64,000 bases of DNA, taken from contig CAZYSP010000001.1 of NCBI GenBank assembly GCA_964650285.1, positions 13,169 through 77,168 on the forward strand. Reading direction: 5' to 3'. Under the pieces are notes generated by a model. That model was not told where the DNA came from, did no database searches, and worked only from the letters and a program-made list of their open reading frames with translations. Numbering within the stretch: position 1 is the stretch's first letter; each line of letters opens with the position of its first letter. Origin of the DNA: an uncultured Methanosarcinales archaeon. Its GTDB lineage: Archaea > Nanobdellota > Nanobdellia > Woesearchaeales > GW2011-AR4. Shown piece by piece: positions 1 through 64,000 of this stretch. Both the position numbers and the translations under genes were made by a program.

Positions 1-34
1 AAAACATTTAGTTAAAAGAATAGAGAATGAAGAT

Positions 35-424
35 GTGTATACTTTAGTAAGCATATCTTTTGTACTATTTTCATTAATCTTTGTATCTTCTGGGTTGATA
101 TACTTTACAGAACATAGAGTCAATCCAGAGGCTGTAGCAACATTTTTTGATGCAGTTTATTATTCAGTTGTTACAATGTCTACTGTTGGATTGGGGGACA
201 TTGTACCTATCTCAACTGCAGGACGTATAGTAACTATGAGTATGATAGTCAGTGCGATAATTTTAATTCCCTGGCAAATTAGTGTTTTTCTAAAGGGGCT
301 CATACGCGCAGCAACAAAAATAAAGGTTACATGCCAACACTGTGGTTTGCAACATCATGACAATGATGCCTCACATTGCAAAGAGTGTGGGCATATCTTG
401 TTTAGTCCTGACAGGAAGGGATAA
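35..424 (+). CDS. Ion-channel pore-loop protein (K+ channel-like TVGLGD filter) with C-terminal Cys4 zinc ribbon; may extend upstream of the window
   Basis: GTG start at 35 and the frame is open to nt 2. A TM helix is followed by a pore helix and 'TMSTVGLGDIVP' (cf. K+ channel TVGYGD), then a second TM. The C-terminus reads 'CQHCG...CKECG'. Confidence 0.45.
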   Translation: MYTLVSISFVLFSLIFVSSGLIYFTEHRVNPEAVATFFDAVYYSVVTMSTVGLGDIVPISTAGRIVTMSMIVSAIILIPWQISVFLKGLIRAATKIKVTCQHCGLQHHDNDASHCKECGHILFSPDRKG

Positions 425-524
425 TTTTAGTGTTATATTTTGTATTCTAATTAAAGATACTAATTCCTAAACTAGTATACGAAAACGTAACATTTATATA
501 TATGTTCAACTGTAATAAGGCAGA

Positions 525-929
525 ATGGTTGTATTATTTGACAGGTTTAACTTACCTGAGGACATATATGAAGTTATTTTCGCTACAAAGCAGCAGATTA
601 TAGTAGCTAAGCTGCTGATAGGAATGATAAAAGAAAATAATGGAGAGATAAATAAAACAGAAATGTCATTATTTGCGACAAAGCTGCATGAGGGAAATTT
701 AATTACCACACTAATAGAAGAGCCACCATATAAAGGCAAGAAAGTAAAGATAAGCTATAACAAAAGGCAGTTTTATGACAGGATTTTGACTCCAATGAAA
801 AGCATGGGATTAATAGATTATGATTTGTATAAAAAAACTTACAAAATAAGTGATAATTTCAACAAGGAGATGATAAGAATAGGAATTTTATGGCTAAAGG
901 AGATGAGAAAACCAGCAAAACCATCATGA
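525..929 (+). CDS. Hypothetical protein
   Basis: 134-aa ORF in an AT-rich genome where stop codons are frequent. No recognisable motif. It is followed directly by a GC-rich hairpin. Confidence 0.3.
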   Translation: MVVLFDRFNLPEDIYEVIFATKQQIIVAKLLIGMIKENNGEINKTEMSLFATKLHEGNLITTLIEEPPYKGKKVKISYNKRQFYDRILTPMKSMGLIDYDLYKKTYKISDNFNKEMIRIGILWLKEMRKPAKPS

Positions 930-936
930 TGTTTTA

Positions 937-993
937 GGCCCCCAACAATTCGAATTCTTTCCAAAACCACCCCAACGAATCAAAATGGGGGCC
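937..993 (+). other. GC-rich hairpin: 8-bp stem GGCCCCCA/TGGGGGCC with a 41-nt loop carrying the motif AAAACCACCCCAACG
   Basis: A perfect inverted repeat seen directly, starting 8 nt after the stop of the 525..929 ORF. The loop motif recurs in a second hairpin at 52407..52453. It lies inside a 250-nt GC-enriched non-coding block (930..1180). Confidence 0.5.
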
Positions 994-1180
994 ACTTCTT
1001 AATTGGAATAAAAAAGGGAGAAAGAGGTGAAAAGGGTGGTTAATTAGATATCTTCTAAAAAATCGGGGGTACAAAATTAGTAGAATCCTCGCAAGCTGCC
1101 AGAGCCTTTGGATTTAGCGCATAAACATGGGAATGAGGTCAAAAAAGAATACTACAAAAACCTTTAAATAGAGACATAGT

Positions 1181-1780
1181 TTGCTTTTTTTTATGAGAAG
1201 AACAAGGGATGAACAAAAAGGAAAAAAATTCGTGGTTTATTTAATGGGTATTCTTATGGTTGGTAGTGTTTTTGGAATTGTTTTCTTTGGGTTTGGATCT
1301 GGTGGTGCGACTAGCATGAAATATAATGATTTTAAATTTGTAAATAAAGGCAATTTCTGGTCAACAATTGTAGATGGAAGAGAAGCGATATTTACTTATT
1401 TTCCAAGTGATGTGGAATCTGTAGTTATTGATGGCAATGTGATTAGTAGACTGGAAAATAGGCTGGAGATTGATGCGACATCTGACTTCAATGACACATT
1501 TGCTGAACAGATTTCCCTTGCTGGATACAATATGGCCATTACATTGAATAATTTTAATATATTTGTAAGGCAGGGCTTTACAGCAGAAAATGATTATAAT
1601 TTTCCTGTTATAACATGTGAGGATCCTACTAATTTTGTTCCAGTAATTTATTTTAGAAGTTTTAATGAAACAAAGGTTTATATGGAAGATAACTGCATAA
1701 TAGCAGAAGCTTTGAGACAAGAAGATGTTGAAAGGATTAAAGACAGGATGGTGTATGGAATATTGGGAATAATTAAATGA
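1181..1780 (+). CDS. Hypothetical membrane-anchored protein; paralog of the next gene
   Basis: An N-terminal TM helix ('VVYLMGILMVGSVFGIVFFGF'). The C-terminal block 'PVITCEDPTNFVPVIYFRSFNETKVYMEDNCIIAEA' aligns with 'PIITCENTDKVVLYIREVNNTMVYYDDNCIVIEGS' in the 1800..2600 ORF. Confidence 0.45.
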   Translation: MLFFMRRTRDEQKGKKFVVYLMGILMVGSVFGIVFFGFGSGGATSMKYNDFKFVNKGNFWSTIVDGREAIFTYFPSDVESVVIDGNVISRLENRLEIDATSDFNDTFAEQISLAGYNMAITLNNFNIFVRQGFTAENDYNFPVITCEDPTNFVPVIYFRSFNETKVYMEDNCIIAEALRQEDVERIKDRMVYGILGIIK

Positions 1781-1799
1781 AAATAAAAGATAGTTTAAA

Positions 1800-2600
1800 A
1801 TGAAAGAAATAAAGTTAAAAAAACTTGAGGAAATCTATGAGCATGGACTGATAAGCAAAGAGGAGTATAAGAAAAAGAAAAAGGAGATAGAAGAAATGCC
1901 TGAGGAGAAAGTTGAGAAGCAAGAAGAAAAAATGCCCGAAAAAGAAACTAAATCAAAATCTGATAAGATGCTAATAATAGGCGTAATCTTAATTGTTTTG
2001 GTGTTTGTTAGTATTTTTGGATTAAAAGATATTATACAAGAACGTCCAGAGACAATTGATGAGCTGCACGAGTTGAATTTGAAGGGAAAATTGAAGGATG
2101 AGCAAGGCTATCTTTACAAGGATGTTTATTCTTTTGTTAAATTTGATGACTTGTGGTATACACAGATGATGAGCCCTAAAGGAACGAGGTTTTATAATGT
2201 ACAGTTTAGATACGGGCCAAGAGACGTGGAGGACATAAAAATTTATGGTTCTTTAAATACAAATCTTTTTAATGATGCTGCAGAGTATTATGTCACGTTT
2301 AACCCTACAGGAAATGATTTTTCAAGTGTGGCTTTGGCTGTAGGCGATTTCAATACGCATATGACAAAAGTGTTTTTTAAGAAACCAATTGCTGCATGCG
2401 ACAAGAATGAAACAAGCGCATGTATAGATAGGCCAATAATAACTTGTGAGAATACAGATAAGGTTGTTTTGTATATCCGGGAGGTAAATAATACTATGGT
2501 CTATTATGATGATAACTGTATAGTTATAGAAGGCTCTGGTTTAGAGCTGGTAAAAGGTGTGGATAGAGTTTTGTATGATTTCTATAAATTTATGGAGTAA
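1800..2600 (+). CDS. Hypothetical membrane-anchored protein with a SHOCT-like K/E-rich N-terminus; paralog of the 1181..1780 ORF
   Basis: N-terminal 'KLEEIYEHGLISKEEYKKKKKEI', one TM helix ('MLIIGVILIVLVFVSIFGL'), then a C-terminal domain shared with the upstream ORF (ITCE...VY.DDNCI). Confidence 0.45.
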   Translation: MKEIKLKKLEEIYEHGLISKEEYKKKKKEIEEMPEEKVEKQEEKMPEKETKSKSDKMLIIGVILIVLVFVSIFGLKDIIQERPETIDELHELNLKGKLKDEQGYLYKDVYSFVKFDDLWYTQMMSPKGTRFYNVQFRYGPRDVEDIKIYGSLNTNLFNDAAEYYVTFNPTGNDFSSVALAVGDFNTHMTKVFFKKPIAACDKNETSACIDRPIITCENTDKVVLYIREVNNTMVYYDDNCIVIEGSGLELVKGVDRVLYDFYKFME

Positions 2601-2683
2601 TAGATTATAATGAGAATAAGCAAAAGATATTTTTTAAATACATTTACAATAAATATATAAATAAAAATGAAACAGCTTGCTTT

Positions 2684-3268
2684 ATGACACCAATTACTTT
2701 GCCAGAGATAGTTGATATTATTGTTATGACAATTGCAATAGGCTATATCTTCTCAAAGTTTTTTAGGAGAGTGCCAGCAAGTTATGATCCTTTGACTTAT
2801 TACAAGAAAAATACATTAGTGGAAGATATAAAATATGGGGCAATGATAGCTGCGCCAGCAGTTGTGCTGCATGAATTGGCTCATAAATTTACTGCAATGG
2901 GTTTTGGAGCTAGTGCAACATTGCATGCTCCATCTTTTTTTGGAATTCCATATGGCATGTACCTTTTGGTTATATTGCTTATACATCTTAATTTTCCAAT
3001 CCTTTTCTTTGTAGGAGGTTATGTGAGTCATACAGCATTACCACCACTAGCATCATCAATGGTTGCATTTTCAGGACCGTTAATTAATTTAGTGTTATGG
3101 CTAGGTGGAATGTCTTTGATAAAATATAAGTTAATAGATAGAAAATATTATATGACGATAGGCATGATGGCAAAACTAAATATGTTTTTCTTTATATTCA
3201 ACATGATTCCTTTACCTGGTTTTGATGGGTTTAGTGTGTTTGCAGGATTAGTACAGGTGTTCTTTTAA
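2684..3268 (+). CDS. Site-2 protease family (peptidase M50) membrane zinc metalloprotease
   Basis: An 'HELAH' zinc motif in a TM context, a second-site 'NMIPLPGFDG' (cf. LPIPxLDGG of S2P), and multiple TM helices. Confidence 0.6.
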   Translation: MTPITLPEIVDIIVMTIAIGYIFSKFFRRVPASYDPLTYYKKNTLVEDIKYGAMIAAPAVVLHELAHKFTAMGFGASATLHAPSFFGIPYGMYLLVILLIHLNFPILFFVGGYVSHTALPPLASSMVAFSGPLINLVLWLGGMSLIKYKLIDRKYYMTIGMMAKLNMFFFIFNMIPLPGFDGFSVFAGLVQVFF

Positions 3269-3512
3269 ATTTAATTTATAAACATTAAAATAATATTCTA
3301 TTCAATAAATAAAACAATGGAATAATAATAATCAATAAACAAAAATAAAGAAACAATAAAATTCATAAAGTAATCAATAATAAAATTAAACTATATAATT
3401 TCCATATTGAAAATAATAGACAAAAACAGTAAAATATTTATATGGACGCACCTTTTTTCTATAATGCAACTAATAAATTTTTTAATTCTGATAGGTTTAG
3501 GGGATGGTATCA

Positions 3513-5228
3513 ATGACTAAATTTATTGTGGTAGCTGGGGGTGTAATGTCTGGTGTTGGCAAGGGTGTTACAACAGCTTCTATTGCAAGAATATTGTATG
3601 AGTATGGCTATAAAGTGACTCCTATTAAGATTGATCCTTACATTAATTATGATGCAGGAACCTTAAGACCAACAGAACATGGAGAAGTCTGGGTTACTGA
3701 TGATGGTGGAGAGATAGACCAGGATTTAGGAACATATGAAAGATTTCTCAATGTTGGTATTCCCAGGAAAAACAACATAACCACGGGGCAGATTTACAAA
3801 ACAATAATTGAAAAGGAAAGGAAAGGCAAATACCTTGGCAAGACAGTGCAATTTATACCCCATGTACCTGATGAAATAAAAAAAAGAGTAAAGGAAGCAA
3901 GTAAGAATTATGATATTGCAATTATTGAGATTGGAGGCACTATAGGAGATTATGAAAATATACCTTTCCTGTTTGCAATGAAAAGCATGGAAAGGGAAAT
4001 AGGAAAGGATAATGTTGCTTATGTTTTGATTACATATTTGCCTGTACCTTCGCATATAGAAGAGATGAAAACCAAGCCAACACAGCAAGCTATAAGGCTT
4101 TTAGGGGAAAACGGAATTTTTCCGGATTTTATTATCTGCAGGGCAAAAAGAGCCTTGGATAAAGTAAGAAAACAAAAAATAGAAACTTATGCAAATATCC
4201 CGTCTACGCATGTAATTTCAGAGCCGGACATTGAAACTGTTTATTCTATTCCTCTGGATTTGGAGAAGGGGCAGCTTGGCTTAAAGATTCTGAAGGAATT
4301 GAAGCTAAAGCCGAAAAAGTCTCTAAACTTGAATGAATGGAAAAGGCTTGTCAGCAGGATAGAGAACCCAAGGAAGCATGTCAAGATTGCTATTGTTGGA
4401 AAGTATATTGATATTGGAGATTATAAATTATCAGACAGCTATGTGAGCATTAACCAGTCATTATTGCACGCCGGAGCTGTATTAAATGTTGGTGTTGATA
4501 TTCATTGGGTGGATGCAAAATCATTTGAGAAGAGCAAAAATAAACTTAGTGAGCTAAAGGATTTTGATGGAATTATTGTTCCAGGGGGTTTTGGTGCAAG
4601 TGGTGTAGAGGGAAAAATAAAGGCTATTAATTTCGCAAGAACAAAAAATAAACCTTACCTTGGATTGTGTTATGGATTACAACTGGCTATAGTGGAATAT
4701 GCAAGAAATGTTTGTAAAATGAGAAATGCAAATACAACAGAAAACAGTAAAACAAAATTCCCTGTTATTGATATATTGCCAACACAAAGGAAAATAATGG
4801 AAAAAAGCGATTATGGCGGTACAATGAGGTTGGGAGCATATGCGGCTGTTTTAAAGGAAAAGAGCAAAGTTTTGAAGCTGTATCAGGAAACAGGAAGACT
4901 AAAAGAAGATATGAAAAAAATTGAAAAGTTAAAGAAAGACAAAAGCCAAGCATTCAGGTTGGGTATATTGAATAAAAACAAGAATATTATTTTGGAAAGG
5001 CACAGGCACAGATATGAGGTAAATCCAGAGTTTGTTAACGAGCTGGAAAAGAAAGGTTTGGTTTTTTCTGGCTATCATTTAAGGAAAGATAATACAAAGC
5101 TGATGGAGTTTATTGAGCTGCCAAAACATAAGTTTTTTGTTGGAACTCAGGCACATCCTGAGTTTAAGTCAAGGTTAGGAAATCCCAGTCCATTGTTTTA
5201 TGGGTTTGTCAGGGCTTGTGGGAAATAA
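3513..5228 (+). CDS. pyrG: CTP synthase
   Basis: 'MTKFIVVAGGVMSGVGKGVTTASIARIL' matches the canonical synthetase N-terminus. The C-terminal class-I GATase carries 'GLCYGLQLA' and 'HRHRYEVN'. The ORF track begins 3 codons upstream at 3504. Confidence 0.93.
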   Translation: MTKFIVVAGGVMSGVGKGVTTASIARILYEYGYKVTPIKIDPYINYDAGTLRPTEHGEVWVTDDGGEIDQDLGTYERFLNVGIPRKNNITTGQIYKTIIEKERKGKYLGKTVQFIPHVPDEIKKRVKEASKNYDIAIIEIGGTIGDYENIPFLFAMKSMEREIGKDNVAYVLITYLPVPSHIEEMKTKPTQQAIRLLGENGIFPDFIICRAKRALDKVRKQKIETYANIPSTHVISEPDIETVYSIPLDLEKGQLGLKILKELKLKPKKSLNLNEWKRLVSRIENPRKHVKIAIVGKYIDIGDYKLSDSYVSINQSLLHAGAVLNVGVDIHWVDAKSFEKSKNKLSELKDFDGIIVPGGFGASGVEGKIKAINFARTKNKPYLGLCYGLQLAIVEYARNVCKMRNANTTENSKTKFPVIDILPTQRKIMEKSDYGGTMRLGAYAAVLKEKSKVLKLYQETGRLKEDMKKIEKLKKDKSQAFRLGILNKNKNIILERHRHRYEVNPEFVNELEKKGLVFSGYHLRKDNTKLMEFIELPKHKFFVGTQAHPEFKSRLGNPSPLFYGFVRACGK

Positions 5229-5270
5229 ACAAAACGTTTATAAAAACACTATTTTTCTTTTCTACTTGTT

Positions 5271-6284
5271 ATGGAAGACAATACAGAAAATAGCCAGCAG
5301 GATACAACGGAAAACAATACAAAAATAGAAACCAATAAAGATACTGATGAAAATCAAAAAAAATTACCTAAAATAAAATTTAATTTTTCTTCTATTAAAA
5401 ATATTTATGAAAATCAATATAAAAAATTATTAATTATACCTTTTGCACTTCTTTTGATAGCGATATTGCTGATAGGGTTTAAGTTTGCGACAACCGGGGA
5501 CTTCATCAACAGGGATGTAAGCTTAAAAGGCGGTGTTACAATAACTATACCAACTACTAAACAAGTTGATATTTTACAATTAGAAAATATTATTTCTTCA
5601 AAATTTCCCGAGAAGGATATATCAACAAAATCAATAAGCCAGTTTGGAGCACAGACAGGAGTCATTCTTGAAGCGGATATTGAAGAGAGACAAGTAAATA
5701 CTTTAATTGAAGAGATAAGCAAAGCGTCGGATATAGAACTGGAAACTGCTGATTATTCTGTTGAGATTGTAGGGTCATCTTTAGGTGCTTCCTTTTTCAA
5801 GGAGGTAATTGTTGCGCTGCTTATAGCGTTCTTATTCATGGCGATAGTTGTTTTTCTTTATTTTAGAACAATTGTACCAAGTGCAGCGGTTATTTTAGCG
5901 GCTTTGTCTGATATACTAATTACCTTATCTATAGTAAATTTACTGGGAATAAGATTAAGCACAGCGGGAATTGCGGCTTTCCTGATGCTTATTGGCTATA
6001 GTGTTGATACTGATATTTTATTGTCCACCAGAGTTCTGAAAAGAAAAGAAGGTACAGAAATGGAAAGGATATATGGAGCTTTTAAAACAGGAATTACAAT
6101 GTCTTTAACAACGCTTACTGCTGTAACTATGGCATTGATATTTGCCCAGTCAGGAGTAATAAAGCAGATTATGATTATCTTGCTTATTGGACTATTAGTT
6201 GATTTAATCAACACCTGGATCCAGAATGTTGGGATTTTAAGATTATATCTGGAAAGAAAAGCCAGAAAATCAGGTATACAATGA
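5271..6284 (+). CDS. secF: Protein-export membrane protein SecF
   Basis: An N-terminal TM, a periplasmic domain, then the SecD/F 6-TM core ('GSSLGASFFKEVIVALLIAFLFMAIVVFLYFR', 'IGYSVDTDILLSTRV'). It overlaps secD by 4 nt. Confidence 0.85.
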   Translation: MEDNTENSQQDTTENNTKIETNKDTDENQKKLPKIKFNFSSIKNIYENQYKKLLIIPFALLLIAILLIGFKFATTGDFINRDVSLKGGVTITIPTTKQVDILQLENIISSKFPEKDISTKSISQFGAQTGVILEADIEERQVNTLIEEISKASDIELETADYSVEIVGSSLGASFFKEVIVALLIAFLFMAIVVFLYFRTIVPSAAVILAALSDILITLSIVNLLGIRLSTAGIAAFLMLIGYSVDTDILLSTRVLKRKEGTEMERIYGAFKTGITMSLTTLTAVTMALIFAQSGVIKQIMIILLIGLLVDLINTWIQNVGILRLYLERKARKSGIQ

Positions 6285-7924
6285 ACATCAAAATAAAAAA
6301 AATATTTACGAATGTAAGAGTAATAATTTTGCTGGTTTTCTTAGTTTTAGCAGTTGTTGCAATAAGTCCAAGACCTGGAGCAGAAGGCGTTGTAATAAGG
6401 AATGTTATAGCCAACAGCACTGCAGCAGAAGCTGGTATTATACAGCCACCACTAACTGCAAAGCCAGTAGACAGGGAAAGGGTTTTGGAAATTAACAACA
6501 AGCCTATCAGGGATGTGGAGGATTACCATAGTTATGTCAATACGTTAGAGCCAAACAAATCTGTACAGATAAAAACAAACAAGGGATTATACAGGCTGAG
6601 GACAAGGGAAAAGTTTGAGATGATAGAGGTAAATAAAACTATTTTGAAGACAATCGAAGTACCAAAAACAAAAAAGATAAGCAAAGGTACAGAAGATATT
6701 GGATTAATGGTCTTTAACACTCCAAAAACCAACATAAGGAAAGGCCTTGATTTGCAGGGGGGTACAAGAGTTTTATTACAACCAGAAGAGCTATTATCAG
6801 CACGAGATATGGCATCCTTAATAGACACCATGGAGGAAAGGCTTAATGTTTATGGTTTAAGTGATTTAATAATAAGGGATGCAACTGACTTAACAGGAAA
6901 CCAATACATCCTGGTAGAGATAGCAGGTGCTAATGAAGAAGAGATAAGGAACTTATTGGCAAAACAGGGCAAATTTGAAGCAAAAATAGCCAACAAAACT
7001 GTTTTTATAGGTGGAAAAGATATTATTTTTGTCTGCAGGTCAGCAGACTGCGCAGGAATAGATCCTAGTGTTGGGTGTTTCTCATCACAAGGACAAGAAG
7101 TTTGCGGGTTTAGATTTTCAATTTCAATAACACCGGAAGCAGCGCAGAAGTTTGCTGATGCAACAAAAGATTTAGCTGTAATAGAGGATAATGGGAAATA
7201 TTTGTCAGAGCCATTAGAGCTTTACCTTGATGATACTAAAGTGAAGGAGCTTAATATAGTAGCAGACCTAAAAGGAAGAGCAGAGACTGATATACAAATC
7301 ACAGGATCTGGTGCAGGTTTTACACAGCAGGAAGCTGCCATTAACTCAATGAACAATATGAAGAGGCTGCAGACAATTTTGATTACTGGATCATTGCCTG
7401 TTAAACTGAACATAGTTAAGATAGATGCTATAAGTCCATTGCTTGGAAAAGAATTTTTGAAAAACGCTATGATGGTTGGGTTAGTTGCATTAATTTCCGT
7501 GGGAATTGTTATCTTTATAAGATACAGAAAATTACAAGTGGCAGTGCCTGCAATCCTGATTTCAGTATCAGAAATTATAATTTTATTGGGAGTTGCTGCT
7601 CTAATAGGATGGAATATTGACCTTGCTGCAGTTGCAGGCATAATAATAGCTGTTGGAATTGGTGTAGACCATCAGATTGTGATTGCGGATGAGACTTTAA
7701 GGGGAGAAAGAATTATATATGACTGGAAACAAAGAATAAAAAATGCTTTTTTTATTATAATGGCATCTTACTTTACTGTTTTTGTAGCTATGATGCCCCT
7801 GGTATTTGCAGGAGCTGGCTTATTGAAGGGTTTTGCAATAACAACAATTTTGGGAGCGTCTATTGGAGTTTTCATTTCAAGACCTGTGTTTGCGAGGGTT
7901 ATTGAGATTTTATTAAGGGAGTAG
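6281..7924 (+). CDS. secD: Protein-export membrane protein SecD
   Basis: A large extracytoplasmic domain followed by the SecD/F TM core ('IGVDHQIVIADE', 'GLLKGFAITTILG'). Translationally coupled to secF. Confidence 0.85.
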   Translation: MNIKIKKIFTNVRVIILLVFLVLAVVAISPRPGAEGVVIRNVIANSTAAEAGIIQPPLTAKPVDRERVLEINNKPIRDVEDYHSYVNTLEPNKSVQIKTNKGLYRLRTREKFEMIEVNKTILKTIEVPKTKKISKGTEDIGLMVFNTPKTNIRKGLDLQGGTRVLLQPEELLSARDMASLIDTMEERLNVYGLSDLIIRDATDLTGNQYILVEIAGANEEEIRNLLAKQGKFEAKIANKTVFIGGKDIIFVCRSADCAGIDPSVGCFSSQGQEVCGFRFSISITPEAAQKFADATKDLAVIEDNGKYLSEPLELYLDDTKVKELNIVADLKGRAETDIQITGSGAGFTQQEAAINSMNNMKRLQTILITGSLPVKLNIVKIDAISPLLGKEFLKNAMMVGLVALISVGIVIFIRYRKLQVAVPAILISVSEIIILLGVAALIGWNIDLAAVAGIIIAVGIGVDHQIVIADETLRGERIIYDWKQRIKNAFFIIMASYFTVFVAMMPLVFAGAGLLKGFAITTILGASIGVFISRPVFARVIEILLRE

Positions 7925-7929
7925 CTAAA

Positions 7930-8313
7930 ATGGCAACAAAACTTTGGGCAGTGGGAGTTGTTTTATTCTGCACTTTGCTTACCTCTACTGCGCAGATATT
8001 CTATAAGTTCGGAGCAGCGAAATTGAGTTTCAATATTATGAGCATAATAACAAACTATGAATTGATTATGGGCCTGGTATTATATGCTATAGGCGGCATT
8101 TTACTCATATTAAGCTTTAGAGGTGGGGAAGTTTCTGTTTTGTATCCTATAATAGCAACAAGCTACATATGGGTAAGCTTTTTGTCTATCTATTTCCTGA
8201 ATGAGTTAATGAATTTATTTAAGTGGTTGGGAGTATTTACAATAGTGGCTGGAATTGTTCTAATAGGTCATGGCAGTAAAAAGGCAGCTGTTGAGGGAGC
8301 AGGAGTGATATAA
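7930..8313 (+). CDS. 4-TM half-transporter of the DMT/EamA (SMR-like) superfamily, first of a tandem pair
   Basis: 127 aa with 4 predicted TM helices and an EamA-like C-terminus ('VFTIVAGIVLIGHG'). It is homologous to the next ORF. Confidence 0.5.
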   Translation: MATKLWAVGVVLFCTLLTSTAQIFYKFGAAKLSFNIMSIITNYELIMGLVLYAIGGILLILSFRGGEVSVLYPIIATSYIWVSFLSIYFLNELMNLFKWLGVFTIVAGIVLIGHGSKKAAVEGAGVI

Positions 8314-8663
8314 TGGCAACAGAATTATGGGCAATAGGACTTGTAATTTTAGCTACTTTTATTGGTGCTTTCGGACCTATTTTGCTTAAAAAGGCGTCTG
8401 AAAAAAAGTTATCTAAAATAAGCTCTTTAATGAAGAATCATCATTTGTTTGGAGGGGTTTCCTTGTATGCAATTGGCACAATACTTTTTATTCCTGCATT
8501 AAAAGGCGGCGATTTATCAATCCTTTATCCTTTTGTTGCTTTGGCATATGTATGGGTAAGCCTGCTTTCTGTCAAATTTTTAGGGGAAAAAATGAATTTG
8601 ATGAAATGGGTTGGGATAGCTCTTATTATAGTTGGTGTTAGTTTTATTGGGATTGGGAGCTGA
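8313..8663 (+). CDS. 4-TM half-transporter of the DMT/EamA (SMR-like) superfamily, second of a tandem pair
   Basis: 116 aa. It aligns along its length with the 7930..8313 ORF ('MATKLWAVGVV'/'MATELWAIGLV'; 'LYAIGGILLILSFRGGEVSVLYP'/'LYAIGTILFIPALKGGDLSILYP'). Its start overlaps the upstream stop. Confidence 0.5.
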   Translation: MATELWAIGLVILATFIGAFGPILLKKASEKKLSKISSLMKNHHLFGGVSLYAIGTILFIPALKGGDLSILYPFVALAYVWVSLLSVKFLGEKMNLMKWVGIALIIVGVSFIGIGS

Positions 8664-9294
8664 TAATTTTCCTGGATTCTTTTAGATAAAACTTAACTTC
8701 TTCATCTTCTAATTGTGTAAATTCCTGGTAGAAAGAGCCTACTGCACCAAAGAATAGCGGGGTATGTAAGCATACAACTTCATCTACAATTGCCTTGACT
8801 TTTTCAAAACTATCCTGAGCTGCAACTGGGATAGCTACAATGACTTTTTTCGGATTTTTGCTTTTTGCATATTTAATTGCTGCCAGCATTGTATAGCCGG
8901 TTGCTAAGCCGTCATCAACGATGATTGCTATTTTATTCTTTAATTCAGGAAGTTTTCCTGTTGCGTATTCTTTATAGCGTCTTTTTATTTCTGAATTCAT
9001 TTCCCTGACTGTGTTTTTTATGTATTCTTCACCTGCTTCTGCTTGGTATTCTTTATTTATACTATAGTGTCCTCCAGGGCTTACAGCGCCTATTGCAAAC
9101 TCTGGCTCAAAGGGGTGGCCTATTTTTTTAGTTACAACAATGCTTAATGGGACTTTCAGTGTTTTTGCTATGTTGAAAGCTACTTCTACACCTCCGCGAG
9201 GAATGCCCAACACAATAACATCTTTTTTGTTTTTGAATTTTTTCAGTGCTTCAGCCAGTTTTTGCCCTGCTTCGTGTCTGTTTTTGAATATCAT
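8644..9294 (-). CDS. Type I phosphoribosyltransferase-domain protein (predicted PRTase)
   Basis: PRPP-binding motif 'IAIIVDDGLATGYTM'. Its 3' end overlaps the convergent 8313..8663 ORF by 20 nt. Confidence 0.6.
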   Translation of the reverse strand: MIFKNRHEAGQKLAEALKKFKNKKDVIVLGIPRGGVEVAFNIAKTLKVPLSIVVTKKIGHPFEPEFAIGAVSPGGHYSINKEYQAEAGEEYIKNTVREMNSEIKRRYKEYATGKLPELKNKIAIIVDDGLATGYTMLAAIKYAKSKNPKKVIVAIPVAAQDSFEKVKAIVDEVVCLHTPLFFGAVGSFYQEFTQLEDEEVKFYLKESRKIISSQSQ

Positions 9295-9411
9295 TTTGGC
9301 TTTAGAAACATTTATACAAAAGAAAATGCTTTAAAGCATTTTCTAAGCATAAATGTCTTGGAAATCTTGATTTCCAAAACATTTATATAAACAGAATTTA
9401 AATTATTTTCT

Positions 9412-10086
9412 ATGAAAAAGACAATTATAATGTCTTTAGGAGGATCGGTTATAGTTCCATACAATATAGATATAAAATTCCTGAAGGATTTTAAAAAAAT
9501 CATTGAAAAGTTTGTTAAGAAAGGTTTTAGGTTTGTTATATATTGCGGTGGTGGAAAAATAGCAAGAGATTATCAGAAAGCAGCTTTTAAGTTTAAGGTT
9601 AATAATAAAGATTTGGACTGGTTAGGGATACATGCAACAATATTAAATGCAAATTTTGTAAAAATATTATTTGGAAATCTTGCAGAAAACATTATAATTA
9701 AAGATCCGACAAAAAAAATTAAATTTAATAAAAAAATTATATTAGCAGGAGGATGGAAACCTGGCTGGTCAACAGATTATGATGCTGTTTTATTGGCAAA
9801 GAACCTTAAAGTTGATACAATAATAAATATGAGCGATATTGCTTATGTTTATGACAAAGATCCTAAAAAATATTTAAATACAAAGAGAATTAAAAATATT
9901 TGTTGGAGACATTATAGAAAAATTGCTGGAAACAAATGGAAAGCCGGCTTAAACAAGCCTTTTGGTCCTGTTGCTGCAAAAGAAGCTGAGGAATTAGGTT
10001 TAAAAGTTATGATTGTTGGGAAGAATTTGAGAAATTTTGAGAATTTATTAGGTAATAGGAAATTTAAAGGAACAATAATTAATTAA
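9412..10086 (+). CDS. pyrH: Uridylate (UMP) kinase, archaeal type
   Basis: Amino-acid-kinase fold. 'SLGGSVIVP', 'VIYCGGGKIARDY' and 'GGWKPGWSTDYDAVLLA' match the archaeal UMPK pattern (GGSVL.P, GGG.AR, PG.TTD..A.LLA). Confidence 0.75.
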   Translation: MKKTIIMSLGGSVIVPYNIDIKFLKDFKKIIEKFVKKGFRFVIYCGGGKIARDYQKAAFKFKVNNKDLDWLGIHATILNANFVKILFGNLAENIIIKDPTKKIKFNKKIILAGGWKPGWSTDYDAVLLAKNLKVDTIINMSDIAYVYDKDPKKYLNTKRIKNICWRHYRKIAGNKWKAGLNKPFGPVAAKEAEELGLKVMIVGKNLRNFENLLGNRKFKGTIIN

Positions 10087-10399
10087 AAACAATAAAAACT
10101 AATTAACAATAATTACAGTAAATAATAATAAAAAATAATGAAATAAAATGGAAGAAGAGTATAATTGGAAAGCTATCTTAATAGGGGCGATACCTGTTTC
10201 TATAGTTATGGCTATACTTTATTATTCTAATATTGCCAGAGGAGTTATAAACTTTATTTGATAATTGGAATTTTAATTGCAATGGGCATAACATATTATT
10301 TTGACAAGAAAAAGCACAATATTTTTACATCTGCATTTGTAGTTCTTATTGTTGCTTTGATAGTTTATGGGCTGAAAATCTATGGTCTTCTTTAGATAA

Positions 10400-10532
10400 C
10401 GGGCTGTGCCAGAGCGAACTTAAGCCAAAATACTAATTTTAATATAAGATTTTTACATACTTTTGCCCACCCCACCTCCCCGTGAATTGCGAGCGACTCG
10501 CAGTCGCTCGTCGCGTTCACTAGGCGCAGCCC
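10400..10532. mobile_element. 133-nt intergenic element 'A' (cGGGCTGTGCC ... GGCGCAGCCC): 10-nt terminal inverted complement, 7-bp flanking direct repeat TAGATAA; MITE-like or structured ncRNA
   Basis: Termini GGGCTGTGCC (10401-10410) and GGCGCAGCCC (10523-10532) are fully complementary, including one G·U pair. TAGATAA sits at 10393-10399 and 10533-10539. An internal GC hairpin is at about 10484-10510. Its 5' 30 nt and a C-rich 3' block match element B at 53212..53352. Confidence 0.55.
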
Positions 10533-11065
10533 TAGATAAAATCACTTATCTTGTGCTTTATTTCTTCATGCCAGAGCCATGCTAATAATATTATTGCATC
10601 AATTCCTGCAAAAAAATTACGACTAACATTTTGCAACAAATTTAATCCATATGTTGTATTAGAAAATGGATAAAAGAACATTATTCCGTAACCTGCAAAT
10701 AGGAAATCAAGGGATATATGAAATAAAATTCCAAAACATACAACAAAAAAATACATAGCTTCTTTATGTTTTTTATTATGCCATAGAATAAGTCCAGGAA
10801 TTAAAAAAATTAATGCAAATAAGGGTGTATGTGTAATAGTTCCATGACCTATGCTTAACCCAAAAAAGTTAAGAAACCAGTTTAATGGTAGGTCTATATC
10901 AGGCAATAAACCAGCTAAACCAGCAATAAAAATAGTATGCAAAGTAAAGTACTTCTTATGCTTTGCAAAATAATCCCTATAAAGATCAACTAAAATTATT
11001 GCTAATAAAACATGGGTTACTGCAAAGGACATGCTTAAAAAATCCTCCGTATTTTTTGGCACCAC
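10532..11065 (-). CDS. Membrane-bound metal-dependent hydrolase (YdjM/DUF457-like)
   Basis: A multi-TM protein with His/Asp motifs ('HVLLAII','HGTITHTPLF','HISLDFLF'). The first base of its TAG stop is the last base of element A. Confidence 0.45.
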   Translation of the reverse strand: MVPKNTEDFLSMSFAVTHVLLAIILVDLYRDYFAKHKKYFTLHTIFIAGLAGLLPDIDLPLNWFLNFFGLSIGHGTITHTPLFALIFLIPGLILWHNKKHKEAMYFFVVCFGILFHISLDFLFAGYGIMFFYPFSNTTYGLNLLQNVSRNFFAGIDAIILLAWLWHEEIKHKISDFI

Positions 11066-11075
11066 TAAAGTGGTT

Positions 11076-11426
11076 TTACTTTGACAACTGCTTCAATATC
11101 CCCTTCAAAGTCTTTTTTCCCTTGCTGCTTAATTCCTTGCCTATTGACCTTAGACTTTTCTTTACTTTTTTAAGCGGAATTTTGGATACACCTCCCAATT
11201 TTCCTGCTATTCTTTTTGCCTCATTCTCTGCAAGCTTTCTTATCCTATTACTCTCACTAAGAGCTTCTTTTTTAACCTTCTTTAGCATTTCTTTACTTTC
11301 TTTTACTGTCACTGCATTTCTTTTTACCAGCTCTTTTACAATTTTTTCTGTCTGATTCTTTGTTAAAGTTGCTGCTCCTAGACCGAGCAGAAAGCTTTTT
11401 TTTATTATTTCTTTCATCCATATCAC
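11076..11426 (-). CDS. Hypothetical K/E-rich coiled-coil protein (phasin-like)
   Basis: 116 aa, highly charged and helical. A weak resemblance to phasin/PHA-granule-associated proteins. Confidence 0.3.
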   Translation of the reverse strand: MIWMKEIIKKSFLLGLGAATLTKNQTEKIVKELVKRNAVTVKESKEMLKKVKKEALSESNRIRKLAENEAKRIAGKLGGVSKIPLKKVKKSLRSIGKELSSKGKKTLKGILKQLSK

Positions 11427-11436
11427 CTCATATTAT

Positions 11437-13110
11437 TTATTTTACAATGTTTTTTTCCCTTAAGATTGAAAATAATAAGATTAATGATAAAATCAAAGCC
11501 ACTAAAAAACTTAAAAGGGGAATTGACGGAACATTTAGAAAAACTGGATCTCCAAAATTGATTGTTAAAGCTGCGACAATGAGCAAAGCTGCTATTAGCA
11601 TGCTGTAAGTGACCCTGTTGCTGGATTTGTCTATTTCCAAAGAGAGTTTTTTTATGTCTGTGTCTTCTATGTCTACCTTAATTGTGCCTTTCTCTATCCT
11701 GTTTAGTGCTTTTGATGTCCTGTCTGGAAATTCTTCTGCAAACTTCTTGAATTTGAATATATCTTTCATAAAGTTGTTGAATACATATACTGGATTGTAT
11801 CTTTGTCTTATCAACCTCTCTATAAAAGGCCTTGAACTTTCAATTATCTTGAATTTGGGGTCATACTCAAGGGCAATACCTTCCAACGTTATAACAGTTT
11901 TTCCGAACAAAACAAATGGCATGGGTATTTTTAATCCGTAGTTTAAGGATAAACTCATAATTTCCTCAAGAGTGTAGCTTACCTTTACATTATTTATATC
12001 TCCATATTGCAGAGACTCTAATACATCGCTGATTTCATATTTTAATTCGGCTCTGTTCTCTATAGCAGTGTCGCTTAACTCAATTAATGTATTTACTATC
12101 TTCTCGGCGTTGTTTTCAATGACTCCAGAGAACAAATCTATTGACTTTGCTTTTAAATTTTCATCAAAATGACCAACTATGCCAAAATCAACAAATGCAA
12201 TTTTCTTATCATTGGTAATGATAATATTCCCAGGATGGGGATCTGCATGAAAGAAGCCGTGTATAAAAACCTGGGTTAAGATTGCTTCAAATCCCTTATC
12301 TATTAGCGGCCTTATGTTTATTTTTTTCTGTTTTATTTGTTTTATATTATGCAATTCTATGCCATCTATGAATTCCATTGTTAAAATCTTGTCTGTTGTA
12401 AAGTCATTGTATATTTTGGGTATTTTTATTGTCTTGTCTCTTGAGAAATTCTTTGCGAATCTTTTTGCATTAACTGCTTCTTTCTTAAAATCAAGCTCTT
12501 TTTCAGTCCATTTTGCAAATTCTGCAATTATTTGCACAGGGTTAAATTTTTTTATCTTTGGAATGTGTTTTTCCAGCAATTTCGCGACATAAAACATAAT
12601 TTCAGTATCAGTTTCCATTATTTCCCTTACATTAGGACGCTGTATTTTTACTGCTACTTTTTTATTATTTTTTAGAATAGCTTTATGCACCTGGCTTATG
12701 GAAGCAGAGGCAATAGGCTTTTTTTCAAAATTTAAGAATATTTCATTTATATCTTTTCCAAGCTCTTTTTTTATCTGTTGTTTTGCAATTGCATAAGGGA
12801 ATGGAGGAACTCTGTCCTGTAATTTTTCCAGCTCCTTAATGTAGCTTTTTGGGATTAAGTCTGGCCTTACACTCAAAACCTGTCCAAATTTGATAAAAGT
12901 TGGTCCTAAGCGCTCTAAAGTAAGCCTTAATCTTTTTTCTATAGAAAACTTTTTTTTCTTTTCAATTCTTGCTTTAAGTCTTTTTGTCAGAGGAACCTTA
13001 TGCTTAAGCCTTATTTTAGCAATCAAGAAATCAAATCCTTCCTCAAACAGGACTGTAAGTATTTCCCTAAACCTGTTTATATCTCTTACCTCTTTTATTA
13101 TTTTAAACAT
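11437..13110 (-). CDS. ABC1/UbiB-family atypical protein kinase
   Basis: 'ASASISQVHKA','AVKIQRPNV','HADPHPGNI','AFVDFG' are typical ABC1/AarF kinase motifs. C-terminal TM helices. Confidence 0.85.
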   Translation of the reverse strand: MFKIIKEVRDINRFREILTVLFEEGFDFLIAKIRLKHKVPLTKRLKARIEKKKKFSIEKRLRLTLERLGPTFIKFGQVLSVRPDLIPKSYIKELEKLQDRVPPFPYAIAKQQIKKELGKDINEIFLNFEKKPIASASISQVHKAILKNNKKVAVKIQRPNVREIMETDTEIMFYVAKLLEKHIPKIKKFNPVQIIAEFAKWTEKELDFKKEAVNAKRFAKNFSRDKTIKIPKIYNDFTTDKILTMEFIDGIELHNIKQIKQKKINIRPLIDKGFEAILTQVFIHGFFHADPHPGNIIITNDKKIAFVDFGIVGHFDENLKAKSIDLFSGVIENNAEKIVNTLIELSDTAIENRAELKYEISDVLESLQYGDINNVKVSYTLEEIMSLSLNYGLKIPMPFVLFGKTVITLEGIALEYDPKFKIIESSRPFIERLIRQRYNPVYVFNNFMKDIFKFKKFAEEFPDRTSKALNRIEKGTIKVDIEDTDIKKLSLEIDKSSNRVTYSMLIAALLIVAALTINFGDPVFLNVPSIPLLSFLVALILSLILLFSILREKNIVK

Positions 13111-13175
13111 AAGTTAATTGTTTGCGAGGTTGTTTATATATTTTATTGAAATGGTCTTTTTTGCTCTTATCAATT

Positions 13176-13478
13176 TTACTTAACTTCTTCATTAACCCAT
13201 TTGTCATAAGTTTCATTTGCTTCTGCATTGATTTTAATGATACATGGTATTTTGTAGCTATGAATTTTCTTTACTTCTTCCTTGATTTTTTTATAGTTTT
13301 TTTCTTTTGTCTTCGCTATTATTACAAATTCCCTTTCATCCGCTATCTTCTTATTCCACCAATACATGCTCCTGACAGGGTGTATATTTGAGCAGGCAAT
13401 TAGTTTTTTATTTAGCAAATGTTTTGAAATTTTTACTGCTTCTTGCTCATCTTTGCATGTTATATAGATAAGGATCAT
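13176..13478 (-). CDS. cutA: Divalent-cation tolerance protein CutA
   Basis: A 100-aa CutA1-fold pattern ('MILIYITCKDEQEA...LIACSNI...YWW...IIKI'). Confidence 0.7.
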   Translation of the reverse strand: MILIYITCKDEQEAVKISKHLLNKKLIACSNIHPVRSMYWWNKKIADEREFVIIAKTKEKNYKKIKEEVKKIHSYKIPCIIKINAEANETYDKWVNEEVK

Positions 13479-13594
13479 TTTTCCATCAATTATTTTACAT
13501 TTGCCATTATATTATATATTTATTTCTATTTTGTTATTTTTATTCCTAATTTAAAAGGTAAATATTTAAAAGTTAATGCTGATTTTCCCTTATT

Positions 13595-14551
13595 ATGGCC
13601 AAATTCATCTTTTCGAATATAATTGGAAGCTTTGTCTTTAATGATAATTATAAGCTTGTGGATGGGTTGCTGTTCAAGGATATTGAGCAGTATAAGGATA
13701 AAAAGAAATATGAGGAAAAATTAAGGCAGAAACATAATGATTTGAAAACACCAACAGATGAGGATTTATACAATATATTAATGTTCTTTAAAGACAAGAA
13801 ATATTATCCTCAATTTTATAAAAAGAATGTGGAGATTACCAGGAATTCTGTCAAAGAATCTGTAAATAATGATGCTTTGATAATGCAGACAATAAACAGC
13901 ATCGAGGAGATTGATAAAACAATTAATTTGCTTACAAAAAGATTAAGGGAATGGTATTCATTGTATAATCCTGAAATTTCAAATAAGATTGAGGACCATG
14001 AAAAGTTTGTTTCTGCAATAATAAAAAACTCGAAGAAGCAATTATTGAAAGAACTAAATATTGATGAAAACAATTCTATGGGTGCAAATTTAAAGGAAAA
14101 AGATGTTTCTTCTATTTTATTGTTGGCAACCCAGATAAATAATTTTTACAAATCAAAGAAACACTATGAAGATTACCTTAAAGAATTAGAAAAAATAACA
14201 TGCCCTAATTTTGCTACAATTGCCGGTGTAACAATTGCTGCAAAATTAATAAGCCATGCCGGGAGTTTGAGAAGATTAGTAGAGATGCCAGCTTCTACAA
14301 TACAAATTCTTGGAGCAGAAAAAGCTTTGTTTAGGCATATGAGGAACAAAAGAAGAAATTTACCTCCTAAATACGGAATTTTGCATGAGCACCAGTTAAT
14401 ACAGAAATCAAAGGAAAAAATGCATGGCAAGGTTGCAAGGGCTTTGGCTGATAAATTAGGTATTGCTGTTAAGGTTGATTATTTCAAAGGGAAATTTATT
14501 GGGGACAAGTTAAAGAAAGGGTTGGTAAATAAATTTAAAATCCAATATTAG
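13595..14551 (+). CDS. nop5: C/D box snoRNP protein Nop5/Nop56
   Basis: NOP domain 'ATIAGVTIAAKLISHAGSLRRLVEMPASTIQILGAEKALFRH'. Upstream of fibrillarin, the conserved archaeal operon. Confidence 0.85.
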   Translation: MAKFIFSNIIGSFVFNDNYKLVDGLLFKDIEQYKDKKKYEEKLRQKHNDLKTPTDEDLYNILMFFKDKKYYPQFYKKNVEITRNSVKESVNNDALIMQTINSIEEIDKTINLLTKRLREWYSLYNPEISNKIEDHEKFVSAIIKNSKKQLLKELNIDENNSMGANLKEKDVSSILLLATQINNFYKSKKHYEDYLKELEKITCPNFATIAGVTIAAKLISHAGSLRRLVEMPASTIQILGAEKALFRHMRNKRRNLPPKYGILHEHQLIQKSKEKMHGKVARALADKLGIAVKVDYFKGKFIGDKLKKGLVNKFKIQY

Positions 14552-14720
14552 TGATAAGTACAATGATTAAAACTAATTAATTCAAAAATAAATTCGATAA
14601 AAAATAAAATAATATTAAAAAATAAAACTCCAATAAATGAAAAATACAATAATAAAAAACAATATCAATAAAAAAATAAATAAAATAATAATTAATAAAA
14701 AATAATAAAATAATATAAAA
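14552..14720 (+). repeat. AT-rich modular intergenic repeat (family M-a/M-b copy)
   Basis: Shares 'GTACAAT...' and 'AAAAATACAATAATAAAAAACAATATCAATAAAAAAATAAATAAAATAATAATTAAT' blocks with 18508..18668, 28346..28443 and 60784..60908. It abuts the fibrillarin ATG. Confidence 0.5.
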
Positions 14721-15389
14721 ATGATAACAAAATCAAAAATATTTGAGGTTTATGAGGATAGGGCAAGGAAGAATCTCTACACGCTAAATTTAACTCCTGG
14801 AAAAAGGGTTTATGATGAGCAGCTGGTTAGGCAGAATAATATTGAGTATAGGGAATGGGATGCTTATAGCAGCAAACTTGCAGCTGTAATCCTGAATAAA
14901 TGTAACAATATTTTTTTAAGAAAAGGGGATGTTGTTTTATATCTTGGAAGTGCTTCCGGAACTACTGTAAGCCATGTTTCTGATATTGTAGGGAAAGATG
15001 GTTTTGTTTTTGCTGTTGATGTTGCTCCAAGAGTAATGAGGGATTTGATTTTTAATTGCGGAGCAAGGAAAAATATTAGTCCTATATTAGCTAATGCAAA
15101 CCATACAAAAGAAATGATAGAGAGAGTAAGCATGGTTGATGTGGTTTACCAGGATGTCGCGCAGAAAGACCAGGTTGATATTTTGCTAAAAAATATGAAG
15201 ATGTTTTTGAAAAAAGACGGTTACGCAATAATTGCGATAAAGGCAAGAAGCATTGATGTTACCGGGCATCCAAAACAGATTTTTAGAGAAGTTATGGAAA
15301 AATTAGAAAAAGAACTTATAGTAGTAGACTACAAGATCCTTGAGCCATACCAAAAAGACCATGCAATGTTTATATGCAAGAATAAGTGA
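14721..15389 (+). CDS. flpA: Fibrillarin (rRNA/tRNA 2'-O-methyltransferase)
   Basis: SAM-MTase motif 'VLYLGSASGTTVSHVSDIV' and the overall fibrillarin pattern. Paired with nop5. Confidence 0.9.
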   Translation: MITKSKIFEVYEDRARKNLYTLNLTPGKRVYDEQLVRQNNIEYREWDAYSSKLAAVILNKCNNIFLRKGDVVLYLGSASGTTVSHVSDIVGKDGFVFAVDVAPRVMRDLIFNCGARKNISPILANANHTKEMIERVSMVDVVYQDVAQKDQVDILLKNMKMFLKKDGYAIIAIKARSIDVTGHPKQIFREVMEKLEKELIVVDYKILEPYQKDHAMFICKNK

Positions 15390-15393
15390 AAAA

Positions 15394-16047
15394 ATGCCAA
15401 AAATTAAAATTGTTCCATCAATATTGTCTGCAAACTTAGATAGATTAAAAGAAGAGATGGAAGAAGTAGAAGATTATTCTGATTGGTTCCAGGTTGATGT
15501 TATGGACAACAAATTTGTTCCCAATATAACTCCGCAAGCTGAACTTTTGAAGGAAATTGATACAAAAGTTCCTCTTGATATTCATTTAATGGTGCAGGAG
15601 CCAAGTGAAGAGTACATCAAAAGCTTTATTGATGCAAATCCGAATCTGAAGATTAATAATATAACTGTGCATCAGGAGGCTTGCAGCAATCTTGGAAAAA
15701 CACTGGAATTTATTAAAAATAATAATATTAAGGCTGCAGTTGCAATAAATCCAAAAACACCATTGGATGCTATAAAAGATGTTCTGGATAAAGTTGATAT
15801 GGTATTGATTATGACTGTTGTTCCTGGATTTTCAGGGCAGAAGTTTATTGAGGATGTTTTACCGAAAATATCACAATTGAGAAGCATGAAACCAGAACTT
15901 GATATAGAGGTTGATGGTGGAGTAAATGACAAGACAGCAAGATTAGCTGTAAAAGCAGGTGCAAATGTCCTGACTGTTAGCTCTTTTATATTCAAAAGTG
16001 AAAATAAAGTCAGGGCAATTAAAGATATTTTGAAGAATTTAAAATAA
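15394..16047 (+). CDS. rpe: Ribulose-phosphate 3-epimerase
   Basis: 'IVPSILSAN','QVDVMDNKFVPN','IHLMV','VDGGV'. The ORF track starts at 15340 and overlaps fibrillarin; the ATG at 15394 (MPKIKIV) is the likelier start. Confidence 0.8.
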   Translation: MPKIKIVPSILSANLDRLKEEMEEVEDYSDWFQVDVMDNKFVPNITPQAELLKEIDTKVPLDIHLMVQEPSEEYIKSFIDANPNLKINNITVHQEACSNLGKTLEFIKNNNIKAAVAINPKTPLDAIKDVLDKVDMVLIMTVVPGFSGQKFIEDVLPKISQLRSMKPELDIEVDGGVNDKTARLAVKAGANVLTVSSFIFKSENKVRAIKDILKNLK

Positions 16048-16048
16048 A

Positions 16049-16909
16049 ATGCTGTGGGTTCTTTATTCATTGTTGAGTGCATTCAGCCTGGCTACAGCAG
16101 ATGCATTTACAAAGAAAGTTCCTGATGTTGATGATTCTATTTTAATGTCAGCCAGATTTTTGTATGCTACTCCTTTAGCTTTATTATTGTTATTTTTTGT
16201 ATCTATGCCCAAATTAGATATGAGTTTTTGGCTTATATCATTACTTTTTATTCCACTTGAGGCCCTATTACAGGTGTTATACGTAAAAGCCATAAGAATT
16301 TCTCCTTTGTCTCTTGTTGTACCCCTAATGTCTTTAACTCCTGTTTTCCTGGTTTTTACAAGTTTTATTATGTTGGGGGAACTTCCAAGCATTATGGGGT
16401 TTTTTGGAATTTTAGTAGTGGTAGCTGGCGCCTATATTTTGAATTTTAAAGATTTTGGAAAAGGGATTTTAGAGCCTTTCAAAGCTATATTAAAAGAAAG
16501 GGGTTGTGTTTATATGTTAATTGCTGCCTTTTTGGCCAGTATTACCACCAATGTAGGCAAAATTCTGATCCAGAAATCGTCACCGTTGTTTTTTAGTATA
16601 GTATATCTGCCTTTATTTGCAATGGTGTTTTTAATAATAGCTTTTTTTACATCCAAAAAAAAGATAGTGCAATTAAAATCTAATTTTAAAGGCTTATTTC
16701 CTATTGGATTATTTTTTGGCTTAATGGTGATATTTCATAGTTTTGCTATAAGGCTAGTTATTGTACCATATATGATGTCAATAAAGAGGACAGGTTCCAT
16801 ATTTTCGGTTCTGTATGGGTGGCTTTTGTTTAAAGAGAAAAATATTATGGGGAGGGTTATTGGGACTGTGATTATGCTGATTGGAGCTGCTTTGATAATA
16901 TTGTTCTAA
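16049..16909 (+). CDS. EamA-family (DMT superfamily) 10-TM transporter
   Basis: 286 aa, about 10 TM helices, two EamA-like halves. Confidence 0.65.
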   Translation: MLWVLYSLLSAFSLATADAFTKKVPDVDDSILMSARFLYATPLALLLLFFVSMPKLDMSFWLISLLFIPLEALLQVLYVKAIRISPLSLVVPLMSLTPVFLVFTSFIMLGELPSIMGFFGILVVVAGAYILNFKDFGKGILEPFKAILKERGCVYMLIAAFLASITTNVGKILIQKSSPLFFSIVYLPLFAMVFLIIAFFTSKKKIVQLKSNFKGLFPIGLFFGLMVIFHSFAIRLVIVPYMMSIKRTGSIFSVLYGWLLFKEKNIMGRVIGTVIMLIGAALIILF

Positions 16910-16949
16910 AACAGAATATTTATATATAAACATTCTTAGGAATAGTTAT

Positions 16950-17255
16950 ATGTTCAATAAAAGAAAAGCACAAGGACTTTCTATTACTACAATTATAGTA
17001 GCTGTTATAGTTCTTATTGTTTTGGTTGTTATTGCTATAAGCACTTATCTTACTGAAAATTGGATATGCTGTGGAGCAACCCCCTTTTCCTCATGTGAAA
17101 ATTCTTGTGGACATTTTGCGATGGAAAACAGTAAGAATATTTATGTGAAATCTGATTGTGAAGATACCGAAGGCATTGAACGTCGATGGGTAGAAGCAAG
17201 AACTATTGATGTACCAGAAGGTGGGTGTTGCTGCGAGATAAACCAAGGAATATAG
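16950..17255 (+). CDS. Small Cys-rich secreted protein with an archaeal class-III (pilin-like) signal-peptide-like N-terminus
   Basis: 'MFNKRKAQG|LSITTIIVAVIVLIVLVVIAIS': a basic stretch, Gly, then a hydrophobic helix. The C-terminal 60 aa contain 9 Cys (CCG, C..C, C, CCCE). Confidence 0.3.
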   Translation: MFNKRKAQGLSITTIIVAVIVLIVLVVIAISTYLTENWICCGATPFSSCENSCGHFAMENSKNIYVKSDCEDTEGIERRWVEARTIDVPEGGCCCEINQGI

Positions 17256-17409
17256 ACAGTGAAAATCACCCAAAACAAAATGATATCCTCTTCCAACAAA
17301 AAATCATTTTTCGCAAATATTTATATAATAACTATACAGGTAAATAGAATATGAAAACATACTCGCTATCGTTCGTAGCTTTCATTTCGAATATCCATAA
17401 TAATTTAGG

Positions 17410-18507
17410 GTGTTTGAAATGAAAAAGATAATTGACCCATGGGGTAGTGGGTTACTTGAGGATTATGAGAAGATCATAAAGGACTTTGGCCTGGAAGTTT
17501 TTAATCCTAAGCTATTTCCAGAACCAAACAGGATAATGCGCCGGGGAGTAGTGTTTGCAGGCAGGGACTTAAAGATTATTTCTGATTGCATAAAAAATAA
17601 AAAGCCGTATTATGTGTTATCCGGGATAGTTCCATCTAATGATAAGATTCATTTTGGAAACAAGATGGTTGTTGAGGATATTAAGTATTTCCAGGAACAT
17701 GGTGCAGATACGTATATACTTATTGCAGATTTAGAGGCTGCATCTGCCAGGGGAATTTCCCTGGATGAAGCGAAAAAACGTGCTTTAGAATTCCATATCC
17801 CGGCTTATATTGCTTTAGGCCTGGATATCAAAAAAACTACATTCTATTTTCAATCTGAAAATAGGGAAGTCATGAATAATGCATATGAATTTGCAAAAAA
17901 AATAACCTATAATGAATTCAATGCTATATACGGGGGTGTAAATCCCGGAAAAATGATGGCTGCAATAGTGCAGGTAGCAGATATTTTATATCCTCAATTA
18001 AAAGAGAGAATGCCCGGGATAATTCCTGTTGGTATTGACCAAGATCCACATATCAGGTTGACAAGGGATGTTGTCAGAAGAGTAAAGGAAAAGAAATTCT
18101 TTTTGCCTTCCTCATTGTATAATAAATATACTCCTGCTTTGGATGGTTCCATTAAGATGAGCAAATCTAAACCAGAAAGCTGCATAGAGCTGCCAGAGGA
18201 TGTTAAAAATGTCGAGAAAAAAATCAAGAGAGCATTAAGCGGTGGTCGTGACACTCTGGAAGAGCACAGGAAGAAAGGTGCTATTATAGAGAAGGACATG
18301 GTTTTTGAGCTGATGAAACAGCATTTGGTTGAGGATGACAAAGAGCTTAATAAAATTTATAAAGATTATAAGTCCGGAAAAATGACTTCCGGAGAATTAA
18401 AGGAAATTGCATGTGATAAAATGGAGAAATTTATGAATAGTTTTGTTAAAGGTGTTGAGAAAGCAAGGAAGCAAATAGGAAGGCTAAAATTCGTTAAATT
18501 TAAATAA
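17410..18507 (+). CDS. trpS: Tryptophanyl-tRNA synthetase (class Ic)
   Basis: HIGH-like 'KIHFGN', 'GIDQDPHIRLTRDV' (the TrpRS-type GxDQ box), 'KMSKSKP'. Its 365-aa length fits archaeal TrpRS. Confidence 0.75.
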   Translation: MFEMKKIIDPWGSGLLEDYEKIIKDFGLEVFNPKLFPEPNRIMRRGVVFAGRDLKIISDCIKNKKPYYVLSGIVPSNDKIHFGNKMVVEDIKYFQEHGADTYILIADLEAASARGISLDEAKKRALEFHIPAYIALGLDIKKTTFYFQSENREVMNNAYEFAKKITYNEFNAIYGGVNPGKMMAAIVQVADILYPQLKERMPGIIPVGIDQDPHIRLTRDVVRRVKEKKFFLPSSLYNKYTPALDGSIKMSKSKPESCIELPEDVKNVEKKIKRALSGGRDTLEEHRKKGAIIEKDMVFELMKQHLVEDDKELNKIYKDYKSGKMTSGELKEIACDKMEKFMNSFVKGVEKARKQIGRLKFVKFK

Positions 18508-18668
18508 TTTAGAATAAAGTGTAAAAATAAAGTACAATAATAAAAATTCAATGAAAAATTATAAATAAAAAATTTCAATATAAAATAAAAACAATATCAA
18601 CAATTAAAAAATAAATAAAATAATAATTAATGAAAAATAAAAAAATAATAAAAAAAGAGGTGGGTAGT
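18508..18668 (+). repeat. AT-rich modular intergenic repeat (family M-a/M-b copy)
   Basis: 'AGTACAATAATAAAAATTCAAT' and 'AAAAACAATATCAACAA...AAATAAATAAAATAATAATTAATGAAAAATAA' blocks shared with the other copies. It ends with the SD-like GAGGTGG before the ATG at 18669. Confidence 0.5.
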
Positions 18669-18881
18669 ATGGTACTAAGCAATGTTGCTCCATTAAAAGG
18701 CGGCTATATGATTACAAGCATAGTTGGCTTTCTTATTTCTGCAGTCTATGTTTTTCCACGAAGCTATACGTGGGGATTGACTTTCCTGATATTTTTTGCC
18801 CTGATGTTTGTGGCTTCCATGATATCGATGACTTACGGGCCTGACGAGGCTATGTATCATGTTGGGAATAAGGAACAATAA
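18669..18881 (+). CDS. Small 2-TM membrane protein, hypothetical
   Basis: The ORF track starts at 18630, but that segment is part of the conserved intergenic repeat. The ATG at 18669 follows a GAGGTGG SD-like motif. Confidence 0.3.
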   Translation: MVLSNVAPLKGGYMITSIVGFLISAVYVFPRSYTWGLTFLIFFALMFVASMISMTYGPDEAMYHVGNKEQ

Positions 18882-18961
18882 TTATTATTTTATTTATTGT
18901 CTACTTTAACTATACCCTTATTCAAAAAATGGTGGGTAAAATCAATTCATAAGAAATAAAA

Positions 18962-19264
18962 TCACTTATTAAACATCTCATCAAACTTTTCTTTTGCCTT
19001 GTTTTCTTTCCAATAGACTTCATGAGATGCGCGTTTTTCAAATAATGAAACTGCAATGTTGATTAAATCAGTCTGATAATCTTTAATGCCCTTTTCCTGT
19101 ATAATTGATTTAGCGTCATCAATGCAGTCTTTAAACAGCTTTATGTTTTCTTCTTTTAATTTTTGAGATACTTGTTTTTCTTCTTCCTCTGTCAGAAATA
19201 CCTCTTCCCATTGCGGATATGTAGAAGTTTTGCTCTGTTTTGGAAATGATTTTGAAAATGGCAT
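18962..19264 (-). CDS. Hypothetical acidic helical protein
   Basis: A 100-aa ORF with no recognisable motif. Confidence 0.25.
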   Translation of the reverse strand: MPFSKSFPKQSKTSTYPQWEEVFLTEEEEKQVSQKLKEENIKLFKDCIDDAKSIIQEKGIKDYQTDLINIAVSLFEKRASHEVYWKENKAKEKFDEMFNK

Positions 19265-19355
19265 AATAAATTAGTAAGTAAATAGCATTTATAAATTTTC
19301 TTAAAAGTACGAATAAACAAAAAATATTTAAACAAATAATAGAATAATAAGAATA

Positions 19356-19763
19356 ATGGTAATTGATACAGAAATTTTGTTAAGGCTGGTTATTGCTGCA
19401 TTAGCAGGGGGCTTAGTTGGTTTTGAGAGGAAAAAAGTACGCAAGCCAGCAGGAATAAGGACACTTATGCTAGTGGGTATGGGGGCTGCTTTATTTACTG
19501 TTGTTAGCATAACAGCTTTTACAGATATAGATCCTTCCAAAATAATAGCCGGAATTGTTACAGGTATAGGGTTTCTAGGTGCTGGAACTATTTTCCGTGC
19601 AAAAGATCATGTAAAAGGCCTTACAACAGCTGCTTCCATGTGGGCAGTTGCTGCTATTGGTATTACAGCTGGTTTAGGTGAATATGTCCTTACGGCAGCA
19701 GCAACAATACTTGTAATATTGATATTACAGCTTAATAAAATAAAAATATTAAGAGAAGTTTAA
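19356..19763 (+). CDS. MgtC/SapB-family membrane protein
   Basis: 'LVIAALAGGLVGFERKKVRKPAGIRTLMLVGMGAALFT...GIGFLGAGTIFR' matches the MgtC N-terminal domain. Confidence 0.75.
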   Translation: MVIDTEILLRLVIAALAGGLVGFERKKVRKPAGIRTLMLVGMGAALFTVVSITAFTDIDPSKIIAGIVTGIGFLGAGTIFRAKDHVKGLTTAASMWAVAAIGITAGLGEYVLTAAATILVILILQLNKIKILREV

Positions 19764-21073
19764 AACTCGAATATCTTTTTCTTCTTTAAGATAACAGAAG
19801 GTGTTGCACCACCATGCCATGTGTATCTTGGCCTTATCCTTATTGGGTATATTTTCTCATTTATGTCATCAAATATCAATGCTGCTCCTTTAACCCTTGG
19901 AAGATAATTTAATTGTTTATCAAGGCTTTCCCTCATATAGCTTTGCATTAAAGAGCCTAACGCCTGCGTATCTATTTTTGCTGTTATCCTGTGAGAAATA
20001 ACAACATCTGATTGAGTTATCACATCATTATTGATTTTTCCCGGCTGCTGGGAAGCCAGAACTAAACTTATTCCAGGCTGTCGTCCTTCCCTTAAGATTG
20101 TTATTAGCGGCTGTGTAGCTACTGTTTTACCCTGGTTTGGAAGAAATTCATGAGCTTCGTCTATAAAAAGCCATATCAAAGGTTCTTTTTCTTCTTCCTC
20201 TCTCTCAATTAGATGCGTTTCTTTGTATATTGATTCATATTCTTCACCTTTTCTTACTGCCATTCTTTGCGTGAACATCTTTTGCGCTACTAAACCTATG
20301 ACTAAAGCTCTTAAGCCCTGTGCACCTGGAATGTAAGTATAACAACTTACATCGAGGACTGTTATCTGCCCCGGTATTATTAGGTCCCCTAACAAAGTGC
20401 CTTGTTTGCTGAACAGGCCCCAATGTTTTGCAGATAAGAAGCGGTTTTCAGCTGCATCTTTTATTTCTTTAGAAGTTCTGTCATCTTTTTGTATTGCCTC
20501 AATAATTTCACCAATGTCGTAATTTTTTTTGCTTTCCTTTAGATTTTCTATCACGCGCTCAATTAAAGATCCAATTGGAGTGTTTAAATCAATTTCAAAT
20601 ACTTCAGACCATTCAAATGCGCCTAGCTCAGAAGTTCTTATTGAGAATGGAAAATCTGTTGGAATGTCTTCTTCTTTGAATTTTTTATAATAACCAACAG
20701 GTGTAAAAATATTTACATTCAATGGCTTGGCTTCTAGGTTCCATTCTTTTAGCAGTTCTTTATCCTGCTTATTTGGATATTTCATAGTCCAGTAAATGCC
20801 CATTGTATCCAGCATTATTATCGATAGATTTTTTCTTATTTCTTCCGGCAGGTCCAGCATTGATTCTGCAATTACGCCTAAAGTGTATGATTTTCCAGAT
20901 CCGCGCTTGCCGACAACAAAAACAACATGGCTTTTTGCAACATCCATGAATATCTTATTTGATAAAGAAGTAGTCTGACCCATCTTTACATAATGCCTGC
21001 CTATAAAAATTGTTCCTAATGTTCCGTATTTTTTTGCATCTTCTGGGTTTCTTCCAATAGTTATATCATACAT
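19760..21073 (-). CDS. HerA/FtsK-like P-loop ATPase (DUF87 'AAA-like' domain)
   Basis: Walker A 'VVGKRGSGKSYT' and Walker B 'LIWLFIDEAHEF'. Its size and layout are typical of archaeal DUF87 ATPases. Confidence 0.55.
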   Translation of the reverse strand: MYDITIGRNPEDAKKYGTLGTIFIGRHYVKMGQTTSLSNKIFMDVAKSHVVFVVGKRGSGKSYTLGVIAESMLDLPEEIRKNLSIIMLDTMGIYWTMKYPNKQDKELLKEWNLEAKPLNVNIFTPVGYYKKFKEEDIPTDFPFSIRTSELGAFEWSEVFEIDLNTPIGSLIERVIENLKESKKNYDIGEIIEAIQKDDRTSKEIKDAAENRFLSAKHWGLFSKQGTLLGDLIIPGQITVLDVSCYTYIPGAQGLRALVIGLVAQKMFTQRMAVRKGEEYESIYKETHLIEREEEEKEPLIWLFIDEAHEFLPNQGKTVATQPLITILREGRQPGISLVLASQQPGKINNDVITQSDVVISHRITAKIDTQALGSLMQSYMRESLDKQLNYLPRVKGAALIFDDINEKIYPIRIRPRYTWHGGATPSVILKKKKIFEF

Positions 21074-21222
21074 TTTATTTATTCATTAAATTGTTAATAT
21101 AAAAATCTTTGTATCATAACTAGTAAAAAACAATGAAAATTTTCAATAAATAAAAAATTATTATAATAAAAAACTAATAGAAATTCTTTTTAATAAAAAA
21201 TAATAAAAGAACCCATATTGCT

Positions 21223-22236
21223 CTAAAAACCATTCACATCCAAAGCCTTATTTGTCATCTCTATTGATTTTTTCCCGTCTTTAAATCCTGTTGCTGCCCT
21301 TATAGCATCTATGGTTTCCAAAATAACATCAGATTCCTGATGGATGGCTTGCAAATAAAACAGTTTTTTGTCTTTAACACCAATACCTTCTTCCCAGACA
21401 CAGATTTCAGGCATATCCCCCCTTGCCATTCCAATATCTTTTGCAAGTTCCATTATTTCAGCTGTTGATCTAACGCGCTCTGCATTTCTTACTACTCGAA
21501 TGCGGGTAGTTTTTCTGAACAGGCTCAGGATATCTTCAGCAGTTGCTTCTTTTTTCAAATCTACTATGAGGCTGTGCATGTGCATCAATGTTGTTGGAAC
21601 TGACATTGCTGTTGTAAATATGTTTAAGCCATGAAGAACTGTTCGAACATCAGGGCCATGGTGAGAGGGAAGCTCTAAAACCGGGACTACTGCATTTATG
21701 GGTCCATGGTAAATATCCCAGGGATCTGCTGCACGACGTACCATTGTTGCATGCACGCTCTCAATTCCATAATTTTCATTTATAGGACATAAGGTTCTGC
21801 ACAATCCAGTTGTGTTACAGCTTACAACCCTTATATAATTTTTATTTAATGCTTCGTCATAATTGCATTGCGCAACAAAGCTTGCGTCTGCGACATCGGG
21901 CTTTTCACCGCCTTCAAAAATTGCCTTGACTTTTTTTGGCAGGTAATATTTTTCTTTATTCTCTTTACCAATTTTTTTGGGAGTGCAGTCAACTATAATA
22001 TCAACACTATCCAATAAATTATTCACATCGCCTTCTGGTTTAATATTGTTTTTAGCAAACTCTCCTTTTGCATCTGTTGTGAATATCTTAAAGCCTTTTA
22101 GCTTTGCAATTTCCATTTTGTAATCATAGCTATGTCCAGTTACCCCAATCACTTCCATATCTTTTTGCAATGTTGCAGCGTCTGCAACTCTTTTACCTAT
22201 TGTTCCATAACCAACAATTCCTACTTTGATTGCCAT
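21223..22236 (-). CDS. gap: Glyceraldehyde-3-phosphate dehydrogenase, archaeal type II
   Basis: 'KVGIVGYGTIGKRVADA','VVSCNTTGLCR' (catalytic Cys). Length 337 aa. Confidence 0.9.
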   Translation of the reverse strand: MAIKVGIVGYGTIGKRVADAATLQKDMEVIGVTGHSYDYKMEIAKLKGFKIFTTDAKGEFAKNNIKPEGDVNNLLDSVDIIVDCTPKKIGKENKEKYYLPKKVKAIFEGGEKPDVADASFVAQCNYDEALNKNYIRVVSCNTTGLCRTLCPINENYGIESVHATMVRRAADPWDIYHGPINAVVPVLELPSHHGPDVRTVLHGLNIFTTAMSVPTTLMHMHSLIVDLKKEATAEDILSLFRKTTRIRVVRNAERVRSTAEIMELAKDIGMARGDMPEICVWEEGIGVKDKKLFYLQAIHQESDVILETIDAIRAATGFKDGKKSIEMTNKALDVNGF

Positions 22237-22260
22237 GTTAAAAACCTCCGATTTTTTATC

Positions 22261-23388
22261 TTATATCTGGATAATCTTCCTGACTATAGAAGCACTGCCT
22301 TCAGCTTTGAACGCCTTTATATAATCACAGGCAGCTTTATAGGATGTTTCTTCTATTTCCTGCCTGCATTCATCAGACATTGAATATATCCTATTGAAAA
22401 ATACCTTTATAGCATGCTTTCCATTCTTGCCGAATATTTCCTCTGGTTTTTTTCCTTCAATTGGCTTGTTCTTTATGGTCCAGTCAAACATTTCCTGCCA
22501 TAAATCAGGATGATGTTTCTTTAAAGCATCAAAAACAATATTCTGGAATAGTGTAGCAACATTTCCCTTTAATATATCTCCATGAGGGAACTTATCTTTT
22601 ATTATGTCAAGAGGGGTTCCTGTAATGCCGTGCTGTGCAATCCTTACATCAAAATTGTTGTCTCTTAAAGCTTTGGCAACAGCCTGTGTTTGCTCTATGT
22701 TAATTGTGGTTTGTGCAATTAAGTTGCCTTGCTCATCATAAATATTGCCATGAGTTGAGCCATTTGCAATTGCCAACAAATTCGGATTAATTCCAGCTTC
22801 GTTTAATTTTTTAATAAAGGTGACAGCTTCTTCTGGCTTAGTCAAAACCATTCCTTCTGAATCTTTTCTTCCTATTTCACCAACTTCAACTTCTAAGCCA
22901 AATTCTTTTCCAGCTAACTTTTCTTTTATGAAATTTCCCAGTTCTATTGTGGCCTTAATATTAGGTGCAAGTTCTTCTTCAATAGTTTTCCCTTCAAAAT
23001 TAAACAAATGAGAAGCATCAATTGCAAAGCTTGTGTAACCTGCTTCTATCTGAGCAGATATCATGTCTTTAATCGCTTGTATTTCTTCAGAGGTTCCTTT
23101 TTTTACTCCTATATGGTCTGCGTGCAATATCCATATATCATGTCCTACATCAGCGTTTGCTTTCTCTAAGTTTTGAGAAAAAGTTGCAGGAGTCAGTCCA
23201 GTATAACCTCCTTCCTGGTTGCATTCTGACCTTGCCAATTCCATTATAAGAGCAGTGTCAAGATCTTTTGCAGCTTTAAAAACGCTTTTTGCAACACCAA
23301 TTGTGATTCGAGGATTGCATGCCAATATTATACAGTTTTCATTCTTTAAAGCGTTGAAAACACTGTTTCCTGGCAGTGGCTCTTTCAT
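22261..23388 (-). CDS. fba: Class II (metal-dependent) fructose/ketose-bisphosphate aldolase
   Basis: 'ILHADHIG' (HxDH-type metal ligands), 'ANGSTHG', a TIM-barrel-length protein. It sits in an operon with glpX. Confidence 0.6.
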   Translation of the reverse strand: MKEPLPGNSVFNALKNENCIILACNPRITIGVAKSVFKAAKDLDTALIMELARSECNQEGGYTGLTPATFSQNLEKANADVGHDIWILHADHIGVKKGTSEEIQAIKDMISAQIEAGYTSFAIDASHLFNFEGKTIEEELAPNIKATIELGNFIKEKLAGKEFGLEVEVGEIGRKDSEGMVLTKPEEAVTFIKKLNEAGINPNLLAIANGSTHGNIYDEQGNLIAQTTINIEQTQAVAKALRDNNFDVRIAQHGITGTPLDIIKDKFPHGDILKGNVATLFQNIVFDALKKHHPDLWQEMFDWTIKNKPIEGKKPEEIFGKNGKHAIKVFFNRIYSMSDECRQEIEETSYKAACDYIKAFKAEGSASIVRKIIQI

Positions 23389-24347
23389 TTTTTATTACCT
23401 CTTGGAGGAACACTCTCATGATGATGGGTTTCAACATACCTTATTGTACCTGATTTTGAGCGCATGACAAGAGAATGCGTAAGATGACCGTATTTTGTGA
23501 AAACAACACCTTTAAGCAAAGGGCCATCACTTACACCTGTTGCTGCAAAAACCAAATAATTGCCTTTTGCAAGATTCTCTATCCCGTATACCTTGTCAAG
23601 GTCTAAACCGCGATCAAGCGCCTGTTGCTTGAATTCCTCTTTATGCGGTTTCAAAATGCCCTGCATGTCTCCTCCAACACATTTTAATGCGACAGCTGTT
23701 ATAACTCCTTCAGGAGCTCCTCCAATCCCCATCATTACATCTATACCTGAATCAGGTATTGCAGGTGCAATTCCTGCTGAGATTGTGCCATGCTCTATTA
23801 ATCTTATTCTTGCACCTGCTTCTCTTATTTGTTTTATCATCTCTTCATGACGCGGCCTATCAAGAATTATAACAGTCAGATCCTCTATATCTTTTTTAAG
23901 CGCGGTTGCAATATTTTTCAGGTTCTCTTTTATTGGAGCCTTAATATCAATAACCCCTTTTGCCTCAGGGCCGACTGCCAGCTGGTCCATGTAGCTTCCT
24001 GGCGCATTTAACAGGGAGCCCTTCGGGCCTGCTGCAAGAACCGATATAGCATTTGGCTTTCCGTTAGCCAGGTTTGATGTACATTCCAGAGGGTCAACAG
24101 CGATATCCATTTCAGGGCCTTTTCCAGTTCCAAGTTGCTCGCTGACATATAGCATTGGAGCTTCGTCTTTTTCCCCTTCCCCTATCACAACTTTGCCTTT
24201 GAAATCAACATAATTAAAGCGCTTTCTCATTGAATCTACTGCTGCTTTATCTGCTTTTTTTTTGTTGCCTTTTCCCATCCACTGCGCACATGAGATAGCA
24301 GCAGCTTCTGTGATTCTTACAAATTCCAATGCGAGGTTTCTGTCCAT
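23385..24347 (-). CDS. glpX: Fructose-1,6-bisphosphatase class II (GlpX)
   Basis: 'EGEKDEAPMLY','DIAVDPLECT','ILDRPRHEE','GIGGAPEGVI'. 4-nt overlap with fba. Confidence 0.85.
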   Translation of the reverse strand: MDRNLALEFVRITEAAAISCAQWMGKGNKKKADKAAVDSMRKRFNYVDFKGKVVIGEGEKDEAPMLYVSEQLGTGKGPEMDIAVDPLECTSNLANGKPNAISVLAAGPKGSLLNAPGSYMDQLAVGPEAKGVIDIKAPIKENLKNIATALKKDIEDLTVIILDRPRHEEMIKQIREAGARIRLIEHGTISAGIAPAIPDSGIDVMMGIGGAPEGVITAVALKCVGGDMQGILKPHKEEFKQQALDRGLDLDKVYGIENLAKGNYLVFAATGVSDGPLLKGVVFTKYGHLTHSLVMRSKSGTIRYVETHHHESVPPRGNKK

Positions 24348-24472
24348 TTTTCCACCTTAATAGTCCAGATTTTACACTAATATTTAAATTTTTCTATTAT
24401 CATACCTTATCATACAAAAATAGAAAGCTATATAAATAGGCTTATAAACTACATAAGAAATAGTATTTTGAT

Positions 24473-25318
24473 ATGAAAGAAAGAATTACAATAACATTGG
24501 ACAGCGAACTTATTAACCAGATAGACAAGAGGATAGATGGCGGTATAATAAAAAACAGAAGCCAGCAGATAGAATTATTTCTTACAAAAGCATTAGGAAC
24601 TTATAGGCCTGAAAAGGCTGTAATTCTTGTTGGCGGTAAGGCAAAACCTATAACATCTAAGATACCAAAATGTATGATAGAAATGCAAGGAAGAACTGTA
24701 ATGGAGCATTTATTGGACTTGTTAAAGAAATATGGCATTAGGGATATGATTATAAGTGTAGGCTATATGAAAGAAAAGGTGAAGGAATATTATGGAGATG
24801 GAAGCAAGTTCGGAGTTAGTATAACTTATGTAGAAGAGAATAAGTCGTTAGGAACAGGAGGCCCATTAAAATTAGCCAAAAGCCATCTTAAGGATAGTTT
24901 TATAGTTACAAATGGTGATGATTTAAAGAACATTAATATACCTAGAATGTTCAGACTGCATAAAAGAAAAGATGCTTTGGCAACAATTGCATTAACAACA
25001 GTAGCAGACCCAAGCCAGTATGGGGTTGCAAGGTTAAGCGGAAGCAGGATTCTGGAGTTTGTAGAGAAACCAAAAGCAAGTGAAGCTCCTTCAAATCTGA
25101 TAAATGCCGGATTTTATATTTTAGAGCCAGAAGTTATAAATATGATACTTGATGGTTACTCTATGCTTGAAAAGGATGTTTTTCCAAAGCTTGCCAAAGA
25201 AGGCCGCTTACGTGGATTTCCTTTTGCAGGCCAGTGGTTTGATATTGGGAATTTAGAAAGGTATGGAATAGCAAAGAAGAAATGGAGTGGTGTAAGCCCC
25301 TATGGAGAAGATGAATAA
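24473..25318 (+). CDS. Fusion: N-terminal ribbon-helix-helix (CopG-like) domain + sugar-phosphate nucleotidyltransferase (mannose-1-P guanylyl-/glucose-1-P NTP-transferase family)
   Basis: RHH signature 'ERITITLDSELINQIDKRIDGGIIKNRSQQIELFLTKAL' (aa 3-41). The NTP-transferase then begins 'KAVILVGGKAKPITSKIPKCMIEMQGRTV', with 'TNGDDL' and 'FVEKPK'. Confidence 0.7.
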   Translation: MKERITITLDSELINQIDKRIDGGIIKNRSQQIELFLTKALGTYRPEKAVILVGGKAKPITSKIPKCMIEMQGRTVMEHLLDLLKKYGIRDMIISVGYMKEKVKEYYGDGSKFGVSITYVEENKSLGTGGPLKLAKSHLKDSFIVTNGDDLKNINIPRMFRLHKRKDALATIALTTVADPSQYGVARLSGSRILEFVEKPKASEAPSNLINAGFYILEPEVINMILDGYSMLEKDVFPKLAKEGRLRGFPFAGQWFDIGNLERYGIAKKKWSGVSPYGEDE

Positions 25319-25502
25319 AATTATTTTAATATTTTTTGTAATTGTTTTAATATTTTCTGCTGGCTGCGTGAGCAAAGATGCGCAAAGACAGGAAGATTAT
25401 GAAAAATGTACGTCTGTTTGTTCTGCTGTTTTAACAGACAATTTTGTGACGATGATGTTGTGTGAGGATGAATGCCAAAAAGAGTTTTTGGAAGAAGAAT
25501 AG
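25302..25502 (+). CDS. Small Cys-rich lipoprotein-like protein
   Basis: A signal peptide with lipobox-like 'FSAGC'. 6 Cys in a 45-aa mature part. Confidence 0.3.
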   Translation: MEKMNKIILIFFVIVLIFSAGCVSKDAQRQEDYEKCTSVCSAVLTDNFVTMMLCEDECQKEFLEEE

Positions 25503-25511
25503 GTGATATAA

Positions 25512-25733
25512 TTGAAAAAACAAGTTGTTGAGAAAATTACTGCTTTAATGATAGCAGCTTTTGGATTGGTTGCAGCACTAGCCTGGAATGATACAATAAA
25601 GGCAATTTTCAAAGAAGTATTTCCTTCTCCTGGAAATAATATTATTGCAATGCTGGTTTATGCAGTTGTTGTTACTGTTATTGCTGTGTTAGGGGCAGTC
25701 AGTATAGGCAACATTTCTGAGAAATTGAAATAA
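25512..25733 (+). CDS. Small 2-TM membrane protein, hypothetical
   Basis: 73 aa with two hydrophobic helices. Confidence 0.3.
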   Translation: MKKQVVEKITALMIAAFGLVAALAWNDTIKAIFKEVFPSPGNNIIAMLVYAVVVTVIAVLGAVSIGNISEKLK

Positions 25734-25741
25734 AAAATCTG

Positions 25742-27088
25742 TTGAAAATGCTATCTAAAATCTTTAAGGCTTACGATGTCAGGGGAGTTTATAATAAGGA
25801 TTTAACAGACGAAATTACTTATAAGATTGGTAAGGCTTTTGTTTCTTTTTTGAAATGTAAGGATGTTGTTGTTGGTTATGATATGAGGCTTTCTTCTCCT
25901 AAATTATCAAAGGCCTTTATGAAAGGTGTTAATGATGAAGGGGCTGATGCAGTTGATATTGGCCAGGTAAGCACTGATGGATTGTATTTTGCTTCTGGTT
26001 TTTTACAGAAGCCCGCGGTTATGTTTACTGCTTCTCATAATCCTCCAGAGTGGAATGGTATGAAATTCTGCAGAGAAAAGGCAGTCCCAATAAATGAGGA
26101 TACAGGATTACAAAGAATAAAATCCATTATAGAGAAAAATAAATTTGAAAAATTAAAAAAAATAGGAAAGGTAGTTAAAAAAAATATTCTTAAGGATTAT
26201 GTTAAGCATGTTCTTTCTTTTATTCATAAAGACGGGGTAAAAAATTTGAAAATTGCAGTAGATGCTGGAAATGGCATGGCTGGGAAAATAGTTCCTTTAG
26301 TTTATAAAAACTTGAATGTTCAAGTAGTACCTTTGTATTTTAAACTGGATGGAAGATTTCCAAATCATCCGGCAGATCCTACTAAATATGAGAATCTTAA
26401 AGAACTGCAAAAAGTTGTTAAGGAAAAAAAATGCGACTTTGGCATGGCTTTTGATGGAGATGCTGACAGGATTTTATTTGTTGATGAAAATGGAAATATT
26501 GTTAATGGCTCTATTACATCTGCATTGATAATAAAAAGCATTCTTAAAAAACATAAAAATGAAAAAATCATTTATAGTTTGGTTTGCAGTAAAATTGTAC
26601 CTGAAACTATTGAAAAATATGGCGGAAAGGTAATTATGACAAGAGTAGGGCACTCCTTCATGAAGGATACAATGAGGGAAAATAAAGCGATATTCGGTTG
26701 TGAGCATTCTGCGCATTATTATTTCAAGCATAATTTCAATGCTGATTCTGGAATAATTGCAAGTTTGATTATATCTGAGATTATAAGTAAGGAAAATAAA
26801 AGGTTATCTGAGTTGTTAAAGGAATTTGAAGTGTATTACAAAATTGAAGAAACTAACTTTGAAGTTGCTGATAAAATATCCAAAATAAAAGAAATAAAAC
26901 AATATTATAAAAAAAAGAATCCAAAAAAAATAATGACTATGGATGGTGTCAGTGTTTATTTTGATGATTATTGGTTCAATGTACGTCCTAGCAATACAGA
27001 GCCTTTGTTGAGGTTGAATCTGGAGGCTGTAAATAAGGAACTTATGGAGGAGAAAACAAAAGAAGTGGTTGGGGTAATAAAGAGATAA
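25742..27088 (+). CDS. Phosphoglucomutase/phosphomannomutase (archaeal PMM/PGM)
   Basis: Active-site 'FTASHNPPEWNGMKF', 'GMAFDGDADR', 'GCEHSAHYYF'. Confidence 0.85.
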   Translation: MKMLSKIFKAYDVRGVYNKDLTDEITYKIGKAFVSFLKCKDVVVGYDMRLSSPKLSKAFMKGVNDEGADAVDIGQVSTDGLYFASGFLQKPAVMFTASHNPPEWNGMKFCREKAVPINEDTGLQRIKSIIEKNKFEKLKKIGKVVKKNILKDYVKHVLSFIHKDGVKNLKIAVDAGNGMAGKIVPLVYKNLNVQVVPLYFKLDGRFPNHPADPTKYENLKELQKVVKEKKCDFGMAFDGDADRILFVDENGNIVNGSITSALIIKSILKKHKNEKIIYSLVCSKIVPETIEKYGGKVIMTRVGHSFMKDTMRENKAIFGCEHSAHYYFKHNFNADSGIIASLIISEIISKENKRLSELLKEFEVYYKIEETNFEVADKISKIKEIKQYYKKKNPKKIMTMDGVSVYFDDYWFNVRPSNTEPLLRLNLEAVNKELMEEKTKEVVGVIKR

Positions 27089-27325
27089 AACAAATCATGG
27101 TTACCATGTTATTGGTAATCCAGTCGGTTTGTATGATAATAAATATGATCCAAATCCGAATAATTCAATAGAACAAGAAAGAGAGGTTATTGACCAGATA
27201 ACACGGTATTTAACTGAAATTGAAGGTCCTAGATACTTAAATTAACTGAATTCTATTTTTAATTTATTTGGTATCTTAAGAGGAATAATAGAAACCTTTA
27301 TATAGCCAAAAAAACCCCCTCTGAT

Positions 27326-28345
27326 ATGGTTGTACTTAAGAACTATAAAATTGCGACAATAGGATCTCATTCTGCATTGCAAATACTCAAAGGAGCGCAT
27401 GACGAGGGTTTTTCTACTATAGCGATATGTAAGAAAGGAATGGAAAGGCCATATAAGAGTTTTAAAGTTGCTGATAAGATAATTTCTGTAGATAATTATA
27501 AAGAACTTCTTAAAATACAAAATAAGCTGTTGAAAGAGAATGTGATTTTAATACCGCATGCTTCCTTTATTGCTTATATGGGTTATGAAGATGTAGAAAA
27601 GCTCAAGGTTCCGTATTATGGAAATAAAAAGATTTTGAGGTGGGAATCTGACAGGAATCTTGAAAGAAAGTGGCTAAAAGGTGCAGGTTTAAAGCTGCCT
27701 AAAATATTCAAGAACCCTAAGCAAATAGACAGGTCTGTAATTGTTAAGTTTCATGGTGCAAAAGGCGGCAAAGGTTATTTTATTGCAAAGAATTACAATG
27801 ACTTCAGGAAAAAGATAAAGCCCTATAAGGATGAGAAGGGCTATGTGATACAGGAATATATTTTAGGGGTTCCGTTGTTTATACATTATTTCTATTCTTC
27901 ATTGACTAATGAGTTAGAGATAATGGGTTTTGATAAAAGGTATGAGAGCAATGTTGACAGCTTAGGCAGGATTTCAGCAAGAGACCAGTTTGCGCTGGAA
28001 AAAGTGGATCCAAGCTATGTTATTGTTGGCAATATACCTGTTGTTGTACGTGAATCTTTTTTGCCAAGATTAATGGAAATGGGGGAAGCAGTTGTAAAAG
28101 AATCAAAGAAAATAACAGAGAAAGGCTTGTTCGGGCCTTTCTGCCTAGAGACTATTTTAACTCCAAAAGAAGAGATTATTGTTTTTGAAATCTCTGCAAG
28201 AATAGTAGCTGGAACAAATCCTTATGTAGGGGGAAGCCCTTATACCTGGATAAAATACGACGAGCCTATGAGCACTGGGAGAAGAATTGCCCGCGAGATT
28301 AAAATGGCTATTAAGGGGAATAAGTTGAATAAAGTGTTGGGGTAA
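27326..28345 (+). CDS. purP: 5-formaminoimidazole-4-carboxamide ribonucleotide (FAICAR) synthetase PurP, paralog 1
   Basis: 'IATIGSHSALQILKGAHDEGFSTIAIC' matches the PurP N-terminus. ATP-grasp fold, 339 aa. Confidence 0.8.
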   Translation: MVVLKNYKIATIGSHSALQILKGAHDEGFSTIAICKKGMERPYKSFKVADKIISVDNYKELLKIQNKLLKENVILIPHASFIAYMGYEDVEKLKVPYYGNKKILRWESDRNLERKWLKGAGLKLPKIFKNPKQIDRSVIVKFHGAKGGKGYFIAKNYNDFRKKIKPYKDEKGYVIQEYILGVPLFIHYFYSSLTNELEIMGFDKRYESNVDSLGRISARDQFALEKVDPSYVIVGNIPVVVRESFLPRLMEMGEAVVKESKKITEKGLFGPFCLETILTPKEEIIVFEISARIVAGTNPYVGGSPYTWIKYDEPMSTGRRIAREIKMAIKGNKLNKVLG

Positions 28346-28443
28346 GTACAATAAATAATATTTCAATAAAAGAGTTCCAATAATAAAAATTTCAATAAAT
28401 AAAAAATACAATAATAAAAAAACAATATCAATAAAAAATAATA
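28346..28443 (+). repeat. AT-rich modular intergenic repeat (family M-a/M-b copy)
   Basis: 'GTACAATAAATAATATTTCAAT...AAAAAATACAATAATAAAAAAACAATATCAATAAAAAATAATAAA' matches the copies at 14552, 18508 and 60784. Confidence 0.45.
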
Positions 28444-28589
28444 AAAAACATCAATAGCGACGCAAAACCAACGATTATTTAATAATAATATTTCAATGTT
28501 AAAAAGATATTATGTATAAAATAAAATAATGAGTTAACAAATAATTGTGAATCATAAGATAAAAATTCAATGAATAAAAAATAAATAAA
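28444..28589 (+). repeat. Conserved intergenic element with GC cores (M-c/M-d copy 1): ...CATCAATAGCGACGCAAAACC...AAAATAAAATAATGAGTTAACAAATAATTGTGAATCATAAGATAAAAATTCAATG...
   Basis: Near-identical blocks recur at 40345..40478 and 60294..60420, each running up to the start codon of a + strand gene. Confidence 0.6.
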
Positions 28590-29717
28590 ATGATAACATC
28601 ACAAAAAATAAAACAAATATTGGAAAATTATGATAAAAACAATATAACTATTGGGACTCTTGGAGGTCATTCTGCTCTTGATATTTGCAGGGGTGCAAAG
28701 CTGCATGGCTTTAAGACAGTAGCTGTTTGTCAACGAGGTAGGGAGAAAACATATGAAAAATATTACAGGACAAGGGGTGGTAAGGGAATAATTGATGAAA
28801 TTATTTTGGTTGATAAGTTTAAGGATATTGTCAAAAAGGATGTTCAGAAGAAGTTAAGAAGCTTGAATACAATTTTTATACACAATAGATATTTCTGGGT
28901 TTACTGCAATTTTAAGGAAATTGAGAATAAGTTTTTAGTTCCTATATTTGGTACAAGGGACATGGTAAAATTGGAAGAAAGGGATGTTCCAAAAAACCAG
29001 TATTATATGCTGCAGAAAGCTGGAATAAGGATTCCGAAAATTTTCAAGAATCCAAAACAAATAGACAGATTAGTTATTGTAAAAGTAGCAGAAGCTGCCA
29101 GAGGTTATGAAAGGGCATTCTTCTTTTGCACTAATTATAAAGGGTATTTAGAAAAATCAAAAGAACTTTTAGGGAAAAAAATAATAACAAAACAGGCACT
29201 TAAAAAAGCTGTTATTGAGGAGTATATTGTAGGAGCCCAGGTTAATTTTAATTATTTTTACAGTGCTTTGGATAATGAACTGGAATTAATGGGTACTGAT
29301 ACAAGAAGACAAACAAATTTGGATGGAATTTTAAGGTTACCAGCAACAGAGCAACTGGAAATTCTGAAATATTTAAAGCCAAAATTGATAGAGACAGGTC
29401 ATATTGCTGTTACAACAAAAGAGAGTATTTTAGAAAAAATATTTGATATTGGGGAAAAATTTGTTGCTGCAACTAAGAAATTGCATCAGCCTGGAATTAT
29501 AGGACCATTTGCACTGCAAGGTGCTGTAGTTGCAGAGAAAGGCAAGGAAGATATTGTAATATTTGATGTTTCTATGAGGATTCCTGGAAGTCCTGGAACT
29601 ATGTTTACACCGTACTCTGCTTATTTATACCACGAGCCAATTTCATATGGGGAAAGGGTTGCTATGGAAATAAGAAAAGCAGCAGATGATGATAAATTAG
29701 ACCTAATATGTACCTAA
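28590..29717 (+). CDS. PurP-family ATP-grasp enzyme, paralog 2 (FAICAR synthetase-like)
   Basis: 'ITIGTLGGHSALDICRGAKLHGFKTVAVC' is homologous to paralog 1 throughout. 375 aa. Confidence 0.75.
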   Translation: MITSQKIKQILENYDKNNITIGTLGGHSALDICRGAKLHGFKTVAVCQRGREKTYEKYYRTRGGKGIIDEIILVDKFKDIVKKDVQKKLRSLNTIFIHNRYFWVYCNFKEIENKFLVPIFGTRDMVKLEERDVPKNQYYMLQKAGIRIPKIFKNPKQIDRLVIVKVAEAARGYERAFFFCTNYKGYLEKSKELLGKKIITKQALKKAVIEEYIVGAQVNFNYFYSALDNELELMGTDTRRQTNLDGILRLPATEQLEILKYLKPKLIETGHIAVTTKESILEKIFDIGEKFVAATKKLHQPGIIGPFALQGAVVAEKGKEDIVIFDVSMRIPGSPGTMFTPYSAYLYHEPISYGERVAMEIRKAADDDKLDLICT

Positions 29718-29799
29718 AATGATTAAAGTATGTAAATTAAGTTTTAATATGGCTTTATATAATTTAAACCTACGAAATCATTAATATTAAAAATTTAAA

Positions 29800-31335
29800 A
29801 TGACTCAGATAATTGTTATTAATTTTGGATCACAAGTAGCACACTTAATAAATAGAAGAATCAGGGAATTAGGGGTTTTCTCAGAATTAGTGCCTTACAA
29901 TATAACTGCTGAAAAAATTAAAAAATTAAAACCAAAAGGGATTATTCTGTCAGGGGGTCCTGCATCGGTTTATGAAAAAAATTCTCCGCAAATTGATAAA
30001 AAAATCTTTTTATTAGGGATTCCTATCCTTGGTATTTGTTATGGCCTGCAACTTATAGGGAAAAATTATGGAAAAGTCTTGCCTGGGAAATTGAAGGAAT
30101 ACGGTAAAAGGAAATTGAAAGTTAAAAAGCAAGGAAAGTTGTTGAAAAAATTAAACAAAAAAGAGCAAATTTGGATGTCGCATGGCGACCTAGTTGCTTC
30201 ATTGCCAAAGGATTTTGAAATTTTAGGAAATACAGATACATGTAAAATAGCGGCTATGGAAAATAACAAAGCAAAGCTTTATGGCGTTCAGTTTCATCCA
30301 GAGGTCGTACATACTCCAAAGGGCATGCAGATTCTGAAAAATTTTGTTTTTGATATTTGCAAAGCAAAAAAGGACTGGAGTATTGATTTGGCATCAAAAC
30401 TGATTGGGGATGTTAAAAAAACTGTAGGGGGTAATGCTGTGATAATGGGAACTTCTGGCGGTGTTGACAGTACTGTTGCAGCTACATTAATTCATAAAGC
30501 AATTGGAAAGCGGTTATATTGTGTTTTCATTGATCATGGACTGATAAGAAAAAATGAAGCGAAAATAGTTATGGATAGGTTCAAAAAATTGAAATTTGAA
30601 AATGTGTATTTTGTAGATTCCAGCAGTGTTTTTTTGAATAAATTGAAAGGTGTTGTGGATCCTGAGGAAAAGAGAAAGATTATTGGACATACTTTTATTG
30701 AGGTTTTTGAAAAAAAGGTTTTGGAACTTGAGAAAAGGCATAAGGACATTAAATTTCTTGGGCAGGGGACTATTTATCCTGATAGAATTGAATCAGCGCA
30801 GCCAAGTAAGGAGGCTTCTAAGATAAAGAGTCATCATAATGTAACTTTACCAAAGAAAATGAAGCTAAAAATTATTGAGCCGTTGAAAGATTTGTATAAA
30901 GATGAGGTAAGGAAATTAGGCAAGGAACTAAAACTTCCCAGAGAAATTTTATACAGGCATCCATTTCCAGGTCCTGGATTGGCAATAAGAATTTTAGGAG
31001 ATGCAACAAAAGAAAGATTAGAGATTTTAAGAGATGCTGATCATATTTTTATGCAAGAATTAAAAAAATCTGGATGTTATGACAAGGTTTGGCAGGCTCT
31101 TGCAGCTTTGTTTCCAATAAAGGCAGTTGGTGTAAAAGGAGATGCAAGAACTTATGAGTATATAATAAGCTTAAGGGCTGTAACTTCAAAAGATGCAATG
31201 ACAGCAGACTGGGCAAAACTCCCTAACTCACTTCTAGAAAGAATTTCCTCAAGAATTTTGAATGAAGTCAAAGGTGTTAATAGAGTTGTTTATGACATTA
31301 GTCAGAAGCCACCTGCTACGATTGAGTATGAGTAA
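29800..31335 (+). CDS. guaA: GMP synthase, fused GATase + ATP-pyrophosphatase (bacterial-type single polypeptide)
   Basis: GATase 'GICYGLQL...HPEVVHT', PP-loop 'GTSGGVDSTV', and a C-terminal dimerisation domain ending 'PPATIEYE'. Confidence 0.9.
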   Translation: MTQIIVINFGSQVAHLINRRIRELGVFSELVPYNITAEKIKKLKPKGIILSGGPASVYEKNSPQIDKKIFLLGIPILGICYGLQLIGKNYGKVLPGKLKEYGKRKLKVKKQGKLLKKLNKKEQIWMSHGDLVASLPKDFEILGNTDTCKIAAMENNKAKLYGVQFHPEVVHTPKGMQILKNFVFDICKAKKDWSIDLASKLIGDVKKTVGGNAVIMGTSGGVDSTVAATLIHKAIGKRLYCVFIDHGLIRKNEAKIVMDRFKKLKFENVYFVDSSSVFLNKLKGVVDPEEKRKIIGHTFIEVFEKKVLELEKRHKDIKFLGQGTIYPDRIESAQPSKEASKIKSHHNVTLPKKMKLKIIEPLKDLYKDEVRKLGKELKLPREILYRHPFPGPGLAIRILGDATKERLEILRDADHIFMQELKKSGCYDKVWQALAALFPIKAVGVKGDARTYEYIISLRAVTSKDAMTADWAKLPNSLLERISSRILNEVKGVNRVVYDISQKPPATIEYE

Positions 31336-31343
31336 TAAGAGGT

Positions 31344-32777
31344 TTATTTTTCTTCCCACTTCAATATTGGTTTGCGAGCAGCAAGTACTGCATCTAATCT
31401 TTTTACAGGGGTTGTGGAAGGGGCGTTTTTTAGTAAATCGGGGTTTTGTTCTGCTTCCTGCTTTATTTTTATCATTGCTTCTGCAAATTTATCCATGGTT
31501 TGTTTTGACTCTGTTTCTGTTGGCTCTATCATTATTGCTCCATGGATAATTAATGGGAAGTAGATTGTTGGAGCATGAAAGCCGTAGTCCAATAAGCGCT
31601 TTGCAATATCTATTGTTGTTATGTTATTTGGCATGTTTTTGTCAGATAATACAAATTCATGCTTGCAGATAGTATCGTAGGGAAGATCGTAATGTTTTTT
31701 TAGCTTTGACATAAGGTAATTTGCATTCAGTACAGCGTTTTCTGCTACTTGTCTTAGACCTTCTGCACCGAGAGATTTAATATATGTATAGGCTTTTACT
31801 AAAACATTGAAGTTTCCATAAAAAACCCTAACCTGGCCAATGGAATTTTTTAAATTATAATCGAGGTAATAATTATCATTTTTCTTATTAATTAATGGTG
31901 TAGGTAAGTAATCTACTAATTCTTTAATGACGCCTACTGGACCTGAGCCTGGACCACCGCAGCCATGAGGGGTGGAAAAGGTTTTATGCAGATTAAGATG
32001 AACAATATCAAAACCCATGTCTGCAATCTTTACAATTCCGAGTATTGCATTAGCATTAGCGCCATCACAGTAGAATAATGAGCCATTGTCGTGCAGGATT
32101 CTTGCTATTTCCAGGATGTTTTTGTCAAATATACCTAAAGTATTTGGGTTTGTTAACATTAATCCTGCAACATCCTTAGTCATGTGTTTCTTTAAATCTT
32201 CTAAATCAATAATACCTTCATTGTTTGATTTGATTTGTATGGCTTCAAATTCACATAAAGCTGCAGAAGCAGGATTTGTTCCATGAGCTGAGTCAGGGAT
32301 TAGAATTTTGTTTCTTTTTTCATTTTTTATTTCAAAATATTTTTTTATGATCATTACTCCTGTAAGCTCGCCATGTGAGCCAGCTGCTGGTTGTAAAGTA
32401 AACCTTTGCATGCCAGTAATTTCGCACAAATCTTTTTCTAATTCATAAATAAGTTGTAAAGCACCCTGATTTAATTCCGGGGCAAGAGGATGTATCGCAG
32501 TAAATCCTGGAAGTTTTGCTATATCCTCATTTATTTTAGGATTGTACTTCATTGTGCATGAGCCTAGAGGATAAAATCCATCATCAACTCCAAAATTTCT
32601 TTTTGATAATTCTGTATAATGCCTGACTACATCAACTTCAGAAAGTTCTGGAAGCTCTAATTCAGTTCTAAGCAAAGATTTTGGTATTAAATCTGCTTTT
32701 TCTGGTACATCTAATTCTGGAAGCTCAACTCCTGTTCTTCCTTTTGATGTTTTTTCAAAAATTAATTTCATTTTCAA
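31344..32777 (-). CDS. gcvPB: Glycine dehydrogenase (decarboxylating) subunit 2
   Basis: PLP-lysine region '[24 protein letters not shown]'. Confidence 0.9.
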
Positions 32778-32887
32778 TAAATTTTATTTTCAATTATTTT
32801 GTTTACAATAAATTTTTTAAATTAATCAATAATAATTATTTTTATTTCAATGATTTTTTTGTATTATATAATTAAATTAATGAAACT

Positions 32888-34210
32888 TTAATCTAACTCA
32901 TTTGACAAAACCTCAACTAATTTATCAATATCCTCTTTTGAGTGCATCTCAGTAATACATACGAGCAAGTGATTTTTTAGTTCTGGATAATATTTTCCCA
33001 AATCAAGTCCTGGAACAATATTGTTTTCCTGCATTTTTGAGATTAATTTTTCAATATCATTGCATTTTATGACAAATTCATTAAAAAATGGAGAGGTAAA
33101 AGGTGCAGCAAAATTATCAATATTTTTTATTTTTTCAAAGGTATAGTGTGCTTTTTGTAAATTAATGTTTGCTAAAGTTTTTAGCTGCTTGCCCAGCATT
33201 GAGAGATAAACTGTTGCAGCAAGAGCCATTAATGCCTGGTTGGTGCATATGTTGGAAGTTGCTTTTTCTCTTCTGATATGCTGCTCGCGGGCCTGTAAAG
33301 TCAATACAAAACCTTTTTTTCCTTCAGTATCATTAGTAATACCGACTATTCTGCCAGGAATCTTTCTCGTATGCTCTTCCTTAACAGCCATGAATCCAAA
33401 AGCAGGGCCTCCGAAGTTTAATGGAATTCCAAAAGACTGGCCGTCTCCAACAACAATATCTGCATTACCAGACTTTGATATTCCAAGAGAAGCAGCTTCA
33501 ACAATGCAAGTTACTAATAGTGATTTATTTTCATGAGTAATTTTTTCAATCTCATCCATGTTTTCTATGCAGCCAAAGAAATTAGGGTTCTGGACAATAA
33601 CTGCTGAGGTGTTATCATCAATTTCATTTTTTAAATTTTCAATATCTATGATTCCGTTATTATAATTAATCTCAACACAATTAATATTATGCATTCTACA
33701 GTATGTCTGCACAACTTTTCTGTATTCTGGATGTATTGTTTTTGGAAGGATAATTTTGTTTTTGTTTGTAATATTATGTGACATAAATACTGCTTCTGCC
33801 AGTGCTGTTGAGCCGTCATACATTGATGCGTTTGCAACATCCATTCCTGTAAGTTTACAAATGTATGTCTGAAATTCAAAAATTGATTGTAATGAGCCCT
33901 GGCTTATCTCCGGCTGGTAAGGTGTGTAAGCGGTATAGAATTCTGACCTCGATATTATATGGTCAACAACTGCTGGTATAAAATGGTTATAGCAACCAGC
34001 CCCTAAGAAATTTTTCATTAATTTGTTTTTTTTGGAAATTTTTTCAGTTTTTTTCCTTACCTCAATTTCAGATAATTTAGTTGAGATTTTTAACTGCTCT
34101 TTTGATATTAAATTTTTATCAACATCACTGAAAAGGTTTAGAATATTATCTACACCAATTTCCTTAAGCATTTCATTTTTTTCTGGTTCTGTGTTTGAGA
34201 TGTAGTCCAT
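32888..34210 (-). CDS. gcvPA: Glycine dehydrogenase (decarboxylating) subunit 1
   Basis: A typical P-protein alpha-subunit N-terminal half ('YTPYQPEISQGSLQ'). Confidence 0.9.
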   Translation of the reverse strand: MDYISNTEPEKNEMLKEIGVDNILNLFSDVDKNLISKEQLKISTKLSEIEVRKKTEKISKKNKLMKNFLGAGCYNHFIPAVVDHIISRSEFYTAYTPYQPEISQGSLQSIFEFQTYICKLTGMDVANASMYDGSTALAEAVFMSHNITNKNKIILPKTIHPEYRKVVQTYCRMHNINCVEINYNNGIIDIENLKNEIDDNTSAVIVQNPNFFGCIENMDEIEKITHENKSLLVTCIVEAASLGISKSGNADIVVGDGQSFGIPLNFGGPAFGFMAVKEEHTRKIPGRIVGITNDTEGKKGFVLTLQAREQHIRREKATSNICTNQALMALAATVYLSMLGKQLKTLANINLQKAHYTFEKIKNIDNFAAPFTSPFFNEFVIKCNDIEKLISKMQENNIVPGLDLGKYYPELKNHLLVCITEMHSKEDIDKLVEVLSNELD

Positions 34211-34593
34211 TATTCTTTCTCAATTATTTTTGTATATTCTTCAGCAGATATCATGCTGTTAAGCTCATTTTTGTCTGCAAGCTTTATTTTAAAGAGCCAT
34301 CCTTTGTTGTATGGATCATTGTTTATTATCTCAGGATGGTCTTTGAGCTGCTCATTTATCCTGATTATTTCTCCGGAAACAGGGGCAAATATGTCTGAAA
34401 CAGACTTAACGGATTCTATTGTGGCAGCTGTTTTATTTTGTGTAACAGTTTTCCCTATTTCAGGGAGCTCAACAAAAACAATGTCAGTTAAGGCATTTTG
34501 TGCAAAATCCGTAATTCCTATTGTGGCTATGTCATTTTCTATTTTTACCCATTCATGCTCTTTGGTGTATTTCAATTCTTTTGGATTCTCCAT
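34210..34593 (-). CDS. gcvH: Glycine cleavage system H protein (lipoyl carrier)
   Basis: Lipoyl-lysine motif 'ESVKSVSDIFAPVSGEI'. 127 aa. Confidence 0.9.
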   Translation of the reverse strand: MENPKELKYTKEHEWVKIENDIATIGITDFAQNALTDIVFVELPEIGKTVTQNKTAATIESVKSVSDIFAPVSGEIIRINEQLKDHPEIINNDPYNKGWLFKIKLADKNELNSMISAEEYTKIIEKE

Positions 34594-34594
34594 T

Positions 34595-35704
34595 TCATTT
34601 TCCTCCTTTATACTTGTAAAAAGGCTTTTTTACAATTACAGCATTGTAGAATTTGTCCCTTATTTTTATAGTTATTTTATTTCCAATTTGAGAATGCTCT
34701 TTTTTTATTAATGCCATACCCAATGGTTTTCTAAATGTAGGTGAGAAAGTTCCGGATGTAACATAACCTATGTTTTTATCATGCACAAAAACTTCGTAAT
34801 TTGCCCGGGGAATGCCTCTGTCAATCATTTCAAATGCAACAAGTATTTTTTCTGTTCCATACTTTATTTGTTTTTCAAGAATTGATTTACTGATAAAATC
34901 TTTTTCCAGGTTTACAGCCCAGTCTAAGCCTGATTCAATTGGAGTTATCTTCTCGCTTATCTCATGGCTGTAAAGGGGATAACATGCCTCGATCCTTAAG
35001 GTGTCTCTGGCGCCTAAACCAATAGGTTTTAATCCCTGGTCTTTTCCTACTTCCATTAATGAATTCCACATTTTTTCTGCTTCTTTTGATGAAAAATATA
35101 ATTCAAAACCATCTTCTGCAGTATAGCCTGTCCTGGAGACTAGTGTTTTTATACCTATAATATCTGCTTCAATGAAATGGAATCTTTTAGGAAGTTCTGC
35201 AGTGGTTAATTTTTTCAATATTTTTTCAGCCAAAGGTCCCTGAAGGTCCAGCTTTCCGGTTTTTTCTGATATGTTGCTTATTTCCACATTAAATTTATCT
35301 GCATGGCTTTTGATCCAATTAAAATCCTTGTCTATATTGCCTGCATTTACTACAAGCATAAACTCATTTTCTTTTAATTGGTAAACAAAAATATCGTCTA
35401 CAGTTGTGCCATTCTCATAACACATCAAAGAATACATGGCTTGTCCTGGGTATATTTTATTAAGATTGCTGACAATAAGCTTCTGGAGGAATGATATTGA
35501 ATCCGGACCCTGAATAATAAATTCTCCCATGTGGCATACATCAAACAAACCTGCTTTTTCTCTTGTTGCTGTATGCTCATCCATTACATTTGTGTAATAT
35601 ACAGGCAGGTGCCAGCTGTTAAAAGCTACCATCTTGGCTCCTAACTGCTCGTGCACATGAGCTAAAGGAGTTTTTTTTAGAGAAATTATGATTATTCCAA
35701 ACAC
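34595..35704 (-). CDS. gcvT: Glycine cleavage system T protein (aminomethyltransferase)
   Basis: 'KKTPLAHVHEQLGAKMVAFNSWHLPVYY' is the canonical GcvT N-terminus. Confidence 0.9.
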   Translation of the reverse strand: MFGIIIISLKKTPLAHVHEQLGAKMVAFNSWHLPVYYTNVMDEHTATREKAGLFDVCHMGEFIIQGPDSISFLQKLIVSNLNKIYPGQAMYSLMCYENGTTVDDIFVYQLKENEFMLVVNAGNIDKDFNWIKSHADKFNVEISNISEKTGKLDLQGPLAEKILKKLTTAELPKRFHFIEADIIGIKTLVSRTGYTAEDGFELYFSSKEAEKMWNSLMEVGKDQGLKPIGLGARDTLRIEACYPLYSHEISEKITPIESGLDWAVNLEKDFISKSILEKQIKYGTEKILVAFEMIDRGIPRANYEVFVHDKNIGYVTSGTFSPTFRKPLGMALIKKEHSQIGNKITIKIRDKFYNAVIVKKPFYKYKGGK

Positions 35705-35788
35705 CCCAGCTTTCAGAAAAGAGTTCGTTTAAATAATTTTTGAATATTATGATTGTGTTAAAAATTTCAAGAACAAATATTGTGCTTT

Positions 35789-37345
35789 TCAGCATTTAAC
35801 TGCATATGTCCTTCCATTGATGCCTTTCCTGTAGTTTTCCCATGATTTCCTAAACAGTCTTTTTCCCCACGGTGTTGGATAGTCGCAGGTAATGCAGGCT
35901 GTGCATAAATTATTTTTAGGCAGTCCTATTGCTTTTACCAGCCCTTCCACTGTCTGGTATATTAATGACTCTGCTCCTGCATCTTTTGCAATCTTCTGGC
36001 AGGTTTTTTTGCTGATATTGCTGGTAACAGGCTTTTTTTCATATTTGGGAACAAGAAGCTCAGAAACAGTTGACATATCAATGCCATAAAAACAAGGACC
36101 CCTGATAGGCGGACATGTAACTCTCAGATGAACTTCTTTTGCGCCGCCTTCTTCTTTCAGGTAGCGGACAAGCTGCATTGTTGTGCTGCCGCGGACAATG
36201 CTGTCATCGACAAGCAGGACTTTTTTTCCTCCAAGAACATTTTTTAATGCCGTATATTTGTTCTGCACTTTGTCGTGCCTTGAGCCGCCTTCTATGAAGG
36301 TTCTTCCAACATACCTGTTCCTTATAATCCCTTCCTTAGAGGGGATTCCCAGCTCATAAGCATAAGCATCTCCTGCTGCTTTTGCTGTATCCGGAACAGG
36401 AACAACAATCAGATCCTTATCTATTCTTTGAGTTTCGAGTTTTGCTAATTCCTTGCCAAGGTTTGTCCTTGCAGTATATACTGACTTATTATCCAAAACT
36501 GAACCGACATTTGAGAAGTAAACCCATTCAAACATGCAGTGAGCTTTTCTTTTGGTCTGCGTGTATTTTCTAACCTCGACCTTGCCTTTTTTGATATGTA
36601 TCATATACCCTGGCTGCAACGGCTTTATATTCTTTATTCCGCAGTTTATCAAAGCAACGCTTTCGGAAGCAACCATAAATGTATTTTTGTCTTTGCTGAA
36701 TCCATAAACAAGAGGCCTAAAGCCGTAAGGGTCTCGGGCAACAGCAATTTCTCCCTCTGCGTTTATGAAAGCAATGTTGTAACAGCCGTCAAACTTTTTT
36801 GCCAGTTCTGAGAAAACCTTAACTAAATCCGGCCTTTTATCACCCTTTAATTGTCTTGCTAAAAAATGCATTATTATCTCTGTATCATTATCATAAATCA
36901 TATGATAATCTTCTCTTTTACTCAAAAGCTCCTGTTTTAACTGTGAGAAATTCGCAAGGTTGCCGTTGAGTCCAAAAGCAAACCATTTCCATTTTCTTCC
37001 ATGATGCCTTTCAAATGGCTGTGCAACACCTACATCTTCAGTTCCGGATGTTGCATAACGTACATGCCCTATTCCTTTTTTTCCTGCATATTTTTTAAAT
37101 ATTTCAAAGCTTTTTCTCTTATTGCTTGTCTTAAAGACCTCGTTTACGTGGCCTAAGTCCTTATAAGTGGCCAGTAGCTGGGACCTGTTTGGGTTGAATG
37201 TTGTAACACCTGCACTTAATTGACCTCTGTTTTGTAAGTTCAGCATCAGTTTGTATAGGTAGAACAAGGCTTTGTTTGCGGCATCTCCATCTTGTTTGAT
37301 ATAAACAGCGCAGATGCCGCACTCGTCATGTATGTCTTCCAGCAT
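35789..37345 (-). CDS. purF: Amidophosphoribosyltransferase
   Basis: An N-terminal Ntn-type Cys after a short propeptide ('MLEDIHDE|CGI'). PRTase motif 'VLLVDDSIVRGSTT'. C-terminal 'CTACITCDYP' Fe-S Cys cluster. Confidence 0.85.
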   Translation of the reverse strand: MLEDIHDECGICAVYIKQDGDAANKALFYLYKLMLNLQNRGQLSAGVTTFNPNRSQLLATYKDLGHVNEVFKTSNKRKSFEIFKKYAGKKGIGHVRYATSGTEDVGVAQPFERHHGRKWKWFAFGLNGNLANFSQLKQELLSKREDYHMIYDNDTEIIMHFLARQLKGDKRPDLVKVFSELAKKFDGCYNIAFINAEGEIAVARDPYGFRPLVYGFSKDKNTFMVASESVALINCGIKNIKPLQPGYMIHIKKGKVEVRKYTQTKRKAHCMFEWVYFSNVGSVLDNKSVYTARTNLGKELAKLETQRIDKDLIVVPVPDTAKAAGDAYAYELGIPSKEGIIRNRYVGRTFIEGGSRHDKVQNKYTALKNVLGGKKVLLVDDSIVRGSTTMQLVRYLKEEGGAKEVHLRVTCPPIRGPCFYGIDMSTVSELLVPKYEKKPVTSNISKKTCQKIAKDAGAESLIYQTVEGLVKAIGLPKNNLCTACITCDYPTPWGKRLFRKSWENYRKGINGRTYAVKC

Positions 37346-37497
37346 TTTACCCCAACAGATTATAACGGATTGTGATTTATAAACGTTTCCCTTTTTAAAA
37401 CTTTGTTAGGTTACCCAAAAAGGCAAGATTAAGACTGAATGAAACAAAAATAATTTAAAGAAAGTTAGATAATTTATCCCATATATTGTGTGGTTTT

Positions 37498-38793
37498 ATG
37501 AATATTTTGTTAATTGGCAACGGCGCAAGAGAGCATGTAGTAGCAGAGACTCTAAAGAAAAATAAAGCTGTTAAGTTATATTCTTTTATGAAGTCAAAAA
37601 ATCCAGGGATTGCTTCTTTATCTGAAGATGTTTTGGTTGGTTCTTATTCTGATCTTGATGGTATAAAAGATTTTGCAGAGAAAAATAAAATTGATTTTGC
37701 CTTTATAGGCCCTGAAGACCCATTAAATAATGGAGTAGTTGATGCATTAAAAGACATTGGAATTGATGCTGTTGGCCCGACAAAGAGCATGGCCAGGTTA
37801 GAAACAAGTAAATCATTTACAAGAGAATTGTTAAAAAAATATGATATTGAAGGTAATATCAAGTTCAAGGTTTTTAGTAAAGCTGATGGGATAAATGGTT
37901 TTCTTGATGAAATTGATGAAGTTGTTGTAAAGCCGGATGGCTTAACTGGCGGGAAAGGAGTTAAAGTGCAGGGTGACCATTTCAATACAAAAGAAGAAGC
38001 AGCTGAATACTGCAAAGAAGTTTTAGAAAATGATTCATCTGTAATAGTTGAAGAAAAACTGGATGGAGAGGAATTTTCATTGCAATGTTTAACAGACGGG
38101 AAAACTGTTGTTGGAGCACCAGTTGCGCAGGACCATAAAAGGGTTTATGATGATGATAAAGGGCCTAATACCGGAGGCATGGGATCTTATTCCTGCGAGA
38201 ATCATTTATTGCCATTTCTTAAGAAAGAGCATGTTGATAAAGCACTGGAAATAACAAAAAAGGTTGCTGATGCTATTTATCAAGAAACAGGTTTGTATTA
38301 TAAAGGAGTTATGTATGGTGGTTTTATTTTAACAAAAGAGGGTATTAAGCTTTTGGAGTATAATGCAAGACTTGGAGATCCAGAGGCTATGAATGTTCTG
38401 CCTTTGCTTAAGACAGATTTTGCAGCTATATGCCAGGCAATAATTGTGCAGGAACTTGATAGAGTTAAGGTTGAATTTGAGAAAAAAGCTACAGTATGCA
38501 AGTATGTTGTGCCAGAAGGTTATCCTGAAAATCCAGTTAAGAATGAAAAAATAACAGTAAAAATTCCTGAAAAAACAAGAATATACTATGCATCTGTTGA
38601 CCAAAAAGAAGATGGATTATATATGACTGGCTCAAGGGCAATTGCATTTTTAGGCATTGGAAATAATTTAGATGAAGCAGAAAAGGTTGTAGAAGAGTCT
38701 GTTTGTAATGTAAAAGGCAAGGTATTTCACAGGAAAGATATTGGGACTAAGGGATTGATTGAGAAAAGGATAAAGCATGTAAAAAGTTTTTAG
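37498..38793 (+). CDS. purD: Phosphoribosylamine--glycine ligase
   Basis: 'MNILLIGNGAREH' (PurD N-terminus) and an ATP-grasp core. The ORF track begins at a TTG 4 codons upstream. Confidence 0.85.
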   Translation: MNILLIGNGAREHVVAETLKKNKAVKLYSFMKSKNPGIASLSEDVLVGSYSDLDGIKDFAEKNKIDFAFIGPEDPLNNGVVDALKDIGIDAVGPTKSMARLETSKSFTRELLKKYDIEGNIKFKVFSKADGINGFLDEIDEVVVKPDGLTGGKGVKVQGDHFNTKEEAAEYCKEVLENDSSVIVEEKLDGEEFSLQCLTDGKTVVGAPVAQDHKRVYDDDKGPNTGGMGSYSCENHLLPFLKKEHVDKALEITKKVADAIYQETGLYYKGVMYGGFILTKEGIKLLEYNARLGDPEAMNVLPLLKTDFAAICQAIIVQELDRVKVEFEKKATVCKYVVPEGYPENPVKNEKITVKIPEKTRIYYASVDQKEDGLYMTGSRAIAFLGIGNNLDEAEKVVEESVCNVKGKVFHRKDIGTKGLIEKRIKHVKSF

Positions 38794-38794
38794 G

Positions 38795-39367
38795 ATGAAA
38801 CAGACATTAAAACAGGAAATTTCTGGAAAAAGAAAAACACTTAGTAAAGAAGAAGTTATTAAGAAAAGCAAGTTAATAAAGAAAAATCTATGTTCTTTAT
38901 CTGAATTTAAGAAAGCCAGGAATATTATGTTCTATGTTTCTTTTAATAATGAGGTTGATACGCATGAGGTTATTAAAGAACTGTTAAGCGAGAAAGAAAA
39001 AAATATTATTGTTCCATATGTATTAAAAAACAATCCAATCCTGCAACTTTCTGAAATAAGAGATTTTAATGAATTAGAACCTAAAAGTTTTGGTATTTTA
39101 GAGCCGAGAGAACTTTACATTAGAGAATTCAATCCTAATAAAATTGATTTGGTTATATTGCCTGGCTTGGTGTTTGACAAAAAAGGATGCAGAGTAGGCT
39201 ATGGATATGGATATTATGACAGGTTTCTTAAAAAAGTTAAGAAGGTGAAAAAAATCGGGCTTGCTTTTGAATTGCAGTTAGTTGATGAAATTCCTAAAGA
39301 AAAGCATGATGTTCCTGTCGATATTCTGGTTACTGAAAAAAGAGTTCTCAAATGTAGTGGGAAATAA
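38795..39367 (+). CDS. 5-formyltetrahydrofolate cyclo-ligase (MTHFS)
   Basis: 'ILPGLVFDKKGCRVGYGYGYYDRFL' is the 5-FTHF cyclo-ligase signature. Confidence 0.75.
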   Translation: MKQTLKQEISGKRKTLSKEEVIKKSKLIKKNLCSLSEFKKARNIMFYVSFNNEVDTHEVIKELLSEKEKNIIVPYVLKNNPILQLSEIRDFNELEPKSFGILEPRELYIREFNPNKIDLVILPGLVFDKKGCRVGYGYGYYDRFLKKVKKVKKIGLAFELQLVDEIPKEKHDVPVDILVTEKRVLKCSGK

Positions 39368-39370
39368 AAA

Positions 39371-40246
39371 ATGCCTAAGTTAATGCAAAGAAAACCGGAT
39401 TGGTTCAAGATTAAACTGCCAACTGGAGAAAAGTATAGTGAAGTAAAAGGTTTAGTAAAGACAAATAGATTGAATACTATATGCGAGGAAGCTAAATGCC
39501 CAAATATTTCTGAGTGTTGGAGTCATGGAACTGCTACTTTTCTTATTTTAGGGCATGTTTGTACAAGATATTGCAGCTATTGTAATGTTAAGACTGGAAA
39601 ACCTTTAGATGTTGATGCTGATGAAGGAAAAAAAGTTGCTGACAGTGTTAAGAAACTGGGCTTAAGGTATGTTGTTGTAACTTCTGTAACAAGGGATGAT
39701 TTAGAAGATGGTGGTGCTTCATTGTATGTTGATGTAATAAAAGAAATTAAGAAAGTAAGCTCATGTAAAGTTGAGTTATTGATTCCGGATTTGAAAACAA
39801 AAGATGGAATTGATGTTGATGCTTTAAAAAAAATAATTGATGCAAAACCAGATGTTCTTGGTCATAATATTGAAGCAGTAAGAAGTGTTTTTTCAGAAGT
39901 AAGAAAAGGTGGTAATTATGATGTTTCATTGGAGTTATTAAAAAAAATAAAAGAAATTGATGCTGATATGAGAACAAAATCGGGGATTATGGTTGGTTTT
40001 GGTGAAAGTTTTGATGAGATTAAAGAAACAATGCAGGATTTAAGGGATGTTGGTGTTGATTTTTTAACAATAGGGCAGTATTTGCAGCCTTCTGAGAAGC
40101 ATGCTAAAATCATCAGGTTTTACAGGCCAGAAGAATTTGAAGAATTAAAGAAAATCGGTTTGGAAATGGGATTTAAGCATGTTGAAGCTGGGCCATTGGT
40201 TAGGAGCTCTTACAGGGCTGATAAGCTGAATTCATTGATACAATAA
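39371..40246 (+). CDS. lipA: Lipoyl synthase
   Basis: 'CEEAKCPNISECW' (auxiliary cluster) and 'CTRYCSYCNV' (radical-SAM CxxxCxxC). Confidence 0.9.
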   Translation: MPKLMQRKPDWFKIKLPTGEKYSEVKGLVKTNRLNTICEEAKCPNISECWSHGTATFLILGHVCTRYCSYCNVKTGKPLDVDADEGKKVADSVKKLGLRYVVVTSVTRDDLEDGGASLYVDVIKEIKKVSSCKVELLIPDLKTKDGIDVDALKKIIDAKPDVLGHNIEAVRSVFSEVRKGGNYDVSLELLKKIKEIDADMRTKSGIMVGFGESFDEIKETMQDLRDVGVDFLTIGQYLQPSEKHAKIIRFYRPEEFEELKKIGLEMGFKHVEAGPLVRSSYRADKLNSLIQ

Positions 40247-40344
40247 AAAAATTCCAATAAAGTTAAGAAACATAATACTGATTATTTGATTAAGATAAAA
40301 ATTAATTTACAATTAGAAAATAAAAACGCAATAAAAATAAAATA

Positions 40345-40478
40345 AAAAACATCATTACTGCGACGCAAAATGCTTGATTTATTAATAATAAAATTTCAAT
40401 GTCCAAAAGAAATAAAGTTAAAAATAAAATAATGAATTAATAAATAATTGTGAATCATAAGATAAAAATTAATGAAAA
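40345..40478 (+). repeat. Conserved intergenic element with GC cores (M-c/M-d copy 2)
   Basis: 'AAAAACATCATTACTGCGACGCAAAATGCTTGATTTATTAATAATAAAATTTCAATG...AAAATAAAATAATGAATTAATAAATAATTGTGAATCATAAGATAAAAATTAATG', immediately 5' of the lplA ATG. Confidence 0.6.
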
Positions 40479-41279
40479 ATGAAATGCAGATTTATTGATA
40501 CTGGGTTTAATGATGCTTTTTTTAATATGGCTATAGATGAGGCTATTTTGCATTATTGTAAAATTCCTGTTTTAAGGGTTTATGGCTGGAAACCTGCTGG
40601 AGTATCTATTGGATACAATCAGGATTTACATAAAGAAATAAACATTGATTACTGCAAAAAAAACAATATAGATGTAGTAAGGAGAGTAAGTGGTGGTAAA
40701 GCGGTTTTTCATGACAAGGAACTAACTTACAGTTTCATTATTCCAGAGAGCATTAATTTATTACCAAGAGAAATTAATGAATCATACAAAGAAATAGCAA
40801 AAGCATTGGTTTTGGCATTTGAAAAATTAGGCATTAAAGCGGAAATAAAAAAAATTCCAGAGAGGATTGCAACTTCTATATGCTTTAACAGCTCAAACTG
40901 GTATGAGTTGTTGATTAATGGGAAAAAAATTTCTGGTTCTGCACAAAGAAGGATGGATGGAAAGATACTGCAGCATGGCTCAATACTTTTAGATTTTGAT
41001 TATGAGAAAAATAGCTTGTTATTTAATTCTAATAATTTAATTGACAATATTAATAATTTAAGAAAAAGGATTACATCATTAAAAAAAGAATTGAATAAAT
41101 CAATAGATTACAGTGAGCTTGGTTCTGCATTAAAATCTGGTTTTAGGGAGAATTTTGATTTTGATTTAATTGATGATTCTTTAACAAATGAAGAGATTAT
41201 TTTGGCTGAGAAATTAAGGAAAGAGAAGTATTTGACAGAAGAATGGAATTACAAATTGATATGGGAAAATTTAATATAA
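40479..41279 (+). CDS. lplA: Lipoate-protein ligase A (BPL/LPL catalytic domain)
   Basis: 'RRVSGGKAVFHD','GKKISGSAQRR' are LplA/LipB-family motifs. Confidence 0.8.
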   Translation: MKCRFIDTGFNDAFFNMAIDEAILHYCKIPVLRVYGWKPAGVSIGYNQDLHKEINIDYCKKNNIDVVRRVSGGKAVFHDKELTYSFIIPESINLLPREINESYKEIAKALVLAFEKLGIKAEIKKIPERIATSICFNSSNWYELLINGKKISGSAQRRMDGKILQHGSILLDFDYEKNSLLFNSNNLIDNINNLRKRITSLKKELNKSIDYSELGSALKSGFRENFDFDLIDDSLTNEEIILAEKLRKEKYLTEEWNYKLIWENLI

Positions 41280-41378
41280 ATTTTCCCTAGTTCAGTAAAG
41301 TTTTCACTACGTTCAAACTTTATAAACTAACAAAAACTATTTAAATAAAGTTGAATTTGGGTTTTTCAGGGTGGTTTA

Positions 41379-42680
41379 ATGTATGATATGATGGCTTCTA
41401 TTGAAAAGTCTGATTCTAAGGTATATGAGATTATAAAAAAAGAAGTTGAGAGGATGAAGAATGGTGTTGAGTTAATTCCTTCTGAGAATGTTGTCAGCAA
41501 AGCTGTGCTGCAGGCAATGGGTTCTGTTTTAACTAATAAATATTCAGAAGGCTATCCTCACAAGAGGTATTATGGCGGAAATGAGATTATTGATATGGCA
41601 GAAGACTTGGCTATTGAAAGAGCCAAGAAGCTTTTTGGAGCAGAGCATGTTAATGTACAGCCATATTCAGGAAGCCCTGCTAACCAGGCTGTTTTCTTTG
41701 CTTTGCTGAACTTAAAGGATACTTTTATGGGTTTTGACTTAAGCGCAGGCGGTCATTTAACGCATGGAAGCCCTGTTAATTTTTCCGGTAAAAACTATAA
41801 TTGTGTTGCTTATAATGTTGATAAGGAAACTGAGTTACTAGATTATGATAAGATTAAGAAGCAGGCAGAAAAAGTAAAGCCCAAGATGATTATTTCCGGG
41901 TTAACTGCTTATCCAAGGAAAATAGATTTTAAGGCTTTTCAGGAAATTTGTGATTCTGTTGGTGCTTATCATATGGCTGATATTGCGCATATAGCTGGAT
42001 TATGCGCTACTGGTGTTCATGAAAATCCTGTTAGGTATACTGATATTGTTACAACCACTACACATAAAACTTTGCGCGGTCCAAGAGGAGCAATGATAAT
42101 GTGCAAGATTGAGGATAAATTTGATAAGAATGGGAAGAAAAATCTTGCGCAGAAAATTGATTCTGCTGTTTTTCCGGGCTTACAGGGAGGTCCTCATGAC
42201 AATGTTAATATTGCAAAAGCAGTTGCATTTGGAGAGGATTTAAAGCCTGAGTTTAAGGTTTATTGCAGGCAGATTGTAAAAAATGCCAAGGTTTTGGCAG
42301 ATTCTTTGATGAGTAATGGTTTAGAGCTTGTAACTAACGGGACTGACAACCATCTGATGGTCATCAAGCTTGTAAACAAAGGTTTGACTGGTAAGGGGAA
42401 AGAGGTGCAGAATGCATTAGATAAAGCAGGAATAACTATAAATAAGAATACTGTACCATATGAGCCTGGAAGTCCGTTTCATCCTTCAGGAATAAGGTTA
42501 GGGACACCAGCTGTAACAACAAGAGGAATGAAAGAAAGTGAAATGAAAGTTATTGGTAAAAGCATAGCAAAAGTAATTGATAATTTAGATGATAATAAGG
42601 TTATTGGAAATGTTAAAAAGGATATACTGGAATTATGCAAAAGGTTTCCGCTTTATCCGGGATTTGATATTTTAAAATGA
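41379..42680 (+). CDS. glyA: Serine hydroxymethyltransferase
   Basis: 'LIPSENVVS','NKYSEGYP','TTTTHKTLRGPRG' (PLP-Lys). Confidence 0.9.
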   Translation: MYDMMASIEKSDSKVYEIIKKEVERMKNGVELIPSENVVSKAVLQAMGSVLTNKYSEGYPHKRYYGGNEIIDMAEDLAIERAKKLFGAEHVNVQPYSGSPANQAVFFALLNLKDTFMGFDLSAGGHLTHGSPVNFSGKNYNCVAYNVDKETELLDYDKIKKQAEKVKPKMIISGLTAYPRKIDFKAFQEICDSVGAYHMADIAHIAGLCATGVHENPVRYTDIVTTTTHKTLRGPRGAMIMCKIEDKFDKNGKKNLAQKIDSAVFPGLQGGPHDNVNIAKAVAFGEDLKPEFKVYCRQIVKNAKVLADSLMSNGLELVTNGTDNHLMVIKLVNKGLTGKGKEVQNALDKAGITINKNTVPYEPGSPFHPSGIRLGTPAVTTRGMKESEMKVIGKSIAKVIDNLDDNKVIGNVKKDILELCKRFPLYPGFDILK

Positions 42681-43519
42681 CTGCAAAAATAATTGATGGG
42701 AAGGCTTTGTCATTAAAGTTTCTTAATGATGTTAGGAAGAAGGCTGCTAATGTAAAACCCGGGTTGGCTATTGTTATTGTAGGGAATAATCCTGCTTCTG
42801 AGATTTATGTAGGCCTTAAGGAGAAAAAATCCAAGGAAATCGGATTTTATGTTGAAAGGTATAATCTGGATGAAAATGTTAAACAGGATGAATTGCTTAA
42901 GTTAGTTGATGAATTGAACCAGAACAGGAAAATAAATGGGTTTATTGTTCAACTGCCATTGCCTAAGCATATTGATGAGAATCTTGTAATTGATTCAATA
43001 CTGCCTCACAAGGATGTAGATGGATTTACTCCTGTTAGTTTAGGAAATTTGGTTAATGACAATAATTTATTACTGCCGGCTACTGCCAGGGCTTGTTTAG
43101 AGCTGATTAAGTCTACTGGTGTTGAGATTAAAGGCAAGAATGCAGTTGTTGTTGGCAGAAGCAATATTGTTGGAAAGCCAACTGCTTTACTTTTATTGCA
43201 GGAAAATGCTACTGTTACTGTTTGCCATTCAAAAACTAAAGATCTTAAGGAATTTACTAAAAATGCTGATATTCTGGTTGTTGCGGTTGGAAAAGCAAAG
43301 ATGCTCAAGAAAAACATGGTCAAAAAAGGTGCAGTAGTAATTGATGTCGGAATAAACAGAACTGCTTTTGGAATTGTTGGAGATGTTGATTTCGAAAACG
43401 TAAAAGAAGTTTCTGGTTTTATTACTCCGGTTCCCGGTGGAGTTGGACCAATGACAATTGCTATGCTTCTTGATAATACTTTGAAAGCTAGGGAGTTGAG
43501 GAAGGGGCTTAAGTTTTAG
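42677..43519 (+). CDS. folD: Bifunctional 5,10-methylene-THF dehydrogenase/methenyl-THF cyclohydrolase
   Basis: 'KIIDGKALS','LAIVIVGNNPASEIYV','VVGRSNIVGKP','GGVGPMTIAML'. Confidence 0.9.
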   Translation: MTAKIIDGKALSLKFLNDVRKKAANVKPGLAIVIVGNNPASEIYVGLKEKKSKEIGFYVERYNLDENVKQDELLKLVDELNQNRKINGFIVQLPLPKHIDENLVIDSILPHKDVDGFTPVSLGNLVNDNNLLLPATARACLELIKSTGVEIKGKNAVVVGRSNIVGKPTALLLLQENATVTVCHSKTKDLKEFTKNADILVVAVGKAKMLKKNMVKKGAVVIDVGINRTAFGIVGDVDFENVKEVSGFITPVPGGVGPMTIAMLLDNTLKARELRKGLKF

Positions 43520-43537
43520 AGAAAAGAATTAATAATG

Positions 43538-44023
43538 TTAAGGTTTTAATACATATGAAGAGAAAGCTTTAGATATTCTGCTGTTATAAATGGTTTCAGA
43601 TAAAGAATTCAAAAATTTGCTTCTTGGTATATAATACCACTTACCACTCATTTCAAGTTTGTTCCATTTTTCTTTATCTGAATCTTTATCTGAATTCTTA
43701 TATGCAACCTCAAATCTAGCCAAACCAGTGTCTATACCTAATGAAGTAATTATAAATCCCAGAGTAAGATTATAATCACCATTTATGGCACTTGTAAATG
43801 ACAGTAACTTAGCAATATCTGAACCTATAGCAACAACATCTAATGCGCGTGTTCTAACAAAAGTCTCCAAGTTTGGTTTAGGTATTGGTATATTCATTTT
43901 AATATGAGGTAATCCTACTGAATATTTAAAATTATTGAAAACTACTTTATCAAATTCCACCCCCAAAACCTTTATAAACTTCCATAATTTCTCTTTATTA
44001 CCGGTGGTTGTGTTGTTAAACAT
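43538..44023 (-). CDS. Hypothetical protein (start uncertain)
   Basis: A 187-aa minus-strand ORF fills the 416-nt folD-purN gap. Its N-terminal 26 codons are antisense to the purN 5' region, so the start is set at Met27 (44023). No motif recognised. Confidence 0.3.
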   Translation of the reverse strand: MFNNTTTGNKEKLWKFIKVLGVEFDKVVFNNFKYSVGLPHIKMNIPIPKPNLETFVRTRALDVVAIGSDIAKLLSFTSAINGDYNLTLGFIITSLGIDTGLARFEVAYKNSDKDSDKEKWNKLEMSGKWYYIPRSKFLNSLSETIYNSRISKAFSSYVLKP

Positions 44024-44654
44024 CGGGGTACTGGCATCTACGAGGGCAAGTGATTTGCAGGCTATAATTGATGCTATAGAAGCCAAGGAGCTTAATGTCA
44101 AGATTTCTGTTGTTGTTTCTGATAAGAAAGATGCTTATGCTCTGGAAAGGGCTAAGAAGCATGGTATTGAGGCTGTTTTTATTGATGCCAAGGCAGAAGA
44201 TATTCTTGCTGTTAAGGATAAAGAGGAAAGAAGAGAGGCTTTTGACAGAAAAGTTGCAGCAGAACTGGAAAAACATGATGTTGAGCTGATTCTGGCTATT
44301 GGCTATATGAGAATCATAGGCCAGTGGCTTGTGGATAAATTCAGAAACAAGATAATAAATATTCATCCTTCTTTACTGCCGGCATTTGCAGGCGGAATGG
44401 ACAAGGATGTCCACAAAGATGTTCTTGAATCAGGTGTAAAGGAAACAGGATGTACACTGTTTTTTATTGATGAAACTGTTGATGCAGGACCGGTAATATT
44501 CAAGAAAAAGGTTGATGTAGAAGAAAATGAAACTGTAGATACATTAAAAGAAAAAGTGCAAAAAGCAGAGCAGGAAGTACTAATAAGGGCAATAAAATTA
44601 TATGATGGAGGAAAGCTAAAAGTTGAGAATGGCAAGGTGGAAATTGTAGAATGA
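44013..44654 (+). CDS. purN: Phosphoribosylglycinamide formyltransferase
   Basis: '(M)LNIGVLASTRASDLQAIIDA' aligns with the PurN N-terminus (IAVLASGRGSNLQAII). 'INIHPSLLPAFAG','GCTLFFIDETVDAGPVI'. The start is probably the TTG at 44013 (or GTG 44004/44010); the ATG at 43935 would add an atypical 26-aa extension. Confidence 0.7.
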   Translation: MLNIGVLASTRASDLQAIIDAIEAKELNVKISVVVSDKKDAYALERAKKHGIEAVFIDAKAEDILAVKDKEERREAFDRKVAAELEKHDVELILAIGYMRIIGQWLVDKFRNKIINIHPSLLPAFAGGMDKDVHKDVLESGVKETGCTLFFIDETVDAGPVIFKKKVDVEENETVDTLKEKVQKAEQEVLIRAIKLYDGGKLKVENGKVEIVE

Positions 44655-46156
44655 AAACAGCATTAATATCAGTCTCAAACAAAACAGGCATTGTGGAATT
44701 TGCCCGCGGCTTAAAAAAATCAGGAATAAAAATACTGTCAACAGGCGGAACTGCTAAATTACTGAAGAAAAACAACATCAAAGTAACGCAGATTTCTAAA
44801 TACATAAGAAGCAAGGAAATGTTTGAAGGGAGAGTAAAAAGTTTACATCCAAAAATATATGCAGGAATCCTAGCTGTAAGAAAAAACAAAGAACATATGA
44901 AGGAATTAAAAAACAACAATATTGATCCAATAGACATTGTTGTTGTAAATCTTTACCCTTTTGAGGAAACTGTTGGGAAAAAAGCATCTTTTAAGCAAGC
45001 AATTGAAAATATTGACATTGGAGGCCCAACTTTAGTAAGGGCTGCTGCAAAAAACTTCCAGGATGTCGCAATCGTAGTTGATCCGGATGATTACAACGAT
45101 GTATTAAGAGGAAAAATAAGCAAAGAAAATCTGGCTTTAAAGGCTTTTGAGCATACTGCAAGGTATGGTGCAATAATAAACAATTATTTCAACAATAAAT
45201 TCGGGAGGAAATTCCCGGACACATTAAACTTAACTTTCAAAAAAGTGCAGGACTTAAGGTATGGTGAAAATCCGCACCAAAAAGGAGCCTTCTATAAAGA
45301 CCCTTTCATAGATGAATGCTGCATAACAAATGCAAAGCAGCTGCATGGGAAAGAATTATCTTACAATAATCTCTTAGACATGGAAAATGCTTTTGAATTG
45401 ATTAAAGAATTTACAACACCTAGTGTGGCTATAATAAAACACAATAATCCGTGCGGAATTGCTTCAAGAAAAACAATTAATGAGGCGTATAAAGCAGCAT
45501 TGGAAGCCGATCCGTTATCTGCTTTTGGCTCAATAGTAGCTTTGAACAGGAATTGCGACAAAAAAGCAGCCGAGGCAATAAAGCCCCATTTTGTAGAAGT
45601 GGTTATCTGCCCTAAATTTGATAAATATGCCTTAGACATATTAAAACAAAAAAAGAATGTAAGGCTTATGGAAACTGGTTCAATAACAAAGCCGTGTCCG
45701 GGTTATGCTATGACAAAAGTAACTGGGGGCTTGCTGATGCAGACAAGAGACCATATGAAGATATCTGAAAAAAATCTTAAGGTTGTGAGCAAAAGGAAGC
45801 CAACCAAAAAGGAAATAGAAGATATGATTTTTGCATTTAAGGTAAACAAGCATGTTAAATCCAATTCAATAGTTTTTGTAAAAAATAATGTAACAACGGG
45901 CATTGGTGCAGGACAGACATCAAGAGTGGATGCTGTTAAGATAGCTGCAGATAAATCTAAAGGTGCATCAAAAGACTCTGTAATGTCATCTGATGCTTTT
46001 TTTCCATTTAGGGATGGAATTGATGAAGCGGCAAAAGCCGGAATAACAGCAGTAATACAGCCAGGAGGCTCTATAAGGGATAAGGATGTAATAGATACTG
46101 TCAATGAATATAATATGGCAATGGTATTTACAGGCATCAGGTTGTTTAGGCATTAG
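44651..46156 (+). CDS. purH: Bifunctional AICAR transformylase / IMP cyclohydrolase
   Basis: An N-terminal MGS-like domain ('ALISVSNKTGIVEFA','STGGTAKLL') and a C-terminal AICARFT domain ('KHNNPCG','GIGAGQTSRVD'). 4-nt overlap with purN. Confidence 0.9.
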   Translation: MKTALISVSNKTGIVEFARGLKKSGIKILSTGGTAKLLKKNNIKVTQISKYIRSKEMFEGRVKSLHPKIYAGILAVRKNKEHMKELKNNNIDPIDIVVVNLYPFEETVGKKASFKQAIENIDIGGPTLVRAAAKNFQDVAIVVDPDDYNDVLRGKISKENLALKAFEHTARYGAIINNYFNNKFGRKFPDTLNLTFKKVQDLRYGENPHQKGAFYKDPFIDECCITNAKQLHGKELSYNNLLDMENAFELIKEFTTPSVAIIKHNNPCGIASRKTINEAYKAALEADPLSAFGSIVALNRNCDKKAAEAIKPHFVEVVICPKFDKYALDILKQKKNVRLMETGSITKPCPGYAMTKVTGGLLMQTRDHMKISEKNLKVVSKRKPTKKEIEDMIFAFKVNKHVKSNSIVFVKNNVTTGIGAGQTSRVDAVKIAADKSKGASKDSVMSSDAFFPFRDGIDEAAKAGITAVIQPGGSIRDKDVIDTVNEYNMAMVFTGIRLFRH

Positions 46157-46189
46157 ATTTATATATAACATATTTTTTTCTTTGGTAAA

Positions 46190-46450
46190 ATGGGCGAAAA
46201 AAAATATATATTACAGCATGACAGGCCTAATTGCATTGGATGTGGAGCTTGTGAGGCAGTTGCTCCTGATTTCTGGGAGATGAATGATGATGGCAAGTCT
46301 GATATCAAAGGGGGCAAACATCTTGACAATGAATGGCAGGAGCTTGAGATTGAAGAAAAGGACCTTGCAATAAATAAAGATGCAGCAGACTCATGCCCGG
46401 TTAATGTCATACATATAATCAAGAAGGGCAGTAAGGAGAAGATAATTTAA
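46190..46450 (+). CDS. Small single-cluster ferredoxin
   Basis: 'CIGCGACEAVAP...CPVNVI' is a ferredoxin-type Cys pattern. Confidence 0.55.
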   Translation: MGEKKYILQHDRPNCIGCGACEAVAPDFWEMNDDGKSDIKGGKHLDNEWQELEIEEKDLAINKDAADSCPVNVIHIIKKGSKEKII

Positions 46451-46498
46451 TTATTATTTCTGATTATAAAAACCTTAATAAATACATGTAGCTTATTT

Positions 46499-46696
46499 GT
46501 GAGTATGAAATGCCCTAAATGCAAATCAAGTAATGTAAAGATAGTTGATTATCTTAGTGCTAAGTGTATTAAATGCAATGATTGCGGTTTTGATGAAACT
46601 AAACAATATGATGTTTATCCTGAAGAAAAGAAATCACAAAAAGAGAAAGGAAAATACACACCGTACAAGGCCGGGGGATTTAAACGCACAAAATGA
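46499..46696 (+). CDS. Zinc-ribbon small protein
   Basis: 'CPKCKS...CIKCNDCG' Cys4 ribbon plus a basic tail. Its stop overlaps the ispH start by 4 nt. Confidence 0.4.
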   Translation: MSMKCPKCKSSNVKIVDYLSAKCIKCNDCGFDETKQYDVYPEEKKSQKEKGKYTPYKAGGFKRTK

Positions 46697-47601
46697 ATAT
46701 TATAGTTGCAAAGCATGCAGGATTTTGTTCTGGAGTTAAGAATGCAATAGATACAGCAGAAGAAGTTGCATCAGGGAAAAACGAGATTTATGTTTATGGG
46801 CAGCTGGTGCATAATGAAAGGGTCATCAGGGATTTAGAGAAAAAAGGGATAAAATTTGCAGATGATATTGAGGATATTCCTGAAAATTCTGTTACAGTGC
46901 TCAGGGCACATGGCGAACCCGGAACAACTTATGAAAAATTAAAGCAGAAGAATATTTTTGGTGATAAGCTTAAGGATGCCACATGCCCTTTAGTAAAATT
47001 AGTCCATAATGTTGCAATTAAACTGAAAGATAATGGCTATGAGGTAATAATATTCGGCAAGAAAGACCATCCGGAATCTATAGGCATAAGCTATTACATA
47101 AAAGGAAAAGATACATTAATTGTTGAAAATCCTGAAGATGCGTCTTCTGTTGTTGAGTACATAAATCAGCTTGAAAAAGCTGCTATAATTTCACAAACAA
47201 CAATGTCTGTTACAGGCTATAAGCAATTGATAGACAATATTAACAGGTTGTCTGATAAAAAATTTGAGCAATTGCATTTAAGCCTTAAAGATATTCGAAA
47301 TAATTTTGTTTTTGTGGATACAATATGCAATCCTACCAAGCAAAGACAATCAGATACAGAAGATATTGCAAAAAAGGCGGATGTAATGATTGTTATTGGC
47401 AGTAAAAAATCAAGCAATTCAAAAGAATTAGCAACAAAAAGTGAAGAGTTGGGTGTAGAAACTTACTTTATACAATCTTCAGAGCGGTTGAAAAAAGAGT
47501 GGTTTGAAAATAAAGAAAATGTTGGTGTTACTGCAGGAGCTTCTACTCCTGATATTACTATTAATGAGGTTGTTGAGAAGATAAAGAAGCTTACTTTGTA
47601 A
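46693..47601 (+). CDS. ispH: 4-hydroxy-3-methylbut-2-enyl diphosphate reductase (IspH/LytB)
   Basis: All three cluster Cys contexts ('GFCSGV','ATCPLV','DTICNPT'), 'VHNERV', 'AHGEP', 'DHPES', 'SQTTMS', 'VIGSKKSSNSKEL', 'GVTAGASTPD'. Confidence 0.85.
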   Translation: MNIIVAKHAGFCSGVKNAIDTAEEVASGKNEIYVYGQLVHNERVIRDLEKKGIKFADDIEDIPENSVTVLRAHGEPGTTYEKLKQKNIFGDKLKDATCPLVKLVHNVAIKLKDNGYEVIIFGKKDHPESIGISYYIKGKDTLIVENPEDASSVVEYINQLEKAAIISQTTMSVTGYKQLIDNINRLSDKKFEQLHLSLKDIRNNFVFVDTICNPTKQRQSDTEDIAKKADVMIVIGSKKSSNSKELATKSEELGVETYFIQSSERLKKEWFENKENVGVTAGASTPDITINEVVEKIKKLTL

Positions 47602-48046
47602 AGAATCCAGCTCTTTCAGGATCAAATTTCCATTCAGAAGCAAGCTTTCCTGTTTGTTTGTAATGCTTTGTCAGTGATTTTATCTTTGATTCTGTTAGTA
47701 TAAGACCATGTTTTGCTGTTTCATCTTTATGATTTGTTTCTAAATGCTTTCTTATTGCAACAGATCTTCTTATTAAAGATAATAAATCATCTGGAAGTTC
47801 AGGAGCTATTTTCTTTTCTTTTAATACAGCAGATATTTTTTTCTTGCACAAAAGCCTTACATCAGGAATTCCATAAGTATCTCTCAGCATAATACCTATT
47901 TCAGAAGAATTTTTGCCTTCTTTTGCTAATTTGACCATTAAAAGCTCAACTTCACTGGGCTTGTACCTTAGCCATACAGGCAAAACTTTCTTAATTGGCT
48001 TTTTAGAGCCACTTTTGCCATGTTTTTTTGAATATTTCCTTGCCAT
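47591..48046 (-). CDS. rps15: 30S ribosomal protein S15 (uS15, archaeal/S13e type)
   Basis: The characteristic N-terminal 'MARKYSKKHGKSGSKKP' and C-terminal S15 helical domain. Confidence 0.85.
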   Translation of the reverse strand: MARKYSKKHGKSGSKKPIKKVLPVWLRYKPSEVELLMVKLAKEGKNSSEIGIMLRDTYGIPDVRLLCKKKISAVLKEKKIAPELPDDLLSLIRRSVAIRKHLETNHKDETAKHGLILTESKIKSLTKHYKQTGKLASEWKFDPERAGFFTK

Positions 48047-48209
48047 TTTTATTAAACAATTATTACGGAAACAAAAGAGAATTATTTTGTCTCCAGCATA
48101 GACAAGCTAGTGAATTCAAATTCGCCAGAATTTATGGCGAGCCACTAACCGATCTATCTCTTGATGGAATTTGGAATTATTAGGGGGTTTATAAATGTTA
48201 TTGAAAAGT

Positions 48210-48312
48210 AGCCCTGCCAGGACTTTCAAGCCATACCTTGCAAGATAACGGCGTTCGAACCTGGGTCTCCGGCTCCAAAGGCCGATATCCTTGACCGCTA
48301 GACTACAGGGCT
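48210..48312 (-). tRNA. tRNA-Gln (anticodon UUG) with a putative ~31-nt non-canonical intron in the T-loop
   Basis: Minus-strand read: AGCCCTG-TA-GTCT-AGCGGTCAA-GGAT-A-TCGGC-CTTTGGA-GCCGG-AGAC-CCAGG-TTCGAA[CGCCGTTATCTTGCAAGGTATGGCTTGAAAG]T-CCTGG-CAGGGCT. Acceptor, D, anticodon and T stems all pair once the bracketed insert is removed. Confidence 0.55.
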
Positions 48313-48428
48313 GTAAGTTAATGACATCAAAGCTGATTTATAAAATTATCTATGGAGGGATTTTGATGTAGACCAAAAACAAGTGCTGAAGTAGTTAATG
48401 CTTATAGAATATTTTTAATATCTAAGCC

Positions 48429-49637
48429 TTATTTCTTAGCGCTATAAACTTGAGGAAGGGCATTCAATTGTTTAATGACGTTTGATCCAAATGGATTATG
48501 TAAGAGATATACTGTTAATGTGGTGCCATCTTTTCCAATTTGTCTTGAAGGATTCTCTCTTATATTTATATTATGTTCTCTTAACACTTCGCCTATTTCA
48601 GCAAATGCTCCTGGCGCATCCTTATGGTGTACAAATAATGGATAAACTGGTTTTTGTTCTGCTTGGATAGTTTCTCCTGCATTTACAGCATTTGTATAGT
48701 CCCCATTCAATAGATAACCAATAATAACCTCTGCCATCTCTCTTGATGTTTTTTTCTGGGCTTCATCTGTTGACGCCCCTAAATGGGAGGTTAGAACAAC
48801 ATTATCTAATCCTTTTAATCTGCTATTAAATTCGTTCCCTTCTTTTTTAGGTTCATCTGCATGAACATCCAAACCTGCACCTGCTATGCTTTTTGTTGAT
48901 AGTGCTTCATATAAAGCTTCTTCATCGACGTTAGATCCTCTTGAAGTACTAATAAGATAAGCAGTTGGTCGCATCATTGAAAGTTCTTGTTTTCCAATTA
49001 TTACACCACTTCCACCAACATGAATACTTACATAGTCTGATGTTTCAAGAACTTCTTCTTTTGATTTATAGTCTATTCTTGATTCCGGAAAAATAGATTT
49101 AACTTGATCTGAAAAAGCATCATAGCCAATCACCCTCATATCAAGTCCACTAACTAAGTTGCTTAATCTTTGCCCGATTCTACCGCAACCTATAATTCCA
49201 AGGGTTTTATGAGAAACTTCAACACCTTTGAATGGTTTTTTTAGCCAAATGCCATTTTTTAATGAGTAATGCGATTGAGGTATATTTCTTGAAACGGCCC
49301 CCATTAGAAAAAGTGCGTGTTCTGCAGCAGCATTTGTATTTCCATATGGTGCAAATTTTACCAGAATGCCATGTTCAGAAGCTGCTATATCATCTATATT
49401 ATCAACTCCAACACCAGCTCTTCCTACTATTTTTAGGTTACCTTTAGCACCAGCTTCAATAATTTCTCGCGTTACTGAGGTAGCACTTCTAACACTTAGT
49501 GCGTCATAATCTCCAACAACTTCAACTAGGGTTTTTTGATCTTTTTTTTGTGTGTCTGTTCCTATTCCTGCTATTTCAAATAATTCGATTCCTTCTTCAT
49601 CCATTCCGTCGTTTAATAATACTTTCATTGACACCAC
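48429..49637 (-). CDS. serA: D-3-phosphoglycerate dehydrogenase (with C-terminal ACT domain)
   Basis: Rossmann 'GIIGCGRIGQ' and the D-2-hydroxyacid DH catalytic region ('SIHVGG...RGSNVDEEAL'), plus about 80 aa of C-terminal ACT. Confidence 0.8.
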   Translation of the reverse strand: MVSMKVLLNDGMDEEGIELFEIAGIGTDTQKKDQKTLVEVVGDYDALSVRSATSVTREIIEAGAKGNLKIVGRAGVGVDNIDDIAASEHGILVKFAPYGNTNAAAEHALFLMGAVSRNIPQSHYSLKNGIWLKKPFKGVEVSHKTLGIIGCGRIGQRLSNLVSGLDMRVIGYDAFSDQVKSIFPESRIDYKSKEEVLETSDYVSIHVGGSGVIIGKQELSMMRPTAYLISTSRGSNVDEEALYEALSTKSIAGAGLDVHADEPKKEGNEFNSRLKGLDNVVLTSHLGASTDEAQKKTSREMAEVIIGYLLNGDYTNAVNAGETIQAEQKPVYPLFVHHKDAPGAFAEIGEVLREHNINIRENPSRQIGKDGTTLTVYLLHNPFGSNVIKQLNALPQVYSAKK

Positions 49638-49781
49638 CCTTAATTGAACTGCTAAGATTTTATTAAGATTTAAAATACTTTCGTTAAATTGACTACTTAA
49701 AAATAGATATTAAATAAAAACTTGTTTATCTTAGAAAAACATTACAAAAAATTTTTATATAACTATGATAATGATAACATT

Positions 49782-50141
49782 ATGCTAAAGATTATTTCTT
49801 TATTAATAATATTGGGAATAATTGTTTTAGGTTGTAGTAAGGAAGAAACAACAGAATCAATTACTGGAGCATATGAAATTAATGAGCTGGAAGTTATTGA
49901 AGACGCAGAGGAAGAAGAGGAAAAAATAATTACAGTAAGGCTGTGCCATGATACAGATAATGGAATTGTAAGATGGGTAAATGGAACAGTGTTTGGTTTC
50001 TACAATAATGCAACAAGGTTTGAGTTTAATGATTATTGCCAGAATTTTAATTATTTATGGGAATTCTATTGTGAAAATGAGACTCCAATGCAGAGGATAT
50101 TCTTATGCACAAATGGTTGTGAGGATAATCACTGCCTCTAA
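49782..50141 (+). CDS. Small Cys-rich lipoprotein-like secreted protein
   Basis: Signal peptide with lipobox 'VLGC', then an acidic linker and an 8-Cys domain. The ORF track starts at 49722; Met21 (49782) gives a canonical signal peptide. Confidence 0.35.
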   Translation: MLKIISLLIILGIIVLGCSKEETTESITGAYEINELEVIEDAEEEEEKIITVRLCHDTDNGIVRWVNGTVFGFYNNATRFEFNDYCQNFNYLWEFYCENETPMQRIFLCTNGCEDNHCL

Positions 50142-50896
50142 ATATAAAGCTTCATTGCCTCTTCTTCCATGAAATGGAGTTTTTTTGCAGGTACAATTAA
50201 GCAATGCATTCCTCCTTTAAAAATATATTTAAGCAGCTCTTTTGCTTTTCCAACCCTAATTATTTGATCTAAAGAGCCTAGTTTAGCGCAGCCAATGCAC
50301 AATGTGTTGTCAGTAAATACTCTTTCTCCTCTTTTTAATTCAACTTTTAATAGGTACCTTATTGCATCGCTAACGGTTAAACTATCATTTGAGTTTTCTA
50401 TTACATCAAGCAGGAACAATGTATGCAGATTATTTTTCTGATTTAAAGCAAGAACATCATACGGTGTTTCAATATTCTCATTCAAAAAGGGTATGCTGAC
50501 AGTTTTGCCGAAATTATAGAGCTGCAATCCAGTAACACCTATAGCAGTAAGAACAGATGCATTATGCACAATTCTTATTTTTATTCCAAGTTTTTTTGCC
50601 CTTAAGTATAAATCCATATGAGTTGTTGCTGAAAAGATATCACCAACAACTAAAAAAGCTACTTCCTGAGTTTTTGCCTGTAGCAACATGGTCTTTTCAG
50701 CATCCATTTCCACCAATTTTCTATCTGCCAATATAATTTTTTTGTTATATAATTTTTCTAAATAATTAATATTGCAGTTTAGCTTAGAAGTATAGTTTTC
50801 AAGATAAACAAAATCTGCTTTTTTCACTAATTCAAGGCCTTTTAGGCTGATGTCTTTTTCGTCATTTAAACCTAGACTAATGAAGTAGAGGGTCAT
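50138..50896 (-). CDS. dph5: Diphthine synthase
   Basis: 'MTLYFISLGLNDEKDISLKGLELVKKADFVYLENYTS' is the canonical Dph5 N-terminus. Confidence 0.85.
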   Translation of the reverse strand: MTLYFISLGLNDEKDISLKGLELVKKADFVYLENYTSKLNCNINYLEKLYNKKIILADRKLVEMDAEKTMLLQAKTQEVAFLVVGDIFSATTHMDLYLRAKKLGIKIRIVHNASVLTAIGVTGLQLYNFGKTVSIPFLNENIETPYDVLALNQKNNLHTLFLLDVIENSNDSLTVSDAIRYLLKVELKRGERVFTDNTLCIGCAKLGSLDQIIRVGKAKELLKYIFKGGMHCLIVPAKKLHFMEEEAMKLYI

Positions 50897-51040
50897 AATA
50901 GGGTAGAAGTTAAGTATTATTTATAATATTAATCCAAAACTACCTATAACAGTATACTAAAACATATATTTTCTACTCTAGAAATGTTTAAATATTATCT
51001 TGCAAATATATATAGAATATAAAAAAACCTAATTTGAGTT

Positions 51041-51161
51041 TTTTTGGCGAAAAACTCGACTAAACAGCTTTTTTTGGCGAAAAAGCGTGTTTGTTTGGCG
51101 TTATTTTCAGTATAAAGTAATTCTTTGGTACTTAAACGTATAAAAAAGCTATTTATTGGCG
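51041..51161. promoter_or_regulatory. Cluster of four TTGGCG motifs; two lie inside palindromic T7GGCGA5 sites, in the dph5/ftsZ divergent intergenic region
   Basis: 'GAGTTTTTTTGGCGAAAAACTCG' (51038-51060), 'CAGCTTTTTTTGGCGAAAAAGCGTG' (51066-51090), then TTTGGCG at 51095 and TTGGCG at 51156. Confidence 0.4.
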
Positions 51162-51277
51162 TAAACAACTTTTTTTCTAGGAGATAGTATATATATAATT
51201 CCGATATAAATATTTTGGTACTCTGGTGTTTATATTGGGATATATATTTTAAAAACCGCAAAACGAGGGGTGAAAAA

Positions 51278-52354
51278 ATGGAATTTTTGGTGGAAGACGC
51301 AATAAAAAAGAGTGGGGAAAATAAATTTGAGGGTGTAGATGTAGGACAGGCAAAAATAAGAGTTATGGGAGTGGGAGGAGCTGGCAACAATATGGTTGGC
51401 TGGCTATATAATAAAGGCGTTAAAGGCGCTGAGATTATAGCCTGTAACACAGACCAGCAGCATTTGAATATTATAGATGCAGACAGGAAATTTTTGCTGG
51501 GAGAAGGAGTTACCAGGGGCTTAGGATGCGGAGGCTTTCCAGAGAAGGGTGCAGAGGCTGCAAAAGAAAGCCTGCAGGAAGTAAAGCAAAGCCTTAAGGA
51601 ATCTGACATGGTTTTTGTATGCGCTGGTATGGGCGGCGGAACAGGAACAGGAGGAGCTCCTATTGTAGCAGAGGTTGCTAGAGCTACTGGTGCAATAGTT
51701 ATTGGAACTGTTACCATGCCTTTCAAAATAGAGCGGGCAAGAGTGGATAAAGCAGAATTTGGTTTAGAGCGACTAAGAGATGTTTCTGATACTGTGATTG
51801 TAATAGATAACAACAGACTAGTTAATATTGCTGGCAATTTACCTATACAACAAGCATTTGCTGTTGCGAATGAGCTTATAGCAACAATGATAAAAGGTAT
51901 TGTGGAAACAATAGCTGTACCAAGCCTGGTTAATCTGGATTATGCAGATGTAAGGGCTATTATGAAAAATGGCGGTGTTGCTGCTATTGGTGTAGGTGCC
52001 TCAGATACCACTGACAGAGTAGGTGAAGCTGTAAAAGGAGCCTTACAAAATCCACTTTTGGATATTAATTACAAAGGTGCAACAGGAGCTTTAATACATA
52101 TTATAGGCGGCCCAGATATGACACTGGATGAGATAAGCAAAGTAGGAGAATTAGTTACAGAAACTCTTGATCCTGATGCAAATGTCATCTGGGGAGCCAG
52201 GGTTTCAGATGATATGAAAGGAAAGCTTACTGTGATGACAATAGTGACAGGCGTAAAGAGCCCATGGATTTTGGGCAAAAAAAACGTACTTGCGGCAAGT
52301 CCGGAGGTTGCACAGATCAGTGAGGAATTAGGCATAGAGATACTGGATGAATGA
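51278..52354 (+). CDS. ftsZ: Cell division GTPase FtsZ
   Basis: 'IRVMGVGGAGNNMV','GMGGGTGTGGAPIVAEVA'. The ATG at 51278 follows the SD-like GAGGGGTGA. The ORF track's 51215 start adds 21 non-conserved codons. Confidence 0.9.
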   Translation: MEFLVEDAIKKSGENKFEGVDVGQAKIRVMGVGGAGNNMVGWLYNKGVKGAEIIACNTDQQHLNIIDADRKFLLGEGVTRGLGCGGFPEKGAEAAKESLQEVKQSLKESDMVFVCAGMGGGTGTGGAPIVAEVARATGAIVIGTVTMPFKIERARVDKAEFGLERLRDVSDTVIVIDNNRLVNIAGNLPIQQAFAVANELIATMIKGIVETIAVPSLVNLDYADVRAIMKNGGVAAIGVGASDTTDRVGEAVKGALQNPLLDINYKGATGALIHIIGGPDMTLDEISKVGELVTETLDPDANVIWGARVSDDMKGKLTVMTIVTGVKSPWILGKKNVLAASPEVAQISEELGIEILDE

Positions 52355-52379
52355 TCACCCTTTAGTCTTTGTGGTGGCA

Positions 52380-52488
52380 TCCTAGCAATAGGGTGTATTT
52401 TTCTATGCCTCCATTTCTAAAAAACCACCCCCAACGTTTTTAAGTATGGAGGCGTTTGTCCCTCGCAAGAGGGATTTTTTATTTTTTT
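52380..52488. terminator. Multi-hairpin region between convergent ftsZ and the nitroreductase gene, ending in a T-tract
   Basis: Three hairpins: TCCTA-GCAA-TAGGG (52380-52393); GCCTCCAT...ATGGAGGC (52407-52453, loop motif AAAAACCACCCCCAACG); and TCCCTC-GCAA-GAGGGA (52459-52474). T-tract TTTTTTATTTTTTT follows (52475-52488). Confidence 0.45.
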
Positions 52489-52506
52489 GAAATAAGAATT
52501 AGACAA

Positions 52507-53169
52507 TTATTTCTTTCTTAACCTTTTCTCAACATGCTCTTTAATCTTTTTTCCTGTCTTTTTTGCTAACTTCTTGCCCTCATCTACAATCCTTGCATTG
52601 TAAGCAGACCACCAGCCCATATGTGTTTTTGGTGCTTCTAAGCGGCCCCACCATGTTTCAGAAAATGTCATGTGCTCTATTCTGTATTTTGGTGGTGGTG
52701 CTGGGGCTTCATCTGCATAGCCTATTGTTATAATACCTTGTACGGTTTTTTCTTCTGGCAGATTTAAAATGCGGAAAATTTCATCTTCATCAAAAGCGCC
52801 TACCCAGCAGGCTCCCAACCCTAAGCTATGGGCTGTAAGCAACATGTTTTGTATTGCGGCAGCACATCCCTGTATTGTGTATAATCTTGCACCTCTTGTT
52901 CCATAATAACGTTCAGCTTTTTCAGGCTCAGCAACTACAACAATGTAAACTGGAGCAATTTCCATCCATTCCTGTTGTAAGCAGGCATTTGCAATGGCTT
53001 TTCTTTTTGTATCACTTTTAACATAAATAAATTTCCAGTTTTGCAAGTTGCCGGCAGAAGGAGCATATTTGCCTGCTTGCATTATAGTGACAATATTATC
53101 CCAAGGAACCTGCTTATCTTTATATTTCCTTATACTTCTTCTTGTTCTAATTGCTTCAAAAACTTCCAT
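52507..53169 (-). CDS. Nitroreductase-family (FMN-dependent) oxidoreductase
   Basis: 'RRSIRKYKDKQVPWD', 'GACWVGAFDE'. Confidence 0.75.
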   Translation of the reverse strand: MEVFEAIRTRRSIRKYKDKQVPWDNIVTIMQAGKYAPSAGNLQNWKFIYVKSDTKRKAIANACLQQEWMEIAPVYIVVVAEPEKAERYYGTRGARLYTIQGCAAAIQNMLLTAHSLGLGACWVGAFDEDEIFRILNLPEEKTVQGIITIGYADEAPAPPPKYRIEHMTFSETWWGRLEAPKTHMGWWSAYNARIVDEGKKLAKKTGKKIKEHVEKRLRKK

Positions 53170-53211
53170 GTTGCATATCCTTTGATTAATTATTAATAAA
53201 TTTATTGTTTT

Positions 53212-53352
53212 GGGCTGTGCCAGAGCAGACTGAAGTCAAAATGCTGCATCTTGATACCATTTTGCAGATATTATTTGGTTATAATACACAGCATTTTATT
53301 TGTAGTCATTGCTTTATTTTCCCACCCGCCACCCCTAAATTAGGCATAGCCC
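53212..53352. mobile_element. 141-nt intergenic element 'B', second copy of element A (GGGCTGTGCC ... GGCATAGCCC)
   Basis: The first 15 nt are identical to A and about 25 of 30 match. A C-rich 3' block 'CCCACCCGCCACCCC' corresponds to A's 'CCCACCCCACCTCCCC'. The terminal 10-mers pair (G·U and U·A at positions 6 and 7, where A has G·C and U·G). Confidence 0.5.
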
Positions 53353-53414
53353 TTGGGGATTATTATTTTATTTGCATAGATATATTTTTATAGTATATAA
53401 TATTGTAATTTGAT

Positions 53415-55166
53415 ATGCAATACTCAAAGCTTGTGGATGTGTATGAGAAGCTGGAAGGTACAACAAAGAGGCTTGGGCATACTCATATTATTTCAGAGTT
53501 TCTAAAGGATATAGATGTTGATGATTTGGGAACAACAATTTTGCTGCTGGAAGGAAGGGTTTTTCCAAGATGGGATGAAAGAGAGACTGGCATGGCATCA
53601 AAAATGATGCTTAAGGCAATAAGCGTGGCATCTGGTGAAAGCAAAGAAAGGATAAATTCAGAATGGAAAAAAACAGGGGATTTAGGAACAGTTTCCCATA
53701 ATTTAATTAAAAAAAAGAAGCAGCATACTTTAAAAGCTTATGAGCTTACTGTAAAAAAGGTTCTTAAAAACTTAAGACAAATTTCTACAATTGAAGGCAT
53801 GGGTTCTGTTGACAAGAAAATATCCCTGGTAGCAGAGCTATTAACATCGGCAAAACCTAATGAGGCAAAATATATTGTAAGGACAATTCTCAATGATATG
53901 CGCATAGGTGTTGGAGAGGGGAGCATAAGGGATTCTATTGTGTGGGCTTTTTTTGGCAAGGAACTTGAGGTAAAGTACAATAAAGAAGAAAACAATATTG
54001 AGATTGAAGACAGAAAAAAGTACAATGAGTATGTTGGGGCTGTACAAAAAGCTTATGATGTTACAAATGATTTTGCGCCTGTGGCAGAAGCAGCAAAAAA
54101 ACACGGACTTAAAGGACTTGAGGAATTGGAAATGAGTATAGGGATACCTTTGAAGGTTATGCTTGCGTTAAAAGTTGAGGATATTGACGAGGGTTTTGAA
54201 AGGTGCGGAAAGCCAGCGGAATTTGAGTTTAAATACGATGGCATGAGGATGCAGATACATAAGGACGGTAAGGAAGTAAAGATATTTACAAGAAGACTGG
54301 AAAACGTCACTAATCAGTTTCCAGAAGTTGTTGATTATGTAAAAAAATATGTTGATGAAAAAAAGGTTATTCTTGATTCTGAGGCAGTTGGTTGCAGTAA
54401 AAAAAGTGGAAAATATCTGCCATTCCAGAAGATTTCACAAAGAATAAAGAGAAAATATGACATTGAAAAAATGTCAGAAGAATTGCCGGTTGAGGTGAAT
54501 GTTTTTGATATAATAAACTATAAAGGCAAAAGTGTTGTCAATAAGGTTTTTGAGGCAAGGAAAAAAATAATTAAAAAAATAATTAAAAATGTGCCGAAAA
54601 AAATCAAGGTTGCAAAGAGTATTGTAACTGCAAGTAAAAAAGAAGTTGAAAGCTTTTACAAAGAGGCAGTTGATTCTGGAAATGAGGGCTTAATGATCAA
54701 AAATCTTGACGCACCTTATAAACCAGGTGCAAGGGTTGGATTTATGTGTAAATTAAAATCTGAACAAGAGGCATTTGATTTGGTAATAATTAAATCTGAG
54801 TGGGGTGAGGGCAAGCGCTCAAAATGGTTAAGCAGTTACACTCTTGCATGCAGAAATAAAGACCAGTTTCTTGAAGTTGGCAAGGCAAGCACCGGGCTTA
54901 AGGAAAAAAGAGAAGAAGGTTTAAGCTTTGCAGAAATGACAGATTTACTCAAACCCTTAATAAAGAGAGAGGAGGGAAAAGAAGTTACAGTAAAGCCAAA
55001 GGTTGTAATAGAAGTAGGTTATGAAGAAATTCAGAAAAGCCCCACTTATAGTAGCGGTTATGCTTTGCGCTTTCCCAGAGTTTTAGTCCTGCGCCGAGAT
55101 AAATCTCCAAATGATGCAACAACATTAGATATGATTAAAGAGGCTTATAGAAAGCAAAAGAAGTGA
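53415..55166 (+). CDS. lig: ATP-dependent DNA ligase
   Basis: Adenylation motif 'EFKYDGMRMQIH' (KxDG) and a 583-aa archaeal ligase layout (DBD, AdD, OBD). Confidence 0.9.
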   Translation: MQYSKLVDVYEKLEGTTKRLGHTHIISEFLKDIDVDDLGTTILLLEGRVFPRWDERETGMASKMMLKAISVASGESKERINSEWKKTGDLGTVSHNLIKKKKQHTLKAYELTVKKVLKNLRQISTIEGMGSVDKKISLVAELLTSAKPNEAKYIVRTILNDMRIGVGEGSIRDSIVWAFFGKELEVKYNKEENNIEIEDRKKYNEYVGAVQKAYDVTNDFAPVAEAAKKHGLKGLEELEMSIGIPLKVMLALKVEDIDEGFERCGKPAEFEFKYDGMRMQIHKDGKEVKIFTRRLENVTNQFPEVVDYVKKYVDEKKVILDSEAVGCSKKSGKYLPFQKISQRIKRKYDIEKMSEELPVEVNVFDIINYKGKSVVNKVFEARKKIIKKIIKNVPKKIKVAKSIVTASKKEVESFYKEAVDSGNEGLMIKNLDAPYKPGARVGFMCKLKSEQEAFDLVIIKSEWGEGKRSKWLSSYTLACRNKDQFLEVGKASTGLKEKREEGLSFAEMTDLLKPLIKREEGKEVTVKPKVVIEVGYEEIQKSPTYSSGYALRFPRVLVLRRDKSPNDATTLDMIKEAYRKQKK

Positions 55167-55443
55167 GACATACCACTGGACATTTGCGCGTCAGATTTAT
55201 AAATAACTACTTCTATTAAAATTGGGAAATGGTAAATAGATTAACTGAAGTACAAAAAGGACTAATTAAAAGTAAATTCCTAGAATACATTGATACCAAT
55301 AAGACCGCAAAAGATATACTGGTGTTTTCATATTCTTCAAAGGCTTTTATATAACCCTCTTTAGAAACTCTTCTTTCGTCTCTTCTTTTCAAAGCAATTT
55401 CTCTCGTTTAAATCTTTTTATTTCTTTGCTATGATACAAGACA

Positions 55444-55616
55444 TCAAAACCAGCGAAAACCCACAGATGAACTGACTCGGTTTTCTGGGTATTTGAAACT
55501 TTCAGTTTCAAAACCAGCGAAAAGCAACAGACTAATTTGTAACACTTTTCTGGGCTTTGAAATTTTTAGAATTTCAAAACCTTTATATATCATCAAAGAA
55601 CTACGAAGTTTGCATA
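55444..55616 (+). repeat. 2.5 tandem direct repeats of ~65 nt (TCAAAACCAGCGAAAA...TTTTCTGGG...TTTGAAA...)
   Basis: Unit starts at 55444, 55508 and 55574 (partial). The units share 'TCAAAACCAGCGAAAA', 'TTTTCTGGG' and 'TTTGAAA'. The array ends at the ATG of the NTase gene. Confidence 0.6.
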
Positions 55617-57491
55617 ATGGCCAAAAAAACAAAGAAATATGAGAAGAAAAATTCTGTTGAGGGGGTAAAAGAAGGCTCTTCTGCTCTGCAGGAAAAGGCA
55701 CTTGACAAGCTGCCCAAGGATGCGCAGGAAAAACTAAAAGCGATAAAGACAAAACTGGATAAATTCCAGAAAAAGGTCCTGGATAAATTTGATAAATATA
55801 TTGTTGGAATAGCTTTATTGCCTCCCAAAAAGCCACAGGACCAAAAGCAGTTACCAGAACAAAAGCCAGTGGATAAGGACCAGATAAGTGTTCTTGTATT
55901 AGTAGATGATTCTGACAGCAAAAAGATGTCAAAGTACGAGTTAAAGGACAAATTAACTGCTATAATGGGTAATATTGCACAGGAAATTGACAAAAATCTA
56001 ACTCCGCAGGTTGTAGTTTTATCTGAGCTCTGGCAGAATTGTTATGACGGCAAATATGAGTTTTTGCAGTTAATTGCTTTATCTGCTCCAATTTTTGACA
56101 GGGGGATGCTGGCTGCAATTAAAATAGCTGAAGTCCATAAGACTATGGTTCTCAAGAAGTTTGAGAAATACATTGTAAGCTATGTTCTTGCCGGCAGTTT
56201 AGTTCAAGGCAGAGCAACACCTACTTCAGATATTGACGTCTGGATAGTTATTGATGATACAGATGTCAAAAAGATGACTAGGGCAGAATTAAAGGACAAG
56301 TTAAGGGCTATTATAATTGGGATGGGCATTGAGGCTGGTGAGCTGACTGGAATAAAAAATAAGTTAAATATTCAAGTTTACATTTTAACGGATTTCTGGG
56401 ACAGCTTAAGGGAAGCAAATCCGATAATCTTTACTTTGCTCAGGGATGGTGTGCCTTTCTATGACAGAGGTATTTTTATGGTGTGGAAGCAGCTGCTTAA
56501 GATGGGGAAGATAAAGCCAAGTGCGGAAGCTATTGACATGTTCATGGGCTCTGGGGAGCAAATGTTAAAGAGGGTTGAGCTAAAGCTCAAGGACATTGGG
56601 ATGGAAGATATTTATTATGCAATTTTAACACCTTCTCAAGCGGCATTGATGCTGCATGGTGTTCCACCGCCTGCTCCGAAAGAAACTGCTGCTTTGATGA
56701 GAGAAATTTTTGTGCAGAAAGAAAAATTGCTGGAAGATAAGTTTGTAAAGACCCTGGAGAAAGTAATAGATGTAAGAAAATCAATTGAGCACGGCGAAAA
56801 GAAAGAAATTACCGGAAAAGAGATTGATGAATTATTAAGTGAGAGCGATAAATACCTCAAAAGAATAAAAAGACTGTTTACGCAGATAGAAAAGATAAAG
56901 GAAGAAGAGGATATGGTAAAGGTTTATGAGACAATAGTTACTATAATCAGGGATGTGTTAATGACAGAAGGAATAGAGAAAGTTGAGGATAAAGAGGTTG
57001 TTAAGCTGTTTGAGGATGAGCTGATAAGCCAGGGAAAAATACCTGCAAAGTTTTTGAGGATTTTAAATGAGATAATAAAGGCAAAGAAAGATTATGATGA
57101 CAAAAAGCTGACAAAGGTTGAAGTTGAGAAAGTAAAAAAAGGCTCTAATGAGCTCATAAAATTCTTAGTCGAGTATCTGCAGAGGAAGAGGGGGAAGGAA
57201 CTGGAGAGGACAAAGATAAGGGTCAAGCATGGCAACAGGTACGGGGAAGTTATTTTGCTGGGAAAAGAGGCTTTTATAATACATGACATAGACCATGAGG
57301 AAAAGGAAATAAGCAAGGCAAAGATAAAAGAAGATGGAAGCTTGGGAACCACACAGAAAAGCTCTTTGCAGGAGCTTGAAAAGGCATTGTCAAAAGTGGA
57401 AATACCTTCAAAAGTTTTCATTAAGGAGCCTATATTTGAGAACCTGAAGGATTTTTTCGGAAAGGATGTTGAGATTCTGGTTAATTATTGA
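55617..57491 (+). CDS. Large tandem-nucleotidyltransferase-fold protein (degenerate + intact Pol-beta-type NTase domains, helical C-terminal region)
   Basis: Internal duplication: 'DKYIVGIALL...ISVLVLVDDSDSKKMSKYELKDKLTAI...PIFDRG' against 'EKYIVSYVLAGSLVQGRATPTSDIDVWIVIDDTDVKKMTRAELKDKLRAI...PFYDRG'. Only the second copy has the GS...DxD motif. The start is set at 55617 (MAKK), downstream of the ORF-track start inside the repeats. Confidence 0.6.
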   Translation: MAKKTKKYEKKNSVEGVKEGSSALQEKALDKLPKDAQEKLKAIKTKLDKFQKKVLDKFDKYIVGIALLPPKKPQDQKQLPEQKPVDKDQISVLVLVDDSDSKKMSKYELKDKLTAIMGNIAQEIDKNLTPQVVVLSELWQNCYDGKYEFLQLIALSAPIFDRGMLAAIKIAEVHKTMVLKKFEKYIVSYVLAGSLVQGRATPTSDIDVWIVIDDTDVKKMTRAELKDKLRAIIIGMGIEAGELTGIKNKLNIQVYILTDFWDSLREANPIIFTLLRDGVPFYDRGIFMVWKQLLKMGKIKPSAEAIDMFMGSGEQMLKRVELKLKDIGMEDIYYAILTPSQAALMLHGVPPPAPKETAALMREIFVQKEKLLEDKFVKTLEKVIDVRKSIEHGEKKEITGKEIDELLSESDKYLKRIKRLFTQIEKIKEEEDMVKVYETIVTIIRDVLMTEGIEKVEDKEVVKLFEDELISQGKIPAKFLRILNEIIKAKKDYDDKKLTKVEVEKVKKGSNELIKFLVEYLQRKRGKELERTKIRVKHGNRYGEVILLGKEAFIIHDIDHEEKEISKAKIKEDGSLGTTQKSSLQELEKALSKVEIPSKVFIKEPIFENLKDFFGKDVEILVNY

Positions 57492-57595
57492 TAGTAACAT
57501 TTATAAATAAAACTTAGTTTCTTATTCTTAGCCCGAGTTCAATAAGAGCGCTTCTAGGGTTATAGCGTGCTATATTCTCGGCTATTATTTGTAGA

Positions 57596-58105
57596 ATGGA
57601 AGAACAAAAACCTCAAGAGACTAAAGAGCAGAAAGATAATTTCAGGTATTTTGTAAGAATTGCAAATACCGACCTTGATGGAAACAAAGGTATAGGCAAT
57701 GCGCTGAAAAAAATCAAGGGAGTAAGTTTCATGTTCTCTAATATGATTTGCAATATTGCTGGCGTGGATAAAACGGCTAAAACCGGTTACTTGAATGATG
57801 AACAAGTCAAAAAGCTGGATGATATTTTGAATAATCCATTAAAGTATAATAGTCCTGGCTGGATGCTCAACAGGAGAAAGAATTATGAGGATGGGAAAGA
57901 TTACCACATTATTACAGGAAATTTATCGTTTGCAGAAGAGACTGACATTAAGAGGATGAAGAAAATCAGGTCTTATAGGGGAGTAAGGCATGGCCTGGGG
58001 TTGCCGGTTAGAGGCCAGAGAACAAAATCAAATTTCAGAAAAAACAAGGGAAAAGCTTCATTAGGAGTTGTGAAAAAAGAAGAAGCTAAAGCAGGAAGAG
58101 TTTGA
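57596..58105 (+). CDS. rps13: 30S ribosomal protein S13 (uS13)
   Basis: 'FRYFVRIANTDLDG', 'IRSYRGVRHGLGLPVRGQRTK'. Confidence 0.9.
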   Translation: MEEQKPQETKEQKDNFRYFVRIANTDLDGNKGIGNALKKIKGVSFMFSNMICNIAGVDKTAKTGYLNDEQVKKLDDILNNPLKYNSPGWMLNRRKNYEDGKDYHIITGNLSFAEETDIKRMKKIRSYRGVRHGLGLPVRGQRTKSNFRKNKGKASLGVVKKEEAKAGRV

Positions 58106-58175
58106 ACAATTTAAAAATTCCATTAATAATAACTCAATGAAAGTTAAGGAGAAATAATCAAAAAAATAAATCAAA

Positions 58176-58922
58176 ATGGGATCACCAAAAAGACAAAGAA
58201 AGAAATTTTCAACGCCATCACATCCATGGCAAAAGGAAAGGATTTTGGCAGAGCAGGAACTATTGAAAGAATATGGACTAAACAGGAAGTATGAAATATG
58301 GAAAATGAACACAATCCTGAAGAATTTTACCATGCAGGCAAAAAATCTGGTTACTGTTAAAAATCCACAGGTAGAGAAGGAAAGAAACCAGCTTTTGACA
58401 AAACTTTATTCTTTGGGTTTGCTGGGCAGGGATGCAAAGATAGATGATGTATTGTCTTTAACACTGAAAGATGTTATGGAAAGGAGATTGCAGACTTTGG
58501 TTTACAGGAAAAACATGGCAGGCAGCCTTAAACAAGCCCGTCAGTTTATTGTCCACGAGCATATTGCCCTAGGAGATAAGACGGTAACAGCTCCATCATA
58601 CATTGTTCCTTTGGAAGAGGAAAATAGCATAAGCTTTGCTAAAAATTCTGTTCTTTCCAATGCAGGCCATCCTGAAAGGGTTGCAACAAAGGTGAAAAAA
58701 ACAGATAAAAAACCAAAAGAAAAGAAAGCAAGTGATAAAAAAGAAGAAGATGTGAAAGAAACAGCAAAGGAAAAGGCAGAAAAGAAAAATCCAAAAAAAG
58801 AGGCAAAGGCAAAAGACAAAACAAAGGAAAAGCCCAAGGAAAAAATTCCAAGTACGCATGAGCTGAAAAAACAGAAAGAGGATAAGAAAAAACAAGAAAA
58901 GAAACTGGAGGAAGAGAAATAA
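58176..58922 (+). CDS. rps4: 30S ribosomal protein S4 (uS4) with a ~75-aa Lys/Glu-rich C-terminal extension
   Basis: '[23 protein letters not shown]' is the archaeal S4 N-terminus. The S4 domain ends near aa 170 and is followed by a [11 protein letters not shown]... tail. Confidence 0.85.
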
Positions 58923-58923
58923 A

Positions 58924-59313
58924 ATGGCAGAAAGATGGGGAATTGCACATATTTATGCATCGTATAACAACACCATAATCCATATAACAGATATTACCGG
59001 AACAGAGACGATAAGCAAGGCATCCGGAGGAATGGTTGTTAAGAGCGACAGGATGGAAAGCAGCCCAACAGCTGCAATGATGGCTGCCAAGAGGGCTGCG
59101 GAAGGGGCTATAGAAAAGGGGGTAAATGCAATTCATGTCAAAATAAGAGCACCTGGAGGTCATAATGACCCTGTAGGTCCTGGACCAGGAGCCCAGGCTG
59201 CTGTAAGAGCATTATCAAGAATGGGTTTAAGGATAGGTTTAATAGAGGATGTCACTCCTCTGCCACATGACGGTTGCAGAAAGAAGGGTGGTAGAAGGGG
59301 TAGACGAGTTTAA
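58924..59313 (+). CDS. rps11: 30S ribosomal protein S11 (uS11)
   Basis: '[18 protein letters not shown]','[19 protein letters not shown]'. Confidence 0.9.
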
Positions 59314-59329
59314 ATGGGGTGTAAAAAAA

Positions 59330-60124
59330 ATGGAAATAAGAGTTTTATCAAATAACAAGGACGAGGGAAAGCTTTCATTTATTATTAAGGATGTAACACC
59401 TGCTTTTGCGAATGCGTTAAGGAGGATTATGACAGAAGAAGTTCCTACCATGGCTATTGAAGATTTAGAATTCAGAAAGAACAATTCAATTTTGTATGAC
59501 GAGATTATTGCGCATAGGCTTGGTTTGATTCCTTTAAAAACAGACTTAAAATCATACAATTTGCCTGAGAAATGCAAATGCAAAGGTGAGGGATGCGCAA
59601 GATGCCAGCTTAAACTTACGCTCAAAGCGTCAAAAGGATCAGGAATAATTCATGCTTCTGAACTTAAAAGCAAAGATCCTGCAGTAAAACCTGTTTATCC
59701 AAAAGTGCCCATTGTAAAATTGCTAAAAGGCCAGTCTTTAGAATTAGAAGCTACTGCTGTTTTAGGAAAAGGAAAAGTTCATTCAAAATGGAGTCCTTGT
59801 TTAGCGTATTACAAGCATAAGCCGATTATAGAAATAGGAAATGTAAAGAACCCAGAAGAGGTTGTGGAAAAAACTCATGGAAATATTTTTGAGATAAAAA
59901 ATGGAAAACTGGAAGTTATCAAAGATAATTTGTTTAAGTATGATATTGCAGGTGTAGTGGAAGATGTATCAAATGGAGAGGTCAGGGTTAAGTATGATAA
60001 TGACATTATTTTTTACATGGAATCATGGGGGCAACTGAGCTGCAAAGAGATTTTAAATCAGGCATTGAAAATTTTTGATGAAACTTTTGATGAATTTGAT
60101 GAAGAAGTAAAAAAGCTCAAATAA
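59330..60124 (+). CDS. rpoD: DNA-directed RNA polymerase subunit D (Rpo3)
   Basis: 'NALRRIMTEEVPTMAIE', 'HRLGLIPL'. A Cys cluster 'CKCKGEGCARC' like the Fe-S-domain forms of archaeal Rpo3. The ATG at 59330 (MEIRVLS) follows the S11 stop. Confidence 0.85.
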   Translation: MEIRVLSNNKDEGKLSFIIKDVTPAFANALRRIMTEEVPTMAIEDLEFRKNNSILYDEIIAHRLGLIPLKTDLKSYNLPEKCKCKGEGCARCQLKLTLKASKGSGIIHASELKSKDPAVKPVYPKVPIVKLLKGQSLELEATAVLGKGKVHSKWSPCLAYYKHKPIIEIGNVKNPEEVVEKTHGNIFEIKNGKLEVIKDNLFKYDIAGVVEDVSNGEVRVKYDNDIIFYMESWGQLSCKEILNQALKIFDETFDEFDEEVKKLK

Positions 60125-60155
60125 TCACCTCGCGCTATAAAATTATAAGTCGAGT

Positions 60156-60241
60156 GCGGGGGTGGCAGAGTCTGGTCAAATGTGCAAGGTTGAGGGCCTT
60201 GTCCTTTAGTGGGTGCGCGTGTTCAAATCACGTCCCCCGCA
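60156..60241 (+). tRNA. tRNA-Leu (anticodon GAG), long variable arm
   Basis: GCGGGGG-TG-GCAGAGTCTGGTCAAATGTGC-AAGG-TTGAGGG-CCTTG-[var arm TCCTTTAGTGGGTGCGC]-GTGTTCAAATCAC-GTCCCCCGC-A. The acceptor pairs perfectly and the anticodon loop reads TTGAGGG. Confidence 0.8.
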
Positions 60242-60293
60242 TTAAAAAAACAATCATAACGACGTAGGGCCTCGTAAAGCGACACACCCCAAG

Positions 60294-60420
60294 CAACGAC
60301 GCAAAACCATTGATTATTGATTAATAATAATTTTTTAATGAATAATGAAATTTAAGTGGAAAATAAAATAATGAATTAACAAATAATTGTGAATGTCAAA
60401 ATAAAAAATTTAATGGAAAA
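60294..60420 (+). repeat. Conserved intergenic element with GC cores (M-c/M-d copy 3)
   Basis: 'CAACGACGCAAAACCATTGATTATTGATTAATAATAATTTTTTAATG...AAAATAAAATAATGAATTAACAAATAATTGTGAATGTCAAAATAAAAAATTTAATGGAAAAATG', ending at the rpl18e ATG. Confidence 0.6.
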
Positions 60421-60783
60421 ATGAAACGAACAGGTCCGACAAATCCATTGCTTAAGGATTTAATTATGGAACTAAGAAAAAGAAGTAATGAGCAGTCTGT
60501 AAACTTATGGAAGAGAGTTGCTTTGGACCTGGAAAAGCCTACAAGGCAGAGAAGGGTTGTAAATTTATCAAAGATTAGCAGGTATACAAAGGAAAATGAA
60601 ACAATAATTGTTCCTGGCAAAGTTTTGGGTTCTGGAATGTTGAATCATAAATTGACAATAAGTGCTTACCAGGTTTCAGAGCAGGCAAAGGACAAGATAG
60701 AGAGGGCTGGTTCAGAAATAGTATCATTATTGGACATAAGTAAGGATAAACCTGATGGTAAAAAAATAAAGATAATTGGTTAA
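60421..60783 (+). CDS. rpl18e: 50S ribosomal protein L18e
   Basis: 'RTGPTNPLLKDLIMELRKRS','KISRYTKENETIIVPGKVLGSG'. Confidence 0.8.
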   Translation: MKRTGPTNPLLKDLIMELRKRSNEQSVNLWKRVALDLEKPTRQRRVVNLSKISRYTKENETIIVPGKVLGSGMLNHKLTISAYQVSEQAKDKIERAGSEIVSLLDISKDKPDGKKIKIIG

Positions 60784-60908
60784 TCAATTAAGATAGTACA
60801 ATAATAAAAATTCAATAACGACAAACAATAAAAGAACCAAACATTAAAAAGTAAACAATAATTAAAATTAATAAATTTAAAAAAATAATAAAAATTGAAA
60901 AAATTAAA
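60784..60908 (+). repeat. AT-rich modular intergenic repeat (family M-a copy)
   Basis: 'AGTACAATAATAAAAATTCAATAACG...' is identical over 22 nt to the block at 18528. Confidence 0.45.
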
Positions 60909-61328
60909 ATGATAATTGATGCAAACAATCTTGTATTGGGAAGATTAGGGGCTTATGCAGCAAAGAAAGCATTGCTAGGGGAAAAAATAGATATTGTTAA
61001 TTGTGAAAGCTGCGTGGTTACAGGCAGGAGAGATAGAATTTTTGAGGATTATGATAAATTTTTGAAGAAAGGAATACCAGCTAAAGGACCTTTTACTTAC
61101 AGGATGCCTGACAGGTTTGTTAAAAGATCAATAAGGGGGATGTTGCCATACAAAAAAGAGAGAGGAAGAAAGGCTTTTAAAAGTATAATGTGTTACATTG
61201 GTATTCCTGAAAATTTGAAAAATCAGAAGTTTGATACCATAAAAAGTGCTAATATTGAGAAAGTACCAAATCTTAAATTTATAAGAGTTAAGGAGATATG
61301 TAAACATATTGGTGGTAAAGTAGAATGA
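60909..61328 (+). CDS. rpl13: 50S ribosomal protein L13 (uL13)
   Basis: 'IIDANNLVLGRLGAYAAKKALLGEKIDIVNCE'. Confidence 0.9.
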   Translation: MIIDANNLVLGRLGAYAAKKALLGEKIDIVNCESCVVTGRRDRIFEDYDKFLKKGIPAKGPFTYRMPDRFVKRSIRGMLPYKKERGRKAFKSIMCYIGIPENLKNQKFDTIKSANIEKVPNLKFIRVKEICKHIGGKVE

Positions 61329-61726
61329 AAATTGTAACAGCTTCAGGAAAAAGAAAAAGGGCTATAGCAAGAGCCACGATAAAAGCTGGAAAAGGTATTG
61401 TTAAGATAAATAACCTGATTCTGGATTCTTATGAGCCTAAGCTTTCGAGGTTGAGGTTAAGAGAGCCATTAATCATTGCTGGAGACCTTATAAATAAGAT
61501 AGATGTAAGTGTAAATGTTGTTGGCGGAGGAATTTCAAGCCAGGCAGATGCTTCAAGGTTAGCTATTGCAAAAGGTTTGGTAGAGTTTTCAAAAAGCGAC
61601 AAGTTAAAGGAGCAATTTTTGAATTATGACAGAAATCTGCTTGTAGCGGATGTCAGGAGGAAAGAACCTGCAAAACCAAACAGGCATGGACAAGCTAGAG
61701 CTAAGAGGCAGAAGTCATATAGATAA
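61325..61726 (+). CDS. rps9: 30S ribosomal protein S9 (uS9)
   Basis: 'ASGKRKRAIARATIKAGKG', C-terminal '...ARAKRQKSYR'. Confidence 0.9.
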   Translation: MKIVTASGKRKRAIARATIKAGKGIVKINNLILDSYEPKLSRLRLREPLIIAGDLINKIDVSVNVVGGGISSQADASRLAIAKGLVEFSKSDKLKEQFLNYDRNLLVADVRRKEPAKPNRHGQARAKRQKSYR

Positions 61727-61814
61727 AACTTATAAAATAAATATGAAGAAAGGTGCTGAGAAATTTACAAGTAAGTTTCTGGCACCTCTTCGTAAACTCA
61801 GAGGTGAAACAAAA

Positions 61815-62012
61815 ATGATTATACCAATAAGATGCTGGTCGTGCGGAAAGCCAATAGGGCATTTATGGGAGAGTTACTTAGAGAAACTTGAGAAAGGAGA
61901 CGATAAGAAAAAGACTTTGGATGAATTAGGTCTGGAAAGATACTGCTGCAGGGCTATATTTATGGGGCATGTGGACTTGGTGGATACAGTAGCCCAGTTC
62001 AAGAAGTTCTAA
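61815..62012 (+). CDS. rpoN: DNA-directed RNA polymerase subunit N (Rpo10)
   Basis: 'MIIPIRCWSCGKPIGHLWESY...RYCCRAIF'. The ATG at 61815 follows SD-like GAGGTGA. The ORF track starts upstream at 61650, inside S9. Confidence 0.85.
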   Translation: MIIPIRCWSCGKPIGHLWESYLEKLEKGDDKKKTLDELGLERYCCRAIFMGHVDLVDTVAQFKKF

Positions 62013-62055
62013 ATAAACCATAAACAATTTAAATTAAGCCATATCTTTTTGTTCT

Positions 62056-64000
62056 ATGGTAGACCTGAATAAGATATCCAGGAAATGGCAGAAGAAGTGG
62101 CAAGAAAAGAAAATATTCGAAGTAAAGGAAGATCCTAAAAAGAAAAAATACTATGTTCTTGAGATGTATCCTTACCCTTCTGGCTCAGGATTGCATATGG
62201 GTCACGCAAGAAATTACTGCATTGGAGATTGTTATGCACGTTATAAGAGGATGCAGGGCTTTAATGTCCTTTACCCAATGGGCTATGACAGTTTTGGGTT
62301 ACCAGCAGAGAATGCAGCAATAAAAGCAAAGTCGCATCCCAAGATTTTTACTGAAGATTCTATTAAGAATTTTATAAAGCAGCAGAAAGAATTGGGATTG
62401 AGTTATGACTGGTCCAGGATGATTGCTTCTCATACTCTAGAATATTATAAATGGGATCAGTGGATTTTCTTAAAGATATATGAAAAAGGGCTTGCTTATA
62501 AGAAAAAGGCAGCTGTCAATTGGTGCCCTAAGTGCAATACAGTTCTTGCTAATGAGCAGGTTCATGATGGAAAGTGCTGGAGGCATACAGAGCAGAATGT
62601 GACTGTAAAAGAACTTTCGCAATGGTTCTTTAAAATTACAAAGTATGGTGATGAGCTCTTGGAAGATATTGACAAGCTAAAAGGCTGGGCAGAAGATGTC
62701 AAAATAATGCAGAAGAACTGGATTGGCAAGAGCCATGGAACTAAAATCCATTTTAAGATAGATGGAACTAATGATATAATTCCGATATTTACAACAAGAA
62801 CAGACACTTTATTTGGAGTCACGTTTATGGTTTATGCTCCTGAGCATCCAAAAGTGATGGAACTTGTAAAAGGGACAAAATATGAAAATAATGTAAAGAA
62901 ATTTGTCAGAAAGGTTGTCTTAGAAGATAAATTCACAAGAACAGCTGAAGACAGGGAAAAGGAAGGGATGTTCATTGGTAAATATGCGATTAATCCTGTA
63001 AATAATAAAAAGGTGCCTATATACATTGGAAATTTTGTTTTGTTGGAGTATGGCGCTGGCTGCGTTATGGCTGTTCCTGCCCATGACCAAAGGGATTTTG
63101 AATTTGCAAAAAAATACAACATTCCAATAAAGGTTGTTATAACTCCTCAAGACCATGAATTAAAGCCTGAGAAGATGACAAGGGCTTACTTAGATAATGG
63201 TGTTATGGTGAATTCAGGAGAGTTTAATGGTATTGGCAACAGGGATGCTGTTGGTGAGATTACCAATTTTTTGAGGAAAAATAGACTTGGCAAAAAAACC
63301 ATACAATACAAGCTTAGAGACTGGCTTATTTCAAGGCAACGCTTTTGGGGCTGTCCAATACCAATAATCTATTGTGATAAATGTGGTGTTGTTCCTGTTT
63401 CTGAAAAAGATTTACCAGTAAAACTTCCAGAAAACTATAAATTCGCAATTGGAAAAGGAAATCCTTTAGAACATTGCAAGGAATTTGTAAATACTAAATG
63501 TCCAAAGTGTAACGGAAAGGCTAAGCGTGAGACAGATACCATGGATACTTTTGTTGACAGTTCATGGTATTTTTTAAGGTATTGTGATGCTAAAAACAAC
63601 AAAGAAATTTTTGATAAAAAGAAGGCTGCTTACTGGATGCCAATTGACATGTACATTGGGGGGAAAGAGCATGCAACAATGCATTTGATTTATTTTAGAT
63701 TCTTTACAAAATTTTTGAGAGATATTGGCTTATTGAAAATTGATGAACCAACCTTAAATCTTTTCAACCAGGGAATGCTGCACAAAAATGGCGTAGTAAT
63801 GAGCAAGAGCAAGGGAAATGTTGTTACACAGAATGAGATTGCTGAAAAATATGGCATAGATACTGCAAGATTCTTTTTGCTGTTTGTGTCAGGGCCTGAC
63901 AAGGATATGGAATGGGATGATAAAGCAATACTTGGGAGCTGCAGGTTCCTGGATAAGGTTTATGCTTTGGCTGAAAAAAAGGTTACAAGCGGTAAGGATG
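62056..64000 (+). CDS. leuS: Leucyl-tRNA synthetase (5' partial, runs off the window end)
   Basis: Translation from the ATG at 62056: 'MVDLNKISRKWQKKWQEKKIFEV...YVLEMYPYPSGSGLHMGHARNY' (HMGH). An editing domain, then 'VMSKSKGNV' (KMSKS) near 63800. No stop before nt 64000. Confidence 0.9.
   Translation, partial: MVDLNKISRKWQKKWQEKKIFEVKEDPKKKKYYVLEMYPYPSGSGLHMGHARNYCIGDCYARYKRMQGFNVLYPMGYDSFGLPAENAAIKAKSHPKIFTEDSIKNFIKQQKELGLSYDWSRMIASHTLEYYKWDQWIFLKIYEKGLAYKKKAAVNWCPKCNTVLANEQVHDGKCWRHTEQNVTVKELSQWFFKITKYGDELLEDIDKLKGWAEDVKIMQKNWIGKSHGTKIHFKIDGTNDIIPIFTTRTDTLFGVTFMVYAPEHPKVMELVKGTKYENNVKKFVRKVVLEDKFTRTAEDREKEGMFIGKYAINPVNNKKVPIYIGNFVLLEYGAGCVMAVPAHDQRDFEFAKKYNIPIKVVITPQDHELKPEKMTRAYLDNGVMVNSGEFNGIGNRDAVGEITNFLRKNRLGKKTIQYKLRDWLISRQRFWGCPIPIIYCDKCGVVPVSEKDLPVKLPENYKFAIGKGNPLEHCKEFVNTKCPKCNGKAKRETDTMDTFVDSSWYFLRYCDAKNNKEIFDKKKAAYWMPIDMYIGGKEHATMHLIYFRFFTKFLRDIGLLKIDEPTLNLFNQGMLHKNGVVMSKSKGNVVTQNEIAEKYGIDTARFFLLFVSGPDKDMEWDDKAILGSCRFLDKVYALAEKKVTSGKD

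Follow-up and report, generated by a model that had tools for sequence, protein, structure and literature searches.

A probable MITE family in marine Woesearchaeota, with one copy lodged between two convergent genes

Non-autonomous DNA transposons (MITEs) are known from several prokaryotes and include Correia/NEMIS of Neisseria, the pneumococcal RUP, the enterobacterial ERIC and SM1-SM4 of Sulfolobus. They are non-coding, measure 100-150 bp and carry terminal inverted repeats (TIRs) as well as a duplication of their target. These elements are intergenic, often lie between convergent genes and are co-transcribed as stable hairpins. Moreover, their subfamilies have common ends and differing middles, and a genome usually holds tens to hundreds of nearly identical copies of such a family. 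The genomes of DPANN archaea are tiny and tightly packed and are usually thought to be poor in mobile DNA. Among autonomous elements, the IS1016 group has the inverted-repeat consensus GGGgctg (PMC12561309; PMC12405337, citing Siguier et al. 2009) and is flanked by AT-rich direct repeats of 7-9 bp (PMC12561309). Two repeats described for it are GGGGCTGTACTAGA in ISApl4 and GGGGCTGTAGTAGAT in ISAba36 (PMC12561309, PMC12405337). The IS1016-related Merlin transposons share a terminal 5'-GG and generate 8-9-bp duplications (PMC8101967). However, they are eukaryotic and much longer, with repeats of 24-462 bp, and are relevant here only via the common transposase superfamily.

In our study we analysed a 64-kb stretch of DNA (the window) from a marine Woesearchaeota archaeon, which contains a 133-nt insert, element A, at 10400-10532. 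Like the MITEs named above it is non-coding, has TIRs and a target duplication, and belongs to a family with common ends and differing middles. The TIRs, GGGCTGTGCC (10401-10410) and GGCGCAGCCC (10523-10532; GGCACAGCCC in the strain variant A'), are complementary at 9/10 positions as DNA and pair at 10/10 as RNA including one U.G pair, and each base agrees with the 10-nt terminal inverted complement given in a preliminary description of this DNA. The heptamer TAGATAA, reported there just outside both ends, is indeed present at exactly 10393-10399 and 10533-10539. A single junction base, C10400, separates its left copy from the TIR and is counted as base 1 of the insert. Inwards from the left TIR follow a conserved 5' subterminal block AGAGCGAACTTAAGCCAAAAT (10411-10431), containing the CAAAATG of most copies, and an AT-rich middle (10432-10465), whose 5' part varies in sequence and length among subtypes while the rest belongs to the 3' ~65 nt. 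Next come a conserved C-rich block CCCACCCCACCTCCCC (10466-10481), in other copies CCCACCCGCCTCCCC followed by TAA or TAG, and a GC-rich 39-nt hairpin (10482-10520); all these features are given on the plus strand. The stem of the hairpin, CGAGCGACT/AGTCGCTCG enclosed by GTGAA/TTCAC, had also been noticed before and occurs once in the window. It is restricted to A and A'. Since the other copies have TAAAT(T) at this position, the hairpin is a secondary insertion or expansion.

At 133 nt and without a conserved ORF, A falls below the ~300 bp by which MITEs are delimited. Six-frame translation of A gave short fragments that are not conserved among the copies, with no long ORF and no transposase. 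The heptamer itself is not unusually frequent: on both strands of the 64 kb it was counted 18 times versus 17.8 expected. This corresponds to 0.28 per kb, far below the more than 1 per kb at which the preliminary description would have attributed the duplication to chance. Identical 7-mers flank a stretch of 125-145 nt at 2.5e-4 of the window positions, or at ~1e-3 if offsets of 1 nt are allowed.

Element A is located between two convergent genes. The gene on the minus strand (10532-11032) had been described as a hydrolase; its product instead belongs to the YdjM family of membrane proteins (Pfam PF04307, E = 2.7e-19), and its translation probably begins at M12 of the listed ORF, which gives these coordinates. 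On the plus strand, a small membrane-protein gene (10148-10395) encodes 81 aa in relatives, where it overlaps ydjM tail-to-tail, and is frameshifted in the window. The left TAGATAA includes the TAG stop of this gene (10393-10395), therefore A occupies the entire gap between the two genes. Read on the minus strand, the right copy is TTATCTA and holds the last ydjM codon ATC and the TA of the stop. The ydjM reading frame thus ends with ATC TAG at 10537-10532, in which the G is the complement of C10532, so that the terminal base of the element completes the stop codon as proposed earlier. Equally borne out is the claim that the C-terminus would be the same without the element: ...KISDFI* is unaltered by the insertion and invariant in 13 ydjM orthologues, irrespective of the presence of the element.

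The surroundings are conserved in relatives, with UbiB, a 113-aa gene and ydjM facing the small gene and an amino-acid kinase gene. In the closest relative found (L058/L059; 88% amino-acid identity in ydjM, ~82% nucleotide identity in the flanks) the site is empty. Here the ends of the small gene and ydjM share 4 nt, ...GATTTTATCTAG directly followed by AAAAAAAG..., with nothing in between. Compared with this relative, the window has ~140 extra nt exactly at the overlap. When A and one repeat copy were excised in silico, the sequence became ...ATC TAA / CTT TAG..., which is the same 4-nt overlap. A precise loss of the element in L058/L059, which is a different species, is unlikely as the cause of the empty site. 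Element A is thus situated precisely at the former 4-nt overlap of the two stop codons, between 7-bp duplicates of the AT-rich target TTATCTA. As the duplicated heptamer spans the overlapping stop region, each gene obtained a copy for itself. With the insertion ydjM ends with ATC TAG, with TA taken from the duplication and G from the last base of A, and the small gene retains its TAG. The insertion was tolerated because neither protein lost its C-terminus.

Element A is not a solitary sequence. A covariance model, R1, was searched against ~0.6 Mb of Woesearchaeota loci and detected A, A', B, B', C, D, E, a truncated F, G, the copies of L066 and L067, and J, with scores of 45 to 133 bits, and nothing else; ~0.35 Mb of other Woesearchaeota loci gave no match. 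Counted together, several related marine Woesearchaeota carry ~10 distinct copies, which occupy 6 different loci; two of the copies are in the window. This answers the earlier suggestion to look for further copies. A 15-mer and two further conserved blocks are common to copies in at least six other genomes. The second copy suspected at 53212 is real: element B (53212-53352, plus strand, 141 nt) lies between divergent nitroreductase and DNA ligase genes. Common to the copies are ~33 nt at the 5' end and ~65 nt at the 3' end. While the first 33 nt are ~83% identical, the 3' ~65 nt are moderately conserved and the middle is variable. Beyond the TIR, the conserved blocks (5' AGAGCGGACTGAAGTCAAAAT, 3' CCCACCCGCCTCCCC) are asymmetric and show no mirror match. 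The TIRs match perfectly in A' and in copies C, D and J, and are mismatched in E. The matches L011, L013-L041 and L050 from the collection were considered as further copies and rejected as unrelated chance matches, mostly to GC-rich coding DNA. Searches of phage and plasmid collections yielded no relevant match.

The same subtypes recur at different places. The B-type middle was found at three positions, between the nitroreductase and ligase genes (B), after a radical-SAM gene (D) and at the locus of copy E, which precedes a gene whose product, a membrane protein of 590 aa, has TPR-like repeats at its C-terminus. Ends of the G type were found both at the B locus in L066 and, in L049, upstream of xerA. 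Besides the A site, two further sites are occupied in some species and empty in others, namely the B site and that of copy J, which in L069 separates two genes that overlap by 4 nt in the window as well as in L066 and L067. A clean target-site duplication is restricted to A; J is flanked by a direct repeat that matches at 8/9 positions and is offset by 5 nt, and around B, C, D, E and G no flanking duplication was found above the AT-rich chance background. Several copies are damaged. F is a 1.25-kb deletion in which the 3' part of E is removed, and this half-deleted copy is present in several contigs from different samples. The L067 copy has expanded to 245 nt and its C-rich block is degraded. 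Such decay of E, F and the L067 copy is typical of selfish DNA.

Taken together, A is probably a MITE, one of a small family of such non-autonomous transposons which, among the loci searched, is confined to a few marine Woesearchaeota. The idea of a MITE-like insertion at TTATCTA is supported by the further copies, the empty site and the exact 7-bp duplication. With this assignment A is a neat case of an element type already known and involves no new mechanism. Nevertheless, the family differs from Correia/NEMIS, RUP, ERIC and SM1-SM4 in that its copies are few and deeply diverged and its TIRs vary in a matched way among copies. The low copy number, two in the 64-kb window, and the deep divergence are unlike a MITE family that has recently burst. 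The restriction of a clean duplication to A and the asymmetry of the conserved blocks beyond the TIRs likewise speak against a MITE.

We suggest that a DDE transposase whose staggered cuts lie 7 bp apart would mobilise A in trans. Based on an end similarity of 7-14 nt and on the length of the duplication, the most likely source would be the IS1016 group of the IS1595 family, because the ends GGGCTGTGCCAGAG resemble the repeats of the group and the AT-rich 7-bp duplication fits its range. When compared at the ends only, the 5' end of A, (C)GGGCTGTGCCAGAG, is identical to GGGGCTGTACTAGA of ISApl4 at 11/14 positions; inwards of the TIR, A resembles none of the sequences with which it was compared. 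Both ends of A read GGGCTG(T/C) and so begin with the group consensus GGGgctg (PMC12561309, PMC12405337). Short inverted repeats (10-14 bp) are likewise a common feature, although the two ends of A match each other across 10 nt only, and the single 7-bp TAGATAA lies within the 7-9 bp of the AT-rich repeats of the group. Besides, a parent of this group would be compact, with ~30 nt from the end to the start codon, and the conserved CAAAATG of A is found 26-32 nt from the end. In contrast to the IS1016 group, A lacks a transposase gene and none was found nearby; moreover, its host is a DPANN archaeon, whereas the group as covered in PMC12561309 and PMC12405337 is bacterial. A transposase with matching ends was not detected in ~0.6 Mb of loci searched for the ends and, in six frames, for IS1016 catalytic motifs, and the collection matches included no full-length autonomous partner. 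The conserved 5' ~33 nt (up to CAAAATG) and 3' ~65 nt (CCC-TAA plus TIR) may represent the cis-acting ends of a parent IS, possibly including its start and stop regions, and the variable middle would then be the remnant of differing internal deletions of this parent. At its present site A is probably transcribed together with both convergent genes, and the 3' ends of their mRNAs would then carry it as a predicted, very stable hairpin that might conceivably have an effect on termination or stability.

An added role at the RNA level is conceivable because the terminal helix covaries and the C-rich block is conserved. Here A would be mobile and also work as RNA, either as a transposable element or as an exapted copy, with the 10-bp closing helix (P1) displaying a C-rich loop. 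We consider this unlikely. The loop would be the conserved single-stranded CCCACCCGCCUCCCC, represented in A by the anti-Shine-Dalgarno-like CACCUCC, and would be a binding site for a protein or for G-rich RNA. If the RNA were under selection, both the retained blocks outside the repeats and the terminal pairing would be explained. In favour of this reading, the 5' block and the C-rich block are conserved much better than the middle, and both strands fold far better than shuffled sequences (plus strand, z = -5.5 for A and -5.0 for B). In P1, both partners have changed at 6/10 pairs without loss of pairing; 94.8% of the P1 cells are paired versus ~45% with partners slid. Two neighbouring pairs, GGAUUGUGCC/GGCACAAUCC, are compensated in the L067 copy at the B locus. 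However, covariation of the TIRs is equally expected if transposon ends co-evolve with their transposase, and there is no covarying helix besides P1 and the invariant AAAAUG/CAUUUU. A putative third helix (AGAGCGG/CCGCCUC, or 5' block with linker) was discarded, as its pairing is kept neither in A nor in B. The wobble pairs are divided as well: in strain variants of A and B the differences are transitions, after which G.U wobbles remain on the plus strand, but the two mismatches of E are wobbles on the minus strand only. An assignment of the strand by wobble pairs was thus abandoned as ambiguous, A and B favouring plus and E minus. TTTAAGA-like TATA elements are located ~30 nt upstream of E and G, whereas nothing promoter-like flanks A, since coding sequence reaches to 5 nt before the element. 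Moreover, copies were lost or degraded without obvious cost, and no Rfam family matched.

In a stronger form, the family would be a mobile structured-RNA gene, a cassette spreading through Woesearchaeota since its transcript is functional besides the DNA ends. This we regard as quite improbable. The C-rich, anti-Shine-Dalgarno-like loop, presented by the 10-bp stem, could serve as decoy or sponge, either of G-rich RNA or of a protein binding the 16S rRNA 3' end, and selection on the RNA would lie behind the matched changes of the terminal helix and the asymmetric conserved blocks. That the TIRs stay complementary through changes on both sides (6/10 positions), also in the apparently orthologous L067 copy, is unexpected for a dead transposon and speaks against a MITE. 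For the ~130-nt structured RNA offered as an alternative in the preliminary description, we found no direct support, given the lack of Rfam and tRNA matches and the presence or absence of the element at conserved loci.

Strongly disfavoured, and with very little probability left, is a vertically inherited, non-mobile family of ncRNA, tRNA-like or another housekeeping RNA, for which TAGATAA would be coincidental and the absences would be losses. The elements are GC-rich islands in a genome of 34% GC and fold stably, and the 5' block GCCAGAGCGGACU resembles the D-arms of class II tRNAs and the tRNA-Leu in the window. In addition, tRNA genes of this genome can evade standard tools, as seen from a tRNA-Gln with an intron in its T-loop that these overlooked. 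Nevertheless, the elements have neither a T-arm nor an anticodon arm, and ARAGORN found no tRNA in them with or without the intron option. Rfam 15 gave no match in the whole window at gathering thresholds and only noise for A and B at E <= 10. The exact 7-bp duplication, whose removal recreates the 4-nt gene overlap, copies of a single subtype at non-syntenic loci, the absence of the family from ~0.35 Mb of other Woesearchaeota loci and the half-deleted copy in several contigs from different samples further argue against such an RNA. Finally, a fortuitous palindrome or a hairpin like that of an intrinsic terminator, flanked by a repeat merely by accident, would suit the position between convergent genes and the abundance of short repeats in AT-rich genomes, but is already refuted by the existence of the family, with its 15-mer and two conserved blocks in at least six other genomes, R1 scores of 45-133 bits and P ~1e-3 for the flanking repeat, and is left with next to no probability.

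Several other identities were considered and rejected. A tRNA, including a split or multi-intron tRNA, was suggested by the D-arm-like 5' block and dismissed for the missing T- and anticodon arms and the negative ARAGORN and Rfam searches. By-eye comparison with 5S rRNA, SRP RNA, RNase P, Y RNA, twister, K-turn and C/D sRNA revealed no fit, and Rfam was negative. The resemblance to an archaeal replication origin (ORB repeats with a G-string) is loose, an orc1/cdc6 context is absent and two copies occur in 64 kb. For an integron attC site the R''/R' cores are absent; the ends read GGGCTGT.../...ACAGCCC, the junction is GTTATCT and not GTTRRRY, and the copies are solitary, not arrayed as in integron cassettes. 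Copy G was also considered as the att site of an integrative element. The adjacent tyrosine recombinase is a highly conserved single-copy, XerA-like housekeeping protein of 217 aa (56-100% identity among the 120 matches listed), relatives have the same palindromes upstream of its gene without G, and viral contigs queried with the recombinase gave no match.

If A and its relatives are indeed MITEs, DPANN genomes are not free of mobile DNA, and this family would have been active recently enough to distinguish sister species. Insertion into overlapping stop codons can be harmless, as the target duplication has rebuilt both stops here. Should a partner transposase be found, it would point to an IS1016-like lineage in archaea, the group in PMC12561309 and PMC12405337 being bacterial. 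For RNA screens this means that GC-rich, well-folding islands of AT-rich archaeal genomes can be transposon ends, i.e. false positives. The promoter spacer between the ligase and nitroreductase genes may be a hot spot for insertion: some species have a family copy there and L069 has a different insertion, while L068 has an empty B site with a spacer of 58 nt.

Element A, the 133-nt insert at 10400-10532, is an insertion of textbook clarity at a point where two stop codons overlapped. As claimed in the preliminary description, it carries a 10-nt terminal inverted repeat (GGGCTGTGCC at 10401-10410 and GGCGCAGCCC at 10523-10532), a flanking direct repeat TAGATAA (10393-10399 and 10533-10539) and an internal GC-rich hairpin, which occurs only once in the 64-kb window. 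The terminal repeats are complementary at 9 of 10 positions as DNA and paired at all 10 as RNA, with one U.G; an extra C at 10400 separates the left TAGATAA from the terminal repeat. TAGATAA, whose frequency had been named as a point to check, is not enriched in the window (18 occurrences, 17.8 expected), and a segment this long is flanked by two identical heptamers at 2.5e-4 of window positions, or about 1e-3 with 1-nt offsets. The gene to the right on the minus strand, ydjM, encodes a YdjM-family membrane protein and indeed ends in ATC TAG, with the final G being the complement of C10532. To the left, the stop codon TAG of a small membrane-protein gene on the plus strand lies within the left TAGATAA. 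These convergent genes run up to both ends of element A, which therefore occupies the whole intergenic gap.

The gene order near ydjM is kept in relatives, with UbiB, a 113-aa gene and ydjM on one side and, facing ydjM, the small gene and a gene for an amino-acid kinase. In the nearest relative found (loci L058/L059; 88% amino-acid identity in ydjM, about 82% nucleotide identity in the flanks) ydjM and the small gene share a 4-nt tail-to-tail overlap without an insert, reading ...GATTTTATCTAG|AAAAAAAG..., and the minus strand of the window reads GATT-TTATCTA-G[GGCTGCGCC...GGCACAGCCC]G-TTATCTA-AAGAAGACC. In silico excision of element A together with one TTATCTA yields ...ATC TAA and CTT TAG on opposite strands, the same 4-nt overlap as in L058/L059. 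Site A is a classical filled/empty pair with target duplication. Since the overlapping stops lie in the duplicated heptamer, leaving one copy per gene, the insertion was harmless; the YdjM C-terminus ...KISDFI* is identical in 13 orthologues. The empty site, the duplication and the further copies described below support the MITE-like insertion (MITE, miniature inverted-repeat transposable element) that had been favoured from the outset.

Several smaller features were seen around this site. The small gene (10148-10395, plus strand; 81-82 aa in relatives L058 and L060) is split in the window by a frameshift near 10255-10262, where a T run is 1 nt shorter (TTT instead of TTTT); either the gene is a true pseudogene or the assembly is wrong here. 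The true start of ydjM is probably the Met at ORF residue 12. A strain represented by the TARA contig CEQE01115129 (L045) has A', a variant of element A, and a 245-nt internal deletion in ydjM at about 465-470 (window 10736-10980), so that the gene would be frameshifted. The 9-nt sequence TGCCAGAGC at the junction of left repeat and 5' block recurs 30 nt outside element A at 10569-10577, where it encodes WLWH within ydjM; as it is conserved in all ydjM orthologues, this is probably a coincidence.

Further members of the family were found in several searches. The second copy in the window, element B, was confirmed to start at 53212. A scan for the exact pattern, covering one genome per species, gave one true relative, copy C (L012), and no match in the window's own species. 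A looser scan of JGI metagenomes returned A', B' (a strain variant of B), D, E, a truncated copy F and, once more, C. Copy G, whose outer ends are unrelated to those of other copies, was spotted by inspection of L049. A covariance model of six copies (R1) was applied to about 0.6 Mb of Woesearchaeota loci retrieved via neighbouring proteins. It recovered all earlier copies, added copy J in L069-L072 and, at the B locus, the copies of L066 and L067, and detected no others in these loci. What the copies have in common lies at their two ends: ~33 nt at the 5' end, with a pairwise identity of about 83%, and ~65 nt at the 3' end, where CCCACCCGCCTCCCC precedes TAA or TAG and then the terminal repeat. 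Between these ends both sequence and length vary. C (L012 894-915) and E (L043 3128-3148) have different neighbouring genes and yet similar flanks, with ~20 nt shared on the 3' side (ATTTTrGATGTAGCTTA) and a little on the 5' side; either the mobile unit of this subtype is longer than its repeat-bounded part or both copies lie inside another repeat.

Other loci also point to mobility. The B site, a ligase/nitroreductase spacer with highly conserved, promoter-like flanks, is empty in L068 (58 nt) and occupied by family members in the window, L066 and L067; it looks like an insertion hot spot. At exactly this site L069-L072 carry an unrelated ~290-nt insertion (L069 5645-6000) built from some nine short, GC-rich hairpins whose loops measure 4-6 nt; this could be a further mobile or structured element. 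In L069, copy J separates a methylase gene from a 126-aa gene; the window, L066 and L067 have these two genes in a 4-nt overlap. Copies B, D and E share the same middle next to different genes in different species, and G-type ends were seen at two loci, one in each of two species. Copy G separates a pair of conserved palindromes from the start of a XerA-like recombinase gene; in relatives both palindromes and gene are present and G is absent. These palindromes (GCAACAyTT, 8-9 nt, AAGTGTTGC) stand directly 5' of the 217-aa XerA-like gene in every Woesearchaeota locus examined (L049 5200-5290; L051, L052 and L055 just upstream of position 10001) and might serve as an operator or a dif-like site. 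The recombinase was rejected as a mobile-element integrase: with 56-100% identity among the 120 matches listed and apparently a single copy, it is a housekeeping gene. Signs of decay were also seen. The terminal repeat of E is mismatched, and half of this copy was lost in several contigs through a 1.25-kb deletion at an ATGTT microhomology (L043 1936-3183 versus L049 7340-7342, also L044 and L046; three contigs from different samples), which removes its 3' part and also the N-terminal ~380 codons of the gene for a membrane protein of 590 aa whose C-terminal part carries TPR-like repeats. In L067 the copy has grown to 245 nt and its C-rich block is degraded, and in the L066 copy the 27-nt 5' block is tandemly duplicated.

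The ends suggest a transposon source. ISApl4 (IS1016 group, IS1595 family; 712 bp) has the inverted repeat GGGGCTGTACTAGA and 8-bp AT-rich direct repeats, the range in its group being 7-9 bp (PMC12561309); the inverted repeat of ISAba36 is GGGGCTGTAGTAGAT, and the group's end consensus is GGGgctg (PMC12405337, citing Siguier et al. 2009). The 5' end of element A, (C)GGGCTGTGCCAGAG, matches the ISApl4 repeat at 11 of 14 positions, the reverse complement of its 3' end reads GGGCTGCGCCTAG, and its AT-rich 7-bp duplication falls within the group range. From placement alone we infer that the conserved CAAAATG (26-32 nt from the left end) and CCC-TAA/TAG (15-20 nt from the right end) may be where the transposase gene of a compact IS1016-type element would start and stop. 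As no transposase with matching ends was found in the roughly 0.6 Mb of loci searched, membership in the IS1016 group is a well-motivated hypothesis. The window (34% GC) encodes FtsZ and ribosomal proteins of archaeal type together with an ATP-dependent DNA ligase, the near relatives of its proteins are labelled Woesearchaeota or Nanoarchaeota in their source records, and identical contigs come from TARA and other marine metagenomes. Overall, the data support a new MITE family in marine Woesearchaeota, probably IS1016-related; MITEs are a known kind of element, of which this family is a new member.

It is unlikely, though worth keeping in view, that the element is mobile and also functional as an RNA. 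Terminal complementarity is kept despite two-sided changes at 6 of 10 positions across copies, with matched end changes in L067 (GGAUUGUGCC/GGCACAAUCC), in J (AGGCUUUGCC/GGCAAAGCCU) and in G-type ends; such changes are also expected from ends co-evolving with a transposase. The L067 copy is harder to account for: because its middle is homologous to that of the L066 copy at the same locus, it would require either an independent hot-spot insertion or in-place selection on pairing. Outside the terminal repeat the conserved blocks lack symmetry, and the C-rich block is striking for a genome of 34% GC. Wobble pairs are divided on the transcribed strand, favouring the plus strand in A and B and the minus strand in E. 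On these grounds the mixed reading is kept, and with it, as a very improbable one, a purely non-mobile RNA gene. Rfam gave no match in the whole window at gathering thresholds and only noise on elements A and B at E <= 10. A tRNA-like identity, suggested by the resemblance of the 5' block to a class II D-arm and by the intron-bearing tRNA described below, was rejected since T-arm and anticodon arm are both absent, and ARAGORN called no tRNA in the elements with the intron option on or off.

A separate observation concerns a tRNA-Gln(UUG) gene at 48212-48316 on the minus strand, which was missed by both ARAGORN and Rfam. It contains a 31-nt non-canonical T-loop intron, CGCCGTTATCTTGCAAGGTATGGCTTGAAAG, and after removal of the intron by hand ARAGORN calls a clean 74-nt tRNA. 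Standard tools detect one tRNA only in the 64 kb, and other tRNAs may therefore be hidden likewise.

Follow-up and report, generated by a model that had tools for sequence, protein, structure and literature searches.

A non-coding module of about 125 nt (up to about 135 nt when aligned), referred to here as the cassette, is present in three copies on the + strand of the window, by which we mean the whole 64-kb stretch of DNA analysed, and the genes directly 3′ of these copies are purP2 (c1), lplA (c2) and rpl18e (c3). Exactly three window sites were recovered by nhmmer, confirming the three copies seen in the first-pass annotation, and a fourth was not found, since all other nhmmer matches in the 64 kb were no better than E = 2. 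The three copies are located as follows.

Copy c1, 28444-28577, + strand, between purP1 (stop at 28345) and purP2 (ATG at 28590); nhmmer span 28446-28576, E = 4e-31
Copy c2, 40345-40478, + strand, between lipA (stop at 40246) and lplA (ATG at 40479); nhmmer span 40348-40477, E = 2e-27
Copy c3, 60284-60420, + strand, between tRNA-Leu(GAG) (60155-60242) and rpl18e (ATG at 60421); nhmmer span 60284-60419, E = 4e-29

The products of the downstream genes match the Pfam families DUF1246/DUF1297 (the PurP domains), LplA-B_cat and Ribosomal_L18, respectively, and purP2 is the second, tandem purP paralogue. Copies c1 and c2 lie within a large cluster of purine synthesis, one-carbon, glycine cleavage and lipoylation genes, and c3 heads the rpl18e-rpl13-rps9 operon. 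A-rich spacers are found 5′ of c1 (28346-28443, with CAATAA repeats) and 5′ of c2 (40247-40344), and a tRNA-Leu(GAG) was called by ARAGORN 5′ of c3. This 88-nt tRNA is an ARAGORN match, yet scanning the entire window with Rfam at gathering scores gave no tRNA match. The biosynthetic cluster (27326-45250), which contains the two tandem purP paralogues, guaA, gcvT, gcvH, gcvPA, gcvPB, purF and purD as well as MTHFS, lipA, lplA, glyA, folD and purN, is unusually complete for a DPANN (Woesearchaeota-like) genome; the DPANN lineage is generally regarded as biosynthetically reduced.

Within the window the copies are 74-82% identical in pairwise comparison, indicating that they are not very recent, and their homology ends at the start codon. 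The conserved sequence stops 7-8 nt before the ATG of lplA and rpl18e and 20 nt before that of purP2, and across all sites, including those in other species described below, the distance from the cassette end to the start codon is 0-20 nt. In c1 and c2, the homologous unit begins about 12 nt 5′ of CGACGC, at AAAAAACATCAWTA. The 28-nt core AATAATGANTTAANAAATAATTGTGAAT has exactly three occurrences in the window compared with none in 100 shuffles, and exact window matches to CGACGCAAAA are confined to the three cassette copies. The cassette is made up of the following parts.

Block A, CGACGCAAAA(CC/TG), which in c1 reads CGACGCAAAACC
Block B, TTGATTATTTAATAATAA..TTTYAATG, which in c1 reads GATTATTTAATAATAATATTTCAATG
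Blocks A and B together, 28458-28498 (c1), 40361-40401 (c2) and 60297-60340 (c3), + strand
Variable linker of about 20 nt, between blocks B and C
Block C, the 35-nt core AAAATAAAATAATGARTTAAYAAATAATTGTGAAT, 28519-28553 (c1), 40422-40456 (c2) and 60361-60395 (c3), + strand
Variable linker of 6 nt, between blocks C and D
Block D, ATAAAAA(A)TTNAATGRA, 28560-28577 (c1), 40463-40478 (c2) and 60402-60420 (c3), + strand, the 3′ edge of the cassette

The ATG within block D is out of frame with the gene, the true start codon being 7-20 nt further 3′. The consensus blocks given in the first-pass annotation are correct, but they are not universal, as block A is missing in copy c5 (see below). Of the GC cores that had been singled out, TTGTGAAT is indeed conserved, but CATAAG turned out to be one of the variable linkers, and the GC content of the window is 34% rather than the ~30 % assumed for their context.

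Only 2 of the 35 columns of block C are variable, compared with 40 of 88 elsewhere (Fisher p = 1.4e-5). The core carries a dyad around TTAA together with repeated TGAAT motifs, and the two variable positions flank TTAA as mirror positions (ATTAAC in three copies, GTTAAC in c1 and ATTAAT in c2). This mirror variation, which was noticed post hoc, would fit a DNA dyad, and the same two changes, both transitions, would also fit a weak 7-bp hairpin; both observations are suggestive only. Block C is a candidate recognition site and is probably bound by a factor. When considered as an operator, the cassette has the dyad, but the conserved unit is ~125 nt long and the gene set is functionally mixed, and the orthologous lplA, nitroreductase and purC loci of relatives are without the element.

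Copies in other species and at orthologous sites

The same copies are present in more than 10 independent metagenome assemblies (L001-L010, L013, L014, L017 and L107-L109), among which the differences amount to one SNP and two small indels, and c2 in nine other assemblies is identical except for one SNP. This recurrence rules out an assembly artefact. Two strain differences in these spacers, both slippage-type indels, are a 25-nt insertion (AATAAAATTTTCAATAAAAAACAAT) 3′ of tRNA-Leu in L013, L108 and L109 (compared with window 60245-60259) and a 7-nt duplication (ATAAAAA) in block D of c1 in strain L017 (compared with window 28559-28567).

Open-ocean metagenome assemblies, from TARA Oceans and others (JGI), also contain proteins of the window, whose homologues are named Woesearchaeota or Nanoarchaeota. 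Samples with this organism come from TARA Oceans meso- and bathypelagic stations and from deep water at Station ALOHA. The nearest named genomes are two 'Candidatus Woesearchaeota archaeon' MAGs (GcvT identity 73% and 68%), in which the element sites fall outside the available contigs. The exact core pattern had no match in 185,579 species-representative genomes and none in the IMG/VR viral contigs; in the JGI metagenome contigs, the core turned up in two further contexts (c4 and c5) besides the three already known. This metagenome scan gave eight stretches, and L012, L015 and L018 were discarded as chance core-only matches (nhmmer E 0.01-0.1, one inside coding sequence). Profiles run with nhmmer over 1.74 Mb of fetched loci returned only the known copies. 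There are three copies in ~80 kb of contiguous DNA (the window with flanking stretches of ~9.5 kb and ~7.7 kb from other assemblies) and no copy in a further ~21 kb (L120), probably of the same species, and the known total is four full copies and one partial. The feature is real, reproducible and lineage-restricted. The two copies outside the window are as follows.

Copy c4, flanked by an mtnA-like gene and, on the 3′ side, a nitroreductase gene, in L011 (L115 is the same locus), from what is probably a sister species of the window organism
Copy c5, degraded, in L016 (a Global Ocean Sampling contig), before purC, without block A

The sister species is represented by assembly SDBV01 and sample BAEC19-1. 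An LplA with 78% identity to that of the window was recovered from the two samples that also yielded the c4 contigs, and the coding DNA of the c4 species is 76-85% identical to that of contigs co-occurring with the window species, with EF-1alpha the highest at 85%. Copies c3 and c4, although located at non-orthologous sites in the two species, are 86% identical by global alignment and 89% by BLAST. Thus, the cassette is more conserved between the species than their coding DNA. In c5 the flanks have diverged and block A is deleted, yet the last 28 nt of the core (from AATAATGA) are exact, the two substitutions being in its first seven positions. Since c5 aligns with the whole 232-nt c2 spacer, beyond the cassette alone, the complete intergenic region can be the copied unit.

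At the lipA-lplA junction, the element is present in none of four relatives (LplA identity 72-79%), in which the junction is occupied as follows.

L098, overlapping genes
L104, a 13-nt gap
L102, a plain 139-nt A-rich spacer
L100, an inserted minus-strand ORF, then a canonical promoter

The mtnA-nitroreductase site in two related lineages (L117-L119, and L120-L122, the latter probably the window species) has an SRPBCC gene and a 12-nt gap without any cassette, and between the filled and unfilled c4 sites the homology is back 5 nt before the nitroreductase start codon. The absence of the element from the orthologous junctions examined in relatives points to a spread after speciation. Together with c4 and c5 in other species, it also upholds the first-pass view of a dispersed repeat 5′ of functionally unrelated genes, as opposed to ordinary promoter convergence. 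A purine regulon was tried and rejected, because two more species of this clade lack the element at the purE-purC junction; one of them came from a sample in which a close relative of the window strain is also present.

Genes of mobile elements were noted in relatives (L102 5409-6437, L103 5367-6437 and L113 1972-3231). A reverse-transcriptase (RVT_1) ORF has been inserted beside purD, and in one relative a tyrosine-integrase gene also adjoins rps3Ae, indicating that mobile-element activity reshapes the same regions.

Promoter, folding and leader properties

For the promoter analysis, a local PWM was derived by a seeded, iterative procedure from ~24 promoters of the window upstream regions. 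The consensus is AAAAACATTTATATAT (examples at window 27290-27305, 55575-55590 and 486-501), and its sites, with scores of 9-16.6 bits, begin 36-42 nt 5′ of the ATG, a spacing that implies mostly leaderless mRNAs; the leadered minority of window genes has GGTG or GGGTG Shine-Dalgarno (SD) motifs. No conserved canonical BRE/TATA (at least ~9 bits, 36-42 nt before the start) was found in the cassette on either strand, the PWM maxima being 6.4 bits (c2, at -95) and 4.8 bits (c1, at -109). In the block A/B region, CAAAACC is similar to the BRE half of this local promoter (7.2 bits in c1, c3 and c4, -0.2 in c2), and the TATA half at canonical spacing from it scores -4 to -12 bits. CAAAACC is followed by an AT-rich palindrome (ATTATT-T-AATAAT), with a conserved ATG, the one ending block B, 33-36 nt downstream. 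With no canonical BRE/TATA in the cassette, its promoter activity is assumed, not seen.

Elsewhere in the window, the divergent spacer 9295-9411, between a phosphoribosyltransferase-like gene and an amino-acid-kinase-family gene, contains the perfect palindromes GGAAATCAAGATTTCC and AGAAAATGCTTTAAAGCATTTTCT between two canonical promoters; they are candidate operator sites.

The 3′ block (AAATAATTGTGAAT...ATAAAAATT) had been proposed in the first-pass annotation as a BRE/TATA promoter giving near-leaderless transcripts. It is A/T-rich and located 10-40 nt before start codons, and leaderless transcripts are the rule in this genome; however, it scores 2.5 bits at most with the local PWM, and its matches begin too close to the ATG (20-23 nt, compared with 36-42 nt for the promoters), so that the TSS would fall inside the gene. 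The distance from block to start also differs by 13 nt among the copies, which is unsuited to leaderless starts, and we consider such a promoter highly unlikely. The small cis-encoded RNA that had been offered as another possibility found no support either. The cassette has no Rfam match at the gathering score or at E ≤ 10, the MFE z-scores of the two strands (-0.4 to +1.1 at 37 °C and 5 °C, of which the latter is closer to the habitat temperature) show no excess over shuffled sequence, and the alifold consensus is -0.35 kcal/mol with zero compensatory pairs and no covarying helix. A structured cis-regulatory RNA (riboswitch-like, for example in purine/one-carbon sensing) or an independent small RNA gene would have some appeal in that three of the five downstream genes belong to, or are located within, purine/one-carbon metabolism (purP2, lplA, which adjoins glyA and folD, and purC), but rpl18e and the nitroreductase gene would be out of place in a purine regulon, and no terminator or canonical promoter bounds a small RNA gene on either strand. 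Such an RNA is extremely improbable, and this reading can be called close to refuted.

A close rival to the DNA-level reading that we prefer (see below) is an RNA-level intercistronic or 5′ leader that lacks a promoter and relies for its transcription on that of the upstream gene or tRNA. It would form an unstructured, A-rich, SD-less initiation region, and an RNA-binding protein or an antisense RNA would bind its core and thereby set the translation or processing of the downstream cistron. The missing canonical promoter in the cassette speaks for it, as does the fact that purP1, the gene just upstream of c1, has the best promoter of the window (16.6 bits). In c1 and c2, the interval from the upstream stop codon to the cassette has no oligo-T run, which would allow transcripts from upstream promoters to read through, and none of the three genes is preceded by an SD motif of the kind used by the leadered window genes. 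The two transitions in the core also preserve the pairing of the 7-bp AU-rich hairpin. In addition, the sense-strand AT skew of the cassette (0.25-0.29) is nearer to that of A-rich intra-operon spacers (0.36-0.47; rpl18e-rpl13 and gcvPA-gcvPB were compared, which are presumably transcribed) than to that of promoter regions (0.05), and this A excess fits an RNA-level role at least as well as a DNA-level one. On the other hand, folding at 37 and 5 °C is no stronger than in shuffled sequence, the hairpin adds next to nothing to it, a mere unstructured leader needs no 33 invariant bases out of 35, and plain A-rich spacers elsewhere do the same job without a core. The three conserved out-of-frame AUGs would, moreover, compete with the true start codon. 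We regard such a leader as possible, though somewhat unlikely.

The A-rich sense-strand spacers are a feature in their own right. They occur at window 14552-14720, 18508-18629, 28346-28443, 40247-40344 and 60784-60908, and at L102 9862-10000 and L110 9855-10000, after stop codons and between co-directional genes, including the inside of conserved operons (rpl18e-rpl13). They carry YCAATAAA and TTCAATRA motifs, with an AT skew of 0.36-0.47, and have no canonical promoter, SD or oligo-T run. YCAATAAA sites on the + strand are enriched in intergenic DNA, which holds 11 of the 17 and makes up 15% of the window. Such spacers could be SD-less intercistronic leaders or a 3′-end signal. They resemble the cassette in their sense-strand A excess and in having neither an SD nor a canonical promoter; they also share motifs such as AAAATTCAATGA with it, and c1 and c2 are embedded in spacers of this kind. 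Unlike the cassette, which has four conserved blocks including the invariant 35-nt core and a GC-containing block, the generic YCAATAAA spacers are of low complexity and are not alignable between sites.

Several further candidates were tried and rejected. The ORFs that begin at the three conserved ATGs are short (2-24 codons) and not conserved, and a minus-strand ORF of 18-20 codons, present in c1 and c2, is without a start codon in c3 and c4. Long-range pairing of blocks B and C was dismissed because the complementary 10-mers are in different registers in each copy. A C/D-box sRNA, an SD-like role of GTGAAT and a dif or att site were rejected as well.

Comparison with dispersed repeats and mobile promoters

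A selfish or neutral dispersed repeat (MITE-like, or produced by recent segmental copying) would have no host role, and its conservation would reflect recent spread or gene conversion. Such a repeat would agree with the confinement to one narrow lineage, the patchy presence at orthologous sites, the strain indels in and near the element and the lack of a clear shared function among the target genes. However, inverted repeats were checked within each copy and no terminal ones were found, no target-site duplication is visible at the c4 replacement site, and the copy number (three in ~80 kb, none in the further ~21 kb) is low. All five sites have the same orientation and abut the start codon, the conservation is block-wise (p = 1.4e-5), and, even though the copies are not very recent, the degraded c5 has retained the final 28 nt of the core unchanged. 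The cassette thus showed none of the features by which MITE/REP-like elements are recognized, namely inverted repeats or a hairpin, target duplication, both orientations and many copies, and we judge a selfish or neutral origin to be distinctly unlikely. Correia elements, ERIC and REPIN, which are cited in the account of mobile promoters discussed below (PMC3575422), are likewise short dispersed bacterial intergenic repeats able to bring expression signals to neighbouring genes, but they have terminal inverted repeats or hairpins, a high copy number and both orientations, none of which were found in the cassette.

A closer match is provided by the putative mobile promoters (PMPs) of Matus-Garcia, Nijveen and van Passel (2012), for which the criterion is that non-paralogous genes share upstream sequence of at least 50 nt with an identity of 80% or more (PMC3575422). 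In the account given there, PMPs are shared between related taxa, are not tied to a known mobile element and have no Rfam match; they form an operational class, mainly bacterial, whose promoter activity is mostly putative, and the screen covered -150 to -50 (PMC3575422). In our case, c1 and c2 are 82% identical over 117 aligned nt and c3 and c4 86%, every pair is more than 90% identical over a stretch of >50 nt comprising block C and its flanks, and PurP, LplA, ribosomal L18e, nitroreductase and SAICAR synthase belong to different Pfam families. By this operational definition, and as judged from sequence, the cassette is a new archaeal case of a reused upstream region or putative mobile promoter. 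It has in common with the PMPs as described there (PMC3575422) that highly similar non-coding DNA stands before non-paralogous genes within a genome and is shared by related taxa, with neither a link to a known mobile element nor an Rfam match, but differs in that it is found in an uncultured DPANN archaeon, is without the canonical BRE/TATA of its host and reaches the start codon.

Among archaeal sequences, the intergenic repeats of halovirus HF2 (29 and 58 bp), with promoter activity in all nine tested (PMC8707807), are also AT-rich and placed before genes. The HF2 repeats are conserved in sequence and position among relatives and are syntenic in a viral genome (PMC8707807), in contrast to the cassette, which is ~125 nt long, chromosomal and non-syntenic between species, and whose promoter activity is putative.

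A second small repeat was noticed at window 10401-10434 and 53212-53245, in two long intergenic regions. Its two sites are 85% identical over 34 nt (GGGCTGTGCCAGAGC..ACT.AAG.CAAAAT.CT) and have no Rfam match.

A possible reused 5′ control cassette

Taken together, the sense orientation to the downstream gene and the position abutting its start codon at five of five independent sites, the different state of these sites in relatives (tight operon coupling, another gene or another kind of upstream region) and a constraint greater than that of coding DNA argue for a reused 5′ expression module. The explanation that we favour, tentatively and with somewhat less than even confidence, is a DNA-level cassette of ~125-135 nt that combines a non-canonical promoter with an operator, the 35-nt core being the putative binding site. 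The cassette would have been copied against the start codons of unrelated genes within one narrow marine Woesearchaeota-like lineage, sometimes along with the A-rich spacer in front of it, through recombination or copy-paste of intergenic DNA rather than transposition. It would supply the downstream gene with its own expression signal, uncoupled from the upstream gene. Transcription would most likely begin inside the cassette, from a non-canonical A/T-rich promoter for which the BRE-like CAAAACC together with the AT-rich block B is the best candidate, and the core would then also ride in an A-rich leader without an SD. Binding of a sequence-specific factor to the core may place purP2, lplA and the rpl18e operon under common control, and in relatives also the nitroreductase gene and purC. 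The missing canonical promoter, the small number of known copies and the lack of a clear common function among the target genes count against this DNA-level reading. A functional theme is possible: purP2, lplA and purC, three of the five, either belong to or adjoin the purine and one-carbon pathways, and one of the other two encodes a ribosomal protein.

A bolder and rather unlikely extension is that the cassette represents an undescribed archaeal portable control module, in which a promoter-poor, unstructured leader/operator has its core read by a lineage-specific factor. Such a module would couple ribosomal-protein, purine and one-carbon/lipoylation genes to one growth signal, and would be placed precisely at start codons, between sites and between species, without the hallmarks of a transposon.

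To our knowledge, gene regulation in DPANN archaea is almost unknown, since these organisms are uncultured. A cassette copied before a ribosomal-protein operon and before purine and lipoylation genes would be a concrete instance of expression rewiring by the reuse of non-coding DNA in Archaea. Its 35-nt core is a defined bait for regulator discovery, and it draws attention to the unusual A-rich spacers of this clade, which have neither promoter nor SD. The practical impact of the cassette is limited, because copies are few, the host range is narrow and an experimental system is lacking.

Follow-up and report, generated by a model that had tools for sequence, protein, structure and literature searches.

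What is a gene for IspH, the terminal enzyme of the MEP pathway, doing on an archaeal contig, behind a ferredoxin gene and a gene for a small Zn-ribbon protein? We refer to the whole stretch of DNA analysed, 64,000 nucleotides long, as the window. The ferredoxin, Zn-ribbon and IspH reading frames are all present on its + strand, as stated in a preliminary description of this DNA. The features of interest are as follows.

37486..46156, + strand: purD-MTHFS-lipA-lplA-glyA-folD-purN-purH, genes of purine and one-carbon metabolism (Pfam), upstream of the ferredoxin gene
46190..46450, + strand: monocluster [4Fe-4S] ferredoxin, 86 aa (Fer4_15, match to 1ROF/1VJW, CxxCxxC...CP motif)
46451..46504, + strand: AT-rich spacer of 54 nt between the ferredoxin gene and znr, in which a TATA-like TTAATAAATA lies some 25 nt ahead of the znr ATG, as read from the sequence
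46505..46696, + strand: znr, small Zn-ribbon protein, 63 aa, with four invariant Cys and a conserved basic tail, KSQKxKGxYTPYKxGG
46693..47601, + strand: ispH (lytB), 4-hydroxy-3-methylbut-2-enyl diphosphate (HMBPP) reductase, 302 aa (TIGR00216, PF02401, PDB 3DNF, active-site residues)
47591..48046, − strand: archaeal ribosomal protein uS15, S13e type (NF006331, 179.6 bits, cutoff 154), convergent with ispH, with which it shares 11 nt

The product of ispH scores 267.5 bits against the curated model TIGR00216 (cutoff 187.85, residues 2-299 covered) and 282.4 bits against PF02401 (cutoff 24.5). It aligns end to end with the IspH of Aquifex (3DNF, over residues 2-299 of the window protein, E 7e-52) and with that of E. 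coli (E 3e-41). The cluster ligands C12, C98 and C212 are all present, aligned to the cysteines of both enzymes (C12, C96 and C197 in E. coli). The substrate and proton-relay residues are kept as well, namely H40, H73, H126, E128, T169/T170, S240-S241-N242 and S284, whose E. coli counterparts are H41, H74, H124, E126, T167, S225-S226-N227 and S269. We take the [4Fe-4S] cluster to be held by C12, C98 and C212 and to bind the C4-hydroxyl of HMBPP, the diphosphate of HMBPP to be held by H40, H126, S240-S241-N242 and S284, and the proton relay to consist of E128 and T169. The scores above cutoff and the alignment to solved enzymes bear out the preliminary description of an IspH with all three cluster cysteines and the conserved substrate residues. 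The protein is a genuine IspH with a fully canonical active site and, judging from these residues, is probably a functional HMBPP reductase.

As IspH is a bacterial-type enzyme, a fragment of bacterial DNA carrying ispH might have been mis-joined into an archaeal contig during assembly or binning. The contig bears a series of archaeal markers (uS15, fibrillarin, Nop5, two PurP, ATP-dependent DNA ligase, diphthine synthase), among them an S13-S4-S11-RpoD-L18e-L13-S9-RpoN block. Assemblies from ENA, JGI, NCBI and Logan yield 24 contigs with the same gene order, and both junctions flanking ispH recur in these products of independent assemblers and projects. P0001, a public protein identical to the window IspH, is encoded on these 24 contigs and is also present in the Tara catalogue. 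The overlap of ispH with an archaeal uS15 gene argues against a mis-joining too, as does the GC content, which is 0.339 in the 2-kb window containing ispH and lies between 0.30 and 0.38 across the 64 kb. The homologues of the window IspH are named Woesearchaeota or Nanoarchaeota archaeon, and Woesearchaeota supply all of the closest ones; the top bacterial match of a genome scan is 38% identical. A mis-joined bacterial ispH is refuted by the order of genes on the 24 contigs and by the Woesearchaeota homologues, and we give an artefact practically no chance. The contig is archaeal, from a marine DPANN/Woesearchaeota organism, and is not chimeric. No Rfam family reached the gathering score over the whole window.

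The preliminary description had named horizontal acquisition of IspH as a possibility, and the IspH tree agrees. Archaeal IspH sequences were monophyletic in 50 of 50 bootstraps of a neighbour-joining (NJ) tree; their identity to the window protein is 64-78%, and no other full-length IspH cluster exceeds 46%. Moreover, the identity of IspH to its relatives (66-78%) tracks that of uS15 (70-87%). An old bacterial transfer is supported by these comparisons: a large clade of Woesearchaeota would have received the MEP pathway from bacteria long ago and inherited it vertically since then.

Where, then, is the rest of the pathway? No other MEP gene was found in the 64-kb window, as noted in the preliminary description, and this holds also for the 10 kb beyond either end. 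Mevalonate genes (HMGR, MVK, IPK and others) were equally absent from the window and its 10-kb flanks; the single AA_kinase-family gene there, at 9412-10086, looks by eye like an archaeal UMP kinase. Taken alone, the lack of a second MEP gene would suit an organism that has kept only the last step, either to salvage HMBPP from a host into IPP and DMAPP or for a non-canonical reaction, as had been suggested for this locus. The physical separation of ispH from the MEP cluster in the window's clade, and the fact that Dxs is not among the MEP genes located for the organism, also go in this direction.

The relatives point elsewhere. At loci L014-L017, the order is dxr-ispDF-ispE-ispH followed by a polyprenyl synthase gene (idsA); ispG lies nearby in L014 and L016, and uS15 comes after the polyprenyl synthase in L014-L016. 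In the L014 cluster, IspG, Dxr, IspE and the IspD and IspF domains are above the curated NCBIfam cutoffs, and the polyprenyl synthase is below its cutoff. A second type of locus (L092-L095 and L100-L104) reads ispG-dxr-ispDF-ispE-cupredoxin-FabI-Trx-PDH and is missing exactly ispH. Such clusters occur in the same assemblies as the window's ispH: IspH P0001 and IspG P0129 are both found in ERZ27286502 and in JGI 3300036767, and IspH P0002 (on a contig of 98,448 nt) and IspG P0241 (96,343 nt) are both found in assembly ERZ908531, these four proteins being known only from unannotated metagenome assemblies. The ispH locus and the ispG-dxr-ispDF-ispE locus, with its ispDF fusion, each exist as two variants that are about 98-99% identical, so that the variants match in pairs. 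The MEP contigs are also the closest to the window in composition, with tetranucleotide correlations of 0.970 and 0.961, above those of every other locus outside the window, in a comparison that discriminates poorly, since related marine Woesearchaeota score 0.93-0.94. We conclude that ispG-dxr-ispDF-ispE are most likely encoded elsewhere in the genome of the same population, on a separate contig, the link being made of co-occurrence, complementary gene content and composition in samples shared with related Woesearchaeota.

Two candidates for Dxs were rejected. The E1alpha and E1beta genes beside the MEP cluster could have been a Dxs in two pieces; by NCBIfam they belong to pyruvate dehydrogenase (E1alpha scores 452.6 bits against TIGR03181, cutoff 411, and E1beta has the PDH E1beta model as its best match), and their scores with the dxs model are only 31 and 56 bits. 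In L128, the 599-aa gene that precedes the Zn-ribbon gene encodes a transketolase. The approximately 84 kb of window plus flanks contained no polyprenyl synthase, and neither did the 21-kb MEP loci.

The presence of the pathway in these archaea is also documented in print. Castelle et al. 2021 (PMC8204110) report it for 52 Woesearchaeota genomes that form a monophyletic clade, and Huang et al. 2021 (PMC8421398) for the Woesearchaeota subgroups F and J; the latter article describes an ispD/F fusion and lists dxs for the MEP clade. MEP enzymes in DPANN were noted by Hoshino & Gaucher 2018 (PMC6107057), and the bacterial-type pathway of Woesearchaeota has been in print since 2018 (Castelle & Banfield 2018, cited in PMC8421398). 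That ispH stands apart from the remaining MEP genes in the window's clade makes this layout a variant, and does not exclude these organisms from the Woesearchaeota MEP clade. With relatives that have ispH in dxr-ispDF-ispE-ispH-idsA, with an ispH-less cluster in the same assemblies, and with a fully canonical active site, it becomes very unlikely that ispH serves a lone salvage step or encodes a non-canonical enzyme. The preliminary description had further argued that the contig must be bacterial or chimeric if a complete MEP pathway is located elsewhere; this does not follow, as the pathway is published for an archaeal clade and the order of genes recurs on 24 contigs.

The way in which ispH may have left the cluster can be read from two layouts. 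The first is [ferredoxin-Zn-ribbon | cupredoxin-FabI-Trx-PDH] plus [ispG..dxr-ispDF-ispE | ispH-idsA-uS15]. The second, that of the window's clade, is [ferredoxin-Zn-ribbon | ispH-(idsA)-uS15] plus [ispE | cupredoxin-FabI-Trx-PDH]. All four junctions were recovered, two of them within one MAG, ARS102 (ZNR MAH33526.1, PDH E1alpha MAH33530.1, IspH MAH33645.1, IspG MAH33655.1), whose accession pattern is repeated in two other accession series. From these four junctions it follows that one reciprocal rearrangement, most simply one inversion, would convert one layout into the other, and would have brought ispH to its place after a ferredoxin/Zn-ribbon gene pair that already existed. The window's own species would in addition have lost idsA from the ispH position. 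uS15 is a conserved anchor for the ispH side of the rearrangement, and lies downstream of ispH(-idsA) in L011-L016, L105, L112 and L114.

The two gene orders separate in the NJ tree built on the full data, and do so cleanly in 19 of 50 bootstraps. When this tree is rooted with outgroups, IspH of the cluster type is nested inside IspH of the ferredoxin type. Since the outgroups are about 35% identical and the rooting is unreliable, we claim neither layout as ancestral. Taking gene content, gene order and IspH phylogeny together, our reading, to which we give a probability of roughly 85%, is that the window encodes the canonical last enzyme of a bacterial-type MEP pathway, that the rest of this pathway lies elsewhere in the genome, and that ispH was moved by a rearrangement.

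The ferredoxin and the Zn-ribbon protein remain to be placed in this picture. The ferredoxin scores 54.9 bits against Pfam Fer4_15 (cutoff 22.4), and its motif is C15xxC18xxC21...C69P. C15, C21 and C69-P70 are invariant in the alignment of homologues, and C18 is Cys in five stand-alone ferredoxins and Gln in the fused homologue of L014. Among solved structures, the closest are the Thermotoga maritima ferredoxin (1ROF/1VJW, E 3.7e-9) and its Pyrococcus furiosus counterpart (2Z8Q, E 2e-7). An 87-aa ORF on the opposite strand (46159..46422, −) was rejected as the shadow of a conserved coding region, as it lies over the Pfam-supported ferredoxin gene; such an antisense shadow ORF recurs in L113.

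The family of the Zn-ribbon protein comprises 473 clusters, which are all annotated as hypothetical and carry no Pfam domain; to date it has been met only in Woesearchaeota. Cys3, Cys6, Cys24 and Cys27 of the window protein never vary across 56 homologues. The Pfam matches of this protein are below cutoff (Lar_restr_allev, 21.7 versus 28.6), a comparison with NCBIfam gave no match, and a profile search of the PDB returned nothing below E 0.19. An AlphaFold2 model built with 56 sequences had a pLDDT of 62 and a pTM of 0.26.

The preliminary description had these three reading frames translationally coupled. This stands for znr and ispH, in which stop and start overlap (ATGA at 46693-46696), and as read from the DNA these two genes must be co-transcribed, because they overlap. 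It does not stand for the ferredoxin gene, since the 54-nt spacer with its TATA-like TTAATAAATA separates it from znr; this element may be a separate, putative promoter for znr-ispH. The start of znr also needs correction, the GTG at 46499 proposed earlier being an upstream alternative to the ATG at 46505 that public gene calls use.

Could the ferredoxin and the Zn-ribbon protein be dedicated to delivering electrons to IspH, their adjacency being functional rather than a by-product of the rearrangement? IspH requires two electrons from a low-potential carrier to convert HMBPP into IPP and DMAPP, and ferredoxin is the donor in plants, apicomplexans and cyanobacteria. The arrangement, moreover, is kept over many lineages, as at least 29 of the 120 IspH clusters listed have a longest contig of the same size as that of a Zn-ribbon cluster. 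In other genomes, too, the gene after the pair is linked to ferredoxin: in the majority of lineages it encodes an RnfD/NqrB-like membrane protein of the stand-alone type, and in one lineage a ferredoxin:thioredoxin-reductase-beta-like protein. However, of the metagenome loci that could be evaluated, 21 of 26 have the ferredoxin gene immediately before the Zn-ribbon gene, whereas only 3 of 24 have IspH immediately after it, meaning that the pair goes without IspH in most sampled lineages. In ARS102, ispH is part of the MEP cluster, far from the pair. Nor is the overlap of znr and ispH a conserved feature: 42-220 nt lie between the two genes in L012, L105 and L013. A likely promoter stands between the ferredoxin gene and znr. 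These counts and ARS102 speak against the dedicated ferredoxin-Zn-ribbon-IspH operon of the preliminary description, and we find dedicated delivery doubtful.

Judged by its gene neighbourhoods, the pair is an older, Woesearchaeota-wide module that is not specific to IspH. In many Woesearchaeota purN-purH precede it at a distance of a few genes, as seen in L105, L112, L115, L117, L119, L122, L126 and L131. In L013, the ferredoxin gene follows folB-folK-folE, and L014 encodes a fusion of a ferredoxin-like domain with a pterin-binding DUF4346 domain; that the ferredoxin belongs with folate/pterin genes is suggestive only. We take the ferredoxin to be a general [4Fe-4S] carrier that may reduce IspH (and IspG), and its putative role as IspH reductant is plausible. 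Still more speculative, and in our opinion improbable, is the idea that the pair constitutes an undescribed two-protein electron-delivery module, placed before ferredoxin-dependent proteins (IspH, RnfD/NqrB-like, ferredoxin:thioredoxin-reductase-like), in which the Zn-ribbon protein would act as an adaptor or as a rubredoxin-like Fe(Cys)4 partner rather than bind nucleic acids.

These results bear on the source of isoprenoid precursors in host-dependent DPANN archaea, a matter already in print for Woesearchaeota, where bacterial-type IspH is known. An ispH that looks orphan in a 64-kb view is no evidence for a salvage lifestyle. What is new is only the splitting of a MEP cluster by one apparently traceable rearrangement, and an uncharacterised, unnamed and widespread ferredoxin/Zn-ribbon gene pair in the Woesearchaeota phylum. 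The accepted picture is left unchanged by the rearrangement, by the gene pair and by the orphan-ispH point.

Compared with known systems, the window IspH matches the enzymes of Aquifex aeolicus (3DNF) and E. coli (3KE8/3F7T) over the whole solved chain, with all of their cluster cysteines and substrate and proton-relay residues. It differs from both by an insertion of about 15-17 residues before C212 (around residues 186-205), and bacterial IspH is at most about 46% identical to it. The ferredoxin shares its CxxCxxC...CP motif and length class with the monocluster [4Fe-4S] ferredoxins of T. maritima and P. furiosus (1VJW, 2Z8Q). It has, relative to that of T. maritima, a 13-residue insertion between the two cluster-binding segments and, unlike these proteins as described, is constantly paired with a lineage-specific Zn-ribbon gene. 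The ferredoxin-dependent IspH of plastids, apicoplasts and cyanobacteria likely also has a small iron-sulfur ferredoxin, not a flavodoxin, as reductant, as supposed here; those ferredoxins are of the [2Fe-2S] plant type, whereas that of the window is a monocluster [4Fe-4S] protein whose putative partnership with IspH is suggested by adjacency. The published MEP pathway of Woesearchaeota, as presented in the consulted portions of these articles, has the same DPANN host, the same ispD/F fusion, MEP genes of bacterial origin and no mevalonate genes seen. The same portions of PMC8204110, PMC8421398 and PMC6107057 contain no description of a split of ispH or of a rearrangement behind it. They present MEP genes that are co-located, whereas in the window ispH is detached from ispG-dxr-ispDF-ispE and stands behind a ferredoxin/Zn-ribbon pair.

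Three plus-strand genes are present at this locus, at the places first given for them, and the observation is confirmed:

46190-46450, + strand: single-cluster ferredoxin, 86 aa (Pfam Fer4_15, 54.9 bits, cutoff 22.4)
ATG start at 46505, + strand: Zn-ribbon protein (gene znr), 63 aa (public gene calls)
46693-47601, + strand: IspH, 302 aa (TIGR00216, 267.5 bits, cutoff 187.85; PF02401, 282 bits)

The start originally proposed for znr, 46499, is an upstream GTG, and is replaced here by the ATG of the public calls. The ferredoxin shows the motif C15xxC18xxC21...C69P, and among solved structures it is nearest to monocluster [4Fe-4S] ferredoxins, from Thermotoga maritima (E 3.7e-9) and from Pyrococcus furiosus. 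IspH could be aligned end to end with the solved enzymes of Aquifex (3DNF, E 7e-52) and E. coli. All three cluster ligands (C12, C98 and C212) and the substrate residues (H40, H73, H126, E128, T169/T170, S240-S241-N242 and S284) are intact, as had been noted. The protein most likely uses its [4Fe-4S] cluster to reduce HMBPP to IPP and DMAPP. Compared to the Aquifex and E. coli proteins, it has an insertion of ~15-17 residues before the third cluster Cys (residues ~186-205, 47247-47310). Translational coupling had been proposed for the whole trio, but only znr and ispH overlap (ATGA), and these two must be co-transcribed. Coupling does not extend to the ferredoxin gene, separated from the downstream znr by a 54-nt AT-rich spacer with a TATA-like element.

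No second MEP gene was found in the window, as previously stated, nor within 10 kb past either end. The preliminary description had offered an orphan salvage step as one possible reading of ispH, and this reading did not survive the comparison with related loci. The relatives L014-L017, with IspH 66-72% identical, carry dxr-ispDF-ispE-ispH and, after it, a gene for a polyprenyl synthase (L014 assignments by NCBIfam); in L014-L016 the next gene, on the opposite strand, encodes uS15, the same neighbour as in the window, and in L014 and L016 ispG lies a few kb from the cluster. The L014 IspG, used as a query, retrieved P0129 and its variant P0241 (~99% identical), whose loci read ispG-dxr-ispDF-ispE-cupredoxin-FabI(-)-Trx-PDH E1alpha-E1beta-E2 and lack ispH. 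P0129 and the window's IspH are both present in ERZ27286502 and JGI 3300036767, while ERZ908531 contains P0241 on a 96,343-nt contig and the sister IspH variant P0002 on a 98,448-nt contig. Tetranucleotide scores to the window were 0.970 and 0.961 for these MEP loci, the closest of all loci tested, against 0.93-0.94 for other marine Woesearchaeota and 0.56-0.73 for bacteria. Taken together, the contiguous cluster in relatives, the complementary cluster in the same assemblies and the matching composition are strong circumstantial evidence that the window's ispH is not an orphan, its presumed MEP partners being on separate contigs that are not physically linked to it. Dxs was not located for this organism. 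What stands of the initial interpretation is a bacterial-type IspH, predicted to be active and horizontally acquired, in an archaeon.

It had also been proposed that a complete MEP pathway found elsewhere would mark the contig as bacterial or chimeric. The window is archaeal throughout. An archaeal uS15 gene is convergent with ispH (11-nt overlap), and the window further encodes fibrillarin, Nop5, two PurP, ATP-dependent DNA ligase, diphthine synthase and a block S13-S4-S11-RpoD-L18e-L13-S9-RpoN. Its IspH is identical to public protein P0001, the gene order is repeated on 24 contigs of independent assemblies, all named homologues come from Candidatus Woesearchaeota or Nanoarchaeota archaeon, and the GC of the 2-kb segment with ispH (0.339) is inside the range of the whole stretch. 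The contig is thus neither bacterial nor chimeric. A close relative, L011, is the MAG ETNP7_MAG_25. It comes from the Eastern Tropical North Pacific, where the study in PMC10936187 also took samples.

Other genes of this archaeon deserve mention. The two tandem PurP paralogues (27326-28345 and 28590-29717; DUF1246+DUF1297, archaeal formate-dependent FAICAR synthetase family) coexist with a bifunctional, bacterial-type PurH (44651-46156), so that AICAR formylation appears to be encoded twice. An ABC1/UbiB-type atypical kinase (11437-13110, - strand, 557 aa; PF03109, 278 bits) may be related to the use of MEP products, since in other organisms its family is associated with the making of isoprenoid quinones. 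ARAGORN reported an 88-nt tRNA-Leu(GAG) at 60155-60242; Rfam at gathering score gave no match across the window, this tRNA included. Lipid and acetyl-CoA genes of bacterial type are also present (L092:15101-19754; L089:16117-18596, 10 kb past the window's end). Their products are a PDH E1alpha/E1beta/E2 complex, two CDP-alcohol phosphatidyltransferases, a PlsC-type acyltransferase (PF01553) and a FabI-like enoyl-ACP reductase, the last named from its top NCBIfam hit, which falls short of the curated threshold. On the contig presumed to carry the MEP genes of the window's population, ispE is directly followed by a gene for a cupredoxin of 127 aa (L092:14705-15088, L100:14705-15088). The protein resembles the C-terminal CuA domain of NosZ/COX2, and its gene may be the one that PMC10936187 discusses as 'nosZ-like' in DPANN of oxygen-deficient zones.

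IspH requires a low-potential electron donor, a role for which the neighbouring ferredoxin is a plausible choice. That the genes lie side by side does not argue for dedicated partners, because the ferredoxin/Zn-ribbon pair is distributed independently of ispH. A metagenome scan with the Zn-ribbon alignment returned 27 loci; the gene immediately before that for the Zn-ribbon protein encoded the ferredoxin in 21 of 26 evaluable loci, and the one immediately after it encoded IspH in only 3 of 24. In most of the sampled Woesearchaeota the next gene encodes a stand-alone RnfD/NqrB-family membrane protein (PF03116, 256-284 aa), outside any rnf operon, as in these metagenome loci:

L120:5689-7038, pair with RnfD/NqrB-family gene
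L123:5598-6959, pair with RnfD/NqrB-family gene
L119:4794-7045, pair with RnfD/NqrB-family gene
L131:5684-7033, pair with RnfD/NqrB-family gene

Close to this arrangement there are often genes for thymidylate synthase and DHFR as well as lipA and purN-purH, and at one locus the gene after the pair is ferredoxin:thioredoxin-reductase-beta-like. Four Cys of the Zn-ribbon protein are invariant across 56 homologues, and its basic tail is also conserved. Pfam, NCBIfam and PDB searches gave no described relative, and its predicted structure was unusable. The family comprises 473 clusters, all hypothetical and none with a Pfam domain, and the named ones all come from Woesearchaeota or unclassified archaeon MAGs. 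In L014 (14158-14988), a 276-aa protein fuses a ferredoxin-like Fer4_15 domain to the pterin-binding DUF4346; the former shares 34% identity with the ferredoxin of the window and has Gln in place of its second cluster Cys. In addition, in L013 the ferredoxin gene comes after folB-folK-folE, a hint that the ferredoxin family is linked to pterin/folate metabolism.

The pair also occurs in L113, where it is followed by cupredoxin-FabI(-)-Trx-PDH E1alpha-E1beta-E2, 50-81% identical to the genes after ispE on the presumed MEP contig. The Zn-ribbon protein (MAH33526.1) and PDH E1alpha (MAH33530.1) of L113 belong to the same accession block, MAG ARS102, as the cluster-type IspH (MAH33645.1) and IspG (MAH33655.1) of L014, and the pattern is repeated in two further accession series. 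One genome therefore has both junctions, ferredoxin-Zn-ribbon/cupredoxin and ispE/ispH; those of the window's clade are ferredoxin-Zn-ribbon/ispH and ispE/cupredoxin. One reciprocal exchange accounts for the four junctions, and a single inversion would suffice if the two loci are oppositely oriented. The derived-looking ferredoxin-Zn-ribbon-ispH layout is common: L011-L013, L105, L112, L114 and L117 show it directly, and for at least 29 of 120 listed IspH clusters the longest contig equals in size that of a listed Zn-ribbon cluster. In L013 and L105 polyprenyl synthase still follows ispH; it is lost from this position in the window's species. Archaeal IspH forms one clade in 50/50 bootstraps, but just 19/50 separate the two layouts and rooting is unreliable, so that either layout may be the ancestral one. 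The sister species with IspH P0014 has an ORF resembling LAGLIDADG-type homing endonucleases (L105:13254-13937; weak Pfam match) beside uS15, close to the rearrangement junction region.

The bacterial-type MEP pathway in Woesearchaeota is itself an already published phenomenon. MEP enzymes were noted in a few DPANN archaea (Hoshino & Gaucher 2018, PMC6107057); the pathway was proposed for some Woesearchaeota by Castelle & Banfield 2018 (as cited in PMC8421398), found with co-located genes in a monophyletic clade of 52 genomes (Castelle et al. 2021, PMC8204110), described for subgroups F and J, where ispD/F is a fusion and the affinities are bacterial (Huang et al. 2021, PMC8421398), and reported in Woesearchaeota MAGs from oxygen-deficient zones in 2024 (PMC10936187). 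To this we add two modest points: the ferredoxin/Zn-ribbon pair is a conserved module, so far seen only in Woesearchaeota, and the MEP cluster is split by a reciprocal rearrangement.

Follow-up and report, generated by a model that had tools for sequence, protein, structure and literature searches.

Between a phosphoglycerate-dehydrogenase-like gene and rps15, the stretch of DNA analysed here (64,000 nucleotides, hereafter the window) carries a sequence with every stem of tRNA-Gln(UUG) and 31 nucleotides (nt) too many in the T loop. The locus therefore raises the question of whether a working tRNA gene is interrupted by an intron at a non-canonical position, or whether the additional nucleotides have a different origin and a different fate. 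Below we describe the gene and its host, the structure of the junctions and the degree to which it is kept among related genes, and we then weigh the readings against each other.

The interrupted tRNA-Gln(UUG) gene and its host

The gene occupies 48312..48209 on the minus strand and comprises 104 nt with the insert and the discriminator A included. Read on that strand, it consists of the acceptor strand AGCCCTG, the dinucleotide TA, a D arm made up of GTCT, AGCGGTCAA and GGAT, a single A, the anticodon stem TCGGC/GCCGG enclosing the loop CTTTGGA (anticodon TTG, 48278..48276), the variable loop AGAC, the T stem strand CCAGG, TTCGAA, the insert CGCCGTTATCTTGCAAGGTATGGCTTGAAAG, T, the second T stem strand CCTGG, the acceptor strand CAGGGCT and the discriminator A. 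The acceptor, D, anticodon and T stems are all present as an earlier note on this DNA had read them (AGCCCTG/CAGGGCT, GTCT/GGAT, TCGGC/GCCGG and CCAGG/CCTGG), and the T loop is indeed composed of TTCGAA, 31 nt and T. That note had located the gene at 48210-48312, which is the right place; its 3' end falls short by one base, as the discriminator A lies at 48209. The insert (48253..48223) separates T-loop positions 59 and 60. Both exons are contiguous, in the normal order and on one strand, and the gene is thus neither split nor permuted. CCA is not encoded in the 3' exon. The features of the locus are collected in Table 1. The TATA box is a putative promoter element, judging from a spacing that is usual in archaeal promoters, and the block GATAATTTTATAAAT is found at equal distance in the orthologous loci L010, L011 and L014.

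Table 1. Features of the tRNA-Gln(UUG) locus, in window coordinates
Feature	Position	Strand	Basis and remarks
TATA box TTTATAAA	48337..48344	-	Centre ~28 nt 5' of tRNA position 1; conserved GATAAT before it; sequence reading
5' exon, tRNA positions 1-59 (acceptor 5' strand, D arm, anticodon arm, variable loop AGAC, T stem 5' strand, T loop U54-A59)	48254..48312	-	ARAGORN cloverleaf after splicing; stem covariation in 18 genes
BHB central helix, exon strand U54 U55 C56 G57	48256..48259	-	Partner strand in the local MFE fold is UGAA, 48225..48228
31-nt intron CGCCGUUAUCUUGCAAGGUAUGGCUUGAAAG between positions 59 and 60	48223..48253	-	Removal restores the tRNA; missing from the syntenic ortholog L011
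Intron inner hairpin GCCGU.AUCU / AGGU.AUGGC, loop UGCA	48230..48252	-	MFE fold; hairpin kept, with differing sequence, in related introns
BHB central helix, intron strand UGAA	48225..48228	-	Followed by the bulge A48224, G48223 and U60 (48222); register kept in 43 of 53 distinct introns
3' cleavage site (predicted)	between 48223 and 48222	-	BHB register
3' exon (U60, T stem 3' strand CCUGG, acceptor 3' strand CAGGGCU, discriminator A)	48209..48222	-	Sequence reading and ARAGORN
T run (CTTTTC), likely transcription stop	48204..48207	-	Directly 3' of the discriminator; kept in orthologs; terminator role putative

When the 31 nt were deleted, ARAGORN called a 74-nt tRNA-Gln(ttg) with a normal cloverleaf, and removal of the insert restored the standard 7-nt T loop TTCGAAT. 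On the intact region the program made no call, even with anticodon-loop introns allowed and a lowered threshold. The Rfam tRNA model gave a partial match of 22.8 bits to the intact sequence, below the threshold of 29 bits, and its alignment broke in the T loop. The gene therefore behaves as had been foreseen, in that it folds as tRNA-Gln(UUG) only without the insert and is easily missed by default finders. ARAGORN was lenient on T-arm deletions, with calls in 147 of 3948 single deletions and, for the double deletions made in the ortholog L016, in 6034 of 11664. As this leniency is too great to fix intron boundaries, we took the boundaries from the 7-nt T loop, the BHB (bulge-helix-bulge) register and the intronless ortholog described below.

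Over the whole window, the sole call by ARAGORN was a tRNA-Leu(GAG) at 60155..60242 on the plus strand, which lies inside the S13-S4-S11-RpoD...L13-S9 cluster and reached 48 bits by Rfam in a 300-nt scan. Whole-window Rfam scans returned no tRNA and missed this tRNA-Leu as well, which is an effect of the tool's filter and not a feature of the gene; we gave these negatives no weight. The GC-content peaks of the window were checked for more hidden tRNAs, and nothing tRNA-like was found beyond the two tRNAs. The other peaks correspond to coding regions and to one hairpin at 10444..10552 (minus strand). The latter is a G+C-rich element (up to 67%) in the 446 nt that separate an amino-acid-kinase gene from a YdjM-like gene, with a perfect 9-bp hairpin, CGAGCGACU/AGUCGCUCG, within a longer helix, a fold z-score of -2.5 and no match in Rfam.

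The window (G+C ~34%) encodes Nop5, fibrillarin, diphthine synthase, an archaeal-type S15 and an archaeal ribosomal-protein/RpoD cluster. This gene content indicates that the host is an archaeon, in agreement with the archaeal setting that the earlier note had proposed for the intron. The S15 protein was found unchanged on contigs from marine metagenomes, and the closest rps15 relatives in a species-level genome collection belong to MAGs labelled Woesearchaeota or Nanoarchaeota. The labels of the related MAGs are inconsistent, as three are automatic 'Methanosarcinales' labels and one is bacterial. Woesearchaeota are placed in the DPANN group (Nanobdellati), and the host is probably an uncultured marine archaeon of the DPANN/Woesearchaeota group. 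We also noticed that the region 27326..47601 is rich in biosynthesis genes, unusually so for a DPANN-like archaeon: it holds purF, purD, purN, purH, two PurP-like (DUF1246/DUF1297) genes and guaA, as well as a full glycine cleavage system, SHMT, FolD, and lipoyl synthase and ligase. An IspH/LytB homolog is found at 46693..47601; this enzyme belongs to the non-mevalonate pathway and, to our knowledge, would not be expected in an archaeon.

The neighbouring rps15 (uS15) has a structured 5' leader of its own, with two conserved hairpins at 48067..48160 (minus strand), between a second TATA box (48188..48195) and the rps15 start codon (48046). P1 of the leader covaries over nine loci (AUAAGC/GCUUAU, AUGUGU/GCACAU, AUAGAC/GUCUAU and AUAGCU/GGCUAU) and contains a GGU/GCY step that is conserved and, at its apex, an extension whose length varies; P2 is GGAGACAAA/UUUGUUUCC. 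A MAFFT alignment of the leaders misplaced the short forms and was left out of the counting. The leader found no match in Rfam and may represent a third subtype of autoregulatory leader, archaeal S15 leaders having been described only for Halobacteria and Methanomicrobia (PMC7247131). The idea that the variable insert of the leader is a second BHB intron related to that of the tRNA was rejected, as in the folds this insert simply lengthens the apex of the hairpin and shows no staggered 3-nt bulges. The 10-mer AAGGTATGGC of the tRNA intron (48231..48240) recurs in the apical insert of the L017 rps15 leader, probably by chance given the number of comparisons.

Junction structure and its conservation in related genes

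In a local fold of the T arm together with the insert, the T stem CCAGG/CCUGG forms an outer helix of 5 bp, and UUCG pairs with UGAA in a central helix of 4 bp. The MFE structure extends the latter, such that U54-G57(A58) pairs with (U)UGAA close to the 3' end of the insert, and what remains of the insert folds into a hairpin (Table 1). At the 3' site, AGU is left unpaired where the central helix gives way to the T stem, and forms a canonical 3-nt bulge with the junction between its G and its U. The 5' site, where AA is followed by the first C of the insert, is relaxed: the bulge is reduced to 2 nt when A58 pairs with the extra U, and in the alternative form AAC lies opposite this U in a 3x1 internal loop. 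Thus, the strict hBHBh' form is absent, and what is present is the relaxed BHB form, the 3' half of which is canonical. The BHB motif that the earlier note had looked for at the junctions was borne out in this relaxed form and with a canonical 3' bulge, and failed at the 5' site as a strict motif. The unconstrained MFE fold of the whole 104-nt precursor is not a cloverleaf and has -40.7 kcal/mol, against -40.5 kcal/mol for the fold with the BHB T arm.

In archaeal BHB substrates, each cut falls two nt 3' of the 4-bp central helix. We took the cut register from the canonical 37/38 example and from what is established about the motif. For the tRNA-Gln insert, the rule sets one cut behind A59 and the other behind the final G of the insert. 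The junctions of the earlier note, namely between TTCGAA and C at one end and between AAAG and T at the other, are those predicted by the rule. Since the 5' site is not a strict 3-nt bulge, cleavage would need an endonuclease of relaxed specificity.

The identical 104-nt sequence was found in nine contigs from independent metagenome assemblies, and the tRNA-Gln gene with its insert is therefore not an assembly artefact. A tRNA-Gln(UUG) gene is located at the same place, upstream of rps15, in five of eight related genomes. One of them, L011, whose S15 is 85% identical to that of the window, has no insert, and its T loop TTCGAAT is the same as that of the predicted spliced product. The tRNA-Gln of L011 scores 68.8 bits in Rfam and differs from the exons of the window by compensatory changes at 7:66, 12:23 and 29:41. 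Two further orthologs, L010 and L014, carry unrelated inserts of 19 nt and 29 nt, respectively, at 59/60, both of which end in CGAAAG. The T-loop intron is absent from the remaining two: in L015 the insert is 21 nt long and is found at the canonical 37/38 site, and L016 has two inserts in the D arm with BHB-like junctions. Read by hand, the latter are an intron at 10/11, with the central helix CCGU/GCGG, and an intron in the D loop, with GGUC/GACA and an inner helix UUCUC/GAGAA. The position of the intron shifts between organisms with S15 identities of 79-85% to the protein of the window.

To cover a wider range of genes, we scanned JGI metagenome contigs with the pattern CCAGGTTCGAA-N(12-42)-TCCTGGCRGGGCTA. 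The scan yielded 60 loci with 53 distinct inserts of 19-42 nt at 59/60 of tRNA-Gln genes, in archaea from marine, sediment and groundwater samples. As the pattern fixed the exon side of the central helix, variation in this sample is one-sided only, and the sample is limited to genes with the T arm and acceptor sequence of the window type. UUCG was fully complemented by the four bases two nt before the 3' junction in 43 of the 53 inserts, compared with 1.9 of 53 in shuffles. The complements seen were CGAA, UGAA, CGAG, CGGA, UGGA and CGGG, and the other ten inserts match at three of the four bases. MFE folds with the outer helix, the central helix and a 3-nt 3' bulge were obtained for 36 of 53 (0.95 expected), and a strict BHB with both 3-nt bulges for 22 of 53 (0.25 expected). 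The motif is thus conserved across 53 distinct introns, while their sequences and their lengths vary. Homologous introns were found among them, that of L057 with four substitutions and those of L027 and L074 with extended helices. Together with the intronless L011, the 53 distinct introns at 59/60 in related tRNA-Gln genes corroborate the suggestion that the insert is a non-canonical T-loop intron.

When the 59/60 insert was removed in silico, 28 of 57 constructs proved to be plain tRNA-Gln genes (18 CUG and 10 UUG); 18 constructs also carried an anticodon-loop intron, and 11 had further inserts. L025 and L058, which are the tRNA-Gln UUG and CUG genes of one genome, are both found on the 570-kb contig Ga0315295_10000003. 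Each has an anticodon-loop intron, and their 59/60 introns, ggagatgataaaaaatctcgcgaaag and tgagatgataaaaatctcgcgaaag, are near-identical. This likeness suggests either inheritance from before the divergence of the two isoacceptors or copying between the two genes.

The exons were assessed by aligning 18 related genes after in-silico splicing, and 98.7% of the cloverleaf cells were paired. Two-sided changes were seen at eight pairs, including all five pairs of the anticodon stem and the D-stem pair 12:24. None of 500 shuffles reached the observed covariation values, and slid controls lowered the paired cells to 31-48%. The search pattern had predetermined the sequence of the T arm and of the 3' acceptor strand, and neither is informative in this 18-gene comparison. 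The exons evolve as a tRNA cloverleaf, chance being excluded by these counts.

Fate of the insert

By analogy with the established archaeal pathway, we infer how the insert would be removed and by which enzymes. The tRNA-Gln gene would be transcribed from its own TATA box into a precursor, in which the T stem would serve as the outer helix, U54-G57 and the intron UGAA as the central helix, and the remaining intron would form a hairpin. EndA would then cleave behind A59 and behind the final G of the intron, two nt 3' of the central helix on each strand, and an RtcB-type ligase would join GGTTCGAA to TCCTGGCAGGGCTA at the exon junction, giving the normal T loop UUCGAAU. Finally, CCA would be added to the spliced tRNA-Gln. 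A Pfam scan of ~58 ORFs of the window detected neither EndA (tRNA_int_endo) nor RtcB domains, a result of little weight for a window of 64 kb.

Could the gene instead be a pseudogene, inactivated by a 31-nt insertion and giving no working tRNA? Standard finders do reject the intact sequence, and the 5' junction is not a strict BHB. Nevertheless, we regard this possibility as very remote, because a decaying gene would keep none of the features that are conserved here: an identical sequence in nine contigs from different samples, a conserved promoter and T run, compensatory exon substitutions with 98.7% of the cells paired across relatives, and a central helix in register for 43 of 53 different inserts at one bond, where 1.9 would be expected. 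A mature tRNA that retains the insert, either as an enlarged T loop or as an extra hairpin, is just as improbable. The insert forms a stable hairpin, as such a tRNA would require, but inserts among the relatives range from 19 to 42 nt and are unrelated in sequence, and their conserved parts are just those for recognition by the endonuclease, that is, the 4-nt complement of U54-G57 and the two bulge nucleotides. Close relatives, moreover, have the plain 7-nt loop. U54, U55 and C56 are required for the fold of the T loop and its contact with the D loop, and the pairing of U54-G57 would sequester all three of them.

Still harder to believe is that the insert leaves the transcript by a route other than EndA at a BHB, such as self-splicing, or that it is the footprint of a mobile element or an integration event. 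One may cite for it the relaxed 5' site and the endonuclease not being found among the ~58 ORFs of the window. Self-splicing, however, is excluded by the size of the insert, as 31 nt is far below that of group I and group II introns; flanking direct repeats and adjoining integrase genes are absent, and the conserved geometry is exactly that of BHB substrates. We therefore conclude with high confidence that the locus is a functional tRNA-Gln(UUG) gene with a 31-nt intron of the BHB class at 59/60.

Default tRNA finders are blind to such genes, so that genome bins seem to be without tRNA-Gln, and inferences on completeness and codon usage are distorted. The 53 introns at one bond, together with the syntenic orthologs that have the intron elsewhere or none at all, provide a comparative data set on gain, loss and constraint, and the relaxed 5' site predicts a broad-specificity endonuclease in the host lineage. 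It is attractive to speculate, albeit tentatively and with more doubt than conviction, that the 59/60 tRNA-Gln intron is one of a large uncatalogued intron lineage, common to the UUG and CUG genes and to many uncultured archaea, and gained, lost or moved (59/60, 37/38, 10/11 plus the D loop, or none) within one rps15-linked gene. If this is the case, the clade would be a second natural system, after Thermoproteales, for the study of BHB intron spread, and 'missing' tRNA-Gln genes in DPANN genome bins would be explained systematically. The breadth of the family and the changes of position within one orthologous gene seem to be uncatalogued so far, yet they fit known behaviour. The current understanding of archaeal tRNA splicing is unchanged by these results, which would not surprise a specialist and are of use for annotation and for studies of intron evolution.

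Comparison with known archaeal tRNA introns

Apart from the tRNA survey in PMC5829648, our literature search found no paper that describes Woesearchaeota tRNA introns. In that work, Kaneta et al. reported that DPANN EndAs with the L3 loop accompany increased disruption of tRNA genes, and also that for some DPANN genomes a complete tRNA set was not attained (PMC5829648). tRNAscan-SE 2.0 has dedicated models for non-canonical introns, which were trained on Crenarchaeota/Euryarchaeota and Thaumarchaeota (PMC8450103). The bond 59/60 is among the listed sites of non-canonical introns (PMC4090602). In ARMAN-2 (Candidatus Micrarchaeum acidiphilum), pre-tRNA-Cys(GCA) has a 59/60 intron with a relaxed hBH motif (Fujishima et al. 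2011, PMC3239211), and pre-tRNA-Pro(GGG) has introns at 53/54 and 59/60 (PMC3239211). The T-loop position is therefore unusual, as the earlier note had held, but less novel than it had implied, 59/60 being documented (PMC4090602, PMC3239211).

The closest parallel is with ARMAN-2, which shares with the window the 59/60 position in the T loop, a host of the DPANN type, a BHB relaxed on one side, and genes that default finders miss. The two differ in isoacceptor (Gln here, Cys and Pro in ARMAN-2) and in the sequence of the intron, which is unrelated, as well as in their hosts, a marine Woesearchaeota-like archaeon here and Micrarchaeota of acid mines there. In the window, unlike in ARMAN-2, it is at the 3' site, together with the outer helix, that the motif is canonical (HBh'-like). 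ARMAN-2 has an endonuclease of the epsilon2 type.

Compared with canonical 37/38 introns of the strict hBHBh' form, one of which is found in L015, the 59/60 intron has the same predicted enzymes and the same cut rule (two nt 3' of the 4-bp helix). It differs in being located in the T loop and not in the anticodon loop, in using the T stem and not the anticodon stem as the outer helix, and in its relaxed 5' bulge.

Non-canonical and multiple tRNA introns, 59/60 included, are known from Thermoproteales (Crenarchaeota) according to the studies cited in PMC4090602 (Sugahara et al. 2008, Fujishima et al. 2010). Within the scope of what is cited there, the archaea studied here resemble Thermoproteales in having BHB introns at many positions, with several per gene, and homologous introns in different tRNA genes. 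In the same accounts, the presence, absence and position of introns vary between close relatives, as they do in our rps15-linked orthologs. Thermoproteales belong to another phylum and have another endonuclease, (alpha-beta)2 with a Crenarchaea-specific loop. The sampling here covers the Gln UUG and CUG genes only.
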